Shown here: piece by piece, positions 1-36,464 of the stretch
Numbering within the stretch: position 1 is the first letter of the stretch
Layout: each line of letters begins with the position of its first letter
Virus record (IMG/VR): IMGVR_UViG_3300035040_000064
Direction: 5' to 3' (one strand)
DNA from: a virus
DNA length: 36,464 nt
Notes under the pieces: generated by a model
The model's input: the letters and a program-made list of their open reading frames with translations, nothing else
Database searches by the model: none
Told to the model about the DNA's origin: nothing
Position numbers and translations under genes: made by a program

Positions 1-127
1 GCTTTATTGACCAAGCTCAAACGCCAGGAAGATCACGCTTGGCTCAAAGAAGTTTCGTCCGTACCGGTGCAGCAGTCCCTGCAACACCTTCAGCGGGCTT
101 TTAATAACTTCTTCGCTAAACGAGCTG
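1..127. repeat. Terminal overlap copy 1 (identical to 36338-36464); signature of a circular contig
   Basis: I compared the two stretches base by base and all 127 nt are identical. The overlap lies inside one continuous reading frame (tnpB). Confidence 0.95.
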
Positions 128-972
128 GTTACCCATCGTTTAAGACAAAGCATGGGAGGCAGTCCATCACCTACGTTGCCAGTGGCTTTTCGTGGGATGG
201 AATAGCGCTGACCCTCGCCAAGATGAAAGAGCCATTGGCGATTCGCTGGTCACGTCCCATCCCCGAGGTGGCTAAAATCAACACCTGTACCGTCTCCAAA
301 GACACCGCAGGACGCTACTTCGTATCCCTGCTGTGCGACGATACCGTTACCCCCTTGCCGGAAGTCCCCGGTCAGGTTGGGATTGACCTGGGGCTGACCC
401 ACTTCGCCATTCTGTCCACGGGCGAGAAGATCGCCGCCCCAAACACCTTCCGCCGCAACGAAAAGAAGCTTGCGATGTTGCAGCGCCGCCTGAGCAAAAA
501 GCAAAAAGGATCAAAGAACCGAGCCAAGGCCAAGCAGAAAGTGGCCCGGCTCCATGCGAAAATCGCCGATACCCGGCAGGATTTTCTGCATAAGGTCTCC
601 ACCCGGCTCATTCGCGAGAACCAAGTGATCGCCGTTGAGACCTTGGCCGTGACCAATATGGTCAAAAACCGCCACCTGTCCAAGTCGATATCGGATGCAG
701 GATGGAGTGAATTTATCCGGCAACTCGATTACAAAGCCCGGTGGTACGGACGGACCCTGATCGGGATCGACCGGTGGTATCCGTCAAGTAAACGTTGTGC
801 GGACTGCGGCTACATCATGGGCAAAATGCCCCTGTCGTGCCGTCACTGGACGTGCCCTGAGTGCGGAACCGTCCATGACCGCGACGTCAACGCCGCCCGC
901 AACATACTGGCCGCAGGACATGCGGTTGCAGCCCTTGGAGAAGCGGTAATCCCGGAGCAGGCGCATGCCTGA
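1..972 (+). CDS. tnpB: TnpB, C-terminal part (combined protein about 379 aa)
   Basis: Motifs present: RuvC-I GIDLGL, RuvC-II VIAVETL, zinc finger CADCG...CPECG, RuvC-III HDRDVNAARNI. Stop TGA at 970-972. Confidence 0.9.
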   Translation, partial: ALLTKLKRQEDHAWLKEVSSVPVQQSLQHLQRAFNNFFAKRAGYPSFKTKHGRQSITYVASGFSWDGIALTLAKMKEPLAIRWSRPIPEVAKINTCTVSKDTAGRYFVSLLCDDTVTPLPEVPGQVGIDLGLTHFAILSTGEKIAAPNTFRRNEKKLAMLQRRLSKKQKGSKNRAKAKQKVARLHAKIADTRQDFLHKVSTRLIRENQVIAVETLAVTNMVKNRHLSKSISDAGWSEFIRQLDYKARWYGRTLIGIDRWYPSSKRCADCGYIMGKMPLSCRHWTCPECGTVHDRDVNAARNILAAGHAVAALGEAVIPEQAHA

Positions 973-1045
973 GTCGGCTCGCTTCGATGAATTGGGAATC
1001 CCCGTCCTTCAGGGCGGGGAGGATGTCAACTGGAAGATGAAATGA
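850..1045 (+). ncRNA. Predicted omega RNA (reRNA) scaffold overlapping the tnpB 3' end and right end, with the guide starting at about 1030; extent approximate
   Basis: This is inferred from position. In characterised TnpB systems the guide RNA comes from the 3' end of tnpB plus the right end and reads into flanking DNA. I did not compute a covariance or structure model. Confidence 0.35.
1000..1019 (+). repeat. Right-end subterminal imperfect hairpin CCCCGTCC-TTCA-GGGCGGGG
   Basis: Same architecture as the left-end hairpin. The top of the stem differs by a compensated change (CG/CG in the left end, CC/GG in the right end). Confidence 0.75.
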
Positions 1046-1073
1046 TACATTTACTTGAGAAGGAGTGGAACTG

Positions 1074-1247
1074 ATGATGACCATGGAGCTAATAATATTT
1101 GCTGGAGCGTTGGCCGTTATATGCATATTTGCAGCACTCAAGATTGCGTCAGATATTGTGGAAATCATTGTTGAGCGCAAAAGGCAAAAGCGCCTTGAGA
1201 GAGCGTATGACGATGCTATTGAAGCCATGAGGGCGAAGGATATATAA
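1074..1247 (+). CDS. Small single-pass membrane protein (hypothetical)
   Basis: ORF 1065-1247. AAGGAG at 1060-1065 precedes the ATG at 1074. Hydrophobic segment ELIIFAGALAVICIFAALKIA followed by a charged tail. Locally low GC. Confidence 0.55.
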   Translation: MMTMELIIFAGALAVICIFAALKIASDIVEIIVERKRQKRLERAYDDAIEAMRAKDI

Positions 1248-1249
1248 TC

Positions 1250-1525
1250 ATGAACCACACCGCCAAGCAACTCTTAAACGAAGCCACCGAAGCTGAACTC
1301 AACGCCACCCTCGAAATCCTCCACGAACTGCGCCGCGCTCAACTGAAATATCCGGCAATGGCAGGCCCCCGCGAGGGGTGGGAAACACTCAACTGCGAAG
1401 TATGGGAGATGCACAGAGAGATATACACAGAGCGTCAAAACGCCGCCGCACTGCGCAAAGAGACTGCACAGGTGGGCGCTATGGCGCTGCGGTATCTGCT
1501 GGACGTGTGTGACAGGAGGGAATAA
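1250..1525 (+). CDS. Hypothetical protein (91 aa)
   Basis: The ORF is tightly packed against its neighbours, with an ATGA-type overlap at 1525. The acidic helical pattern ...EVWEMHRE...KETAQVGAMALRYL loosely resembles MazG-like proteins. Confidence 0.5.
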   Translation: MNHTAKQLLNEATEAELNATLEILHELRRAQLKYPAMAGPREGWETLNCEVWEMHREIYTERQNAAALRKETAQVGAMALRYLLDVCDRRE

Positions 1526-1749
1526 TGCGAAGGGAAATATATCTTGAAATAATCGCACTCATGGAGAAAGAGTGGAAATATTTTGAGTTTGAGCAATGCC
1601 CATGGTGCGGAAACGATGTCGAGGTGTTGACCGACGCACCAGCCGGATATGTACAGGACGGGGATGCTGTGCGGTGCGTCGATGCCAACTGCGGTTTTAG
1701 GTCTAGTGTGTCTGTTGATGACGAAGAAATCTGGATTCAAGACGCATAA
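1525..1749 (+). CDS. Small zinc-ribbon protein (hypothetical)
   Basis: CPWCG ... CVDANCG cysteine pairs. The start overlaps the upstream stop. Confidence 0.5.
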   Translation: MRREIYLEIIALMEKEWKYFEFEQCPWCGNDVEVLTDAPAGYVQDGDAVRCVDANCGFRSSVSVDDEEIWIQDA

Positions 1750-1786
1750 CGATTGAGTTAAAGCGCCGACTGAAAGGAGGTCGATT

Positions 1787-2005
1787 TTGAACGACTTGTT
1801 AGCCCTGTTTGGCGACCGGGAAGAAACGATTTATAGCGCAGAACTGTACCTCTTGCGAAAGCTGGCAGAGACGAGCAGCGACATGGTGAAAGCCCGTGAT
1901 TGGGAAGAATTTCGTGTTGCGTGTGGCGGACAGGAAAAGCTGGACAAAGCCCACGCGGATGCGCTGCGCGAATACGAACAATGGCTCTCTGATGGAGAGG
2001 GCTAA
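1787..2005 (+). CDS. Hypothetical protein (72 aa), TTG start
   Basis: AAAGGAGG at 1774-1780 lies 6 nt upstream of the TTG at 1787. Confidence 0.5.
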   Translation: MNDLLALFGDREETIYSAELYLLRKLAETSSDMVKARDWEEFRVACGGQEKLDKAHADALREYEQWLSDGEG

Positions 2006-2018
2006 CAAGGAGTTAAAA

Positions 2019-2303
2019 ATGCCTGAAAAACAGCAAAACACCAAATGCACAGCCCCGGTAGAAACCTACGCCCGCGTGGTCGGCTTCTTCCGCCCCGTCC
2101 AGCACTGGAACAAAGGCAAACAACAGGAGTTCAGCGACCGCAAGACAATAAAAACCCGCACAAAAAGGAGAAAAAATGCCACCAGAAATCACCAAAGAAA
2201 AAAAACAACGCCTCGCGCAAGAGCTAAAGCGCCTGCGCATTCTGCCCCTACGGGGCGAACTAATCATCAGCGTCGGCTCAGATGGCAGCATCGGCAACAT
2301 TAA
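2019..2303 (+). CDS. Mini-protein resembling the glycyl-radical C-terminus of anaerobic ribonucleotide reductase NrdD
   Basis: AAGGAG at 2007-2012 precedes the ATG at 2019. The N-terminal 42 aa are MPEKQQNTKCTAPVETYARVVGFFRPVQHWNKGKQQEFSDRK, which matches the NrdD C-terminal pattern R-V-x-G-Y/F...RP..WN.GK..E...R. The remaining 50 aa are low-complexity and basic, and overlap the next gene. Confidence 0.5.
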   Translation: MPEKQQNTKCTAPVETYARVVGFFRPVQHWNKGKQQEFSDRKTIKTRTKRRKNATRNHQRKKTTPRARAKAPAHSAPTGRTNHQRRLRWQHRQH

Positions 2304-2322
2304 AGTAATCACCAACCACTAA
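2176..2322 (+). CDS. Hypothetical small protein (48 aa; below the ORF-track cutoff)
   Basis: AAAGGAG at 2163-2169 precedes the ATG at 2176. The translation is MPPEITKEKKQRLAQELKRLRILPLRGELIISVGSDGSIGNIKVITNH. Its third-position GC bias looks like the rest of the genome, unlike the overlapping frame. Confidence 0.5.
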   Translation: MPPEITKEKKQRLAQELKRLRILPLRGELIISVGSDGSIGNIKVITNH

Positions 2323-2366
2323 CCCACAACCAAATAAAGCCCGAACCACGGCAACCCTGAAAAGGA

Positions 2367-2411
2367 GCCCGTAAACCACCAGCACTCACGCTAGCTTTAC
2401 GGGCTTTTTTT
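2367..2411 (+). terminator. Rho-independent terminator
   Basis: Stem GCCCGTAAA (2367-2375) / TTTACGGGC (2396-2404) followed by seven T residues (2405-2411). Confidence 0.7.
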
Positions 2412-3269
2412 ATGGAGCGCCGTATGAACAAAAAACAAGACCTCCTCACCCGCGTAAAAGACCTGCAGCAACACTGCACGCAGGAAGAAAAAGCCGAACT
2501 CACCGCGTTCTACAACGCCCGCCAGCGCACCCTGCAATCGTACAACGAAGACAGCACCGCCGCGCGCAAGAAAGACTACGACGCCGCGCGCGAAGGTCTG
2601 ACCGAACTCGTCGAGCGCCTGGAACAGCAGTACCTCGCGCCCGAGCCCCAGACATCCAAACCCGCGTACCACCCCACAGATATCCTGTTCCGCAACTCCA
2701 CCGAGATGTACCACCACCTGAAGGATAAAGGCTGGGATCTATCCTCGCGCCAGACCCTCACCAACCACGCCAAAAAAGGATCCTTGCAGCTCGCGCCCGA
2801 TCGCTCCATCACCACCGCCGCGTTCGAAGCGTGGAAGAACAACCCCGAAGGCGGCCAGCGCTACTACGAAAGCTACATCCGCCACCAGCGCGATGCTTTA
2901 GGCACCATCGAAGAAAACGCCCTCAAAAAATCCAAAGACGAAGCCGAGATCATCGCCCTCAATCGGCGCAAAAAAGAGCGCGAAGAACAAAAAGAGATGG
3001 GCCTGCTCATCACCCGCGAGCAAGCCGACGCCGAAGTCTGCGCCTGGACAGGCATCACCCGCGACACCATCGCCGCCCACATCATCAAGCAGGTACCCAC
3101 AATCATCCACACCACCGGCGGCCAGATCCAGACCCAGCCAGAACTCGAAGCCCTGATTGAGCAAACCATAGACGCCGCCTGCAACGCCATCGCCACCAGC
3201 GACGAGGTTGATGTGGTTATCGAAGGCGAACCGGAAGAAGACACCGAAGAAATGGACGAAACCGCGTAG
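2412..3269 (+). CDS. Hypothetical protein; positional candidate for the small terminase subunit
   Basis: The ORF sits directly upstream of the large terminase. It has a coiled-coil N-terminus and an acidic C-terminus. An alternative start is at 2424 (MNKKQ). The stop TAG lies inside a REP-like GTAG head. I recognised no diagnostic motif. Confidence 0.55.
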   Translation: MERRMNKKQDLLTRVKDLQQHCTQEEKAELTAFYNARQRTLQSYNEDSTAARKKDYDAAREGLTELVERLEQQYLAPEPQTSKPAYHPTDILFRNSTEMYHHLKDKGWDLSSRQTLTNHAKKGSLQLAPDRSITTAAFEAWKNNPEGGQRYYESYIRHQRDALGTIEENALKKSKDEAEIIALNRRKKEREEQKEMGLLITREQADAEVCAWTGITRDTIAAHIIKQVPTIIHTTGGQIQTQPELEALIEQTIDAACNAIATSDEVDVVIEGEPEEDTEEMDETA

Positions 3270-3289
3270 GGGCGCTGCTTGCCGCGCCC
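3266..3289 (+). repeat. REP-like unit, type B: GTAGGGGCGCTGCTTGCCGCGCCC
   Basis: GTAGGG head followed by a GGGCGC/GCGCCC hairpin. It forms an inverted pair with 3319-3342 (one mismatch). Confidence 0.7.
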
Positions 3290-3318
3290 ATTGCACGGGA
3301 TAGCAGCCAAACAACAAA

Positions 3319-3342
3319 GGGCGCAGCAAGCAGCGCCCCTAC
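3319..3342 (-). repeat. REP-like unit, type B (reverse orientation): GTAGGGGCGCTGCTTGCTGCGCCC
   Basis: The + strand reads GGGCGCAGCAAGCAGCGCCCCTAC, identical to 5623-5646. Confidence 0.7.
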
Positions 3343-3369
3343 GATAACCGGAGAAACCGGAGGAAAACC

Positions 3370-5343
3370 ATGCAACTAATCCCCCAAACCGTCAAACCCC
3401 TGCCAGCGCACGCCCACATGGCCGGCAGGCGCTACACCGGCAAACCCTCCCGCGCCCTGCGCCGCCGGATGCGCACGCCCGAAAAACTCAGCATCAGCCA
3501 GTGGGCCGCCAAATACCGCCGCGTCACCGCCATCGACGCTTACCCCGGCCCGTGGGAAGCCGAGAAGGTGCCGCACCTCGCCAAAATCATGGACACCATC
3601 AGCCTCCCCTACGTGCGCGAGGTCTATATATGCATGCCCGAGCGCGCCGGCAAAACGCAGGTGTTGCTCAATACCATGGGCTGGACCCTCGACCAGGGCT
3701 CCAAATCCGGCAACGTCTTCTGGCTCATGCCCATCGAATCCGAAGCAAAAAAAGCCATGAGCGAGAGGATCATCCCCGTCCTCAAAGCAAAAGACGGCTT
3801 TGGCCGCCCCGGCCGCCTCGCGCGCTACCTCAGCAAATACGACGACGACACCAAGCGCGGCACCATCCGCTTTAACACCGGCACCCGCCTGTTTCCCGCG
3901 TGGTCCAACTCGCCCGCATCAATGGCGTCATACTTTGGCAAGCTCAACATCGGCGACGAGATCGACAAGTTCGAAAAATCCACCCGCGAAGGCACCGACG
4001 CCCTCACTCTGATCCGCAAACGCGGGCGCGACAACCGCACCAACACCAAAAACGTCTTTGCCAGCACCCCTGGTGCCGCGCGCCGCATCTACACCATGAG
4101 CATGCACGAAGCCCAGCAGGTGTGGCAGTACTACATGCGCTGCCCCGAGTGCGACGCGCCCATCTGCCCGGACGAAACCCACCTCGATCTCCCCGCCGGG
4201 GCTACCGCCTCCGAGATTGAGATCACCGGCTGCAGCATCGCCTGCCCCGCGTGTGGCACCCTGCTCGAAGAACACCAGCGCCACAGCGCGTATCAATCCG
4301 GCACCTGGCTCTGCACCCAGGGGCAGGATATCAAGCGCCCCGGCACCGTCGGCTTCCACATGAGCGCGTACTGCCTCCCGCGTGTGCCCCTCGCCGAAAT
4401 CGCCGCCGCCTGGCTGCGCGCCGAGCACGGCAGCACCGTGCACAAAACCGCCTACTACAATGGGTATAGAGTGCAGGACTACGACCCCCCACGCGCCACC
4501 AAAGACTGGCGCGACGTCCTCCTCCTGTGCGACGAGCGCCCGCGCGACCTCGTACCCAACAACACCGCCGCCCTGATTCTGCAAGTCGATACCCAGCAAG
4601 ACGGCTTTTATTACGAGGTTGCCGCCGTAGGCTACCAAACCACCGGCGGTACCGTATCAAGCTACCTGGTGCGCAAGGGCTATCTGCTCACCTTCGGCGA
4701 CCTGCTCGACCTCGCCGCGCGCACCTGGCACAGCGCCGATGGCAAGCAGTACAAAATCTGCTCCGCCCTAATCGACTCCGGCGGCGGGCGCAAAGCAGGC
4801 ATGCCCGCCAAGCACTCCCGGACGAAAGAGGTATACGAGTTCTGCCGCCAGCACCCGATCTTCCGCCCGGTAAAAGGCAAGCCCCGGCGCGATACCGCCA
4901 TCAAATACAGCAAAATCGATGTCTGGCCCGGCACCAGCAAGCCCATCCCCGGAGGCCTCCAGCTCATCATTCTGGATGTGCATTTTTTCAAGGATGCCCT
5001 CGCGAGCGCGATGCACGTAAACCCCGGCGATCCGGGCAGCTTCAACCTGTACAGCGGCTACACCGAACACCAGCTCAACAACCCCAACAAAGCGATAGAG
5101 CCCGAAAACGAGCTAACCGACTACGCCAAACACCTCTGCGCTGAATACCGCAACGACCTCGGCAACTGGGAGCACGACAAAACCGCCGGACGCAACGACT
5201 ACCACGACTGCGCCACCTACCGCATGGCCCACATCGAAATCCTGCGCCAGGGTGGGGCGCTGATCCGCCAAAATGCAACACCACCCAAACCAAAAAAACA
5301 GCCCGCAACTACCAACAAACAACAACAAGGGAGATTCTGGTAA
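3370..5343 (+). CDS. Terminase large subunit, lambda GpA-like
   Basis: 657 aa. The N-terminus ...LSISQWAAKYRRV...YPGPWEAEKVPHLAKIMD... and the Walker A-like PERAGKTQ are typical of the GpA family. Cys pairs CPECD...CPACG. GGAGG RBS. It is followed by W-like and lambda-type portal genes. Confidence 0.85.
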   Translation: MQLIPQTVKPLPAHAHMAGRRYTGKPSRALRRRMRTPEKLSISQWAAKYRRVTAIDAYPGPWEAEKVPHLAKIMDTISLPYVREVYICMPERAGKTQVLLNTMGWTLDQGSKSGNVFWLMPIESEAKKAMSERIIPVLKAKDGFGRPGRLARYLSKYDDDTKRGTIRFNTGTRLFPAWSNSPASMASYFGKLNIGDEIDKFEKSTREGTDALTLIRKRGRDNRTNTKNVFASTPGAARRIYTMSMHEAQQVWQYYMRCPECDAPICPDETHLDLPAGATASEIEITGCSIACPACGTLLEEHQRHSAYQSGTWLCTQGQDIKRPGTVGFHMSAYCLPRVPLAEIAAAWLRAEHGSTVHKTAYYNGYRVQDYDPPRATKDWRDVLLLCDERPRDLVPNNTAALILQVDTQQDGFYYEVAAVGYQTTGGTVSSYLVRKGYLLTFGDLLDLAARTWHSADGKQYKICSALIDSGGGRKAGMPAKHSRTKEVYEFCRQHPIFRPVKGKPRRDTAIKYSKIDVWPGTSKPIPGGLQLIILDVHFFKDALASAMHVNPGDPGSFNLYSGYTEHQLNNPNKAIEPENELTDYAKHLCAEYRNDLGNWEHDKTAGRNDYHDCATYRMAHIEILRQGGALIRQNATPPKPKKQPATTNKQQQGRFW

Positions 5344-5534
5344 TGGCCAACAATTCAGACCTGCTGCGCGGCATGAAAGCCATCTGCAACTACATCAACG
5401 TATCCGAAGCCACCGCCCTCAAATACTACCGCGAGCTCGACATGCCCATGCGCAAAAGCGGCAAGGACAACAAAGGCGAATGGCTTTCCAGCCGTAAAAA
5501 GCTGGATAAGTGGACCGAGGATTTGTTTGCGTGA
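5343..5534 (+). CDS. Small helix-turn-helix protein (excisionase/AlpA/MerR-like fold)
   Basis: 63 aa. ...AICNYINVSEATALKYYRELDMP...WLSSRKKLDKW is a typical short HTH_17-like pattern. TAATG overlap with the terminase stop. Confidence 0.55.
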   Translation: MANNSDLLRGMKAICNYINVSEATALKYYRELDMPMRKSGKDNKGEWLSSRKKLDKWTEDLFA

Positions 5535-5537
5535 ATC

Positions 5538-5558
5538 GGTGGGCGGTGCCCACCCTGC
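5538..5558 (-). repeat. REP-like unit, type A variant (GCAGGGTGGGCACCGCCCACC on the - strand)
   Basis: The + strand reads GGTGGGCGGTGCCCACCCTGC. The hairpin is GGTGGGC/GCCCACC. Confidence 0.65.
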
Positions 5559-5568
5559 AACCCCACCC

Positions 5569-5594
5569 GTAGGGGCAGGCCCCTGTGCCTGCCC
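5569..5594 (+). repeat. REP-like unit, type C: GTAGGGGCAGGCCCCTGTGCCTGCCC
   Basis: GTAGGG head and an 8-bp stem GGGCAGGC/GCCTGCCC. Confidence 0.65.
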
Positions 5595-5622
5595 TTGCCC
5601 CGGCACCGCAACACACCCACCA

Positions 5623-5646
5623 GGGCGCAGCAAGCAGCGCCCCTAC
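5623..5646 (-). repeat. REP-like unit, type B (identical to 3319-3342)
   Basis: A 25-nt exact direct repeat is shared by 3318-3342 and 5622-5646. Confidence 0.7.
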
Positions 5647-5760
5647 ACCTGCAACCTTGCCCCTTGAACCTTCCCGCCGAACCCATGTCAACCGCAAATA
5701 ACCCATAAACTTCCGCAAACTTCCCATAAATACCACCTAAACTCCCTATAAACTTCAGAA

Positions 5761-5815
5761 GTGCCAAAAAGCGCCATTACAATAACAGTCAAAATTGTAA
5801 TAACGTTTTTTGCAC
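5761..5815. other. Long imperfect AT-rich hairpin upstream of the head genes
   Basis: GTGCCAAAAAGCGCCATTACAAT - loop AACAGTCAAA - ATTGTAATAACGTTTTTTGCAC. The inner 8-bp stem is perfect and the outer arms pair with a few mismatches. Confidence 0.5.
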
Positions 5816-5834
5816 TTCCACGGGGAGCATCTCA

Positions 5835-6077
5835 TTGGCAGCCACATTCACTAGCTGGACAGCGCTCCACACGGCTATGCTCAATGCGGCGGCGGACTTT
5901 TTCGCCAACCGGATCAGCGTAGCATCCTACACCGTAGATACCGGCGGCAGCCGTCGCCAGCTTGAATACCGCACCGTTGCTGAGTTCCAGGCAGGGCTCG
6001 AATTTGTCGCCCACATGGCCGCAACCGAATCCGGCAGTGTATCGCTGCGCACCGTTGCTGTGCCGAGGCGCGTATGA
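5835..6077 (+). CDS. Head-tail joining protein, lambda gpW-like
   Basis: 80 aa with a TTG start after GGGGAG. It sits between terminase and portal as in lambda. The pattern ...GGSRRQLEYRTVAEFQAGLEFV...R resembles gpW. Confidence 0.6.
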   Translation: MAATFTSWTALHTAMLNAAADFFANRISVASYTVDTGGSRRQLEYRTVAEFQAGLEFVAHMAATESGSVSLRTVAVPRRV

Positions 6078-7573
6078 GTAGAGGGTGCCGCATCGGGCGT
6101 CAGTGGCCCAAAAATCGGCAGTATGCCGCCGCCAAGGTGAACAACTCCACCGGCAGCTGGATGCCTGTCGATCGGGGCGTCAACGACTTGCTGCGCTCCA
6201 GCGCCCCGCAGGTGCGCGCGCGTGTCCGTCAAATGGTGCGCGACTTTCCGTTTTTCGCCCGTGCCGTCAATATCCTTTCCGCCTATACCGTCGGGCGCGG
6301 TCTGCGCTATCAAGCCCAGATCCGCGATAAAGACGGCCTCCAGCGCGACCTCAATCAAAAGCTCGAAGACCACTGGAGCTGGTGGGCGGAAGAAGCCGAC
6401 ATTACCGGCAAGCTCCACTTTTCCGAAATCGAGGATCTGTGCCAGCGCCAGGATTGCGAGACCGGCGAGTTTCTGATTGTTAAAGTCCAGGCGCGTAGCT
6501 CCAAGCGGCATTTGCCCTTTGCCCTGCAGCTCATCGAGGGCGACTGGCTCACCGACACCTACGCCACGCCCACGGGCAAAAACATTGTGGACCAGGGCAT
6601 CGAGTACGACCGCTTCTCCGGTGAGCCCATCGCATACCATATATCAGACCCCGAAAACATCCACCGCGCGCGCCGGATACCGGCAGAGTATGTACTGCAC
6701 CACTACAAGCACCACCGCCCCGGTCAGCATCGCGGCATCAGCCCGTTTACCCCCGGCGTGTTGCTCGCAAACTCCCTCAACGATTACATCGGCGCTACCG
6801 TCGACACCGCCAAAATGGCCGCCAAGTATCTGGCCATTGTCACCACGCCCAACCCGGCAGGATTCCAGGCAGGGCGCGGCGTTGAAGAAGGCGAAGACGG
6901 CCAGAAGATTGAACACCTGGAGAACGCCTTGGTTGAATACCTGCGCCCCGGCGAGGAGATCAAATTCGCGAATCCGCAGACGGTCAACAACCAGTTTGAT
7001 CCGTTTACAAAATTTGTGCTGCGCGTTACCGCCATCAGCACCGGCACCACATACGAAATGCTCTCCGGCGATTATTCCGGCCTGAGCTACAGCAGCCTCA
7101 AGGGTATCCGTAACGACTTTTACGCCATGACCGACCCCCGGCGTGATCGCTTCATCCGCCACTTAAATCGTCCGGTTCTGCGTGAGTTCCTCGATAGCCT
7201 GTATCTGAGCGGCAAACTCGATATGCCAGGATATGCCAAAAACCCGCGCGCCTGGTCGCGCTCCACCTGGATGCAGCCCGAGCGGCCCAGCAACGATCCC
7301 CTGCGCGACTCCAAAGCAGACGGCAACGATCTGGACCGCTGCCTCACGTCCCCGCAACGCATAGCGGCACGCCGTGGGATCGACATCGAAGAAGTGCTCG
7401 ACGAGATCAAAGAATTTAACGACCTGTGCGAAAAGCGCGGCATAACCCCGGAGCAAGCCAGCACAGCCATGGCAAACAATCCCGCCGCCCTGGGTGCCGA
7501 TGGCGACGGACGCATCGCCGCGCTTATCAGCCAGCTTGAAGATAACGAACTGCTCAACGAATCGAACACATAA
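6074..7573 (+). CDS. Portal protein, lambda family
   Basis: 499 aa. The N-terminal pattern ...GSWMPVDRGVNDLLRSSAPQVRARVRQMVRDFPFFARAVNILSAYTVGRGL and its position after gpW are typical of lambda-type portals. Confidence 0.85.
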   Translation: MSRGCRIGRQWPKNRQYAAAKVNNSTGSWMPVDRGVNDLLRSSAPQVRARVRQMVRDFPFFARAVNILSAYTVGRGLRYQAQIRDKDGLQRDLNQKLEDHWSWWAEEADITGKLHFSEIEDLCQRQDCETGEFLIVKVQARSSKRHLPFALQLIEGDWLTDTYATPTGKNIVDQGIEYDRFSGEPIAYHISDPENIHRARRIPAEYVLHHYKHHRPGQHRGISPFTPGVLLANSLNDYIGATVDTAKMAAKYLAIVTTPNPAGFQAGRGVEEGEDGQKIEHLENALVEYLRPGEEIKFANPQTVNNQFDPFTKFVLRVTAISTGTTYEMLSGDYSGLSYSSLKGIRNDFYAMTDPRRDRFIRHLNRPVLREFLDSLYLSGKLDMPGYAKNPRAWSRSTWMQPERPSNDPLRDSKADGNDLDRCLTSPQRIAARRGIDIEEVLDEIKEFNDLCEKRGITPEQASTAMANNPAALGADGDGRIAALISQLEDNELLNESNT

Positions 7574-7587
7574 ACCGGGAGGCACCA

Positions 7588-9633
7588 ATGCCCAAACACA
7601 TGAACAACAGAGAAAAACCGCAGAATCCGGAGGCGATGCAGTTTCGCACTATCCCTCTGACCCTGCGTGAAGACGGCGCGCCCAAAAGCCTGAACGAAGA
7701 ACAACGCAGCGTCGAATGCGTGGCCGCGTCTGAAACCGCCGTGCGCGAACTCGATTTTGACCGCTGGGAAATGATCGACACCGTGCTGCTCATGTCCGGC
7801 TGTCAGTTGCCCGAAAGCCGCCAGCTGCCGTTGCTGGATAGCCACAGCCGCTACGACACCAGCACCGTGGTGGGCAGCGCGCGCGATCTGCGCATTGAAA
7901 ACGATCAGCTCATCAGCCGTGCGGTATTTACCTCGCTGCCCGAAGGCGACAACCCATACACCAAGGTCAAAGAAGGCCACCTCACTGACTTCTCCATCGG
8001 GCGTATAGACATCGAAGGCGTGTATATCCCCGAAGGGGAGACCGGCATGGTCGAAGGGCGCAGCTTCGAAGGCCCGATCCGCGTGATTACCAAATGGATA
8101 CCCAAAGAACTCAGCATCTGCCCCATTGGCGCAGATGAAACCGCAAAAACCCGGAGCGCGCAGGATGACCCTGCCGCGCACAACAACACTGAAGGCGGCC
8201 GGTCCGCCGCAGAAAAGGAGCCCCAAGTGGATAAGAAACTCAGGGCCTTCCTCGTTAAAAGAGGACTGGCCGAAGACGCAACCGATCAGCAGGCATGGGA
8301 TTACCTCGAAAACCTCGATGTACCCACGCGCGCTGAAACCGAGCATCAGCCGCAGGAAGAGCAGGATGTAGTATCCGCCGTGCGTGCCGAGCAGGTACGT
8401 ATCATGGAGATCCAGCAGACTTGCCGCCACTACGGCTACGATGATCTCGCCGAAGAGCTCATCAAGGAAGGCAAGGACATCGACCAGTGCCGCGCCGCGA
8501 TCCTCAAGAAAAACATGGAGGAAGGCCCCACAACTGGCGGCATCGGACATCGAACCGAAGTCGTAGCCGACGAGCGCGACAAGTTCCGCTCTGCGGCGCA
8601 GGATGCACTGCTGATCCGCTCTGGCTTTGCGCCTGAAAAACCCGCTGCTGGTGCCACCGATCTGGCCGGGTACAGTCTGCGCGAGCTCGCGCGCGAATCT
8701 CTGCGCATGTCCAACCTTTCCACCGGTGGCAACCCCATCGAGATGGTAGGCCGCGCCCTCACCACCGACGACTTCCCCGCGCTGCTGAGCAACGTGGCGA
8801 ATAAGTCGCTGTTTGAAGGCTATCAGTCCGCTGACGAAACCTGGGGCCAGTGGTGCGCTACCGGGCAGGTATCCGATTTCAAAACCAACACCATCGCGCG
8901 CCTGGGTGAGATGGACGACCTCGACGAGATCGGCGAGAACGACGAGTACAAGTACGGCAACCGCGAGGATGGCAAAGAGCAGTTCCAGATTGCCACCTAC
9001 GGCAAGCTGTTCAGCATCAGCCGCCAGACCATCATTAACGATGATCTGGGCGCGCTCACCGACATCCCCCGCGCTCACGGCGAAGCCTGGGCCCGCAAAG
9101 TTGGCGATATCGTGTACGCGGTTCTGATTGCCAACGCTGCCATGGGTGACGGTACCGCGCTGTTCCATGCGGATCACGGCAACATCGGCACCACCGGCGT
9201 CATCAGCGAAACCACCATGGCTGAAGCCATCAAGCTGATGAAGATGCAGAAGGATATCAGCGGCAAGCGCCGGCTCAATATCCGTCCGCAGTACCTGCTC
9301 GCACCTGTTGCGCAAGAAGGCAGCGCCGAGGTGTTCTTCGGCAGCAACCAGTTTGCCAGATCAGACACCGCCGCCACCCGCACCAACCCGTATGCCGGCA
9401 GCAAGTATCAGCGCATTTACGATCCCCGCCTCGACGACAACGACTCCGACGCCTGGTACCTCGCAGGGCCGAAGGGCAAGACCGTCAAGGTGTTCTTCCT
9501 CAACGGCAATCAGCTGCCGTATCTGGAGACCCGCCAGGGCTGGAGCGTTGACGGCGTAGAGTACAAGGTACGCGGCGACGCCGGAGCAAAAGCCGTAGAC
9601 TGGAAAGCCATGGTCTACAACGCCGGTGCATAA
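7588..9633 (+). CDS. Prohead protease (HK97/S78-like) - scaffold-like linker - major capsid protein fusion
   Basis: The N-terminal part LPLLDSHSRYDTSTVVGSA...GHLTDFSIGR carries the His/Ser protease pattern. An acidic coiled linker follows. The C-terminal 330 aa or so are capsid-like and end ...VEYKVRGDAGAKAVDWKAMVYNAGA. No separate capsid or scaffold gene is present. Confidence 0.7.
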   Translation: MPKHMNNREKPQNPEAMQFRTIPLTLREDGAPKSLNEEQRSVECVAASETAVRELDFDRWEMIDTVLLMSGCQLPESRQLPLLDSHSRYDTSTVVGSARDLRIENDQLISRAVFTSLPEGDNPYTKVKEGHLTDFSIGRIDIEGVYIPEGETGMVEGRSFEGPIRVITKWIPKELSICPIGADETAKTRSAQDDPAAHNNTEGGRSAAEKEPQVDKKLRAFLVKRGLAEDATDQQAWDYLENLDVPTRAETEHQPQEEQDVVSAVRAEQVRIMEIQQTCRHYGYDDLAEELIKEGKDIDQCRAAILKKNMEEGPTTGGIGHRTEVVADERDKFRSAAQDALLIRSGFAPEKPAAGATDLAGYSLRELARESLRMSNLSTGGNPIEMVGRALTTDDFPALLSNVANKSLFEGYQSADETWGQWCATGQVSDFKTNTIARLGEMDDLDEIGENDEYKYGNREDGKEQFQIATYGKLFSISRQTIINDDLGALTDIPRAHGEAWARKVGDIVYAVLIANAAMGDGTALFHADHGNIGTTGVISETTMAEAIKLMKMQKDISGKRRLNIRPQYLLAPVAQEGSAEVFFGSNQFARSDTAATRTNPYAGSKYQRIYDPRLDDNDSDAWYLAGPKGKTVKVFFLNGNQLPYLETRQGWSVDGVEYKVRGDAGAKAVDWKAMVYNAGA

Positions 9634-9647
9634 GCAAGATTAAACCT

Positions 9648-9671
9648 GTAGGGGCGCACAGCAGTGCGCCC
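9648..9671 (+). repeat. REP-like unit, type D: GTAGGGGCGCACAGCAGTGCGCCC
   Basis: GTAGGG head and an 8-bp stem GGGCGCAC/GTGCGCCC, located 15 nt after the capsid stop. Confidence 0.65.
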
Positions 9672-9700
9672 TTGCCTCAATAACAGAAGGAGCCCAGACA

Positions 9701-10033
9701 ATGGCAGCAAATAAAGTACAAGACGGCAACATCATCGACTACACCAACGCCACCGGCAGCGATATCGCAGCCGGTGATCTGGTGGTAATCGGCACCCGCG
9801 TGGGTGTTGCCCTGGTAGACATCGCTGATGGCGCAGCCGGAGCTGTAGCTGTAACAGGCGTTTACGAAGTGCCCAAAGAAGCAGCCCTCGCAGTAACTCA
9901 GGGTGACCTGCTCTATGCCGACGTCACCTCCGGCGAGCTGGACAAAACCGCCCTCGATCAGACCCTGGCAGGCTATGCCTTCGCCGATGCAGCCGGTGCC
10001 GCCAGCACTGTGCATGTAAAGCTCAACGCATAA
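9701..10033 (+). CDS. DUF2190-type head decoration protein
   Basis: 110 aa. ...IIDYTNATGSDIAAGDLVVIG...GVALVDIADGAAGAVAVTGVYEVPK is typical of DUF2190. AAGGAG RBS. Confidence 0.75.
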   Translation: MAANKVQDGNIIDYTNATGSDIAAGDLVVIGTRVGVALVDIADGAAGAVAVTGVYEVPKEAALAVTQGDLLYADVTSGELDKTALDQTLAGYAFADAAGAASTVHVKLNA

Positions 10034-10063
10034 AAAACGCCGAGCCGCTACCGCCCGGCAACG

Positions 10064-10098
10064 CCGGGGCGTAGGTCCTTTCTCCACCTGCGCCCCGG
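10064..10098 (+). other. GC-rich hairpin after the decoration gene
   Basis: CCGGGGCG (10064-10071) pairs with CGCCCCGG (10091-10098) around a 19-nt loop that contains GTAGG. There is no T tract. Confidence 0.35.
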
Positions 10099-10128
10099 AT
10101 ACTAAAACGCAACAAAACAGGAGCAACC

Positions 10129-10683
10129 GTGGAAGATCGCAGCCAGGACCAGATGATACGACAAATTGCCGAGCAGCAGGCATCAATGGCGAGAAAACTC
10201 GACAGTATGAGCCAGGCGTTGACCGAGCTTGCTGTACAGAAAAAAGAGATCGAGAACACCATCTCAAAGCGGAGGCATAGGATAATGGCCGGATACTACT
10301 TTAGCGAAAACAGCAAACGCGCCCTCGAAACCTGTCACCCCGATCTGCAGCGCCTGTTCAACGAGGTAATCAAGCACCGCGACTGCACCATCATCGAAGG
10401 GCATCGAGGGCAAGCCGAGCAGAATCGTTTATTCGAGATGGACAGATCAACCCTGCGCTGGCCCAACAGCAAACACAACGTCGCACCCAGCCAGGCCGTG
10501 GACGTAATGCCCTACAACCCCAGCAAGCCCCACATCCGTTGGGATGATGAAGAGCAGATCCGCGAGTTTGCCGGATTTGTCTTCGGCGTGGCGGCAATGC
10601 TCGGCATCAACCTGCGCTGGGGCGGGCACTGGACCCGTTTTAAAGACATGCCCCACTGGGAGTTGTCGAAAGCCCCAAGCTGA
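10129..10683 (+). CDS. Peptidase M15 (VanY / L-alanyl-D-glutamate peptidase type) endolysin
   Basis: ...IIEGHRGQAEQNRLF...SKHN...AVDVMP...DMPHWEL carries the H..D...H zinc-ligand pattern of M15 peptidases. GTG start at 10129. An alternative ATG at 10285 follows a GGAGG, and the first 52 aa are coiled-coil only. Confidence 0.75.
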   Translation: MEDRSQDQMIRQIAEQQASMARKLDSMSQALTELAVQKKEIENTISKRRHRIMAGYYFSENSKRALETCHPDLQRLFNEVIKHRDCTIIEGHRGQAEQNRLFEMDRSTLRWPNSKHNVAPSQAVDVMPYNPSKPHIRWDDEEQIREFAGFVFGVAAMLGINLRWGGHWTRFKDMPHWELSKAPS

Positions 10684-10855
10684 TGGGCCGCTGCCGTTAC
10701 TCCGGGCTAAAAGACAAACAATGCCCCGCCGCCGCCGATTGCATGCTCTGCGCGCGCACCAACTGCCAGACTGGCGAAATCAGGCGAGGGGTAAGGGCAG
10801 GGCAGAGCAGAGAAAACGCCTTAGAAAGCCACACAGCGCGTTGACATTTTTTAAC

Positions 10856-10876
10856 GTAGGGTGGGCACCGCCCACC
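10856..10876 (+). repeat. REP-like unit, type A: GTAGGGTGGGCACCGCCCACC
   Basis: GTAGGG head and a GGTGGGC/GCCCACC hairpin. Confidence 0.7.
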
Positions 10877-10892
10877 AGCAACAGGAGGCAAA

Positions 10893-11096
10893 ATGTTAAG
10901 CAAATTATTCAACTGGCTATTCGGCAAAAAAGCCGCCTCTACCATCGGCGGCGTAGCCATAGGTGCAGCAACCGGAGCAGCCGCCGCTGCATCGCAGGGG
11001 ATGATGGACAAGGAAAGCCTAACCGCCGGAGCCATAACCGGAGCCGCCGCTGCCCTCGCAGGCGCAGGCGGACGCGGAACGGGCGAAAACAGGTAG
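10893..11096 (+). CDS. Small Gly/Ala-rich (glycine-zipper-like) protein
   Basis: AGGAGG lies 6 nt upstream. The translation is MLSKLFNWLFGKKAASTIGGVAIGAATGAAAAASQG...AGAITGAAAALAGAGG. The stop TAG lies inside the GTAG head of the next REP unit. Confidence 0.5.
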   Translation: MLSKLFNWLFGKKAASTIGGVAIGAATGAAAAASQGMMDKESLTAGAITGAAAALAGAGGRGTGENR

Positions 11097-11113
11097 GGTG
11101 GGCACCGCCCACC
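11093..11113 (+). repeat. REP-like unit, type A
   Basis: GTAGGGTGGGCACCGCCCACC. It forms an inverted pair with 11137-11157. Confidence 0.7.
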
Positions 11114-11136
11114 ACGTATCAACCAACGCATTAAAC

Positions 11137-11157
11137 GGTGGGCAGTGCCCACCCTAC
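11137..11157 (-). repeat. REP-like unit, type A (reverse; GTAGGGTGGGCACTGCCCACC)
   Basis: The + strand reads GGTGGGCAGTGCCCACCCTAC. Confidence 0.7.
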
Positions 11158-11166
11158 GAGGACAGC

Positions 11167-11577
11167 ATGGCAGACAAAATCAGATACATAGGAGGCTACA
11201 AATACCAGCTGGTGGATGGCTACACCCTGCAGACCAATATCCGCCCGGCGTCTGATATTCACACGCCGTACATCCGCCTCACCACCGAGGGGTATCTGAT
11301 GATCGCCCATGGCTACGCCTGGGACGGAGCCACCCGCGCCAACGACACCAAGACAATCATGCGCGCCGCCCTGGTACACGATGCCCTGTACCAGCTCATG
11401 CGCCACGGGCATCTCGGCATTGAATGGCGCGACATTGTAGACGGCCTGTTCTACCGCCTCATGCGCAAGGACGGCGTCAGCATCATCCGCGCCGCGTACA
11501 TCTACCGCGCCGTAAAGTGGTTCGGTGCAGATTACGCCAAAGCAGAAAACAAACGACTTGTAGAGGTAGCGCCATGA
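11167..11577 (+). CDS. DUF1353-like phage protein
   Basis: ...HGYAWDGATRANDTKTIMRAALVHDALYQL...DGLFYRLM fits the DUF1353 pattern (xDGAS...HD.lY...D..F). The start is set at the ATG after the REP pair, because the upstream part of ORF 11098 is REP-derived. Confidence 0.55.
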   Translation: MADKIRYIGGYKYQLVDGYTLQTNIRPASDIHTPYIRLTTEGYLMIAHGYAWDGATRANDTKTIMRAALVHDALYQLMRHGHLGIEWRDIVDGLFYRLMRKDGVSIIRAAYIYRAVKWFGADYAKAENKRLVEVAP

Positions 11578-11897
11578 TCGACCCGACCGAAGTAGACGCC
11601 TTTGCTCTCCAGGACTTCGGAGAAGAAATGACCGTCACAAAAGCGGACACCGGAGAAACCTTCCCGGTAAATATGCTTTACGACGAAGAAGATGCGGACG
11701 AAAGAGGTAGCAGCGGAGCATACCTGGGGCAAAGTACCGGCTCCATGTCTTCTGTTGTTATGCGCTGTTGGCCGACAGACGCCGAAAAAATTGAAGAGGG
11801 GGACCATATCCAGACACCGGAAGGCGAAGTTTACGCAGTGTTTGAGGTTACCCCCAAAAGAAGACAGCTCACTTATGTGGAGGTTGTGCTGGCATGA
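11574..11897 (+). CDS. Head-tail attachment protein, lambda gpFII-like
   Basis: ATGA overlap with the upstream stop. 107 aa with a gpFII-like layout ending ...EEGDHIQTPEGEVYAVFEVTP.... Confidence 0.45.
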   Translation: MIDPTEVDAFALQDFGEEMTVTKADTGETFPVNMLYDEEDADERGSSGAYLGQSTGSMSSVVMRCWPTDAEKIEEGDHIQTPEGEVYAVFEVTPKRRQLTYVEVVLA

Positions 11898-12430
11898 GCG
11901 GGGGTTTCGTCCAGATAGACACCACTGAAATCGAAAAAAAGTTCGATTTTTTGACTGTTGAGATGGACACCGCAGCCAAACGCGCCGCAATTCGCACCAG
12001 GGAATGGCTGCGCACGCAAGTAACCAGAGAGATCGCATCTACCACTGGAGTGCCCCGAAAGGCCTTGAAAGAAAGAGTGCGGAGAGGAAGCAAGGAAAAT
12101 GACGGTGCCTGGTATAGCGACGGGCAGGCTGTTTTGTGGATAGGACTGCAGGACATACCCGCACATTATCTCGGCAAGCCCAGGCAAACAAAAAAAGGGG
12201 TGCGCGTGAGAAAGCACTTTTTCGACAAGGCCTTTACCGTAAGCATCGGAGAGCAAGACCCTAAAGTCTGGAAGAGGGCTGGCAAAAGCCGACTACCGAT
12301 CATTAAGATGACGGTGCCTGTAGAGCCAGGCAGAAGGGATTTGCTCGGAAAATACGAAAAAGCAGCAGCCCGCATGTTCTCCGATCGCCTTGAACACGAA
12401 ATAAACTACCTCCTGGAGCAGCGCGCATGA
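11894..12430 (+). CDS. Minor tail / tail completion protein, lambda gpZ-like
   Basis: ...TREIASTTGVPRKALKERVRRGS...LWIGLQDIPAHYLGKPRQ...KRAGKSRLPIIKMTVPV parallels lambda Z (..ARETKVRRKLVKERARL.., ..GKNRYPIDVVKIP..). Confidence 0.55.
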   Translation: MSGGFVQIDTTEIEKKFDFLTVEMDTAAKRAAIRTREWLRTQVTREIASTTGVPRKALKERVRRGSKENDGAWYSDGQAVLWIGLQDIPAHYLGKPRQTKKGVRVRKHFFDKAFTVSIGEQDPKVWKRAGKSRLPIIKMTVPVEPGRRDLLGKYEKAAARMFSDRLEHEINYLLEQRA

Positions 12431-12963
12431 GTTACGACATCGGCACACATCTCGATCAGATAGTTGCTCACCTGGGACAGGCGTTCCCGGACGTTGCGAC
12501 CATCGAAGAGTACCCGCGCTTCCGAAAGAAAATTAGCGCTCCGGCGATCTTTGTGGAGCTTGCCGATGCGGATCAGACAGAAGACGCCGGTACCGGGCAG
12601 CTGTGCATGGTGGCCCGTTTTGAAGCGCGCATAGTGTTTGACCGCGCCATGCCTCTGGACGAAAAACCCAGCGTGCTCGCGCTTTCGCTCGCATCAGCGG
12701 TAGCAAAAGAGATCAGCGCCAACCGCTTTGGCTGCACTGTCGGCCCCGCAAAAGATATCAAGCTTGAGCCGGATCACTTCAAGCCCGAGCTGGGCGGATA
12801 TGTAGTCTGGCTTATCGAGTGGACGCACAGCGTGCGCATCGGTGATTCAGTGTGGGACGGTACAGGCATAACCCCGACCGACCTTTACGTAGGCATTGCG
12901 CCGGAGATCGGGCTGGAGCACGAAGAGGATTATACCCTGGTAGGAGAGATCGACAATGGATGA
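12427..12963 (+). CDS. Putative tail terminator / neck protein (gpU or DUF1834-like)
   Basis: It sits after the Z-like gene, and the N-terminal pattern ...IVAHLGQAFPDV...SAPAIFVELAD is typical of terminator-like proteins. The call is weak. Confidence 0.35.
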   Translation: MSYDIGTHLDQIVAHLGQAFPDVATIEEYPRFRKKISAPAIFVELADADQTEDAGTGQLCMVARFEARIVFDRAMPLDEKPSVLALSLASAVAKEISANRFGCTVGPAKDIKLEPDHFKPELGGYVVWLIEWTHSVRIGDSVWDGTGITPTDLYVGIAPEIGLEHEEDYTLVGEIDNG

Positions 12964-13522
12964 GCCGCTTGAATACCGCATCGCCGAGCTTGAGCGCCGC
13001 CTGAACAACATCGTGCGCTACGGAACCATTGCCGAGGCCGATTACCCGGCGGCCCGCGTGCGGGTGCAAAGCGGCGAGCTGCTCACCGGCTGGCTGCCCT
13101 GGCTGACCCGCCGGGCCTCGAACGACACCACCTGGCATGCGCCCGAGGTCGGCGAGCAGGTGCTGCTGATTTCCCCCTGTGGCGATCCGGCGCAGGCCGT
13201 GGCGCTGCCGGCCATCTACCAGAACGCCCACCCGCAAAACGGCGACCGCGCGACCCTGGCACGGCTCGATTTTGCCGACGGCGGTTTTGTCGAATACGCC
13301 CGCGAATCCGGACGGCTCTCCATCAACGCCACCGGCGACACCCTGATCACCGTCGGCGGCAAGGCCGACATCACCGTCACCGGCAAAACCACCGTCAAGA
13401 GCGACCTGGTGGAGATCGACGGCGGCGGCAGCGTCAAGGGGACGGTGCAGGGCGATTGCCTGTGCGCCTTCACCGGCAAGCCGCACCCGCATATTTCGCC
13501 GACCGTCACGGAGAGCTTTTAG
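12956..13522 (+). CDS. Baseplate assembly / spike protein, P2 gpV-like
   Basis: ...NIVRYGTIAEADYPAARVRVQSGELLTGWLPWLTRRASNDTTWHAPEVGEQVLLISPCGDPAQAVALPAIY... and the C-terminal ...GDCLCAFTGKPHPHIS are typical of gpV. Confidence 0.85.
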   Translation: MDEPLEYRIAELERRLNNIVRYGTIAEADYPAARVRVQSGELLTGWLPWLTRRASNDTTWHAPEVGEQVLLISPCGDPAQAVALPAIYQNAHPQNGDRATLARLDFADGGFVEYARESGRLSINATGDTLITVGGKADITVTGKTTVKSDLVEIDGGGSVKGTVQGDCLCAFTGKPHPHISPTVTESF

Positions 13523-13524
13523 CC

Positions 13525-13740
13525 ATGGCACTGACCAAGGCCAGCATGGCCGATTTCGTCGAGGCGCACATCGCCGCCGTCACCCTGGATCAGGGCTCAG
13601 ACGCTGCTGCCGCCCTGGCGTACCGCCGCAAGGTACTCGAGGCGCTGTGCCAGGGGATCATCGACGAAATAAAAGAGAATGCCGTTATAGAAACCACCAG
13701 CGGCGCACCCGACAGCGAGCATATAGGCAAAGTTTATTAA
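13525..13740 (+). CDS. Hypothetical small protein (71 aa)
   Basis: ATG 2 nt after the gpV stop. In frame with ORF 13456-13740. Confidence 0.45.
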   Translation: MALTKASMADFVEAHIAAVTLDQGSDAAAALAYRRKVLEALCQGIIDEIKENAVIETTSGAPDSEHIGKVY

Positions 13741-13760
13741 CCAACAAAGGGAGGCGACAC

Positions 13761-13955
13761 ATGCCAGAATTTATTGTTAACCGCCAGATCATTTTGCCCG
13801 ACGGCACTACAGCCGCGCCAGAGCAGAAGATTGAACTGAGCAACCGGCAGGCTAAGTACCTGCTGCTTTCGGGCAAAGTTCGCCCGATGGCAGTCAAGGC
13901 CAAGCGCGCCGACAAACCCCGGGCCGAAAAGCCCGTTACCGAAAAGGAGCAATAA
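13761..13955 (+). CDS. Hypothetical small protein (64 aa)
   Basis: AAGGGAGG lies upstream of the ATG at 13761. Lys-rich C-terminus. Confidence 0.45.
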   Translation: MPEFIVNRQIILPDGTTAAPEQKIELSNRQAKYLLLSGKVRPMAVKAKRADKPRAEKPVTEKEQ

Positions 13956-13958
13956 GCT

Positions 13959-15167
13959 ATGGCAGAGACCTTTTTGCACGGCGTCGAGGTCGTCGAGATT
14001 ACCGACGGCCCGCGCCCCATCCAGACCGTGCGCAGCAGCGTGATCGGTGTGGTTGGCACCGCGCCGGATGCCGATGCAGAGGCATTCCCGGTTAATGTGC
14101 CGGTAATGATCGCAGGCAACCGCCTCGAAGCCGCCAAACTCGACACCGTAGGCGATGGAGCAGGAACCCTGCCCGACGCAATGGACGCCATTTTCGACCA
14201 GGCGGGTGCTGTGGTGGTGGTGATCCGCGTTGAGGAGGGCATCGATGATGCCACAACCCGCGCCAACATCATCGGCGGGGTCGACGCCGCGACCGGAGCC
14301 TACACCGGGGTTCAGGCGTTTCTTGCCGCCGAGACGGCGGTGGGCGTGGCGCCTCGCATTCTGTGCGCGCCAGGCTTTACCGGCGATCGCCCGGAAGACC
14401 CGGCGACGCCTGGCACCTATCTGGCCAACCCGGTGGTCTCTGAGCTGCTGGGCATTGCCGACCGGCTGCGGGCGGTGATTATCGCAGATGGGCCGGACAC
14501 CAACGATGCCGACGCCCAGACTTACGCGCAGGACTTCGGCAGCAAGCGGGTCTACGTGGTCGACCCCGGCGTCAAGGTACTCGACACCGATGGCAGTTTC
14601 GTCAACGAGCCGGCCAGTGCGCGGGTGGCTGGCATTATTGCCAAGTCAGACGCCGAGCGCGGCTTCTGGTGGAGCCCGTCCAACCGTCAGGTGTACGGCA
14701 TTGTCGGTACCACTCGCAGCGTAGACTTCGCCCTGGGTGACGCCAACAGCCGCGCGAACCTGCTCAACGAGGGCAATATCGCCACTATCATCCGCCAGGA
14801 TGGTTTCCGCCTCTGGGGCAATCGCACCCTTTCGGATGATCCGAAGTGGGCGTTCCTTTCTGTGGTGCGCACCGCCGACATGATCAGCGAAAGCCTCCTG
14901 CGCGCACACCTGTGGGCGGTGGATCGCAATATCACCAAGACATATCTGGAAGATGTTGTCGAAGGCGTCAACGCCTACCTGGCGCACCTGGTTCAGATCG
15001 GCGCGATCCTGGGCGGCCAATGCTGGGCCGACCCTGAGCTTAACACCCCGGATCAGCTCGAAGCCGGTAAGGTCTACTTTGATTTCGACTTCACCCCGCC
15101 GACCCCGGCAGAGCACATCACGTTCCGCTCGCGCCTGGTGAACGATTACTTTGAGGAGGTTATCTGA
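13959..15167 (+). CDS. Contractile tail sheath protein, P2 FI-like
   Basis: MAETFLHGVEVVEITDGPRPIQTVRSSVIGVVGTAPDAD... is the canonical sheath N-terminus. 402 aa. Confidence 0.9.
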   Translation: MAETFLHGVEVVEITDGPRPIQTVRSSVIGVVGTAPDADAEAFPVNVPVMIAGNRLEAAKLDTVGDGAGTLPDAMDAIFDQAGAVVVVIRVEEGIDDATTRANIIGGVDAATGAYTGVQAFLAAETAVGVAPRILCAPGFTGDRPEDPATPGTYLANPVVSELLGIADRLRAVIIADGPDTNDADAQTYAQDFGSKRVYVVDPGVKVLDTDGSFVNEPASARVAGIIAKSDAERGFWWSPSNRQVYGIVGTTRSVDFALGDANSRANLLNEGNIATIIRQDGFRLWGNRTLSDDPKWAFLSVVRTADMISESLLRAHLWAVDRNITKTYLEDVVEGVNAYLAHLVQIGAILGGQCWADPELNTPDQLEAGKVYFDFDFTPPTPAEHITFRSRLVNDYFEEVI

Positions 15168-15676
15168 TGCTGCCGAGAATTTTAAAGAACTTCAGCCTGT
15201 TTGTTGACGGGCGCGGCTATGCCGGAAAGGTCGATGAGCTGACCCTGCCCAAGCTCTCCCGCAAGATGGACGAGCACCGCGCCGGGGGCATGAACGCGCC
15301 GCTTGAGCTGGACATGGGGCTGGAAAAGCTCGAATGCGATTTCACCCTGGCCGAGTACAACGAGGAGGTGCTCAAGCTCTGGGGCCTCGACGATGTGGCC
15401 GGGTGCAGCCTCAAGTTTCGCGGCTCGCTGGAGGCCGACGACGCCGCCGCCACCAAGACCCCGGTCGAGGTGACGGTGCGCGGCCGCTGGCGCGAGCTGG
15501 ACGGCGGCAACTGGAAAGCCGGCGACAAGGCGACCCTCAAGGTGGCCGTGGCCGCCAGCTATTACAAGTACAACGCAAACGGCGTCGACCTGATCGAGAT
15601 CGACGTGCCGGGGATGGTCGAGAAGGTCAACGGCGTTGACCGCCTGGCTGCCACCCGCAAGAACATTGGCATGTAA
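15167..15676 (+). CDS. Tail tube protein, P2 FII-like
   Basis: MLPRILKNFSLFVDGRGYAGKVDELTLPKL...HRAGGM... is the canonical FII pattern. 169 aa. Confidence 0.9.
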   Translation: MLPRILKNFSLFVDGRGYAGKVDELTLPKLSRKMDEHRAGGMNAPLELDMGLEKLECDFTLAEYNEEVLKLWGLDDVAGCSLKFRGSLEADDAAATKTPVEVTVRGRWRELDGGNWKAGDKATLKVAVAASYYKYNANGVDLIEIDVPGMVEKVNGVDRLAATRKNIGM

Positions 15677-15688
15677 GTTTACGTGATG

Positions 15689-15715
15689 CGGCGGCGGGGC
15701 CGGCCCCCGCCGCCG
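15689..15715 (+). other. GC-rich hairpin between the tube and chaperone genes, abutting the gpE RBS
   Basis: CGGCGGCGGGG-CCGG-CCCCCGCCGCCG forms about 11 bp with one bulged C. The 3' arm runs into GGAGGAGG (15714-15721). Confidence 0.5.
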
Positions 15716-15729
15716 GAGGAGGATAAAGC

Positions 15730-15969
15730 ATGAGCCAGATTACCCTGCATCACCCGGTGACGGTCGACGGGCAGCAGATCAAGACCCTGACCCTGCGCCG
15801 CCCTAAAGTCAAAGACCAGCTCGCCGCCGATAAGGGTGCGGGCGGCAACGCCGACAAGGAAGTGCGGCTGTTCGCCAACCTCTGCGAAGTGGCGCCCAAG
15901 GTCATTGAAGAGCTGGATCTGGCCGACTACCGGCAGATTCAGGAGGCGTACAGCGGTTTTTTGTCCTAG
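15730..15969 (+). CDS. Tail assembly chaperone, P2 gpE-like
   Basis: 79 aa, positioned between the tube and the tape measure. It ends at a slippery site. Confidence 0.8.
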   Translation: MSQITLHHPVTVDGQQIKTLTLRRPKVKDQLAADKGAGGNADKEVRLFANLCEVAPKVIEELDLADYRQIQEAYSGFLS

Positions 15970-16109
15970 CGCCCGCCGCGCTGCGCCGCGCGGTGCTGGT
16001 GCTCAACAGCTACACCCGCTGGGGACATGACGAACTGATGGAGATGGCGGTGGAGGAGCTGGCCGCCTGGCTGGCGGAGATCCACGCCGTCTACGATAAA
16101 AAAGGCTGA
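15730..16109 (+). CDS. Tail assembly chaperone frameshift product, P2 gpE+E'-like (-1 shift at 15957-15963)
   Basis: After a -1 slip on T_TTT_TTG the frame reads VLAPAALRRAVLVLNSYTRWGHDELMEMAVEELAAWLAEIHAVYDKKG. It stops at TGA 16107-16109, 2 nt before the tape-measure ATG. Confidence 0.7.
15957..15963 (+). promoter_or_regulatory. Programmed -1 ribosomal frameshift heptamer T_TTT_TTG
   Basis: The zero frame reads GGT TTT TTG TCC TAG. This is the same heptamer type as the P2 E/E' site. Confidence 0.7.
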
Positions 16110-16111
16110 TT

Positions 16112-18586
16112 ATGGCGGACAAAAACCTCTCTTTAGGCGTGCGCATCGGCGCCACCCTCGACGGCACCTTCAACACCGTCGTCGGCGGCGCGCGGGCGAA
16201 ATTCGCCGCCCTGGGCAGCGAGATCAAGGGGATGGCGCAGCAGCGCGGCCTGATCGAGCGGGTCGAGCAAGACCAGGCGGCGCTGCAAAAGGCCCGCCTG
16301 AACCTGGAGAAGACCCAGGCGCAGGTGCGCGAGCTGAAGCTGGCCCTGCACAAAGACCCGCAAAACGCCGGGCTTGCCAAGGAGCTGGCGGCCACCCAGG
16401 CCAGAGCCGAAAAACTCTCGCGGGCCGTCACCAAGCAAAAGGGCGCTCTCGACAAGAGCACCACCGCCATGCGCAAGGCCGGCATCGAGGTCGGCGACAT
16501 GGCTCGCGAGTACAGCCGCCTGGGGCAGAGCCTCGACAAGACCAAGACCAAATACGAGGCGATGCAGCGCGCCATGGCCAGAAAGCAGGCCGCCGGTAAG
16601 CGCCTCGACGAGATGAAGGGCCGCATCCTCGGCATGGCCGGAGCGGTCTACGCCGCCGGGCGCATGATCGGCCAGGCCGCCGACTTTGAGGCCGCCGAAG
16701 TGCGCCTCTCGACGGTGCTCAACACCAAAGACTTGCCAGGAGACCTGGCCAAAGCCAAACAGCACGCCCTCGATTTTGCCCGCACCGGGCTCTCCAGCGA
16801 AACCGAAATGCTCGATATCCAATATGCCTTGAACAGCGCCGGGCTCGACGCCAGCGCCGCGCGGATGGGCTCGGATATCGTCGCCAAGGTCTCCAAGATC
16901 ACCAACGGCAGCGCCGAAGGGGTCGGCGAGGTGGTCGCCACCACCTTCAACAACCTGGGGTCCAGCCTGGAGGGAAGCGTTCAGGAGCGGCTGACGCGCA
17001 TCGGCGAGCTGCTGACCAAGGCCCAGTTCAAGTTTCAGATTCGCGACTTCGACCAGCTCGGCGAATCACTCAAGTACGCCACCCCGGCTCTGGCGCAGTT
17101 CGGCGTGCCGTTGGAGCAGGGCGTGACCCTGCTCGGCGAGCTCAACAGCGCCGGGATGCAGGGAAGCATGGCCGGCACCAGCCTGGCCGCCACCTTCAGG
17201 CAACTCGGCAAGGCCAGCAAGGAGTTTGGCTTTGAGATCTCCCGCGATGCCGACGGCAACCTCGATTTTGTCCAGACCCTGCAAAATCTCTCCGACAGCA
17301 TCGGCGGTTTTGACGGGATGGATCAGGCCACCATCGACCGCATGCAAAAAGCCTTCGGCGAGGAAGGACAGCGCGGCGTGGTGCTGCTCGGTAAAAAGCT
17401 GCAATCGCTCGCTCAGGATCAGCAGGAGGTCGCGGCCGGCAGCAAGGGGCTGATCGACAAGAGCTATCAGCGCTTCCTCAATTCCACCAGCGGCCAGATA
17501 ACCCTGTTGACCAACAACCTGCGGATTTTGGGGACTACCTTTGCCGGGACGTTGCTGCCGGCCGTCAACGCCGCGGTCAAGCCGCTGGCGGCAGCGGCCA
17601 AGTGGAGCGGTGCGCTGATCGAGCGATTTCCCATGGTCGGCAAGGTCATCGGCGCCGTGGCCGCCGTGGTCGGAATCTTTATCGGCGCGACCCTGGCCGC
17701 CACCGCCGCCTCCTGGCTGTGGAACGCCGCCCTGGTCGCCCCAGGCATCGGCACGCTGATAAGTAAAATCGGCGCCTTAAGCGGCGCGCAAATCGCCGCG
17801 ACCGCCACCACCAAGGCCGCCACCGCCGCCAGCTGGGCCTTGGGCGCGGCGCAAAAGGCCTGGGCTATCGGCTCGACCATCGTCACCACTGCAACCGCCG
17901 CCATCGGCACCGGCTTTCGCGTCATGGCGCTGGCGGTGATGAGCAACCCCATCGGCCTGGCGATTGCCGGCATCGCCCTGGCGGCCGGGCTGGTGATCAA
18001 ATACTGGGAGCCGATCAAGGGATTTTTTAGCGGCATTTGGGGCGGCATAAAATCTATCTTTACCGACGGCGTTGCCTTCCTGACCAAGGTCTGGGAGCTG
18101 TCGCCCTTGGGGCTGCTGTTCAAGGCCGGGCAAAAGCTGGCCGGCTTCGTCGGCGGGCTGTTCGGCGGTGACGACAAAAACCCCGCGCCGGGCGCGACGC
18201 AGGAACGCCAGCCGCCACCGGAGCAACCGCCACGCAGCGGCCGACTGCGCCGCGCAGCCGCCGCCGCGACCCTGGGCACGGCCCTGGCGGTCACTCCGGT
18301 GGCCGCGCAAACATCGAGGGTTCAGCCGCCAAAAGCGCCCACCGTCGCCGGGCAGGCCCTCTACGCCGGACACGTTCAACCAACCCAGGCGCCAGCTTTG
18401 CCGAGCGTGCCGCCGCCTGCCCGGAGCGGCGAGGCCGTCGGAACGCAAACCACCATCAACGCGCCGATCACCATCCACGCCGCGCCGGGAATGGACGAAC
18501 GACGGCTGGCCGCCGAAGTCAGCCGCGCTCTGGATGAGCGGCAGCGCCAGGCGCAGGCCCGCCAGCGGGGGGTGCTTTATGACTGA
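16112..18586 (+). CDS. Tail tape measure protein
   Basis: 824 aa with a coiled-coil N-terminus, a TP901-type core (...DIQYALNSAGL...), and Gly/Ala-rich hydrophobic segments. It is in the canonical position. Confidence 0.9.
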   Translation: MADKNLSLGVRIGATLDGTFNTVVGGARAKFAALGSEIKGMAQQRGLIERVEQDQAALQKARLNLEKTQAQVRELKLALHKDPQNAGLAKELAATQARAEKLSRAVTKQKGALDKSTTAMRKAGIEVGDMAREYSRLGQSLDKTKTKYEAMQRAMARKQAAGKRLDEMKGRILGMAGAVYAAGRMIGQAADFEAAEVRLSTVLNTKDLPGDLAKAKQHALDFARTGLSSETEMLDIQYALNSAGLDASAARMGSDIVAKVSKITNGSAEGVGEVVATTFNNLGSSLEGSVQERLTRIGELLTKAQFKFQIRDFDQLGESLKYATPALAQFGVPLEQGVTLLGELNSAGMQGSMAGTSLAATFRQLGKASKEFGFEISRDADGNLDFVQTLQNLSDSIGGFDGMDQATIDRMQKAFGEEGQRGVVLLGKKLQSLAQDQQEVAAGSKGLIDKSYQRFLNSTSGQITLLTNNLRILGTTFAGTLLPAVNAAVKPLAAAAKWSGALIERFPMVGKVIGAVAAVVGIFIGATLAATAASWLWNAALVAPGIGTLISKIGALSGAQIAATATTKAATAASWALGAAQKAWAIGSTIVTTATAAIGTGFRVMALAVMSNPIGLAIAGIALAAGLVIKYWEPIKGFFSGIWGGIKSIFTDGVAFLTKVWELSPLGLLFKAGQKLAGFVGGLFGGDDKNPAPGATQERQPPPEQPPRSGRLRRAAAAATLGTALAVTPVAAQTSRVQPPKAPTVAGQALYAGHVQPTQAPALPSVPPPARSGEAVGTQTTINAPITIHAAPGMDERRLAAEVSRALDERQRQAQARQRGVLYD

Positions 18587-18971
18587 GACCATGCTCGCTC
18601 TTGGCAACTACCGTTTTTCGGTCAGCAGCGCCGCCTACCAGAACCTTAAGCGCAGCGCCGCCTACCGATGGCCGGCGCAGGAGCGCCTGGGGCGATTGCC
18701 GGCGCGGCAGTTTGTCGGCCCCGGCGAGGAGACCATCAGCCTCGATGGCAGTATTTATCCACACTATAAGGGTGGACTCGGCCAGCTCGACAGCCTGCGG
18801 GCCATCGCCGGGCAGGGCTTGCCGCTGCGTCTGACCGACGGGCGCGGCATCGCCTGGGGCCAGTGGTGCGTGACCCAGATCGACGAGACGCAGACGGTCT
18901 TTTTTGCCGACGGCACGCCGCGCAAGGTCGATTTCAGCCTGACGCTGGCCCGCTACGGGGAGGACGCCTGA
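18579..18971 (+). CDS. Tail protein, P2 gpU-like
   Basis: MTETMLALGNYRFSVSSAAYQNLKRSAAYRWPAQERLGRLPARQFVGPGEETISLDGSIYP... is typical of gpU. The start overlaps the end of the tape-measure gene. Confidence 0.85.
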   Translation: MTETMLALGNYRFSVSSAAYQNLKRSAAYRWPAQERLGRLPARQFVGPGEETISLDGSIYPHYKGGLGQLDSLRAIAGQGLPLRLTDGRGIAWGQWCVTQIDETQTVFFADGTPRKVDFSLTLARYGEDA

Positions 18972-19177
18972 TGCAACAGTACCGCACCCGCGACGGAGAC
19001 ATGCTCGACGAGATTTGCCACAGCTATTACGGCTGCACCGTCGGGGCGGTGGAGGCGGTGCTGGAAGCCAACCCCGGCCTGGCGGCGCTCGGCGCGGCCT
19101 ATGCCGCCGGGGTGGTGATCGCCATGCCGGAGCTGCCGTCCACGGAAACCGCGCAAGCCATTCGCCTGTGGGATTGA
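18971..19177 (+). CDS. Tail protein, P2 gpX-like
   Basis: MQQYRTRDGDMLDEICHSYYG...VEAVLEANPGLA... is typical of gpX. TGATG overlap. Confidence 0.85.
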   Translation: MQQYRTRDGDMLDEICHSYYGCTVGAVEAVLEANPGLAALGAAYAAGVVIAMPELPSTETAQAIRLWD

Positions 19178-19178
19178 T

Positions 19179-20156
19179 ATGACGCCAGATTTTCGCATTA
19201 TCGCTGATTCGACCGACATTACCGCCGCCCTGCGCGACCGGCTGTTGTCGCTGAGCGTCAGTGATGCCGCCGGTATCGAGAGCGACACGCTGGAAATTAG
19301 CCTCGATGACCGAGGTGGAGTGATCGCCCTGCCGCGCACCGGCGCCGAACTGGCGGTGGAACTGGGATACATAGGCGCCGGTCTACAACGCATGGGGATC
19401 TATACCGTGGACGAGGTCGGGCTTTCCGGGCCGCCGCAGCAGATGACCATCCGCGCCCGCGCCGCCGATCTGCGCCAGGGCCTGAAAAAGCCGCGCACCC
19501 GCTCGTGGGATGAGGTATGGCTGGCCGATATCGTGCGCAGCATCGCCGCCGAACATGGCTACGAGGCGCGGGTCGGTCAGATGTTTGAGAGTGAGGCGCT
19601 GGTCCATATCGACCAGGCCGACGAGAGCGACCTGCATTTTTTGACCCGCCTGGCCAGGGAGCGCGGCGCGGTGGCCAAGCCTGCCGGGGGGTTGCTGCTG
19701 TTTGTGCCCGCCGGTGAGGCCAAGAGCGCCAGCGGCAAGACGCTGCCCGAGGTGAGCCTGATTGCTGGGCAGCTTTCGCGCTGGGAGGTGACCCTGGCCG
19801 AGCGCGGAAAGTACCCGGCGGTAATCGCCAAGTGGTTTGACGCTGCGGCCGCCAAGGAGCAGACCGTGACCGCCGGCAGCGGAGAGCCGGTCTTTACCAT
19901 TGGCCGCCGCTACCCGGACGAGCCCAGCGCCGCCAGCGCCGCCGAGGCCAGGCTTGACGCCTTTACTCGTGGCCTGGCCACGCTGCGCCTGAGCTGCCCA
20001 GGCGACCCGCTGCTGATGGCCGAAGGGAAGCTGACAGTAACCGGGTTGCGCAGCGGCGCCGACGGCGCCTGGAGCATGACCCGCGTGACCCACCGCCTGG
20101 ATGGCGGCGGCTATGTCTGCGACATCGAGGCGGAAACGCCCAAGGAGAGCGCATGA
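19179..20156 (+). CDS. Tail / late control protein, P2 gpD-like
   Basis: MTPDFRIIADSTDITAALRDRLLSLSVSDAAGIESDTLEISLDD... is the canonical gpD N-terminus. Confidence 0.85.
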   Translation: MTPDFRIIADSTDITAALRDRLLSLSVSDAAGIESDTLEISLDDRGGVIALPRTGAELAVELGYIGAGLQRMGIYTVDEVGLSGPPQQMTIRARAADLRQGLKKPRTRSWDEVWLADIVRSIAAEHGYEARVGQMFESEALVHIDQADESDLHFLTRLARERGAVAKPAGGLLLFVPAGEAKSASGKTLPEVSLIAGQLSRWEVTLAERGKYPAVIAKWFDAAAAKEQTVTAGSGEPVFTIGRRYPDEPSAASAAEARLDAFTRGLATLRLSCPGDPLLMAEGKLTVTGLRSGADGAWSMTRVTHRLDGGGYVCDIEAETPKESA

Positions 20157-20488
20157 ACGGCACCAGCGCCGCCACGGGAAAGAGCTTGACGGGGGTTGAC
20201 CACCTGCACCAGAGCATCCGCGATATTCTGACCACGCCGCTGGGCAGCCGGGTGATGCGCCGCGACTACGGTAGCCGTCTCTTTGAGCTGGTCGACCGCC
20301 CGGTCGACAAAGTGTTGCTGGTCGAAGTCTACGCCGCCACCGCCGAGGCGCTGGCGAAATGGGAGCCGCGACTCAAGCTCGACAGCGTGCAGGCCGCGCC
20401 GCTCGCCTCCGGCAAAATCAGTCTGACTTTGACCGGCCGCTATCGGCCGACGGGCCAGCCGGTGACCTTGGAAGGGATCATACTATGA
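20153..20488 (+). CDS. Baseplate wedge protein, P2 gpW / T4 gp25-like
   Basis: ...HLHQSIRDILTTPLGSRVMRRDYGSRLFELVD is the GPW_gp25 signature. Confidence 0.9.
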   Translation: MNGTSAATGKSLTGVDHLHQSIRDILTTPLGSRVMRRDYGSRLFELVDRPVDKVLLVEVYAATAEALAKWEPRLKLDSVQAAPLASGKISLTLTGRYRPTGQPVTLEGIIL

Positions 20489-21378
20489 GCACGACGCCGA
20501 TTGATTTGACCCGGCTGTCCGCCCCACAGGTGGTGGAAACTCTCAATTATGAGACGATCCTCGCCGCGCTGCGCGACGATCTGCAAAACCGCGACCCGGC
20601 CTTTACCGCCTTATTGGAGAGCGACCCGGCCTACAAGGTCCTCGAGGTCTGCGCCTACCGCGAGCTGTTAATCCGCCAAAGGGTCAACGACGCGGCCCGC
20701 GCGGTGCTTCTCGCCTATGCGACCGGCAGCGACCTCGACCACCTGGCCGCCCTCTACGGGGTGCAGCGGCAGCTGGTCGACCCCGGAGACCCGGTCGCGC
20801 TGCCGCCGGTGGCGGCCACTTATGAGAGTGACGCCGCCCTGCGCGCCCGCGTGCAGCTGGCCCCGGAGGGCTGGACCAGCGCCGGCAGCAGCAGCGCGTA
20901 CCGCTACCATGCCCTGTCGGCCGCGCCGCAGGTCAAGGATGTGTCAGTGCAAAGTCCCTCCCCTGGCGAAGTGCTGGTGACGGTGCTGTCTGCCGTCGCC
21001 CCCGGCGCCCCGGATGCGGCCCTGCTCGATGCGGTCGACGCGACCCTGTCAGACGAGACGGTGCGCCCCCTGTGCGACGGGGTGACGGTCCAGGCGGCGC
21101 AGATTATCCCCTACACCATCAGCGCCGCCCTGACCCTGCATCACGGCCCTGACGCGGAGGTGGTGCGGTGCTCAGCCGAGGCCGCAGCTCGCGCCTATGC
21201 CGAGGCCCAGCATCGCCTGGGGGCCGATATTACCCTGTCGGGCCTCTACGCGGCGCTGCATCAGCCGGGTGTGCAAAGCGTGACGCTGGCCTCCCCGGCG
21301 GCGGGGCTGGCCGTTGACGACAGCCAGGCCGCCTGGTGCCAGGCGCTCGCCGTGACCGTGGCGGGCCGCGATGAGTAG
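20485..21378 (+). CDS. Baseplate protein, P2 gpJ-like
   Basis: MSTTPIDLTRLSAPQVVETLNYETILAALRDDL...SDPAYKVLEVCAYRE is typical of Baseplate_J. Confidence 0.9.
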   Translation: MSTTPIDLTRLSAPQVVETLNYETILAALRDDLQNRDPAFTALLESDPAYKVLEVCAYRELLIRQRVNDAARAVLLAYATGSDLDHLAALYGVQRQLVDPGDPVALPPVAATYESDAALRARVQLAPEGWTSAGSSSAYRYHALSAAPQVKDVSVQSPSPGEVLVTVLSAVAPGAPDAALLDAVDATLSDETVRPLCDGVTVQAAQIIPYTISAALTLHHGPDAEVVRCSAEAAARAYAEAQHRLGADITLSGLYAALHQPGVQSVTLASPAAGLAVDDSQAAWCQALAVTVAGRDE

Positions 21379-22366
21379 CCATCTGTTGCCCCCCAACGCC
21401 AGCGCCGCCGAACGGGCGCTGAGCGAGGCCACCGCGCGCTTGGCCGATGTGCCGGTACCCGTGGGTACGCTGTGGGACCCGCAGGCCTGCCCGCCGCAGG
21501 TGCTGCCCTGGCTGGCCTGGGCACTGTCGGTCGATACCTGGAGCAGCGACTGGCCCGAGGCCGCAAAGCGGCAGGTCATCGCTCAGAGCATCGCCATACA
21601 CCGGCGCAAGGGGACGGTGTGGGCCGTGCGCGAAGCGCTGCGGGCTGCGGGTTATGCCGAGGCCATCATCTCGGAGGGCTTGCCGAAGCTGACACATGAT
21701 GGTGCGCAGCTCTACAGCGGCGAGGAGACGTATTTCGGAGGGAGCCGCTGGGCGCTCTTTGATGTGCTGGTCGACTTGGGCGAGATTGAGGGGGTCGACG
21801 CGGCGTCCAGGGCGCGCCTCACCGCCCTGATCGATATGGCCAAGCCCGCAAGCCGCCATCTGCGCCAGGTAGAGTTCAGCGCCCATATGGCCGACCAGGT
21901 GGGCACCCTTGAGCAGACCGCCACCACCGTTTCGCCCGCCCTCGAGGAGGAAGCTCACTTCGGTCTGACCTACGGCGGGCAAGTCAAGCACGACCAGGCG
22001 CAGCTCGTCGAAGGGCACGATCCGGTCTTTTTCGATGGGGTATGGCGACACAACGCAGAGCAGGGTTACAGCGGACAGAGCAAGTACAGCCTCTGGGACG
22101 TGACTGGCGAGCGCTACGCCAACGAGCGCAGCGCCCTGGAGATGGGGGTGATCCCCATGTCCGCCGGGGACGCCTACGCGCTTGTCTCCCCCTCTTACGA
22201 CGGACTGGCGGCGATGGACGGCGCGGCTCGGTATGGGGAAGCAACAGGCGCGCCCCGCGATGTGATGTCGATTACCCTCACCAGACAAGTGCGCCACAAC
22301 GGCAGACACTGCTTCGACGGAACGCGCCGCTTTGCAGCGACCTTTGTCGAATCTCTCACAGCATAA
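21371..22366 (+). CDS. Tail protein, P2 gpI-like, with a C-terminal extension of about 150 aa
   Basis: LLPPNASAAERALSEA...WDPQACPPQVLPWLAWALSVDTWSSDWPE...KRQVIAQSIAIHRRKGTVWAVREAL is the canonical gpI pattern. Confidence 0.9.
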   Translation: MSSHLLPPNASAAERALSEATARLADVPVPVGTLWDPQACPPQVLPWLAWALSVDTWSSDWPEAAKRQVIAQSIAIHRRKGTVWAVREALRAAGYAEAIISEGLPKLTHDGAQLYSGEETYFGGSRWALFDVLVDLGEIEGVDAASRARLTALIDMAKPASRHLRQVEFSAHMADQVGTLEQTATTVSPALEEEAHFGLTYGGQVKHDQAQLVEGHDPVFFDGVWRHNAEQGYSGQSKYSLWDVTGERYANERSALEMGVIPMSAGDAYALVSPSYDGLAAMDGAARYGEATGAPRDVMSITLTRQVRHNGRHCFDGTRRFAATFVESLTA

Positions 22367-22382
22367 AAGGAGGCCATCAAAG

Positions 22383-22823
22383 ATGAATCTGAGCGACACA
22401 CCAGCCCCCCCACGCGGAGTCCTGCATGTGCAGGTCTATCGCCACGGAGCCCTGATCGATGAATTCGAGGACGACAACCTCATCGTCAACGGCGCCCGCG
22501 ATGCCCTGGCGCAGCTCATCGGCGGCGACGGCGCTGGCAAAACCGTGGCGCAGATCGGCTTCGGTACGAGCGGCGACGGGCCAAGCCCGGACGACGCCGC
22601 CTTGACGGGCGCGTATGTCAAAAACCTTTCGGGGCGCACCTATCCCGCGCCAGGGCAGGTCGAATTTAGTTGGAGTCTGGCCACGAGCGAGGCCAACGGC
22701 AAGGCGATACGGGAATTCGGGCTCGTGTGTTCGGATGGGTCGCTTTTCTCGCGCAAGGTGCGCGGGGCGATCGAAAAAGAGTCGGATATCAGCCTCTCGG
22801 GGACGTGGACCATTACATTTTAA
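22383..22823 (+). CDS. Putative tail fibre / baseplate-associated structural protein (unassigned family)
   Basis: AAAGGAGG RBS. 146 aa, predicted beta-rich, between gpI and the fibre gene. Confidence 0.4.
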   Translation: MNLSDTPAPPRGVLHVQVYRHGALIDEFEDDNLIVNGARDALAQLIGGDGAGKTVAQIGFGTSGDGPSPDDAALTGAYVKNLSGRTYPAPGQVEFSWSLATSEANGKAIREFGLVCSDGSLFSRKVRGAIEKESDISLSGTWTITF

Positions 22824-22834
22824 GGAGTTAAATC

Positions 22835-23713
22835 ATGGCAAATTTGAGCGAAGCCAGCGAGTGGGTAGCCGGTGTCTACCAGATCGAAACGACCGATCCG
22901 GTGGTGGGCGGACCCAACGGCATCAGCAACGTGCAGGGCAAGCAGCTCGGCAATCGCACGCGGTATCTGAAAGACAAGGTCGAAGAGCTACAGGCGCTGG
23001 CCGAGGGGATCGACGACGAGGCGCAAAACGCCATCGTGGCCGCCATCTCCCAGGCTCTGTCGATCTCGGGCGTCAATACCCAGGCGATAGAAAACCTCCA
23101 GCACCGCTCCCTGGCCCAGGGGACGGTGGTGCTCAAAAACAAATGGGTCGTCTCGGGGTGCGTACTGAGCAAGGCGGACATCAGGGCGCTGCACCTGTCG
23201 GCCAGCGGCACCGTGGGCAGCGGCGTAAGCCGGGCATGGATCGACGGCGGCATGCGCTTTATCCCCGACGATGACTACCACGTGACGGTCCCAACCAACC
23301 CCGGCACCTCCGACGTGGTCTATTACGCGTACCTGGCGCTGGAGAGCGGGGCGTACCGGGTCGATTTGGATACGGCCGTCCCCGACGCGGCACTGCTCTT
23401 GTACCAGCTGACCGTGCCGGCAGGAGACACAGCAAACAACCTGAGCGCCGTCACGCTGACGGATCGTCGCACGCTGCAGCCCTGGAACGGCTGGACGATC
23501 AACACCGTCCAAGACGTTTACGTGCCCCTTCCCGCCCCCCAGCTCAACGCTCCCGATTACGCAGTGGAGCTGATGGTGGAGTCGGCAACCTACATCGGGG
23601 CCGTGGGCGAGCTGGAGGTCGTCGACCGGCAACAGAACGGCTTCAAGATCCGCATCAGAGGCAGCGCCGACAACGTGATGGTACGTTGGACGCTGCTCAA
23701 CCCGGCAAATTAA
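22835..23713 (+). CDS. Tail fibre protein
   Basis: The N-terminus ...SEWVAGVYQIETTDPVVGGPNGISNVQGKQLGNRTRYLKDKVEEL is the conserved myovirus fibre attachment motif. Confidence 0.75.
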   Translation: MANLSEASEWVAGVYQIETTDPVVGGPNGISNVQGKQLGNRTRYLKDKVEELQALAEGIDDEAQNAIVAAISQALSISGVNTQAIENLQHRSLAQGTVVLKNKWVVSGCVLSKADIRALHLSASGTVGSGVSRAWIDGGMRFIPDDDYHVTVPTNPGTSDVVYYAYLALESGAYRVDLDTAVPDAALLLYQLTVPAGDTANNLSAVTLTDRRTLQPWNGWTINTVQDVYVPLPAPQLNAPDYAVELMVESATYIGAVGELEVVDRQQNGFKIRIRGSADNVMVRWTLLNPAN

Positions 23714-23725
23714 GGAGGATCGACC

Positions 23726-24070
23726 ATGCAAAAGATCATCATGACAGAAGGGCGCCATGCGACGGTCGCCCTGGAGGGCGCCATCCTGACCGTGGGCAAC
23801 TGCGCCATCGACCTGGCCGCCCGGCAGGCGGATGTCGCCACCGCCATCGATCTCTCTCTCTCCGGCGACGGCAGCGTCGTCGAGGGCCGAGGGGCGGGAT
23901 GGTACGTGGCCAACATCGTGATTCCGCCGGCGACCTACACCGATGTAGAAACCGGGGAGAGCGGCGAGGACGGGTCTCCCGTCATTGAGCGCCGGCTCGA
24001 CCCCCTGAAAACCGATCTCGTGACTCTCAACCTGTGGGCGTTGCCCACCACCGCAACCGAAGGAGAATAA
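23726..24070 (+). CDS. Hypothetical protein in the fibre module (possible fibre accessory)
   Basis: GGAGG RBS. 114 aa. No motif recognised. Confidence 0.4.
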   Translation: MQKIIMTEGRHATVALEGAILTVGNCAIDLAARQADVATAIDLSLSGDGSVVEGRGAGWYVANIVIPPATYTDVETGESGEDGSPVIERRLDPLKTDLVTLNLWALPTTATEGE

Positions 24071-24072
24071 TC

Positions 24073-25131
24073 GTGAGCATCATCATCAGCATTAAGGACA
24101 GTCTGCGCCAGAGCGTGGAAGCCGCCACCGGCGGTCAGGTAACCGTGATGTACGACGACAAGGGCTATCCCAGCCACATGTGCCGAGTCCCCCTGTTTAC
24201 TCTCGATACGATCGACCCGGCGTGGCCTGCGACCCCGCACCCCGCCTTCGTGGTCAACGGCACGACGAAATCGGAAATATGGGTTGCCCAGTACCCCGCC
24301 AACGTGCACGACGGCATGGCGCTCTCGCTGCCCGGCCAAAATCAGACAACCTCAGTCAACTTCGACACGGCAGACGCCCGTTGCAGCGCCAAGGGGGCAG
24401 GCTGGCACATGATGACCAATGCCGAATGGGCGGCGATCGCGCTTCTGACCCACAAGCAGTTCGGTGCGGACTCGATCCACGGCAACACCGATTACGGCCG
24501 CGACTATCTGGCGACCTTCGAGACAGCACCCCGGCAGGACGCCGGCACGCCGGGCGAAGCCAGCGGCACCGCCCGCACCCTGCCCGGCGCGGGTCCCGCC
24601 TCATGGCGGCACAACGGCGAGCCGAGCGGCATCGCCGATCTGGTCGGCAACGTCTGGGAGTGGGTGCGCGGCCTGCGCATCGTCGACGGAGAGATTCAGA
24701 TCCTTGCCGATAACAATGCAGCTGACCAGAGCGCTGACCAGAGCGCGACTAGCAGCGAATGGAGAGCAATTTTACAGGATGGGTCTCTTGTTGCGCCCGG
24801 CACAGCAAGCACCCTCAAGTGGGACAGCAACAGCGGCGTGCAGCTCGCAACGGCAGTGACGACCGTCGGCACGCCCTCTACGCAGTATAAGGACGTCGTC
24901 GCCGCATCCGGCGTGACGATCCCCGCGATCCTTCAGCAACTCGGTCTGCACCCGCACGCCACCGACATGCAGCGCGGGCGGCTCTATGTCAACAACGAAG
25001 GGGAGCGTCTGCCGTTCCGTGGTGGCTACTGGGACAATGGCGCTTACGCCGGGGCCTTTGCCCTGTGCCTGTACAACCAGCGTTCGTATGCGTACACGTA
25101 CATCGGGTTCCGCCCCGCTTTCGTTCTGTAA
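24073..25131 (+). CDS. Tail fibre tip / receptor-binding candidate with an FGE-sulfatase (C-type-lectin-fold) domain
   Basis: GTG start after AAGGAGA. Motifs: ...GWHMMTNAEWAAIA..., ...DLVGNVWEWV..., ...RGGYWDNGAYAG...IGFRPAF. Confidence 0.65.
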   Translation: MSIIISIKDSLRQSVEAATGGQVTVMYDDKGYPSHMCRVPLFTLDTIDPAWPATPHPAFVVNGTTKSEIWVAQYPANVHDGMALSLPGQNQTTSVNFDTADARCSAKGAGWHMMTNAEWAAIALLTHKQFGADSIHGNTDYGRDYLATFETAPRQDAGTPGEASGTARTLPGAGPASWRHNGEPSGIADLVGNVWEWVRGLRIVDGEIQILADNNAADQSADQSATSSEWRAILQDGSLVAPGTASTLKWDSNSGVQLATAVTTVGTPSTQYKDVVAASGVTIPAILQQLGLHPHATDMQRGRLYVNNEGERLPFRGGYWDNGAYAGAFALCLYNQRSYAYTYIGFRPAFVL

Positions 25132-25368
25132 TCTGTTGTCTGTGATCTGGTGGAGCGGGCGATAGCCCGCTCTGCCTTTTGGATCGACCTCCAAAGCCCC
25201 CGCCAAATCAATCAAGGTGGAAGTTTCCGGGTCTGAACGCCCGTTTTCGTACTTCCAGAGCAAGCCTTTCTTTATGCCTACCAATTCGGCCAGCGCCTTC
25301 TGGGTAAGCCCGCTCTTCTCTCTGGCTTCTTTTATCCTGAGCCCAAGCTCTTCTCGTAGGTTTTCCAT
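24772..25368 (-). CDS. XRE-family HTH regulator; only the first 65 aa or so look like a real domain
   Basis: MENLREELGLRIKEAREKSGLTQKALAELVGIKKGLLWKYENGRSDPETSTLIDLAGALEV is a clear HTH_3 domain. The frame has no stop until 24772, which lies antisense inside the fibre-tip gene. Confidence 0.6.
   Translation of the reverse strand: MENLREELGLRIKEAREKSGLTQKALAELVGIKKGLLWKYENGRSDPETSTLIDLAGALEVDPKGRAGYRPLHQITDNRLQNESGAEPDVRVRIRTLVVQAQGKGPGVSAIVPVATTERQTLPFVVDIEPPALHVGGVRVQTELLKDRGDRHAGCGDDVLILRRGRADGRHCRCELHAAVAVPLEGACCAGRNKRPIL
25153..25180 (+). terminator. Rho-independent terminator after the fibre genes
   Basis: GAGCGGGC-GATA-GCCCGCTC followed by TGCCTTTT. Confidence 0.6.
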
Positions 25369-25504
25369 GACCTAAGTTTAACCACTTTTTTTGCAAAAAG
25401 TAAACAAGTTCACAAAACAAGAACTACAAGCAAAAACAGTGTCTTATATGAGAAACAGAACTCGCTATACGCCCTCCCCAGTCTATGTATCGAGAAAAAG
25501 TCAC

Positions 25505-25533
25505 TTGACAGTTCTCCGTATGTCGATTAAGTT
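25505..25533 (+). promoter_or_regulatory. Sigma70-like promoter for the rightward HTH gene
   Basis: TTGACA (25505-25510), 17-nt spacer, TAAGTT (25528-25533). GGAGAG RBS precedes the ATG at 25560. Confidence 0.5.
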
Positions 25534-25559
25534 GTCTACAAATAGAGAACGGAGAGCTT

Positions 25560-26069
25560 ATGACTATCGGAGAAAAAATATTAAAAGCACGAAAAAGCAA
25601 GGGTTTGACCGGCGAAGAACTTGGGAATCGTGTTGGCCTGTCAAAGGGAGCCGTTTGGAAAGTAGAAAATGACTCTTTAAAGGGCGGCCCACAGCCAGAG
25701 CTGGTTGTCAAAGTAGCGAACGCACTGGGTGACAACACCATACTTCTCCACTACCTCGAGGAGAACCCGGTCTACCGCGCTATTATCCCGCGTATTTTCC
25801 CTGACCTGAACAACATTCGCCGTGATCCGGCGATCATCTTTTCTCGTTTTGCTGATGAGGCGGGTGAGGCTATTGAAGCTGCGCGCATCCTCTCTCAGAT
25901 TTTCAGCAATGCGAACCCTGAAAACACCCCGAATTTTGAGGCGGTGTTTAAGGCGAATATGGAGCAGATCGTTGATGTGCAGCGGTGTGCTGAGATTCTT
26001 TTTGTTGGGCTGATTCATGCGGGCGTGATGACGGATGTGGATCAGCGTGTGAAGGCGCGGCGCAAATAG
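25560..26069 (+). CDS. XRE-family HTH regulator with a C-terminal domain (CI- or Cro-like role)
   Basis: MTIGEKILKARKSKGLTGEELGNRVGLSKGAVWKVEND... is an HTH_3 domain. It is divergent from the leftward HTH gene. Confidence 0.75.
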   Translation: MTIGEKILKARKSKGLTGEELGNRVGLSKGAVWKVENDSLKGGPQPELVVKVANALGDNTILLHYLEENPVYRAIIPRIFPDLNNIRRDPAIIFSRFADEAGEAIEAARILSQIFSNANPENTPNFEAVFKANMEQIVDVQRCAEILFVGLIHAGVMTDVDQRVKARRK

Positions 26070-26135
26070 TCCCATCACGGCGTGCGGCTGGCCCCGACCG
26101 TTGCGCCGTTATCTCAGCCACAGGGGTGGACACTA

Positions 26136-26177
26136 CCCGGCGGTTGTTTCCTCCTTACGCGCCGCCGGGGACTTTTT
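26136..26177 (+). terminator. Candidate terminator
   Basis: CCCGGCGG (26136-26143) pairs with CCGCCGGG (26162-26169) and is followed by GACTTTTTG. The 18-nt loop is long. Confidence 0.4.
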
Positions 26178-26204
26178 GCAGCGTAAGGGGATAAGGAGGG
26201 AACC

Positions 26205-26363
26205 ATGGCTGATAAGAGTTTTGCACGGCAGCATTTGATTTGTTTGGCATGGCAGGAGCGCAGGCTTTTGCGCCGACTGCATGACGGAGAAAGCGCTTAC
26301 ATGCTGGGCTACTATCACGGCTTGCTGACCGCACTGCGGACAATGAGGAGAAGGAAAGCATGA
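26205..26363 (+). CDS. Hypothetical small protein (52 aa; below the ORF-track cutoff)
   Basis: AAGGAGGG lies 4 nt upstream. The translation is MADKSFARQHLICLAWQERRLLRRLHDGESAYMLGYYHGLLTALRTMRRRKA. ATGA overlap with the next ORF. Confidence 0.5.
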   Translation: MADKSFARQHLICLAWQERRLLRRLHDGESAYMLGYYHGLLTALRTMRRRKA

Positions 26364-26545
26364 AGTACATCAAGTTTATTTTTGGAGCTGTTGCCTGGTT
26401 TGCGGCTACCTGCCTGCTCGCATCCCTAGCGCTCGATGCGATGGAGTGGGAGCAGGACCGCCAGGCGGCAGCGGCTGCTGAGTATCGGCAGCAGGTGGAT
26501 CAAGAGCTTGTTGTCCAGCACGCTGTGTATCGTGCGGGGCAATGA
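26360..26545 (+). CDS. Small membrane protein (hypothetical)
   Basis: Transmembrane segment FIFGAVAWFAATCLLASLAL. Translationally coupled to the upstream ORF. Confidence 0.5.
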   Translation: MKYIKFIFGAVAWFAATCLLASLALDAMEWEQDRQAAAAAEYRQQVDQELVVQHAVYRAGQ

Positions 26546-26679
26546 TGATCCCCCGCACCCCCTCTGTGCTGCAGGCGCTCCAGATTCAATTGTTCATGGC
26601 TCGCGGCAAAATGTCGCGGGTCCTTCTGGGCGTACAGCGTAGAGCGGGCGGCAAAGCCCCAATATTTGCGTCCATTTGA
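26542..26679 (+). CDS. Possible small ORF (45 aa)
   Basis: ATGA overlap with the upstream stop. The translation is MMIPRTPSVLQALQIQLFMARGKMSRVLLGVQRRAGGKAPIFASI. No motif recognised. Confidence 0.25.
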   Translation: MMIPRTPSVLQALQIQLFMARGKMSRVLLGVQRRAGGKAPIFASI

Positions 26680-26742
26680 GATTTGAATTTCATTTGGAAA
26701 AATGGAATTTGTTTGCGTGATTTCGGATAGTTAGGTTAATTG

Positions 26743-28218
26743 ATGGGTGTTCCCGAGATTGATTACAAGTTTGTAAAAGACTGCCTCGATGCAAACGAGC
26801 TGGGTGATGGGATGTTGTTCGCCCATCTGCACCAGGGGCAGTTTGTTTACGTAGCCAGCGCGGATGAGTGGTACGCGTGGGTCGGACACCACTGGGAGCG
26901 CGACGTCAAAGAGCGCAGCGCCTCCGCCGTGGAGCATGTCGCGGTCCAGTACCTGGCAGCAGCAGACGGACTGGAGCCTATGATAAAAGATGCGCTCGCG
27001 GAGAAGGAGAAAGACAAAGCCGCTGCGTTGCGCGAGATCCAGAAGAAGTACCGCAAGCGCGCTGAAAAGCTCCGCTCAGACCGCGGCATTCGCAGCACCC
27101 TACGTTTTGCCCGGATAGGAGAACACGCCCTCGCGATCCACGGCGAAGAGCTCGACCAGAAACCATGGCTGCTTGCATGCAACAACGGTGTAATCAACCT
27201 CAAGAACGGCCAGCTGCGCGACGGTCGCCCTGAAGATTACCTAACCATGGCATGCCCTCACGACTACAAAGGGCTCGACCACCTCGATGACCGTTGGGAA
27301 AAATTCCTCCTGCAGATATCCAACGAGCGCGAGGAACTTGTTGACTACTACCAGCGCATCCTCGGCTACGCCATCACCGGACTATCCACCGTCCCCGACT
27401 TCTTCGCTTTAGCCGGACAGGGTCGCAACGGTAAATCGGTCCTGATCGAAACCATCGCCCACGTACTGGGAGATCTCGCCGGACCCATCCCAGCCGAAAT
27501 GCTCCTCGATCAACCCAGCAGCAGATCCGCCAACGCCGCCAGCCCCGACATCATGAAGCTGCGCGGACTGCGCATAGCCTACGCCAGCGAGACCGACGAA
27601 GGGCGCAAATTCTCCAGCAGCCGGATCAAGTGGCTCACCGGTGGCGACCGCCTCACCGGCCGCCACCCGCACGACAAATACTGCGTCGATTTTACCCCCA
27701 CGCACACACTGTTCCTGCTCACAAACCACAAACCCCGCGCCGCAGCCGATGACTTCGCCTTCTGGGAGCGCTGTCGCCTCATCTGGTTTGAACTCAGCTT
27801 CGTCAAAGATCGCGAACCACGCCCCGACAGCAACGAGCGCCCCGCAGACCCAGACCTCGCCGCGACCCTGCAGGAATGCGCACCCGCGATCCTCTCCTGG
27901 CTGGTCAACGGCTGCCTGCGCTGGCAAGCAGAAGGCACCACACCACCGCCGATAGTCAAAGAAGCCACCGCCGCCTACCGCCAGGAGCAAGACATTATCC
28001 AGGAATGGATAGACGACTGCATCGAGGAGGATCCATACGGGTCAGCACCAGCGCGCGAACTCAACCAAAGCTGGTCGCAATGGTACGAAGCTAACGTCGG
28101 AAAACGCGTCCCATCTCAGCGCTGGCTCGGGCAACAACTCGGCAAACGCTACACAAAACGCAAAGCACGTACCGGCTACGTCTACGATGGCATACAGGTG
28201 ATCCATGAATTTATTTGA
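26743..28218 (+). CDS. D5 / P4-type primase-helicase (SF3 NTPase) protein
   Basis: Walker A AGQGRNGKS. ...RILGYAITG..., ...FLLTNHKP... and the C-terminal ...YTKRKARTGYVYDGIQV are typical of phage/plasmid primase P4-family C-terminal regions. Confidence 0.85.
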   Translation: MGVPEIDYKFVKDCLDANELGDGMLFAHLHQGQFVYVASADEWYAWVGHHWERDVKERSASAVEHVAVQYLAAADGLEPMIKDALAEKEKDKAAALREIQKKYRKRAEKLRSDRGIRSTLRFARIGEHALAIHGEELDQKPWLLACNNGVINLKNGQLRDGRPEDYLTMACPHDYKGLDHLDDRWEKFLLQISNEREELVDYYQRILGYAITGLSTVPDFFALAGQGRNGKSVLIETIAHVLGDLAGPIPAEMLLDQPSSRSANAASPDIMKLRGLRIAYASETDEGRKFSSSRIKWLTGGDRLTGRHPHDKYCVDFTPTHTLFLLTNHKPRAAADDFAFWERCRLIWFELSFVKDREPRPDSNERPADPDLAATLQECAPAILSWLVNGCLRWQAEGTTPPPIVKEATAAYRQEQDIIQEWIDDCIEEDPYGSAPARELNQSWSQWYEANVGKRVPSQRWLGQQLGKRYTKRKARTGYVYDGIQVIHEFI

Positions 28219-28221
28219 TAC

Positions 28222-28520
28222 TGCGCACCTTGCGCACCATATCGCACCTTGGTTCTCGCAAGGTCAACGGGGGAACGGGGTGGAATTATTACACAATTTA
28301 GACAGTGTGAACCTTGCGCACCTTAATCTGAATATACGCACACGTGCGCGCGCGCGAGCGATAGCCGGAACCCTACAAACAACAATAAAAAAACATACCT
28401 TACTTTATACAAAAAAAGGTGAACAAGGTTCACAGAGTAATAAAAAAATAAATATTTTAAGTATTTAGACTGCGCACCTTTTACAAAAAAAGGTCCACAT
28501 AAGGTGCGCAAAGGTGCGCA
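28222..28520. repeat. Candidate replication origin: TGCGCACCTT iterons flanking AT-rich tracts
   Basis: Direct copies at 28222-28231, 28231-28239 (TGCGCACCA), 28242-28250 (TCGCACCTT), 28315-28324 and 28471-28480. Inverted copies AAGGTGCGCA at 28501-28510 and 28511-28520. AT-rich stretches at about 28385-28470. Palindrome TGAACAAGGTTCA. Confidence 0.65.
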
Positions 28521-28564
28521 CTAAAGATTTACAGCCCTTTTACTGGATAGAAAGGAAAAAGCAA

Positions 28565-29104
28565 ATGCAATACAGCTTCCCCGAAACACGCTTCGTTGCA
28601 GAAAACACCTCGGTAAAGCAGCGTGCTCACGTAATGAGCGAGGCTTTTGAAGCGCAAGACGCCATAAACCATGGTGAGACTGAAGAGAGAATCGATGAAG
28701 AGTTCATGGATCTGGTGCAGGCGCTGACGACATATTTTAAATGCAGGGAGAGAGAAAAAGGCTCTGATTACGTTCAGGGTGTTTGGGATTTTGTTTACAG
28801 CAAAACAGCAAGGCGGGGCAACTATACCCGGAAGGAAACACTGGAGATACTTGACGAGATAGAAATCCTAACTCAGAAAAAAGCCGCGCACCTAAGAAGG
28901 TTTGTGGATGAAGTTTTCGACATACACCCAGATCTAAAAGTATCAGCCTCAGATATATATGCTGAATATTTAGAGTGGGAAGATCGCCAGCCGTTAAACC
29001 TTAGAAGATCTCAGCGACACCTGGGTAAATATCTTACCTCCAGATTCACAAAGACACGTACAGCCGGTGGCTACATCTACCACGGCATTGGAATAAAGGG
29101 CTAA
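28565..29104 (+). CDS. Two-domain protein: MazG-like N-domain plus a primase-C-terminal-like winged-helix domain
   Basis: MQYSFPETRFVAENT...SEAFEA...EERIDEEFMDLV carries the EExxE...ExxD pattern. The C-terminus ...YAEYLEWE...LGKYLTSRFTKTRTAGGYIYHGIGI resembles the C-terminus of the 26743 product. ORF 28514 extends upstream into the iterons. Confidence 0.55.
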   Translation: MQYSFPETRFVAENTSVKQRAHVMSEAFEAQDAINHGETEERIDEEFMDLVQALTTYFKCREREKGSDYVQGVWDFVYSKTARRGNYTRKETLEILDEIEILTQKKAAHLRRFVDEVFDIHPDLKVSASDIYAEYLEWEDRQPLNLRRSQRHLGKYLTSRFTKTRTAGGYIYHGIGIKG

Positions 29105-29108
29105 CCCC

Positions 29109-30515
29109 ATGATCCTTCAACTCCTACAAGAACACGGCATCAGTCCTAAGCGCGTCAGCAGTCACCAGGGCGGCGAGTACCACAGCCCCTGTCCGCGCTG
29201 CGGTGGCACCGACCGCTTTCACGCCTGGCCAGATCAGAACGAAGGGCAGGGCAGCTTCTGGTGTCGCCAGTGCGACCTCGGCGGCGATGCCATAAAATTC
29301 TTGATGGAATACAACGGGCTCAGCTTCCGCGACGCCGCCAAACGCACCGGCAAAGAACTCACAGCACAACAGCGCAACTATACCCCCCGCGCGCCAAAAA
29401 CCAACGCCCCAGCAGCCAAACAGCTCACCCCGCGTGAAGTCACCAGCCCAGAGCACAACTGGCAGATACAGGCACACAAACTAATCCTCCACGCCGCCGA
29501 AGCCCTCCAGCAGAACTCCGCGCAGCTCCAGTACCTCCAAACACGCGGCATCAGCCCACAACAAGCCATCAAATTCAGCCTCGGCTTCGTCGGCGGAGAA
29601 AAACCCGCCGTATTCAGCGCGCGCAGCAAGTGGGGCCTAGAACCCAAACAGGGCAACAAAAAACCCGACGCCCTCTGGATACCCCGCGGCATTGTCATCC
29701 CCAACCTCATCGGCGATGAAGTAAACAGCATCCGCATCCGCCGCCCCAAGCAAGACCGCACCGGCCAGCTCGCCGACCTCAGCTACTACGTAATGCCCGG
29801 CTCCGGCACCGCGCCCCTGCTCCACTACCACGGCCAGCGCACCATCGTCGTAGTAGAAGCCCAGCTCGATGCCATCCTCATCGATCAACACGCAGGCGAC
29901 ATCACCGGCGTCCTCGCCCTCGGCAACGACTCATCCAGACCAGACGGCAACGCCCACAAAGCACTCCAGCAAGCCAGCCTGATCCTCATAGCCCTAGACA
30001 ACGACGAATCAGGCCAGAAAAATGCCCACAAATGGCTCGACTGGTACGACACCGCCGCCATCTGCACCCCGCCGCAAGGCAAAGACCCCGGCGATTATCA
30101 CCAGGATCACAACGGCGATATCCGCCACTGGCTCTGCCAGCACATCCCTGCCGTGTGGACCACACCCAAAAAACCGCGCCCCGCAGCCACAAAAAGCGCG
30201 CCCACAGAACCCGACCAGCCGATCCGCAAAATCATGCGCCGCAAAGATGGCACATACCTCGGCATCGTCAGCGATCCAGCCATAAAACAAGCCTACGCCC
30301 GCCAGACCGGCTACAACGTCATAACCTTCGACGAAGTAGACCACCTCGCAACCATGGAAGAAAACGCGCGCGAGCAATGGCTGATCGATAACGACCCCCG
30401 CCGCCAGATCATAGACGGCCCCAAACCCGATCAGGATATAACCATGCAAGCCGCCAACATCTTCAACGGCAGCATAACCGGAAACGAACCCCAACAACCG
30501 GAGCAATCAAAATGA
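29109..30515 (+). CDS. DNA primase (zinc finger plus Toprim domain)
   Basis: SPCPRCGGTDRFHAW...FWCRQCDLGGDAIKF is a CHC2-like finger. Toprim motifs VVVEAQLDAI and LIALDNDESGQK are present. Confidence 0.8.
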   Translation: MILQLLQEHGISPKRVSSHQGGEYHSPCPRCGGTDRFHAWPDQNEGQGSFWCRQCDLGGDAIKFLMEYNGLSFRDAAKRTGKELTAQQRNYTPRAPKTNAPAAKQLTPREVTSPEHNWQIQAHKLILHAAEALQQNSAQLQYLQTRGISPQQAIKFSLGFVGGEKPAVFSARSKWGLEPKQGNKKPDALWIPRGIVIPNLIGDEVNSIRIRRPKQDRTGQLADLSYYVMPGSGTAPLLHYHGQRTIVVVEAQLDAILIDQHAGDITGVLALGNDSSRPDGNAHKALQQASLILIALDNDESGQKNAHKWLDWYDTAAICTPPQGKDPGDYHQDHNGDIRHWLCQHIPAVWTTPKKPRPAATKSAPTEPDQPIRKIMRRKDGTYLGIVSDPAIKQAYARQTGYNVITFDEVDHLATMEENAREQWLIDNDPRRQIIDGPKPDQDITMQAANIFNGSITGNEPQQPEQSK

Positions 30516-30817
30516 TCTACCTATTCCCAAAAACACGCTTCGCCGAAACCAACACCCTGGATGAACAACAGCAACACATCCTCAGCGAAGCCGACGAAGT
30601 GCGCAACAGCATCATCAACGCCGAGCCAGCACAACGCACCACCGAAGAAGTAATCGACACCTGGCACAGCATCGAGACCTACATCCGGATCCTAGAAAAA
30701 GAATACGGCATCGAGCGCGTCCTCGAAGCCATCGACCAGGTAGTAAAGAAAAACGACGAGCGCGGCTACTACCAGCAGCCGACGCCAACCATCCAGATCG
30801 ATCAGGAGGACAAATAA
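30512..30817 (+). CDS. MazG-like small protein (paralog of the N-domain of the 28565 product)
   Basis: MIYLFPKTRFAETNT...SEADEV...TEEVIDTWHSIETYI aligns by eye with MQYSFPETRFVAENT...SEAFEA...DEEFMDLVQALTTYF. Confidence 0.55.
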   Translation: MIYLFPKTRFAETNTLDEQQQHILSEADEVRNSIINAEPAQRTTEEVIDTWHSIETYIRILEKEYGIERVLEAIDQVVKKNDERGYYQQPTPTIQIDQEDK

Positions 30818-31243
30818 ATGGTCAACAAAGTGATTTTAGTGGGCAACTGTGGTGCTGATCCTGACTTGCGCTACACCCCAGCAGGCACAGCCGTAACCAC
30901 CGTAAACCTCGCCACCAGCGAAAAATTCAACGGCCGCGACGGCAGCAAGCAAGAGCGCACAGAGTGGCACCGCCTCGTATTTTGGCGTCAGCTCGCCGAA
31001 ATTTGCGGCAAATACCTGCATAAGGGCAAGCAGATATATGTCGAAGGTAAACTCCAGACCAGGAAATGGCAGGATCAAAGCGGCATCGATCGCTACACCA
31101 CCGAAGTCGTAGTCGACAAAATGCAGATGCTCGGACGCGCCAGCGATGGGCCAGCCAACCAGGGCAGCACCCCGGCACCGGACCAGGCACACCCACAGCA
31201 GGGTCAACCCGAGTTTGACCCCTCAGACGAGATCCCTTTTTAG
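30818..31243 (+). CDS. ssb: Single-stranded DNA-binding protein
   Basis: [35 protein letters not shown]...TEWHRLVFW...[13 protein letters not shown]..., a Gly/Pro/Gln linker, and the acidic tip DEIPF. Confidence 0.95.
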
Positions 31244-31257
31244 ATGTGGAGGCGAAA

Positions 31258-32043
31258 ATGGAACCGAACTACGACATCCCCCACAGCAAAAACGAAGAAG
31301 ACGACATCCATCAACAGGAGATGCTCCGGCGCAACCCCCTGCGCATCATCAAGCCCGGAGATCCCGACTTTGAAAGGATTGCCCAGGAGATCATGGAAAA
31401 TCAGCAGAACGATAAAAAAACTCCGCCGCCAACGCCGCAACCGGCGCATAAACCGGCACAAAAGAGCGTAAAAAAGCTCATAAAATGCAAAAGCTGCGGC
31501 GCAGAAACTCACAACCATGGGCGCGGGCTCTGCCCTAAGTGCTACCGACGTGAAGAGCGCGAAGACACCCTGGATGCAAACTACCCATCCAACCGCGGCG
31601 GCAACCAAAAAGAACACTGCGCCGAATGCGGCGCCTTAACTAGAATAGAATCACGCGGCATGTGCCGCAAGTGCTATCAGCGCTGGCACTACCACAATAA
31701 AAGAAAAGCAAAAACCGCCGGCACCCAACGGGTAGAACAGGCAAAAGAAAACCTGCGCAAAAACCTGGACAAAAAAAAGGGAGAACGCGCCCAAAGCAGG
31801 GTGGGCACCGCCCACCAGGGCACCAAGCCCAAGCCGGACGCAGTAAACCACCCGACCCACTACACCGTCCACCCCTCCGGCATCGAGTGCATCGACATAA
31901 CCGAGCACATGAACTTCTGCACCGGCAACGCCATCAAATACATCTGGCGCGCAGGGCAAAAAGGCGACCCCATCCAAGATCTCGAAAAAGCCCTCTGGTA
32001 CATCCGGCGCGAGATCAAACGTATGAAGGAGGCCCAGGCATGA
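31258..32043 (+). CDS. Composite protein: tandem CxxC zinc ribbons, a REP-derived linker, and a DUF3310 domain
   Basis: Ribbons: CKSCGAETHNHGRGLCPKCY and CAECGALTRIESRGMCRKCY. C-terminus: ...HPTHYTVHPSGIECIDITEHMNFCTGNAIKYIWRAGQKGDPIQDLEKALWYI is a DUF3310 signature. Confidence 0.65.
   Translation: MEPNYDIPHSKNEEDDIHQQEMLRRNPLRIIKPGDPDFERIAQEIMENQQNDKKTPPPTPQPAHKPAQKSVKKLIKCKSCGAETHNHGRGLCPKCYRREEREDTLDANYPSNRGGNQKEHCAECGALTRIESRGMCRKCYQRWHYHNKRKAKTAGTQRVEQAKENLRKNLDKKKGERAQSRVGTAHQGTKPKPDAVNHPTHYTVHPSGIECIDITEHMNFCTGNAIKYIWRAGQKGDPIQDLEKALWYIRREIKRMKEAQA
31796..31816 (+). repeat. REP-like unit, type A variant (GCAGGGTGGGCACCGCCCACC), inside a coding region
   Basis: It is identical to the type A core. 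It is translated in frame as RVGTAHQ, between the zinc-ribbon and DUF3310 parts. Confidence 0.65.
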
Positions 32044-33155
32044 ACATCCACCTCATAGCCCACACCCCAGACGCCACCAAAGTCGTCGCCCGCGCCGCTC
32101 TTATGCAAAGCGCAGATGTGTTTGTTATCAATCGTGAGAATGTGCCCTGGTTGGTTGATCTTTATAAAACAAAATGGCCGTTTGATCATGTAGTTATTGA
32201 CGAATCGAGCAGCTTTAAAAATCCATCGGCAAAACGCTTTAAAAAGCTGAAAAAGATACTTCCTTATACTGAATACATGACGCTCCTGACCGGCACACCA
32301 TCGCCTAACGGCCTGCTTGATCTATGGTCGCAAAGCTATTTAGTAGACTTCGGCGTCAAGTTAGGACGCACCATGACAGGATACAAAAGGCGCTTTTTCG
32401 AGCCGGATTATATGGGTTACAACTGGACACCCAGAGAAGGATCAGCAGCAGAAATACACGCGTTACTATCTGACTTCGTATTGAGCATGAGCGCAGAGGA
32501 TTATCTGGAGCTCCCCGACAGCATAAAAACCGTTGAATATGTAGAACTGCCCCAAAAGACGCAACGCGCATATCAGAAGTTTGAAACAGAATTACTCGTA
32601 ACGCTGGAGGACGGGGAAGAAATAGAAGCCTCAACCGCCGCTGTGCTTGCTAATCGCCTGTTACAGTATAGCAACGGCGCAATCTATACCGATGAGCTGA
32701 AAAATTGGTCAGAGACCCACACGGAAAAACTGGATGCCCTTGCGGATATAATCGAGCAAAACCCGACAGAGAACTTGCTTGTCGCATACAACTACAAGCA
32801 CGACCTGGAGCGATTGCAACAGCGATTCCCAGACGCTCGAGTATTAGACAAAAACCAAAGCACTATTGAAGAATGGAACGCAGGGCAGATAAAGCTGTTG
32901 CTTGCGCACCCCGCCAGCGCCGGACACGGCATAAACCTGCAACACGGGGGATCTGTTATCATCTGGTTCGGCTTAAACTGGTCGCCTGAACTATATCAGC
33001 AATTCAATAAGCGCGTCGATCGACAAGGGCAAACTAAACCTGTGCGCATTGTTCATATCGTAGCTAAAGACTGCATTGACGAAAGAGTATTGCAAGTGCT
33101 AGACAGCAAAGGTGCAACACAAAAAGAATTGCTAACCGCGCTCAAAAAACCTTGA
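32040..33155 (+). pseudogene. SNF2-family helicase lacking the N-terminal Walker A / motif I region (truncated or chimeric)
   Basis: Present: motif II VVIDESSSF, motif III LLTGTPSPNGLLDLW, motif V HPASAGHGINLQ, motif VI QQFNKRVDRQGQ. There is no GxGKT and only about 50 aa precede motif II. GC content drops sharply about 60 nt into the gene. Confidence 0.55.
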
Positions 33156-33179
33156 CTGTGTGCGCCAGTGTGATAGTGT
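33152..33179 (+). promoter_or_regulatory. Sigma70-like promoter, copy 1 of a conserved element (TTGACT-16nt-TAGTGT with an upstream TG)
   Basis: CCTTGACTGTGTGCGCCAGTGTGATAGTGTAC is closely similar to 35646-35678. Confidence 0.5.
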
Positions 33180-33235
33180 ACACACATCAGTAGTCAAGAA
33201 ATCCTTTACAACTCAATTACGAAGGGGGAACGACA

Positions 33236-34606
33236 GTGGAGTATTTAGATTTTCTGAAGTCAAAGCAGCACAGTCTGGGAAATATGGGTTTTGAACCCGT
33301 ATGGATGCCAGATTGTGCTTTTGATTTTCAGGAGCATGTTATTGACAGATCGGTGCGCAAGGGCCGAATAGGGGTTTTTGCAGATACTGGACTAGGCAAA
33401 ACCCTGATGCAGCTTGCTTTTGCCGAAAACATTATTCGCAAGACAAACAAAAACGTGCTTATTCTCACGCCTATAGCCGTGGCGTTTCAGTTCTTAAAAG
33501 AAGCCGAGCGTATAGGAATGTCAGACATTTGTTACAGTAAGGATGGCACGTTTAACGAAAAAATTGTTGTCTGCAACTATGAACGCCTGCACCGCCTAGA
33601 CCCGCACGACTTCGGGTGTGTAATGCTTGACGAGTCCAGTATTTTGAAAAATTTTAAGGGCAAGATAAAAGCGCAGATAATGGCTTTTATCAAAAAAGTT
33701 GAATATAGGATGCTATCCACTGCCACTCCCAGCCCAAACGACTTTATAGAGCTAGGGAACAGCTCTGAGGCGCTTGGATACATGGGTTACATAGATATGC
33801 TCGGCAAGTTCTTCAAGTCCAACCAGAACAGCGTAGACAGCAACAGCCGTAACATAGGCGAGAAGTTCTATCTTAAGCCACACGCTGAAAAGGATTTTTT
33901 TGCATGGGTGAATCAGTGGTCTGTGATGATAAAAAAGCCCTCTGACCTAGGATACAGTGACGAGCGGTTTATTCTGCCAGAGCTCCACGTAAACACTCAC
34001 ACGGTGCAGAACAAAGACCCTCTATGCGTGGATGGTCAGAATATGCTCTTTAGTGTGCCAGTCCACACAATGACGGAAGTCCGCGCAGAACAGAAAAATA
34101 CAGTCACGCAACGGTGCGAAAAAGCCGCAGAACTCGCGCATGGCAAAACATCCGTGTACTGGTGCAACTTGAACGAGGAAGGAGACCTGCTTTCAGAGCT
34201 TGACAAAGACGCCGTGCAGATAAAAGGCGGCATGAGCATAGACAAAAAAGAGGATATTCTTTTATCGTTTGCCGAAGGCGGTATTGAAAGACTGATAACT
34301 AAACCGCGCATGACTTCAATGGGGTTGAATTGGCAACATTGCAACCATACAACATACTTCCCCACCTGGAGCTATGAACAATATTACCAAGCCATACGGC
34401 GATTCTGGCGCTTTGGACAGAAAAAAGAGGTAGTATGCGACATGGTGATAAGCGACGGGCAGAGCAGAGTTGTGGAAGCTCTGGATCAGAAAATGCAAAA
34501 AGCCATTGAGCTATACGAAAACCTTGTGTGTAACACTAATCGGGAGTTTCATCATAGCGTTAAACAATTCGACAAAACAGCCAAACTACCGGAGTTTTTG
34601 ATATGA
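33236..34606 (+). CDS. SNF2/DEAD-like helicase (complete motif set)
   Basis: Motif I ADTGLGKTL, motif II VMLDESSILKN, motif III LSTATPSPND, motif VI YYQAIRRFWRFGQ. GTG start after GAAGGGGGA. ATGA overlap with the methylase gene. Confidence 0.8.
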   Translation: MEYLDFLKSKQHSLGNMGFEPVWMPDCAFDFQEHVIDRSVRKGRIGVFADTGLGKTLMQLAFAENIIRKTNKNVLILTPIAVAFQFLKEAERIGMSDICYSKDGTFNEKIVVCNYERLHRLDPHDFGCVMLDESSILKNFKGKIKAQIMAFIKKVEYRMLSTATPSPNDFIELGNSSEALGYMGYIDMLGKFFKSNQNSVDSNSRNIGEKFYLKPHAEKDFFAWVNQWSVMIKKPSDLGYSDERFILPELHVNTHTVQNKDPLCVDGQNMLFSVPVHTMTEVRAEQKNTVTQRCEKAAELAHGKTSVYWCNLNEEGDLLSELDKDAVQIKGGMSIDKKEDILLSFAEGGIERLITKPRMTSMGLNWQHCNHTTYFPTWSYEQYYQAIRRFWRFGQKKEVVCDMVISDGQSRVVEALDQKMQKAIELYENLVCNTNREFHHSVKQFDKTAKLPEFLI

Positions 34607-35625
34607 ATACTACAAAAGATCAGGAAGTAACACAGGACTACGCAATTTATAATAGTGATTGTATGGAGATATTGCCAGCGTTGCCGGAAAAGAGTGTGGA
34701 CTTATCTATATATTCTCCTCCATTCGCAGGCTTGTACAATTATTCTAGCTCTGAAAGGGACTTTTCAAACTGCGAATCAAAAGAGCAGTTTATGGAGCAA
34801 TACGAATATTTGGTTACAGAAATTGCCAGAGTTACAAAACCCGGCAGAATTAGCGCGGTACATTGTGCTGATGTTTTTGATAACTCGTGTTACCTATGGG
34901 ATCTACCCGGCGAAATAAGAAAGATCCACGAGCGCCACGGTTTTTATTACCGCAACCGCATAACTATCTGGAAAGAACCCCTCAAGGTGCGTATGCGCAC
35001 AATGGTTAAAAGCCTGATGCACAAGCTCATTGTTGAGGACTCCACACAATGCTTTACAGCTATGCCGGACTATGTACTGATCTTTACGCGCAAGGGAGAA
35101 AACGAAGTGCCGGTTACGCACCCCGAAGGCTTAAAAAGATACTTCGGTGCAACGCCTATCCTGCCCAACATTCTTCAGGCATTTAATAACGCCAACGGCA
35201 CAACTTTTAACGAGGAAGAACTGTGGGAGTATTTGAAAAACGAATATGTAGACCACAAAGACCCGAAAAGCAACAAGCTGAGCCATTACATTTGGCAGCG
35301 TTACGCTTCAAGCGTGTGGGATGATATCCGCATTGATAATGTACTGCCATACCGCGATACAAAAGAAGAGGACGACGAGAAGCACGTGCACCCTCTTCAG
35401 CTCGACGTAATAGATCGCCTGGTAGAGTTGTACTCCAACGAGGGAGAAACGGTATTAACCCCATTTATGGGAGTTGGTAGCGAAGTGTACAGCCCTGTTA
35501 GCATGGGCAGAAAAGCCGTGGGAGTTGAACTCAAAGACAGCTATTTTAAGCAGGCAAAGATAAATCTTAGCCATGCAAAAACCAGATTTGACAATATGCC
35601 AGGCCACCAGAAAGGGCTTTTTTAA
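34603..35625 (+). CDS. DNA methyltransferase, beta-class N4/N6 family (SPPF motif, probably N4-cytosine)
   Basis: Motif IV is SIYSPPFAGL near the N-terminus, and motif I is VLTPFMGVGSE near the C-terminus. No adjacent nuclease gene. Confidence 0.8.
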   Translation: MNTTKDQEVTQDYAIYNSDCMEILPALPEKSVDLSIYSPPFAGLYNYSSSERDFSNCESKEQFMEQYEYLVTEIARVTKPGRISAVHCADVFDNSCYLWDLPGEIRKIHERHGFYYRNRITIWKEPLKVRMRTMVKSLMHKLIVEDSTQCFTAMPDYVLIFTRKGENEVPVTHPEGLKRYFGATPILPNILQAFNNANGTTFNEEELWEYLKNEYVDHKDPKSNKLSHYIWQRYASSVWDDIRIDNVLPYRDTKEEDDEKHVHPLQLDVIDRLVELYSNEGETVLTPFMGVGSEVYSPVSMGRKAVGVELKDSYFKQAKINLSHAKTRFDNMPGHQKGLF

Positions 35626-35647
35626 CCGAAAAAAATATATTATCCCC

Positions 35648-35675
35648 TTGACAGTATGCGTGTGTATGATAAAGT
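35648..35675 (+). promoter_or_regulatory. Sigma70-like promoter, copy 2 of the conserved element (TTGACA-16nt-TAAAGT with an upstream TG)
   Basis: CCTTGACAGTATGCGTGTGTATGATAAAGTGTAC is closely similar to 33150-33181. Confidence 0.5.
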
Positions 35676-35717
35676 GTACTCAACAGCGAGGGAACAGGAC
35701 ATTAGAAGGAGACACCA

Positions 35718-36137
35718 ATGGACAAAAGAGCCACACTATATCTTGAACCACACACCCGCCAACTGCTGAACGTGGGAGAAAACCGATCAGCCCGTGCTAA
35801 CGGGATTTTCTCGCGCTACATCGAGATCATCCGCAAGCACGTGCCTATGCTAGGCATTGACGAGTGGTGGTGCATCATCCAGTGCAACCGCGATCTTGAC
35901 GATACCGCCGACGTTACCCGCCAGGTGTACCGCAATCTGCTTGATGCGCCGCCGGAACATGACAACCTGATAAATATCGTTCGCGGTATGGGTTTTCTCG
36001 AACGCTGCGCAGTGGCAGAGATTGCCATGCAGGGGCAAAAGCTGGAGAGCATGGACGAGTTGGAGGGGTATTTTATCCTTTGTTCCGTAAAACCCCGTCG
36101 TTCACGGCGGGGATATAAGGAACGGTTTAGATGTTGA
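35718..36137 (+). CDS. Hypothetical protein; the last 20 codons or so are read from the IS left end
   Basis: GGAGA RBS. 139 aa. The C-terminal ...CSVKPRRSRRGYKERFRC is translated from the left-end hairpin region. Confidence 0.5.
   Translation: MDKRATLYLEPHTRQLLNVGENRSARANGIFSRYIEIIRKHVPMLGIDEWWCIIQCNRDLDDTADVTRQVYRNLLDAPPEHDNLINIVRGMGFLERCAVAEIAMQGQKLESMDELEGYFILCSVKPRRSRRGYKERFRC
36093..36112 (+). repeat. Left-end subterminal imperfect hairpin CCCCGTCG-TTCA-CGGCGGGG
   Basis: 8-bp stem with one T-G mismatch and a TTCA loop. It is near-identical to the right-end hairpin at 1000-1019. Confidence 0.75.
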
Positions 36138-36168
36138 CATTTAAACGAAAGAATGGTATCGTTTAAAC
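36134..36168 (+). promoter_or_regulatory. Sigma70-like promoter (TTGACA-17nt-TATCGT) overlapping a 9-bp perfect inverted repeat, directly upstream of the tnpB ATG
   Basis: TTGACA at 36134-36139, 17-nt spacer, TATCGT at 36157-36162. Inverted repeat TTTAAACGA (36140-36148) / TCGTTTAAA (36159-36167). No Shine-Dalgarno sequence precedes the ATG at 36170. Confidence 0.45.
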
Positions 36169-36169
36169 C

Positions 36170-36464
36170 ATGGATATTAAGCGAGCTTACAGATATCGGT
36201 TTTACCCTACTCCGGCGCAGGAAGAAATTTTAGCGCAGACGTTCGGCTGTGCTCGCTATGTCTATAACTACATGCTCCGCCTTCGGACGGATGCCTGGTT
36301 TGAGCGGGGAGAGCGCTTGGGATACCACGAGACCTCCGCTTTATTGACCAAGCTCAAACGCCAGGAAGATCACGCTTGGCTCAAAGAAGTTTCGTCCGTA
36401 CCGGTGCAGCAGTCCCTGCAACACCTTCAGCGGGCTTTTAATAACTTCTTCGCTAAACGAGCTG
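36170..36464 (+). CDS. tnpB: TnpB (IS200/IS605 OrfB-type RNA-guided nuclease), N-terminal part; continues at base 1 across the circular junction
   Basis: ATG at 36170. The translation MDIKRAYRYRFYPTPAQEEILAQTFGCARYVYNYMLRLRTDAWFERGERLGYHETSALLTKLK... is a typical TnpB N-terminus. The frame runs off the window end and is in phase with the ORF at 7-972. Confidence 0.9.
   Translation, partial: MDIKRAYRYRFYPTPAQEEILAQTFGCARYVYNYMLRLRTDAWFERGERLGYHETSALLTKLKRQEDHAWLKEVSSVPVQQSLQHLQRAFNNFFAKRA
36338..36464. repeat. Terminal overlap copy 2 (identical to 1-127)
   Basis: Exact 127-nt identity with the window start. Confidence 0.95.

What the first reader, a model, noticed from the sequence alone, without database searches (positions are those of the whole stretch)
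850..1076. Predicted omega-RNA, right-end boundary and guide, with an empty-site reconstruction that restores a plausible gene end
From memory of the IS608 paradigm, the right-end cleavage site lies about 10 nt 3' of the hairpin foot and ends in TCAA. The left-end site lies about 19 nt 5' of the left-end hairpin. Here TCAA occupies 1026-1029, exactly 10 nt after the right-end hairpin. The guide would then begin at 1030 (CTGGAAGATGAAATGA...). The TAM would be the T-rich flank at about 36069-36074 (TATTTT). Joining flank ...TAT TTT (36074) to 1030 gives an in-frame tail for the upstream ORF (35718...). That tail reads ...ELEGYF-LEDEMIHLLEKEWN and stops at TGA 1072-1074. This stop overlaps the ATG at 1074 of the next gene (TGATG coupling), and the AAGGAG RBS lies within it. 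Cutting one base earlier (36073) also gives an in-frame stop (YFWKMK). Both junctions are inferences. Only related IS-free genomes can fix the boundary.
Basis: inference. Interest (0 to 1): 0.65.

Follow-up and report, generated by a model that had tools for sequence, protein, structure and literature searches.

The report
TnpB insertion sequence ends and guide
This is an ordinary 1,290-bp TnpB-only insertion sequence in a phage genome: the predicted guide-RNA scaffold, right boundary and guide start hold up, but the left boundary, target motif and preferred "empty site" are 2 bases off.

Summary
The window is a circular phage-like genome of 36,337 bp plus a 127-bp overlap. It carries a 1,290-bp IS200/IS605-family element with tnpB only (36077..36337 + 1..1029).

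Right end: confirmed. In 9 independent copies of the same IS (≥99% nt), identity stops exactly after TCAA (1026-1029). About 100 relatives also end their conserved block at TCA(A/C/G).

ωRNA: supported. The best Rfam hit is HgcC, below its threshold (859-1042, E 7e-5). A covariance model built from 18 relatives without the window hits 905-1029 end to end (97.8 bits, E 1.4e-28). Across 37 pairs, 93% of cells are paired, against 41-48% in slid controls, and 23 pairs show compensatory changes.

Left end and TAM: corrected. Independent copies share sequence only from CCTTTG (36077). Five of six left flanks end in TTAT (36073-36076), not TATTTT.

Empty site: the correct join is 36076|1030, giving the tail ...YF-IWKMK* with stop at 1043-1045. 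A distant IS-free relative (L194) runs collinear through this join and keeps Ile-Trp.

No same-strain empty site was found. Flanks are shuffled among contigs. Expression and cleavage are untested. This is a new member of a known kind, of low interest.

The parts
35718..36076 (+). Native part of the interrupted phage ORF (119 codons plus AT of codon 120). As assembled, it reads on into the IS to a stop at 36135-36137, giving a 139-aa fusion protein.
   Evidence: Only the IS-fused 139-aa form is on record. Remote homologues are 126-146 aa.
36073..36076 (+). TTAT: target tetranucleotide of the IS and predicted TAM of TnpB. It belongs to the flank, not to the IS.
   Evidence: Five of six independent left flanks of the same IS end in TTAT. 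In L169 the IS abuts TCAA instead, so TTAT is not IS sequence. Relatives with this left-end type have TTAT(C) 16-17 nt 5' of the hairpin. The 4 nt 5' of the hairpin are AAAA, against AAAG in IS608, which pairs with TTAC.
36077..36169 (+). Left end (LE) of the IS, starting CCTTTGTTCC. It contains the guide tetranucleotide AAAA (36089-36092), the imperfect palindrome with a TTCA loop (36093-36112), and a σ70-like promoter site (36134-36162).
36170..36464 (+). 5' part of tnpB. The gene continues at window position 128, because 36338-36464 repeats 1-127.
1..972 (+). 3' part of tnpB. The protein is 379 aa in all. RuvC residues are D185, E269 and D351, the zinc-ribbon cysteines are C322, C325, C341 and C344, and the stop TGA is at 970-972.
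   Evidence: Pfam domains HTH_OrfB_IS605, OrfB_IS605 and Cas12f1-like_TNB. Matches ISDra2 TnpB 8H1J/8EXA at E 2e-83. Motif positions.
905..1029 (+). ωRNA scaffold, the part supported by covariation. Helices: 910-915/921-926, 932-936/992-996, 940-944/981-985, 952-956/973-977 (plus an inner hairpin 958-962/967-971), and the terminal hairpin 999-1020. A 5' extension to about 859 is possible but unproven.
   Evidence: Covariance model R1, built without the window, hits 905-1029 at 97.8 bits, E 1.4e-28. The Rfam HgcC hit covers 859-1042.
996..1029 (+). Right-end (RE) DNA signals for TnpA: GAAT (996-999), imperfect palindrome with a TTCA loop (1000-1019), a 6-nt linker, and the cleavage tetranucleotide TCAA (1026-1029). 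The IS ends at 1029.
   Evidence: IS608 geometry from PMC3201880.
1030..1045 (+). Predicted ωRNA guide, CTGGAAGATGAAATGA (16 nt; up to 1049 if 20 nt). Its first bases are also the native tail of the interrupted ORF: AT|C TGG AAG ATG AAA TGA = I W K M K stop.
   Evidence: The position follows from the RE boundary and the ISDra2 paradigm (PMC8612924). The 16-mer is unique in the window. Collinearity with the IS-free relative L194 is shown.
1074..1247 (+). Downstream phage gene (57-aa small membrane protein) with ribosome-binding site AAGGAG at 1060-1065. Its homologue directly follows the ORF homologue in the IS-free relative.

Best explanation
A 1,290-bp non-autonomous IS200/IS605-family element (tnpB only, no tnpA) sits in a phage gene. 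It inserted 3' of TTAT (36073-36076) without a target duplication. It spans 36077..36337 plus 1..1029 of the circular genome.

Its top strand carries the two subterminal hairpins and the TCAA right cleavage site that a Y1 transposase (TnpA) supplied in trans would use.

The last ~125 nt of the element (905-1029) overlap the 3' end of tnpB and encode the scaffold of an ωRNA. Transcripts that read out of the element add the flank from 1030 (CTGGAAGATGAAATGA...) as a guide of about 16 nt.

By analogy with ISDra2, TnpB loaded with this RNA would cut the IS-free donor joint TTAT+CTGGAAGATGAAATGA. Repair from an IS-carrying copy would then restore the element.

Shown here: the boundaries, the target motif, the conserved and covarying RNA structure, an intact RuvC triad, and the native adjacency of the two flanks. 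Inferred: transcription, guide length, TAM use and cleavage.
For: - TnpB identity: Pfam domains, E 2e-83 to ISDra2 TnpB structures, catalytic and zinc-ribbon motifs present.
- Right end: nine distinct flanks directly after TCAA in copies at least 99% identical. Family-wide conservation ends at TCA(A/C/G), including six copies in one Myxococcales genome (a metagenome-assembled genome) that have six different flanks.
- Left end: six distinct left flanks; homology starts at CCTTTG; five of the six end in TTAT. Relatives show the same TTAT(C) geometry.
- Guide/target pairing: AAAA with TTAT here, against AAAG with TTAC in IS608. This is the change that the pairing rule in PMC3201880 predicts.
- ωRNA structure: 37 pairs, 93.1% of cells paired against 41-48% in slid controls. 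There are 23 pairs and 109 cells with compensatory changes, against 20-30 cells in slid controls. No shuffle out of 500 reached the observed values.
- Covariance model built without the window: a single hit at 905-1029, 97.8 bits, E 1.4e-28.
- Best Rfam hit is HgcC, an RNA family that shares the UUCA-tetraloop right-end-like motif of tnpB 3'-end RNAs.
- Flank adjacency and frame: the IS-free relative L194 has the ORF homologue, then the 57-aa gene homologue, then the 91-aa gene homologue, and it aligns collinearly through 36076|1030.
- ISDra2 paradigm (3'-end RNA with a ~16-nt flank-derived guide; TAM equals the TnpA target): PMC8612924. A TTAT TAM is already known for ISDge10 TnpB.
Against: - There is no RNA-seq, so the transcript, its 5' end and the guide length are unverified.
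- The single-sequence fold of 850-1029 is no better than shuffles (z = -0.46).
- The Rfam HgcC hit is below the gathering score (29 bits against 50).
- No tnpA was seen in the element or in any copy, so the transposase source is unknown.
- No same-strain IS-free allele exists in the collections searched. The empty site therefore rests on the boundaries plus one distant relative (about 57% nt identity).
- One copy (L169) abuts TCAA rather than TTAT.
- Flanks occur in mixed combinations among contigs.
Confidence: 0.85

Rival explanations
1. One reading: the IS starts at 36075, the TAM is TATTTT (36069-36074), and the empty site is 36074|1030. That restores the ORF tail LEDEMIHLLEKEWN, with a stop that overlaps the next gene's ATG.
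For: The join is in frame and ends in a TGATG stop-start overlap. The IS-free relative L194 also has a stop-start overlap between the two genes. The 19-nt spacing is the IS608 value.
Against: - Independent copies of the IS share AT|CCTTTG only because TTAT is the target. In L169, homology starts at CCTTTG (36077) after a non-TTAT flank.
- Relatives place TTAT(C) 16-17 nt from the hairpin.
- L194 aligns without a gap through 36076|1030 and keeps ATx TGG. The 36074 join would be 2 nt short and out of frame with L194.
- A run of 14 codons without a stop is not rare by chance.
Confidence: 0.03
2. The window's left and right flanks were not originally adjacent. In this view the arrangement arose by recombination between IS copies in different phages, or by a chimeric metagenome assembly across the 1.29-kb repeat. 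No simple empty site would then exist.
For: - Flank combinations are mixed. Writing the left flanks as A, B and C and the right flanks as a to e, the observed pairings are A-a, A-b, B-c, B-b, C-d and C-e.
- Many contigs break at the IS.
- The related phage L001 shares 35751-36225 at 100% identity, but its right flank is unrelated.
Against: - The window's own pairing (A-a) was assembled in at least five samples and closes a 36.3-kb circle.
- The IS-free relative L194 shows the ORF homologue directly followed by homologues of the window's 57-aa and 91-aa genes. This pairing is therefore the ancestral gene order.
- Shuffling probably affects other copies, such as the right flank of L001.
Confidence: 0.07
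3. The conserved structure at 905-1029 is not a TnpB guide RNA. It might be a cis-regulatory element or sense-overlapping transcript that controls tnpB, or it might only reflect DNA-level TnpA signals plus coding constraint.
For: - Such 3'-end transcripts were first described as regulatory sotRNAs, and the function of HgcC was then unknown (PMC4615843).
- The terminal hairpin is also the TnpA-binding DNA hairpin.
- Part of the region is coding.
Against: - Four helices upstream of the DNA hairpin covary, including long-range pairs 932-936/992-996 that span the stop codon.
- The scaffold ends exactly at the transposon boundary, as in ISDra2.
- The protein is a close homologue of ISDra2 TnpB with an intact RuvC triad.
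- ISDra2 TnpB co-purifies with exactly this kind of RNA (PMC8612924).
Confidence: 0.05

Closest known systems
ISDra2 (Deinococcus radiodurans) TnpB with its ωRNA/reRNA, IS200/IS605 family
   Same: - TnpB is homologous over nearly its full length (E 2e-83 to 8H1J/8EXA).
- The RNA scaffold overlaps the 3' end of tnpB and the right end.
- The scaffold stops at the transposon boundary, so the flank supplies the guide.
- The TAM is expected to equal the TnpA target 5' of the left end (PMC8612924).
   Different: - This element has no tnpA.
- The target is TTAT, not TTGAT.
- Nothing has been tested experimentally here.
IS608 (Helicobacter pylori), the paradigm for end recognition
   Same: - Subterminal imperfect palindromes at both ends.
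- The right cleavage site is TCAA, cut 10 nt 3' of the hairpin foot.
- Insertion is 3' of a tetranucleotide without a duplication.
- A 4-nt guide lies 5' of the left hairpin: AAAA here, AAAG in IS608.
   Different: - The target is TTAT instead of TTAC.
- The gap between target and left hairpin is 16 nt instead of 19 nt.
- IS608 carries tnpA.
Rfam HgcC (RF00062) and haloarchaeal sotRNAs (RF02656), RNAs from the 3' ends of IS1341-type tnpB genes
   Same: HgcC is the best Rfam match, over the full model, including the UUCA tetraloop hairpin and the GGGGAGGAxGUCA tail (PMC4615843).
   Different: The score is 29.2 bits against a gathering score of 50, so by Rfam's criterion this is not a member. 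Those families were built from archaeal sequences.
ISDge10 TnpB
   Same: It uses a TTAT TAM (PMC11589281).
   Different: The sequence relationship to this TnpB was not tested. It is cited only to show that a TTAT TAM is already known.
TnpB genes in isolate phage genomes (for example Gifsy-1 GipA and Klebsiella phage vB_Kpn_ZCKp20p)
   Same: 354 phage records carry homologues at E ≤ 1e-30. The best reach 57-64% identity.
   Different: None is the same IS. The closest cellular relatives are betaproteobacterial, at 72-75% identity.

Membership tests
IS200/IS605 family (tnpB-only, IS1341-like element) | Encodes a TnpB/OrfB protein with HTH, RuvC-like and zinc-ribbon domains | tested here: met
   Pfam PF12323, PF01385 and PF07282 all score above their cut-offs. 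ISDra2 TnpB structures match at E 2e-83.
IS200/IS605 family (tnpB-only, IS1341-like element) | Subterminal imperfect palindromes at both ends, without terminal inverted repeats | tested here: met
   The left-end hairpin at 36093-36112 and the right-end hairpin at 1000-1019 are near-identical, each with a TTCA loop and one G·T position.
IS200/IS605 family (tnpB-only, IS1341-like element) | Inserts 3' of a specific tetra- or pentanucleotide, without a target-site duplication | tested here: met
   Five of six independent left flanks end in TTAT. The right flanks share nothing with the left flanks. The IS-free relative is collinear through the join.
IS200/IS605 family (tnpB-only, IS1341-like element) | Conserved right cleavage site at the IS boundary | tested here: met
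   TCAA at 1026-1029. Nine different flanks follow it directly, and the site is conserved across the family.
IS200/IS605 family (tnpB-only, IS1341-like element) | Y1 HUH transposase TnpA in the element (autonomous members only) | tested here: not met
   Only 93 nt lie between the left boundary and the tnpB start, and tnpB is the only gene in all copies. The element is non-autonomous, as IS1341-type elements are. The rest of the window was not scanned for tnpA.
TnpB ωRNA (OMEGA guide RNA) | Conserved RNA secondary structure that overlaps the 3' end of tnpB and the right end | tested here: met
   Covariation. The independent covariance model hits 905-1029 at E 1.4e-28.
TnpB ωRNA (OMEGA guide RNA) | The scaffold ends at the transposon boundary, so that flanking DNA encodes the guide | tested here: met
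   The model hit and the conservation both end at 1029, which is the IS boundary.
TnpB ωRNA (OMEGA guide RNA) | The RNA is expressed, bound by TnpB and carries a flank-derived guide of about 16-20 nt | not testable with these tools
   No transcriptome or biochemistry is available.
TnpB ωRNA (OMEGA guide RNA) | TAM-dependent, guide-dependent double-strand DNA cleavage, with the TAM equal to the TnpA target | not testable with these tools
   The TTAT TAM is inferred from the insertion sites and the ISDra2 rule. The RuvC triad D185, E269 and D351 is present.
Rfam HgcC (RF00062) | Score at or above the family's gathering threshold of 50 bits | tested here: not met
   29.2 bits, E 7e-5, full-length alignment to 859-1042. 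There was no hit at gathering thresholds.

The most novel reading that the evidence does not exclude
The IS spreads between co-infecting, otherwise distantly related phages by RNA-guided homing. TnpB with its ωRNA would cut an IS-free TTAT+guide site, and repair from an IS-bearing phage would copy the IS together with a stretch of left flank.

This would explain one observation. Phage L001 has neighbouring genes only about 45% identical in protein to the window's. Yet it shares 35751-36225 (326 nt of ORF plus the left end) at 100% identity and carries the IS at the same TTAT.

The evidence does not exclude this reading. Ordinary recombination between IS copies, or chimeric assembly, explains the mixed flanks at least as well. 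The L001 right flank also shows no homology to the window's, although homing would require such homology.
Probability: 0.1. Interest if true: 0.6.

Novelty: new member of a known kind. Interest (0 to 1): 0.22.

Why it matters
This gives a fully delimited, apparently active TnpB-only IS in an uncultured phage, with a predicted TTAT TAM, a 125-nt ωRNA scaffold and a defined guide. That is useful for annotating this genome: the 139-aa "gene" is an IS fusion, and its native end is ...YFIWKMK.

It could also serve as one more compact candidate TnpB/ωRNA pair. It does not change what is known about these systems.

The method point is that the IS608 spacing cannot be transferred by memory. Boundaries have to come from independent copies.

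The flank shuffling among phage contigs is a caution for metagenome assemblies. It is also a possible handle on IS-mediated phage mosaicism.

Tried and rejected
**Searches for an IS-free relative**
- INPHARED phages by blastn with the joined flanks: only an unrelated 62-nt hit.
- E. coli genomes: nothing.
- IMG/VR with the left-flank ORF: only two IS-bearing loci.
- IMG/VR with the 91-aa and 57-aa downstream proteins, and with a 57-aa/54-aa alignment: nothing.
- The 5.8-billion-protein search with the reconstructed ORF: only the IS-fused 139-aa cluster.
- All eight contigs that carry the 57-aa protein also carry the IS.
- No same-strain empty site was therefore found.
- The one IS-free relative came from a full HMMER search for remote ORF homologues.

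**RNA tests that were uninformative**
- Rfam at gathering thresholds gave no hit.
- The single-sequence fold of 850-1029 gave z = -0.46.
- The 5' stem 851-855/863-867 and the invariant GAC(883-885)/GUC(1025-1027) pairing have no covariation. They lie in strongly constrained codons, so the 5' end of the RNA was left open.

**Other points**
- I considered whether the left-flank ORF could be tnpA or part of the mobile unit. I rejected this: it has no Pfam hit, its homologues occur without the IS, and other copies of the IS have unrelated left flanks.
- I considered whether TTAT is part of the IS. I rejected this on three grounds: the L169 flank, the L194 alignment and the pairing rule between the 4-nt left guide and its target.

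Full report
**What the window is**

The first 127 bases repeat at the end of the window, so it is a circular genome of 36,337 bp. An ORF starting at 36170 wraps the junction and ends at 972. It encodes a 379-aa TnpB.
- It has the Pfam domains HTH_OrfB_IS605, OrfB_IS605 and Cas12f1-like_TNB.
- It matches the ISDra2 TnpB structures 8H1J and 8EXA at E 2e-83.
- The RuvC residues D185, E269 and D351 and the zinc-ribbon cysteines are present.
- The neighbouring genes are phage-like: SNF2/DEAD helicases, an N6/N4 methylase and DUF3310.

TnpB homologues occur in 354 isolate-phage records, including Gifsy-1 GipA. A TnpB element in a phage is therefore ordinary.

**Checking the observation**

- The right-end hairpin CCCCGTCC-TTCA-GGGCGGGG lies at 1000-1019.
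- TCAA lies at 1026-1029, so the cut is 10 nt after the hairpin foot.
- A near-identical left-end hairpin lies at 36093-36112.

**Right boundary and guide start: confirmed**

The same IS (≥99% nt identity; TnpB clusters P0003, P0004, P0123) occurs on many metagenome contigs. Identity to the window ends exactly after TCAA, and nine different sequences follow it.

In about 100 more distant relatives (38-77% TnpB identity), the conserved block ...GGAATCCCC-hairpin-GGGGAGGATGTCAA also ends at TCA(A/C/G). Six copies in one Myxococcales genome (a metagenome-assembled genome) have six different flanks right after it. The IS therefore ends at 1029 and the flank starts at 1030. The 16-mer at 1030-1045 occurs nowhere else in the window.

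**ωRNA: supported by comparison, not by expression**
- Rfam gives nothing at gathering thresholds.
- At relaxed thresholds the best hit is HgcC (RF00062). It covers 859-1042 over the full model, at 29.2 bits (gathering score 50) and E 7e-5. The sot0042 family matches the 3' hairpin.
- The sot RNAs are transcripts from the 3' ends of IS1341-type tnpB genes. HgcC shares their UUCA tetraloop, right-end-like motif (PMC4615843).
- I aligned 19 relatives that share the window's "short" architecture. RNAalifold predicts 37 pairs, and 23 of them show compensatory changes.
- Pair counting gives 93.1% of cells paired, against 41-48% when the partners are slid by 1-3 columns. There are 109 compensatory cells against 20-30 in the slid controls, and no shuffle out of 500 reached the observed values.
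- The well-supported helices, in window coordinates, are 910-915/921-926, 932-936/992-996, 940-944/981-985, 952-956/973-977 and the terminal hairpin. Four of them lie upstream of the DNA hairpin that TnpA would bind. One spans the tnpB stop codon.
- A covariance model built from 18 relatives, without the window, hits the window once: 905-1029, 97.8 bits, E 1.4e-28, end to end.
- The single-sequence fold is not better than shuffles (z = -0.46).
- The proposed 5' part (850-904) has no covariation support. It lies in the most constrained codons, so the 5' end stays open.

**Left boundary and TAM: corrected by 2 nt**

Independent copies have six different left flanks. Sequence shared with the window begins at CCTTTGTTCC (36077).
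- Five of the six flanks end in TTAT.
- The sixth (L169, inside a terminase-like gene) ends in TCAA. This shows that TTAT belongs to the flank and not to the IS.
- Relatives with the same left-end type (L095 at 77% identity; L012, L016, L017, L022, L056, L100, L103, L105, L107, L110) have TTAT(C) 16-17 nt 5' of the hairpin.

In IS608 the target TTAC is read by the tetranucleotide AAAG just 5' of the left hairpin. Changing that guide changes the target predictably (PMC3201880). Here the tetranucleotide is AAAA (36089-36092). The G-to-A change matches the C-to-T change in the target.

The spacing between target and hairpin is 16 nt here, not the 19 nt of IS608. TTAT is already a known TnpB TAM, in ISDge10 (PMC11589281).

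**Empty site**

With the corrected boundary the join is ...GGG TAT TTT AT|C TGG AAG ATG AAA TGA. The interrupted ORF then ends ...ELEGYF-IWKMK*, with its stop at 1043-1045. That is 28 nt before the ATG at 1074, and the AAGGAG at 1060-1065 lies between them.

No IS-free allele of this phage exists in the collections searched. A full HMMER search did find remote homologues of the ORF, 126-146 aa long.

The closest is P0134 (46% identity). It sits on a 907-nt ENA contig (L194) that has no IS. It is followed directly by homologues of the window's 57-aa and 91-aa genes.

The reconstructed site aligns collinearly with L194 through the junction, with ATC TGG in the window against ATA TGG in L194 (Ile-Trp in both). 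This result has two consequences:
- It shows that the two flanks are natively adjacent.
- It favours the 36076|1030 join.

The relative is distant (about 57% nt identity), so this is supporting evidence and not base-level proof. The base-level evidence is the comparison of independent IS copies.

**A caution: shuffled flanks**

Left and right flanks occur in mixed combinations among contigs. Writing the left flanks as A, B and C and the right flanks as a to e, the observed pairings are A-a, A-b, B-c, B-b, C-d and C-e.

The related phage L001 has helicase and methylase genes only about 45% identical in protein to the window's. Yet it shares 35751-36225 at 100% identity, carries the IS at the same TTAT, and then continues into an unrelated right flank.

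This may be recombination between IS copies in vivo, or chimeric assembly across a 1.29-kb repeat. I cannot tell which.

The window's own combination was assembled in at least five samples, closes a circle, and matches the gene order of L194. I therefore regard it as real.

**Mechanism**

By analogy with ISDra2 (PMC8612924), a TnpA supplied in trans would excise and insert the top strand, using the two hairpins, TTAT and TCAA. TnpB loaded with the 3'-end RNA, whose last ~16 nt come from 1030 onward, would cut the donor joint TTAT+CTGGAAGATGAAATGA. Repair from a copy that still holds the IS would then restore the element.

Shown here: the boundaries, the target motif, the RNA structure and the intact catalytic residues. 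Inferred: transcription, processing, guide length, TAM use and cleavage.

**Verdict**

This is a new member of a known kind. The TAM, the left boundary and the favoured empty-site tail are wrong by 2 nt. Interest is low.

Noticed in passing
window 1-127 and 36338-36464: The window ends repeat its first 127 bases, so it is a circular 36,337-bp genome. tnpB is split across the window ends.
   Followed up: yes
window 36134-36162: A σ70-like site (TTGACA, 17 nt, TG-extended TATCGT) lies inside the left end. It ends 7 nt before the tnpB ATG at 36170, and no Shine-Dalgarno sequence is present. This suggests a leaderless tnpB mRNA. Relatives show the same layout, for example L012 with TTTACA-N17-TATAAT-6 nt-ATG.
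   Followed up: partly
loci L001/L181-L183, L167/L168, L177-L186 compared with window 36040-36076 and 1030-1080: Left and right flanks of the same IS occur in mixed combinations. Writing the left flanks as A, B and C and the right flanks as a to e, the pairings seen are A-a, A-b, B-c, B-b, C-d and C-e. This is either recombination between IS copies in different phages or chimeric assembly across the 1.29-kb repeat.
   Followed up: partly
window 35751-36225 compared with L001 4034-4508: A phage whose helicase and methylase are only about 45% identical in protein shares 475 nt at 100% identity with the window. This stretch is the 3' part of the ORF plus the left end. The IS interior differs at 10 sites. 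A separate 52-nt island (35600-35651) is also identical.
   Followed up: partly
L001 5650-5663 compared with window 975-988: The first 14 nt of the L001/L182 right flank (GGCTCGCTTCtATG), which would be its guide, match an internal ωRNA segment of the IS (GGCTCGCTTCGATG) at 13 of 14 positions. The rough chance is about 4e-4 per flank. This is unexplained.
   Followed up: no
L169 300-345: One copy of the IS abuts TCAA rather than TTAT (...GTTTTATCAA|CCTTTG), with TTAT lying 3 nt further left. It sits at the 3' end of a terminase-like gene. It is either an atypical target or a small rearrangement.
   Followed up: partly
L177-L180, L182, L184-L186, around locus position 2400: In another genome the left end of the IS lies 7 nt upstream of the start codon of a 2,043-aa gene (Pfam LPD22) on the opposite strand. 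The insertion would separate that gene from its upstream signals.
   Followed up: no
L001 5713-5760: About 65 nt after the right end in L001 there is the 3' half of a tRNA on the minus strand (TGGTGGAGGCGATGGGGATTGAACCCACGACC). ARAGORN finds no complete tRNA. It looks like a phage attachment-site remnant.
   Followed up: no
window 36077-36120 compared with L007, L008, L034, L036: The closest cellular TnpB relatives (Polaromonas and Caballeronia, 71-72% identity) have a different left-end type (CTCCGAGAAA plus hairpin). The window's left end (CCGTAAAACC-hairpin-GGGGATATAAGG) matches the type seen with more distant TnpBs from Bacillota and Ktedonobacteria, and with L095. The ends and the tnpB gene seem to be exchanged as separate modules.
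   Followed up: partly
window 35718-36137: The called 139-aa protein is a fusion. Codon 120 (Ile) spans the junction, and the last 19 residues (LCSVKPRRSRRGYKERFRC) are encoded by the left end of the IS. They replace the native tail, in which Ile120 is followed by WKMK.
   Followed up: yes

What the first reader, a model, noticed from the sequence alone, without database searches (positions are those of the whole stretch)
2019..2150. A free-standing mini-ORF mimics the glycyl-radical C-terminus of anaerobic ribonucleotide reductase (NrdD)
After a good RBS (AAGGAG, 6-nt spacing) the ORF opens with MPEKQQNTKCTAPVETYARVVGFFRPVQHWNKGKQQEFSDRK. The block Y-x-R-V-x-G-(Y/F)-x-RP-x-x-x-WN-x-GK-x-x-E-x-x-x-R is the pattern I associate with the extreme C-terminus of class III RNR. 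That segment carries the radical glycine, here G22 (codon 2082-2084). Nothing upstream resembles the rest of NrdD, and the zinc-binding Cys pairs that normally precede the loop are absent. The precedent is GrcA/YfiD, a small spare-part protein that replaces the oxygen-damaged glycyl-radical domain of pyruvate formate-lyase. An NrdD-type equivalent encoded by a phage could rescue dNTP supply in an anaerobic host. It could also act as a decoy for the NrdG activase. Phe replaces the usual Tyr after the Gly.
Basis: partly seen in the sequence, partly recalled or inferred. Interest (0 to 1): 0.7.

Follow-up and report, generated by a model that had tools for sequence, protein, structure and literature searches.

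The report
Phage-borne stand-alone glycyl-radical piece of anaerobic RNR
A complete 36-kb phage genome carries a tiny gene that encodes only the radical-bearing tail of the anaerobic ribonucleotide reductase; the same mini-protein is a separately encoded subunit of that enzyme in several anaerobic bacterial lineages and occurs without the enzyme on many phage contigs, an arrangement I could not find described.

Summary
The ORF starts at ATG 2019 behind AAGGAG, and residues 8-42 match the last 36 positions of Pfam NRDD (37 bits, cut-off 26.2, E 2e-9). Gly22 sits in RVVGFF.

The ORF does not end at 2150. It runs to 2303 (94 aa), but the tail after residue 43 is an unconserved read-through created at a recombination joint.

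This is not a one-off. A full HMMER search found 2176 protein clusters, and the 150 best are all 48-192 aa.

In the cellular genomes sampled, every short copy with readable upstream sequence lies in an operon of the form nrdD(large, no glycine loop) - mini - nrdG. That is a naturally split class III RNR. Its two architectures co-vary between the end of the large chain and the start of the mini.

On viral contigs, 54 loci carry the mini alone among replication genes. The window is a complete phage genome without nrdD or nrdG. Its nearest named relative is binned with Desulfuromonas, an order whose sampled NrdDs are split.

Best reading: the phage supplies extra copies of the replaceable glycyl-radical subunit to the host enzyme. 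No biochemistry exists. I found no prior description, and a 2026 review states that spare parts are known only for formate lyases.

The parts
2007..2012 (+). Shine-Dalgarno AAGGAG, 6 nt upstream of the start codon
   Evidence: Read directly. The identical RBS and start are conserved in L003. 38 of 50 distinct phage orphan copies (the window and L003 included) have a strict SD motif, and 46 of 50 start with ATG.
2019..2303 (+). Mini-NrdD ORF as it stands in this genome (94 aa; stop codon 2301-2303)
   Evidence: ORF list. An identical sequence lies at the start of an independent Logan contig (L166), where a 63-residue gene running to this stop was called.
2040..2144 (+). Region homologous to the NrdD C-terminal glycyl-radical segment (residues 8-42)
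   Evidence: Pfam NRDD at 37 bits, profile positions 525-560 of 562. NCBIfam NrdD C-termini. The nucleotide similarity to L003, L004 and L001 lies almost entirely within 2003-2146.
2046..2048 (+). Cys10 codon, 12 residues before the Gly, aligned with the fourth Zn ligand of full-length NrdD. It marks this copy as 'type A'.
   Evidence: Cys is present at -12 in 89 of the 150 top hits. It aligns with CPxC in full-length NrdDs. It co-varies with short-tailed large chains in split operons.
2082..2084 (+). Gly22 codon, the predicted radical site within RVVGFF
   Evidence: Invariant in 150 of 150 top hits and in all 70 phage orphan cores. It sits in the turn of the AF2 beta-hairpin, just before the second strand.
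2148..2300 (+). Unconserved basic read-through tail (residues 44-94), probably without function
   Evidence: L003 diverges completely after window position 2146 and ends 5 codons later. L004 has about 1.8 kb between its mini and the 48-aa gene. The other frame is the conserved one.
2176..2322 (+). Neighbouring 48-aa gene of unknown function, in another frame and overlapped by the tail of the mini-ORF. It is not part of the system but delimits it.
   Evidence: An ORF of the same length, with a conserved start and end, is present in the related phage L004. It was called as a gene in L166 and L167. It has no Pfam hit.
2360..2411 (+). Intrinsic-terminator-like hairpin followed by a U-run, closing the transcription unit that contains the mini-ORF
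   Evidence: RNA fold of -25.7 kcal/mol, z = -5.3 against shuffles. The simple scan missed it because the loop is too long for its rules.

Best explanation
The ORF encodes a stand-alone glycyl-radical module of the anaerobic (class III) ribonucleotide reductase. The working part is a core of about 35 residues: Cys10, then a beta-hairpin carrying Gly22, then a short helix.

The same mini-protein is a normal, separately encoded subunit in several anaerobic lineages. There the gene order is nrdD-large, mini, nrdG, and the large chain stops just before the glycine loop.

Proposed mechanism, all steps inferred:
1. The phage expresses the peptide with its early/replication genes.
2. The host activase NrdG abstracts a hydrogen from Gly22.
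3. The peptide plugs into the barrel of the host's NrdD large chain, with Cys10 completing the zinc site that tethers the two chains.
4. The radical passes to the active-site cysteine, and NTP reduction feeds phage DNA synthesis.

The glycyl radical is the oxygen-labile, self-destructing part of the enzyme. A 150-nt gene that resupplies it is therefore a cheap way for a 36-kb phage to raise or maintain dNTP supply. It resembles a replaceable fuse, analogous to GrcA for pyruvate formate-lyase.
For: Homology:
- Pfam NRDD scores above its cut-off on the extreme C-terminus.
- In split operons the large chain covers NRDD profile positions 1-526/538 and the mini covers 533-561, so the two are complementary.
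- In the operon checked (L086) the downstream gene is NrdG2, above its curated cut-off.

The cellular split is consistent:
- 24 of 80 genome hits were first scored as short, and L104 also proved to be split.
- Every one with readable upstream sequence lies directly after a roughly 670-1080 aa NrdD that ends at ...CPxHGYxxGxHxxCP... and lacks the RVxG motif; two sit too close to a contig start to tell.
- 19 have an NrdG-like gene directly downstream.
- One example is an isolate, Thermodesulfatator autotrophicus.

Co-variation between the chains:
- Minis with Cys at -12 pair with large chains that end 7-25 aa after the CP motif.
- Minis without that Cys pair with large chains carrying CP[YF][PED]H plus a 17-34 aa tail.
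- The one partial exception is L160, whose Cys is offset by one residue.

Phage orphans:
- 54 IMG/VR loci have at least 2.5 kb of upstream sequence and no NrdD-large ORF within about 6 kb; none has a strong NrdG match, and two (L018, L074) have only a weak radical-SAM hit.
- 46 of 50 distinct copies start with ATG and 38 of 50 have an SD motif. The median length is 54 aa.
- Their neighbours are replication and recombination genes.
- Two further sampled representatives, P0024 and P0025, are also phage orphans.

Selection:
- Gly, Arg(-3), RP, WN, GK, E and R are about 100% conserved in orphans, as in cellular minis.
- Between the window and L001, 12 codons differ synonymously. Only 3 of the 11 replacements fall inside the core.

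This lineage:
- The window is a complete, circularly assembled genome without nrdD or nrdG.
- Relatives with 73%-identical terminases each keep a 53-aa mini, but at different genome positions.
- The nearest named terminase comes from a Desulfuromonas thiophila MAG.
- The tetranucleotide profile is closest to deltaproteobacterial loci.
- The relatives' minis are 71-77% identical to Desulfuromonadales split-type minis.

Structure and literature:
- AF2 gives a hairpin with Gly22 in its turn, followed by a helix, at pLDDT 77.6.
- The NrdD glycyl-radical domain is known to be a mobile, rigid-body unit (PMC11226230).
Against: - There is no biochemical or expression evidence for any member of the family.
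- The host is inferred only from one MAG label at 73% terminase identity and from a k-mer profile. TnpB relatives point weakly elsewhere, to Candidimonas at about 75% identity.
- The window's own core is only slightly closer to split-type minis (71%) than to full-length C-termini (66%).
- The IMG/VR and genome scans used patterns taken from the query, which biases the composition of the sets.
- This copy carries a 51-aa basic read-through tail that might impair function.
- The relative L004 has lost Cys(-12) and has a poor start, so some copies may be decaying.
- Foldseek found no structural match for the 46-residue model.
- PHROGs has no family for it.
Confidence: 0.55

Rival explanations
1. 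GrcA-type repair part for a monolithic host NrdD. After oxygen cleaves a full-length NrdD at its glycyl radical, the phage peptide displaces the damaged C-terminus and restores activity.
For: - The GrcA/YfiD and phage T4 Y06I precedent for pyruvate formate-lyase is established knowledge, reviewed in PMC13450708.
- Full-length NrdDs with nearly identical C-termini exist, for example L115 and L097.
- 10 of 70 orphan cores are closer to full-length C-termini than to split minis, and 21 are equal.
- Many orphans come from contigs whose hosts are unknown.
Against: - Orphans share the signature of split-type minis (VV before the Gly, F at +2, K at +10). The full-length enzymes retrieved favour ITGYY...WNDGK, although the search patterns impose part of this.
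- Keeping the Zn-ligand Cys(-12) makes sense for a large chain that lacks it, not for an intact zinc site.
- The likely host order has split enzymes.
- A damaged monolithic enzyme still holds the N-terminal half of its own loop, which would have to be displaced.
Confidence: 0.2
2. Decoy or inhibitor. The peptide soaks up NrdG activity, or occupies the NrdD large chain unproductively. This would shut down host dNTP synthesis or act in superinfection exclusion.
For: A free peptide with the RVxG[FY] motif should be an easy substrate for the activase. This rests on established knowledge that short peptides carrying the motif are substrates of the PFL activase. Small phage proteins often act as inhibitors.
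Against: - A replicating phage needs dNTPs, and orphans sit in replication modules.
- The radical Gly is invariant in all 70 orphan cores, whereas a poison subunit would tolerate or favour its loss.
- The WNxGKxxEFxxR segment, well beyond the activase motif, is as conserved as in functional cellular subunits.
Confidence: 0.08
3. Functionless remnant, or attP-type duplicate of the 3' end of host nrdD. Either it is a scrap captured by illegitimate recombination, or it is a gene-end copy that repairs nrdD after integration into it.
For: - Similarity to the relatives is confined to the cassette at 2003-2146, with mosaic breakpoints on both sides.
- The natural stop codon has been lost in this genome.
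- L004 has a degraded N-terminus.
Against: - The gene has its own SD and ATG plus a short leader that is not NrdD-like.
- The core is under purifying selection.
- There are thousands of clusters of similar small ORFs.
- Related phages retain the mini at three different positions.
- No integrase was found among the window ORFs scanned, and only 1 of 144 orphan neighbours is an integrase.
Confidence: 0.07

Closest known systems
C-terminal glycyl-radical domain of class III ribonucleotide reductase NrdD (Pfam PF13597; NCBIfam NF006126 / TIGR02487; structures of T. maritima 4COI/4U3E and P. copri 8P23)
   Same: The homology is significant. The mini matches the last ~36 profile positions, including E-x-Y-S/A-R-V-x-G-[YF]-x-R-P...W-N-x-G-K-x-x-E-F-x-x-R. 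The predicted fold is a hairpin plus a helix with the Gly in the hairpin turn. Cys10 aligns with the last Zn ligand.
   Different: The ATP-cone, the 10-stranded barrel, the catalytic cysteines and three of the four zinc ligands are all missing. The mini is a separate gene with its own translation signals.
Separately encoded small chain of split class III RNR operons (nrdD-large, mini, nrdG), seen here in Thermodesulfobacteriota, Desulfuromonadales, Spirochaetota/Leptospirales, Aquificales, TA06 and others. I found no published description.
   Same: It has the same size class, the same core, and the same type-A feature of Cys at -12. The cores of related phages are 71-77% identical to Desulfuromonadales cellular minis.
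   Different: The phage copy is an orphan. No nrdD-large and no nrdG exist anywhere in the complete genome.
GrcA/YfiD of E. coli and Y06I of phage T4: autonomous glycyl-radical cofactors for pyruvate formate-lyase
   Same: Both are small free-standing proteins that reproduce the glycyl-radical C-terminus of a large glycyl-radical enzyme. A phage-encoded example is known. The logic is the same: replace the oxygen-destroyed part.
   Different: The parent enzyme differs (PFL, Pfam Gly_radical PF01228). There is no sequence match, since only NRDD is hit. GrcA is about 127 aa with its own folded domain, whereas this core is about 35 aa. A 2026 review states that spare parts are known only for formate lyases (PMC13450708).
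Split class II RNR NrdJa/NrdJb (Pseudomonas aeruginosa; Thermus phage phiYS40), and fragmented phage RNR genes (introns, inteins, homing endonucleases; nrdD of Aeromonas phage phiAS4)
   Same: In both, an RNR catalytic polypeptide is encoded as two consecutive ORFs that must associate (PMC4520616, PMC9669993, PMC3653736).
   Different: The RNR class and the split point differ. In those cases both pieces stay together in one genome. Here one piece travels alone in phages.

Membership tests
NrdD (class III RNR catalytic subunit, PF13597 / TIGR02487) | Significant profile match | tested here: met
   PF13597 at 37 bits against a cut-off of 26.2, E 2e-9, but only over profile positions 525-560 of 562. 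NCBIfam scores (about 30 bits) are far below the whole-protein cut-offs of 326-585.
NrdD (class III RNR catalytic subunit, PF13597 / TIGR02487) | Catalytic alpha/beta barrel with active-site cysteines (and usually an ATP-cone) | tested here: not met
   The conserved part of the protein is about 43 aa. An HMM of the NrdD barrel built from 57 sequences finds nothing in any frame of the window.
NrdD (class III RNR catalytic subunit, PF13597 / TIGR02487) | Glycyl-radical motif RVxG[YF] near the C-terminus | tested here: met
   R19-V-V-G22-F-F is present. Gly and Arg are invariant in the 150 top homologues.
NrdD (class III RNR catalytic subunit, PF13597 / TIGR02487) | Four-ligand zinc site preceding the glycine loop | tested here: not met
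   Only Cys10, aligned with the fourth ligand, is present.
GrcA/YfiD autonomous glycyl-radical cofactor (Pfam Gly_radical PF01228) | Sequence homology to the PFL-type glycyl-radical domain | tested here: not met
   A Pfam scan at E<=10 returns NRDD (plus a weak chance match to GAPT for the 94-aa form), not Gly_radical.
GrcA/YfiD autonomous glycyl-radical cofactor (Pfam Gly_radical PF01228) | Small free-standing protein carrying the radical glycine | tested here: met
   It has its own SD and ATG, no parent enzyme gene exists in the genome, and the Gly is conserved.
GrcA/YfiD autonomous glycyl-radical cofactor (Pfam Gly_radical PF01228) | Radical installed by the cognate activase, and activity restored to the damaged enzyme | not testable with these tools
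   This needs EPR and an enzyme assay.
Small chain of split class III RNR (defined here from cellular operons) | 40-100 aa ORF with its own start, consisting of the core [C]-x4-E-V/T-Y-S/A-R-V-x-G-[YF]-x-RP-x3-WN-x-GK-x2-EF-x2-R | tested here: met
   The window core matches at every near-invariant position. The one departure is Ala18 for Ser, which is also seen in 4 of 150 homologues.
Small chain of split class III RNR (defined here from cellular operons) | Located between a C-terminally truncated nrdD and nrdG | tested here: not met
   No nrdD-large or nrdG is present in the window, which is a complete circular assembly. In the sampled cellular genomes every short copy with readable upstream sequence lies next to nrdD-large, and most have an nrdG-like gene downstream.
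Small chain of split class III RNR (defined here from cellular operons) | N-terminal type that matches the partner large chain (Cys at -12 pairs with a short-tailed large chain) | tested here: inconclusive
   The window copy is type A (Cys10). The partner would be the host enzyme, and the host is only inferred to be Desulfuromonadales, whose sampled enzymes are type A.

The most novel reading that the evidence does not exclude
Class III ribonucleotide reductase exists in nature as a two-chain enzyme whose glycyl-radical 'fuse' is a separate, exchangeable ~50-residue protein. Phages of anaerobes have widely captured this fuse alone as a minimal auxiliary metabolic gene: tens of orphan loci in IMG/VR and many of the 2176 clusters found here. 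They would use it to keep host dNTP synthesis running. That would be the first spare-part or autonomous radical cofactor outside the formate lyases, and the smallest known phage metabolic gene of its type.
Probability: 0.5. Interest if true: 0.85.

Novelty: new variant of a known kind. Interest (0 to 1): 0.8.

Why it matters
Radical enzymology. Glycyl-radical enzymes are thought to carry their radical on the catalytic polypeptide itself. The only known exchangeable radical module is GrcA for pyruvate formate-lyase, and a 2026 review says this explicitly. A separately encoded radical subunit for the anaerobic RNR would give a natural two-piece system. With it, activation by NrdG, docking of the radical loop, radical transfer and oxygen damage could be studied with a synthesizable ~45-residue peptide.

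Phage biology. It would show that small phages of anaerobes boost nucleotide supply by carrying only the labile 150-nt part of a 2-kb enzyme.

Annotation. These genes are currently left as 'hypothetical', or discarded as fragments of NrdD. For example, RNR phylogeny studies filter out sequences under 400 residues (PMC9531940). Split nrdD genes may also be mistaken for pseudogenes.

Tried and rejected
- phmmer of the 46-aa peptide against PDB sequences found nothing. A 30-sequence profile gave only weak hits to the T. maritima NrdD (E 0.02) and P. copri NrdD (E 1) C-termini.
- Foldseek of the AF2 model against PDB gave no meaningful match, because the model is too short.
- PHROGs has no family for the window peptide. 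Some homologues hit the C-terminus of phrog_487 (NrdD) weakly.
- Megablast of window 1000-6000 against INPHARED phages found no match. tblastn of the peptide found only two records, and the one examined (H1) is a full-length NrdD beside NrdG and an integrase.
- The first word-indexed protein search returned a single homologue. The exhaustive HMMER search was needed.
- Host identification through the TnpB gene failed. Relatives are about 75% identical, with one Candidimonas label, and the near-identical element sits in unrelated phage contigs.
- I considered that the radical-SAM gene upstream of the terminase in relative L179 might be a phage NrdG. It is a PA0069/Rv2578c-type radical SAM protein, not an activase.
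- I considered programmed frameshifting between the mini-ORF and the overlapping 48-aa gene, and rejected it. The overlap arises from a recombination or deletion joint that is absent in L003 and L004.
- Nine literature searches for an NrdD spare part or a split class III RNR found nothing relevant.

Full report
1. THE OBSERVATION

The sequence is as described. AAGGAG lies at 2007-2012, followed by a 6-nt spacer and ATG at 2019. The translation is MPEKQQNTKCTAPVETYARVVGFFRPVQHWNKGKQQEFSDRK, with Gly22 encoded at 2082-2084.

Pfam NRDD (PF13597) matches residues 8-42 to profile positions 525-560 of 562, with E 2.2e-9 and 37 bits, above the gathering cut-off of 26.2. The NCBIfam NrdD equivalogs match only through their last ~40 positions.

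Three corrections are needed:
- The ORF does not end at 2150. It runs to the stop at 2301-2303, giving 94 aa.
- Cys10 is not an irrelevant residue. It aligns with the last zinc ligand of full-length NrdDs.
- Phe after the Gly is common in this family.

2. THE GENOME

The window is a complete, circularly assembled phage genome. Its last ~120 nt repeat its first bases inside a tnpB gene, and an independent assembly of 36,367 bp carries the same sequence.

It encodes a GpA-type terminase, a portal, a capsid fusion protein, a sheath and tube, baseplate proteins and a CI-like repressor. It also encodes a D5/Toprim primase, SSB, SNF2 helicases and a methylase.

HMMs for the NrdD barrel and for NrdG find nothing in it.

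The mini-ORF lies at the end of a run of small genes, after the replication module and before the packaging genes. A strong terminator hairpin follows at 2360-2411.

3. THE TAIL IS AN ACCIDENT

L003 shares 95% nucleotide identity with the window only over 2003-2146, which covers the RBS plus 43 codons. It then diverges completely and ends five codons later, giving a 48-aa protein.

L004 is a close relative (94% identity over 2167-5264). It has about 1.8 kb between its mini and the 48-aa gene.

The 48-aa gene at 2176-2322 is conserved as an ORF in L004. Residues 44-94 of the window protein are therefore a read-through created at a recombination or deletion joint. The conserved unit is the cassette at 2003-2146.

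4. A LARGE FAMILY OF MINI-PROTEINS

phmmer of residues 1-46 against 1.84 billion representative proteins found 2176 clusters at E<=1e-3. The 150 best are all 48-192 aa, and 146 of them start with Met.

They share a 35-residue core: [K][C]xx[PK]x-E-V-Y-S-R-V-V-G-[YF]-F-R-P-V-x-x-W-N-K-G-K-x-x-E-F-x-[DE]-R-K. About a dozen positions are nearly invariant, and the N- and C-terminal extensions vary. A few members also carry two CxxC pairs upstream.

AF2 with a 55-sequence alignment gives a beta-hairpin (residues 14-17 and 23-26) with Gly22 in its turn, followed by a helix at 32-39. Mean pLDDT is 77.6. This is the expected shape of a glycyl-radical finger, but Foldseek cannot place so short a model.

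5. IN CELLS THE MINI IS A SUBUNIT OF A SPLIT ENZYME

A scan of one genome per GTDB species returned 80 loci, of which 56 were scored as full-length NrdDs and 24 as short ORFs. One of the 56, L104, later proved to be split as well.

Every short ORF with readable upstream sequence sits directly downstream of an NrdD of about 670-1080 aa. Two (L089, L141) lie too close to a contig start to tell. That NrdD ends right after ...TPTFS[IV]CPxHGYxxGxHxxCP... and has no RVxG motif. The mini follows in any of the three frames with its own start. In 19 of them an NrdG-like gene follows the mini.

Pfam shows that the two chains are complementary. The large chains cover NRDD positions 1-526/538 and the L086 mini covers 533-561. 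NCBIfam files the L086 large chain under NF006126 at 1043 bits, covering positions 5-652 of 684. It files the gene downstream of the L086 mini under NrdG2, above the curated cut-off.

The lineages include Thermodesulfobacteriota (among them the isolate Thermodesulfatator autotrophicus), Desulfuromonadales, Spirochaetota/Leptospirales, Aquificales, TA06, Planctomycetia and Muiribacteriota.

Two architectures co-vary, with one partial exception (L160, whose Cys is offset by one residue):
- Type A: the large chain ends 7-25 residues after 'CP', and the mini has Cys at -12. That Cys is the missing fourth zinc ligand.
- Type B: the large chain has CP[YF][PED]H plus a 17-34 residue tail, and the mini has no Cys at -12.

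This co-variation is what physical partners would show. It argues that the split is a working design, not decay.

6. IN PHAGES THE MINI TRAVELS ALONE

Of 80 IMG/VR loci, 7-8 are full-length NrdDs and 4 carry a split operon. In 14 mini copies (13 IMG/VR loci plus the window) there is too little upstream sequence to judge from the locus alone.

The remaining 54 have at least 2.5 kb upstream and no NrdD-large ORF within about 6 kb. None has a strong NrdG match, although two (L018, L074) carry a weak radical-SAM hit.

Of 50 distinct copies (48 of these orphans plus the window and L003), 46 start with ATG and 38 have a strict Shine-Dalgarno motif. The median length is 54 aa, with the Gly about 15 residues from the start.

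Their neighbours are phage replication and recombination genes: DUF669, DUF3799, AAA_24, RusA, DnaB and methylases.

P0001, P0024 and P0025, sampled from the exhaustive search, are also phage orphans. P0004 is a cellular split-operon copy.

The orphan cores keep Gly, Arg(-3), RP, WN, GK, E and R at or near 100%. Their composition resembles split-type minis more than the full-length C-termini retrieved: 39 are closer to split, 21 equal and 10 closer to full-length. The search patterns bias some of these columns.

7. THIS PHAGE LINEAGE AND ITS HOST

The terminase's closest named relative (73% identity) is from a Desulfuromonas thiophila MAG.

The window's tetranucleotide profile is closest to deltaproteobacterial loci among those in hand. 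This is weak evidence.

Two relatives with 73%-identical terminases each carry a 53-aa mini, but elsewhere in the genome: after the SLT lysozyme gene in L179/L181, and in the replication module in L182. Their cores are 71-77% identical to Desulfuromonadales cellular minis.

All Desulfuromonadales NrdDs sampled here are split and type A, and the window's mini is type A.

Retention of the gene at three different positions in one lineage argues for selection. So does the comparison of the window with L001: 12 codons differ synonymously and only 3 replacements fall inside the core.

8. MECHANISM

All steps are inferred. The phage makes the peptide together with its replication genes. Host NrdG abstracts a hydrogen from Gly22. 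The peptide then docks into the host NrdD large chain, with Cys10 completing the zinc site. The radical reaches the active-site cysteine, and NTP reduction supplies phage DNA synthesis.

The glycyl-radical domain of intact NrdD is already known to be a mobile, rigid-body unit that leaves the barrel (PMC11226230). A detachable version is therefore plausible.

Oxygen destroys the enzyme by cleaving at the radical glycine. That makes the mini the consumable part, and carrying it costs a phage only 150 nt.

9. RIVALS

- A GrcA-like repair part for monolithic NrdD remains possible for some hosts. It is not exclusive with the best explanation.
- A decoy for NrdG is disfavoured by the conservation of the whole core.
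- A dead remnant or attP-type duplicate is disfavoured by the translation signals, the purifying selection, the size of the family and the absence of integrases nearby.

10. COMPARISON WITH WHAT IS KNOWN

The window protein is homologous to the NrdD C-terminus but is not an NrdD. It works like GrcA/Y06I but is not a member of that family. Its nearest kin is the small chain of split class III RNRs, from which it differs by being an orphan.

Split class II RNR (NrdJa/b) and fragmented phage RNR genes are known (PMC4520616, PMC3653736).

Nine full-text searches found no description of a split class III RNR or of an NrdD-type autonomous radical protein. A June 2026 review states that formate lyases are the only glycyl-radical enzymes with spare-part proteins (PMC13450708). 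RNR phylogeny work discards sequences under 400 residues (PMC9531940), which may explain why these were missed. Papers in subscription journals were not searchable.

11. VERDICT

I rate it a new variant of a known kind: an autonomous glycyl-radical module, here for class III RNR, with a cellular split-enzyme counterpart. Interest is 0.8. The main uncertainties are the lack of any biochemistry and the inferred host.

Noticed in passing
window 1-972 and 36290-36464 (one gene across the circular junction): A TnpB-only IS200/IS605-type element (379 aa; OrfB_IS605 plus the Cas12f-like TNB domain) sits in the phage genome. A TnpB of at least 90% identity, from the same protein cluster, occurs in unrelated phage contigs of one JGI sample series: a BPP-1-like podovirus with Bbp16/Bbp19 genes and a DnaB/ThyX phage. 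The element therefore appears to be hopping between phages.
   Followed up: partly
window ends (about the last 120 nt equal the first 120 nt): The end of the window repeats its start. The window is thus a circularly assembled, apparently complete ~36.3-kb phage genome. No integrase was found among the ORFs scanned, although a CI-like repressor is present at 24772-25368 (-).
   Followed up: partly
window 3318-3342 and 5622-5646: An exact 25-nt GC-rich palindromic repeat (GGGCGCAGCAAGCAGCGCCCCTAC.) flanks the large terminase gene on both sides. A related inverted copy lies at about 3267-3290. Its function is unknown; it could be a terminator or a REP-like element.
   Followed up: no
L085, L091, L099, L106-L108, L111, L114, L123-L125, L127, L130-L132 and others (genome contigs); L176 4042-6450: Many full-length NrdDs of Clostridia, Erysipelotrichia and Spirochaetes carry an extra domain of about 110-145 residues after the glycyl-radical segment. 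It contains a TCPNC motif and looks glutaredoxin/thioredoxin-like. This would be a fused reductant.
   Followed up: no
L163 4965-7976; L112 6727-9954: The split-type NrdD large chains of Thermodesulfobacterium are about 1000 aa. In L163 this is because a LAGLIDADG-type intein is inserted in the barrel, so that enzyme is both intein-interrupted and split.
   Followed up: no
P0136 (192 aa), P0103 and L038 (169-173 aa), P0001 (111 aa): Some minis are fused to, or read through into, other modules. These are a dCMP deaminase (P0136), a lipoprotein-like or transmembrane extension (P0103, L038), and a phrog_7990-like domain (P0001). The dCMP deaminase link again points to nucleotide metabolism.
   Followed up: partly
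P0002, P0003, P0022: Three top-scoring small proteins contain an internal tandem duplication of part of the core (for example ...RVCGYFRPVSNWNKGRVCGYFRPVSNWNKGK...). This may reflect assembly artefacts or real duplications.
   Followed up: no
L179 4071-4787: A relative of the window phage carries a PA0069/Rv2578c-type radical SAM gene directly upstream of its terminase. It is not an NrdG-type activase, and its role is unknown.
   Followed up: partly
L177 8536-8874: One orphan-mini phage contig also encodes a dGTP diphosphohydrolase N-terminal domain protein (PF18909) and a glycosyltransferase just downstream. This hints at further nucleotide-pool manipulation in the same module.
   Followed up: no

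Follow-up and report, generated by a model that had tools for sequence, protein, structure and literature searches.

The insertion sequence IS608 of Helicobacter pylori is the model case for the recognition of ends by a Y1 TnpA. Its left cleavage site CL (TTAC) is read by the guide GL (AAAG), which lies 5' of the left hairpin, and its right site CR (TCAA) lies 10 nt 3' of the hairpin foot (PMC3201880). In ISDra2 of Deinococcus radiodurans (8H1J, 8BF8, 8EXA; PMC8612924, PMC10097598), which carries its own tnpA, the scaffold of the guide RNA extends over the 3' end of tnpB and the right end (RE) of the element, and the guide derives from the flank. About three quarters of tnpB genes have no tnpA nearby, and their mobilisation is believed to occur in trans (PMC10055086). 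TnpB was found to cleave the donor joint (PMC10055086) and to act, independently of TnpA, as a gene drive in multicopy plasmids (PMC11870625). A recent review already names homing into co-infecting phages as a mode that is possible in theory (PMC13565253). A phage-borne case is also known, since GipA of Salmonella phage Gifsy-1 (AF246666 / NC_010392) has already been described as the TnpB-like protein of a phage-carried IS (PMC3627910).

Here, we analysed a viral DNA stretch of 36,464 nucleotides (IMG/VR record IMGVR_UViG_3300035040_000064), hereafter called the window. We found that it carries a complete, non-autonomous insertion sequence (IS) of the IS200/IS605 family and of the TnpB-only (IS1341) type. 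It is placed among the non-autonomous elements that need TnpA in trans because the phage encodes no Y1 or serine transposase.

The phage genome and the insertion site

The two ends of the window overlap, with positions 36338-36464 identical to positions 1-127 (127 bases). This identity is the overlap of a circular assembly, so that the contig is circular and has a unique length of 36337 bp once the 127-bp overlap is removed. Pfam scans of the six-frame ORFs of at least 90 aa and of 49 plausible genes on the + strand identified the structural genes of a phage, namely a lambda-type portal, a GpA-type terminase, the capsid, and the tail sheath and tube. GpU, gp25, Baseplate_J and Tail_P2_I were assigned as well, together with replication-type genes (D5_N/primase, SSB, two SNF2-type helicases and one N6_N4 methylase). 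The same scans of the 36.3-kb genome returned no Y1_Tnp, resolvase or integrase, and no serine transposase, in agreement with the claim of a sequence-only reading of the window that tnpA is missing from the genome. No related phage was found in INPHARED by megablast, where the single match was the right end of gipA.

The insertion point of the IS has the replication module on one side and a block of small genes on the other. Its flanks have a GC content of 46-51 %, compared with 58 % for the genome and 55 % for the IS. The sequence-only reading had placed the element in a low-GC accessory region between a methylase island and small genes. The low GC content was borne out and supports the notion of an accessory region, but 'methylase island' was an overstatement, as the scans found one methylase with helicases as neighbours. 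The features next to the insertion are as follows.

34603-35625: N6_N4 methylase, the sole methylase by Pfam; the adjoining large genes are SNF2-type helicases
35718..36137, + strand: ORFan of 139 aa; the IS interrupts its 3' end, and the final 20 codons belong to the left end (LE) of the IS

Delimitation of the element by its copies

Copies of the IS that are 98.8 % identical in DNA were found in other contigs (L007-L016), with similarity confined to 36073/36077..1029. In at least seven unrelated flanks, the similarity of these near-identical copies ends exactly at 36077 and at 1029, with four distinct flanks on the left and seven on the right. The borders therefore follow from the junctions of these copies, and the IS is 36077..36464 plus 128..1029, or 1290 bp. 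The extent first proposed for it, 36074-36464, corresponds to the left third of the IS and leaves out the part at 128-1029.

The seven different right flanks start directly after ...GATGTCAA (...GGGGAGGATGTCAA). On the left, TTAT stands directly before CCTTTGTTCC (CCTTTGTTCCGTAAAA-hairpin) in three of the four distinct flanks, and the fourth, that of L009, has TTATCAA at its end. None of the right flanks is a repeat of the left flank, which means that there is no target-site duplication, and the IS has no terminal inverted repeats. The only ORF between the two ends is tnpB. The ends consist of the following features.

36073..36076, + strand: TTAT, target tetranucleotide or left cleavage site and predicted TAM for TnpB, from the left flanks of the near-identical copies
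36077..36169, + strand: LE of the IS; similarity to the copies in other contexts begins at 36077
36089-36092, + strand: AAAA, 5' of the foot of the left hairpin and at the same position as the IS608 guide GL
36093-36112, + strand: LE subterminal hairpin, CCCCGTCG-TTCA-CGGCGGGG
36134-36162, + strand: sigma-70-like promoter by promoter scan, TTGACA-17-TATCGT, ending 7 nt before the tnpB ATG
1000-1019, + strand: RE subterminal hairpin, CCCCGTCC-TTCA-GGGCGGGG
1000..1029, + strand: RE hairpin with its 10-nt tail AGGATGTCAA; the IS ends after TCAA (1026-1029)

In the promoter scan, positions 5965-5993 of contig L003 are equal to 36134-36162 of the window.

A degenerate 20-mer pattern of the hairpin, allowing up to two mismatches, matched only two sites in the window, while 0.00 matches were expected from 100 shuffles. 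The two hairpins lie on the same strand in direct orientation and form a 24-nt direct repeat at 88 %. Both have a T.G pair at stem position 6, and the top pair is flipped from G-C to C-G. The exact positions of the hairpins, their common T-G mismatch and the compensated change at the top of the stem had been noticed from the letters alone, and all of them were reproduced in our analysis. The further claim that the hairpins bracket a discrete segment is also confirmed, since they lie just inside the borders at which similarity is lost in the unrelated flanks.

This layout is common among relatives of the element. LE hairpins of like type are located 76-134 nt upstream of tnpB, the RE hairpin with the GTCAA end recurs, and the LE/RE architecture is kept in 80 genomic and 52 viral relatives. 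The presence of near-identical copies in several contexts indicates recent mobility of the IS. These other contexts all come from short-read metagenome contigs, in which joins across a 1.3-kb repeat can be chimeric. Separately, we observed many contigs of about 1.3 kb that consist of the IS alone or are broken at the RE border, as is typical of a sequence repeated in a sample.

The ends resemble those of IS608 in several respects. Both elements have imperfect subterminal hairpins in direct orientation, are inserted 3' of a tetranucleotide, and show neither terminal inverted repeats nor target duplication. As in IS608, the predicted cleavage at TCAA falls exactly 10 nt after the stem. The window has AAAA with TTAT where IS608 has AAAG with TTAC, which may be the very change expected under the IS608 pairing rule (C.G to T.A). 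The distance from the left cleavage site to the hairpin is 16 nt, compared with about 19 nt reported for IS608, and IS608 encodes a TnpA whereas the IS of the window does not.

Gifsy-1 gipA is likewise a TnpB-only element in the genome of a tailed phage, and its right-end hairpin TCCCCGTCCTTCAGGGCGGGGA is identical to that of the window, with ..GTCAA after it. Upstream of gipA there is a hairpin of the CCCC/GGGG type, and the two hairpins are annotated as repeat regions. The left palindrome of Gifsy-1 (44 nt) is much longer than that of the window. The two elements also occupy different sites, with gipA between the tail genes U and Z and the IS of the window between replication genes and small genes.

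TnpB is an intact RuvC protein

The window cuts the tnpB gene at its ends.

36170..36464, + strand: 5' part of tnpB, codons 1-98; the ORF resumes at window position 128, since 36338-36464 duplicates 1-127
1..972, + strand: remainder of tnpB (unique part 128-972, stop codon 970-972), with RuvC residues D185/E269/D351 and CxxC pairs at 322-325 and 341-344

When the ends are joined, a single ORF of 379 aa is obtained (36170..36464, then 128..972). Its RuvC motifs are GIDLG (D185), AVETL (E269) and HDRDVN (D351), and its zinc finger is formed by C322xxC325 and C341xxC344. Thus, the joined protein has the length, the RuvC residues and the CxxC pairs that had been claimed for it.

We found that Pfam OrfB_IS605 (8e-31), Cas12f1-like_TNB (6e-26) and HTH_OrfB_IS605 (4e-21) all match the protein above their cut-offs. 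The domains are arranged as an N-terminal HTH_OrfB_IS605, then OrfB_IS605 (RuvC), then a zinc-ribbon TNB domain. The NCBIfam model guided_TnpB scored 397 bits against a cut-off of 100, and the narrower IS200_TnpB model scored 423.2, slightly under its cut-off of 425. The NCBIfam models for Cas12f2 and C2c8 scored far under their cut-offs. The profile comparison that the sequence-only reading proposed for the joined protein thus gave matches to OrfB_IS605 and TnpB models, with the catalytic residues intact.

Residues 5-368 align with ISDra2 TnpB (8H1J/8BF8/8EXA; E 2e-83), with catalytic and zinc-binding motifs in register. D185, E269, D351 and the zinc cysteines are aligned to the ISDra2 motifs GVDVG, (T)E(HL) and HDRD, so that the two proteins have the same domain order, catalytic DED and zinc-finger positions, at an identity of roughly 40-45 % as judged by eye from the alignment. 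We take the catalytic residues of ISDra2 TnpB to be numbered D191/E278/D361.

The TnpB family is very large. At least 8000 candidate protein relatives were found, many of them at 74-81 % identity among the matches listed, and GipA is 58 % identical over its full length. The closest genomic relatives belong to Polaromonas (72 %), Caballeronia (71 %) and Methylotenera (66 %), and from these best matches the host of the phage is probably a betaproteobacterium. The host clade thus probably differs from that of Gifsy-1. GipA has been reported as a virulence factor, and no such role is implied for TnpB of the window. The exact protein was not found outside this phage, which is represented by one JGI contig and by three Logan runs, while a variant with four amino-acid differences was found in 13 contigs with differing neighbours. 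Compared with this 99 % variant, 10 codon differences are synonymous and 4 are non-synonymous; this ratio indicates that TnpB is under purifying selection.

Predicted guide RNA and target site

The layout of scaffold and guide that is predicted at the right end of the IS is the same as in ISDra2.

859..1029, + strand: predicted omega RNA (reRNA) scaffold, overlapping the 3' end of tnpB and RE
1030..1045, + strand: CTGGAAGATGAAATGA, the 16 nt predicted to serve as the guide within the omega RNA if the mechanism described for the family applies (PMC8612924, PMC10055086)

Searched against the window alone, the full Rfam model HgcC (RF00062) matched 859-1042 with 29.2 bits (E 4e-5), under its gathering score of 50, and the internal stems of the window RNA carry large insertions relative to this archaeal model. 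The alignment extends 13 nt past the RE border into the flank, and the 3' end of the consensus, ...GGaaCCccCGcccUUuAgggCGggGAGGAGGUCA, is nearly the same as RE and is aligned column by column with GGAAUCCCCGUCCUUCAGGGCGGGGAGGAUGUCA of the window. HgcC and sot0042 (RF02656) are presumably sense RNAs from the 3' ends of tnpB genes of the IS1341 type in archaea, and we take HgcC to be a TnpB guide RNA. Rfam at gathering thresholds gave nothing, nor did a search of ten relatives together at E 0.01. A match to CRISPR-DR9 at 996-1030 covers the hairpin only (19 bits, compared with 45).

To examine covariation, 29 elements (protein identity 53-87 %) were aligned over their final 185 nt and analysed with RNAalifold. 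We found three helices. The first (911-915/921-925) is located within the coding region, the second (940-944/981-985) spans the stop codon, and the third (999-1007/1012-1020) is the right hairpin. Over the 19 helix pairs and 29 relatives, 95 % of the cells are paired, and double changes occur at 15 of the 19 pairs. None of 500 shuffles reached the observed value on any of five measures, and sliding the partners by 1-3 columns lowered the pairing to 38-58 %. For the right hairpin, double changes were found at 7 of the 9 pairs; selection on this stem, earlier argued from one compensated pair, now has this wider basis. Covariation is the sole basis of the predicted scaffold structure, since the single-sequence fold of 855-1045 is no stabler than shuffles (z = -0.06). 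The right hairpin likely has a dual role, as the DNA hairpin for TnpA and as the last stem of the omega RNA.

From the left and right borders, TTAT followed by CTGGAAGATGAAATGA is predicted as the IS-free target site. We take the TAM of ISDra2 to be TTGAT, compared with the TTAT predicted here. The predicted target site of the window occurs nowhere else in the genome of the phage. Furthermore, we took the guides that nine IS copies derive from their flanks and compared them with the 90 TTAT sites per strand of the phage, and none matched with four or fewer mismatches, so there is no sign that those nine copies target this phage.

The interrupted ORFan and its sharing with a distant phage

The insertion disrupts the 3' end of the upstream ORFan. 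Joining the flanks gives a predicted empty site, or donor joint.

Predicted empty site: GGGTATTTTAT joined to CTGGAAGATG

Here, the ORFan would end in ...YFIWKMK and a stop codon. Among 5.8 billion proteins, the ORFan has no homologue besides itself; it has no relatives in metagenome contigs and no Pfam match. A search of IMG/VR with the IS-free junction (25-mer and 20-mer) gave no real match, and 11 matches in the metagenome collection were rejected as chance because their flanks are unrelated. None of the collections searched contained an IS-free allele of the phage. We infer precise insertion from the other copies of the IS rather than from an empty site.

Two IMG/VR contigs (L097 and L098) come from a distant phage; compared with the window, its helicase has an identity of only 38 % and its methylase of only 41 %. 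They carry the same 139-aa ORFan at 98.6 % and the IS at about 99 %. All ten mismatches in the ORFan lie in 35712-35750 and are followed by 326 identical bases that run into the IS, and the IS in this comparison is a mosaic of two SNP haplotypes. In L097, the similarity stops exactly at RE, and the right flank, which would supply the guide, differs from the first base.

A single homing event was rejected as the origin of this shared block because the right flanks, and with them the guides, differ from the first base. The possibility that the ORFan is cargo of a larger transposon was rejected as well, since on the left the similarity fades through a gradient of mismatches and has no sharp border. 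The sharing of ORFan and IS fits recombination in which the IS served as one patch of homology, and it could also be an assembly chimera. A broader proposal is that the TnpB-only IS has two functions in this phage lineage, homing by RNA guidance (or gene drive) from one co-infecting phage to another, and the transfer of neighbouring genes by means of the portable homology that it provides; we consider this rather unlikely. In a third relative (L103), an IS of 84 % identity lies directly upstream of a homologue of window 1525-1746.

Proposed mobilisation in trans and mechanism

Relatives of the element give further hints on the absent transposase. A crude regex motif filter, which is weak evidence, found no HUH-like ORF at up to 1.5 kb from tnpB in 80 genomic relatives, and a relative in E. 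coli is solo, between ybhB and bioA. This agrees with the large share of tnpB genes that have no tnpA nearby (PMC10055086). We also found 46-bp mini-elements in IMG/VR contigs that encode no protein and have the same ends (TTAT, then CAGGTGCGCCGTAAAA-hairpin-AGGATGTCAA). Mini-elements of this kind are present in 3119 of 5426 complete E. coli genomes. Protein-less elements with the same ends indirectly favour a TnpA that acts in trans, as do the several recent contexts of the IS and the IS608-like geometry of its cleavage sites (PMC3201880).

Taken together, the data are very probably best explained by a complete non-autonomous TnpB-only IS that would be moved by TnpA in trans and retained and spread by RNA guidance. 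A Y1 TnpA from the host or from a co-resident element would excise and insert the top strand as single-stranded DNA, using the two hairpins, the TTAT site on the left, with which the AAAA before the LE hairpin would pair, and the TCAA site on the right. Transcription through RE would yield an omega RNA that ends in ~16 nt of phage flank (CTGGAAGATGAAATGA). TnpB with this RNA would cut those copies of the phage genome in which TTAT stands directly before CTGGAAGATGAAATGA, that is, genomes from which the IS has been excised or IS-free relatives in the same infection. Recombinational repair from IS-bearing copies would then restore or spread the IS, and the net effect would be a gene drive in a multicopy replicon. 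The sequence-only reading had set mobilisation in trans against homing or exclusion of IS-free genomes; in the standard model published for TnpB-only elements, the two belong together (PMC10055086, PMC11870625, PMC13565253).

Three other explanations were weighed against this model. The element could be an inert passenger, i.e. a recently acquired IS with no TnpB activity or effect that is heading for decay. The lack of a transposase in cis agrees with this, as does the failure to find a guide target in the collections. However, the ORF is full-length with all catalytic residues, the ends and the RNA helices are intact, the 10:4 ratio of synonymous to non-synonymous differences from the 99 % variant speaks against decay, and identical junctions of phage and IS were seen in several independent samples. 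We therefore regard an inert passenger as improbable.

Alternatively, the phage could have domesticated TnpB as an RNA-guided weapon or regulator directed at the host, other phages or its own genes, in the manner of TldR or of the derivation of CRISPR-Cas12. That an intact and conserved TnpB, with its own strong promoter in the promoter scan, is found in a phage without a transposase would be expected under domestication, and the diverged IS of L103 lies in nearly the same neighbourhood of a related phage. But none of the marks of a domesticated TnpB (lost ends, an inactive RuvC or an adjacent CRISPR array) was found; both ends are intact, and identical IS copies in at least seven unrelated flanks indicate that the element is still moving. 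The RuvC triad is intact as well, unlike in TldR-type regulators (PMC10705468). The guide is simply the adjacent flank, with no other match in the phage and only unrelated chance sites in the collections, and the IS disrupts the 3' end of a phage ORF. This makes domestication quite improbable.

Finally, an assembly artefact, in which the IS of a host or another replicon was threaded into the phage contig as a metagenome repeat, is highly improbable: although many IS-only contigs of ~1.3 kb exist and some break exactly at the RE border as in a collapsed repeat, and L007 and L008 have a common left flank with different right flanks, the assemblies of one JGI sample and of two to three independent Logan runs (L003, L004, L006) agree on both junctions, the left junction is also present in L005 and two IMG/VR contigs, and the contig closes to a circle with a coherent phage gene order.

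Implications

In this study, what appeared as a split 'putative transposase' at the contig ends became a fully delimited element with a predicted TAM, guide, scaffold (about 859-1029) and promoter, and the annotated end of the neighbouring ORF was corrected. The IS is an ordinary member of a very large family already known in phages, and knowledge of the family is unchanged by it; its kind is a known one, since Gifsy-1 gipA has already been described and 52 IMG/VR contigs encode relatives of the TnpB. The sequence-only reading was right about the element and its interpretation, and those of its proposed checks that could be run agreed with it, but it overrated the novelty of the IS.

If the proposal of homing between co-infecting phages were true, the element would be a natural example of 'transposon non-restorative homing', which has so far been shown for plasmids only. 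If the shared block of ORFan and IS were confirmed, it would show from field data that phages exchange modules by way of an IS, or that homing takes place among them. The IS adds one more TnpB-only element carried by phages, which are multicopy replicons as well as vehicles between hosts, and this fits the published idea that TnpB helps an IS to reach fixation in multicopy replicons.

Genome ends and gene content of the phage

We found that positions 36338-36464 of the window are an exact duplicate of positions 1-127, and this 127-bp terminal duplication marks a circular-assembly overlap with k = 127. The length of the phage genome is 36337 bp. Genes lying across the ends of the window look split, which here is the case for tnpB. 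Pfam scans of the whole window showed that a P2-like contractile tail module occurs together with a portal of the lambda type and a terminase of the GpA type, and Cro/CI-type HTH matches were seen in two Pfam batches. These scans gave no match to an integrase, a Y1 transposase or a resolvase anywhere in the window.

The ORFan and the IS as a shared block

Two IMG/VR contigs of another, distant phage (L097, 4001-5649, and L098) carry the same 139-aa ORFan and the same TnpB-only IS200/IS605-type element (IS) as window 35702-1029 at ~99 % identity. The genes neighbouring this block in the L097/L098 phage are just 38-41 % identical to those of the window. Mismatches in the ORFan are all located in its first 50 nt, the SNPs in the IS form a mosaic pattern, and the similarity stops precisely where the IS ends on its right side. 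In L097, the sequence that flanks the IS on the right (5650-5664, GGCTCGCTTCTATGG) matches a stretch inside the IS at window 976-990 (GGCTCGCTTCGATGA), ~50 nt upstream of the IS right end, at 13/15 positions; TTAT is absent directly before the matching sequence. We also found a 52-bp stretch at window 35600-35651 (CAGGCCACCAGAAAGGGCTTTTTTAACCGAAAAAAATATATTATCCCCTTGA) that is 100 % identical in L097, in unrelated surroundings. It includes a T-run and the -35 of the predicted ORFan promoter, TTGACA-16-TAAAGT.

Predicted promoter region of tnpB

Two features were located directly ahead of tnpB:

Within 36134-36170, predicted tnpB promoter TTGACA-17-TATCGT with a TG-extended -10
36140-36148 / 36159-36167, 9-bp inverted repeat TTTAAACGA / TCGTTTAAA covering the promoter spacer and the -10

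Since only 7 nt separate the end of the predicted -10 from the ATG, and a Shine-Dalgarno sequence is absent between promoter and ATG (36134-36170), the tnpB mRNA may be leaderless. The inverted repeat could be an operator.

Other IS copies and protein-less mini-elements

Among near-identical copies of the IS in other metagenome contigs, L007 and L008 have identical left flanks and different right flanks, and the left flank in L009 ends in TTATCAA, not TTAT. Possible explanations for these junctions are recombination between copies of the IS, insertion beside a TCAA, and wrong joins made when the metagenomes were assembled.

In IMG/VR contigs and in E. coli, we found 46-bp mini-elements without protein, TTAT followed by CAGGTGCGCCGTAAAA-CCCCGTCCTTCAGGGCGGGG-AGGATGTCAA, which join the 5' part of the IS-family left end, one hairpin and the right-end tail of the same family:

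IMG/VR, mini-elements in L163, L166, L167, L169, L170 and others
NZ_CP127324.1 1296203-1296253 (L179 2501-2551), E. coli example

They resemble PATE/REP elements. In E. coli, they are present at 1-5 copies in 3119/5426 complete genomes and carry no annotation; one adjoins a prophage tailspike gene.

A diverged IS in a related phage

In a related phage (L103 1-1420, IMGVR_UViG_3300035038_000008), the IS family is represented by a diverged copy with 84 % nt and 87 % aa identity. About 90 nt downstream of the right end of this copy lies a homologue of window 1525-1746 with 97 % identity, and the two small ORFs of window 1065-1525 are missing from L103. Elements of this kind may have landed in the region repeatedly, or the IS may have been present in this phage lineage for a long time.
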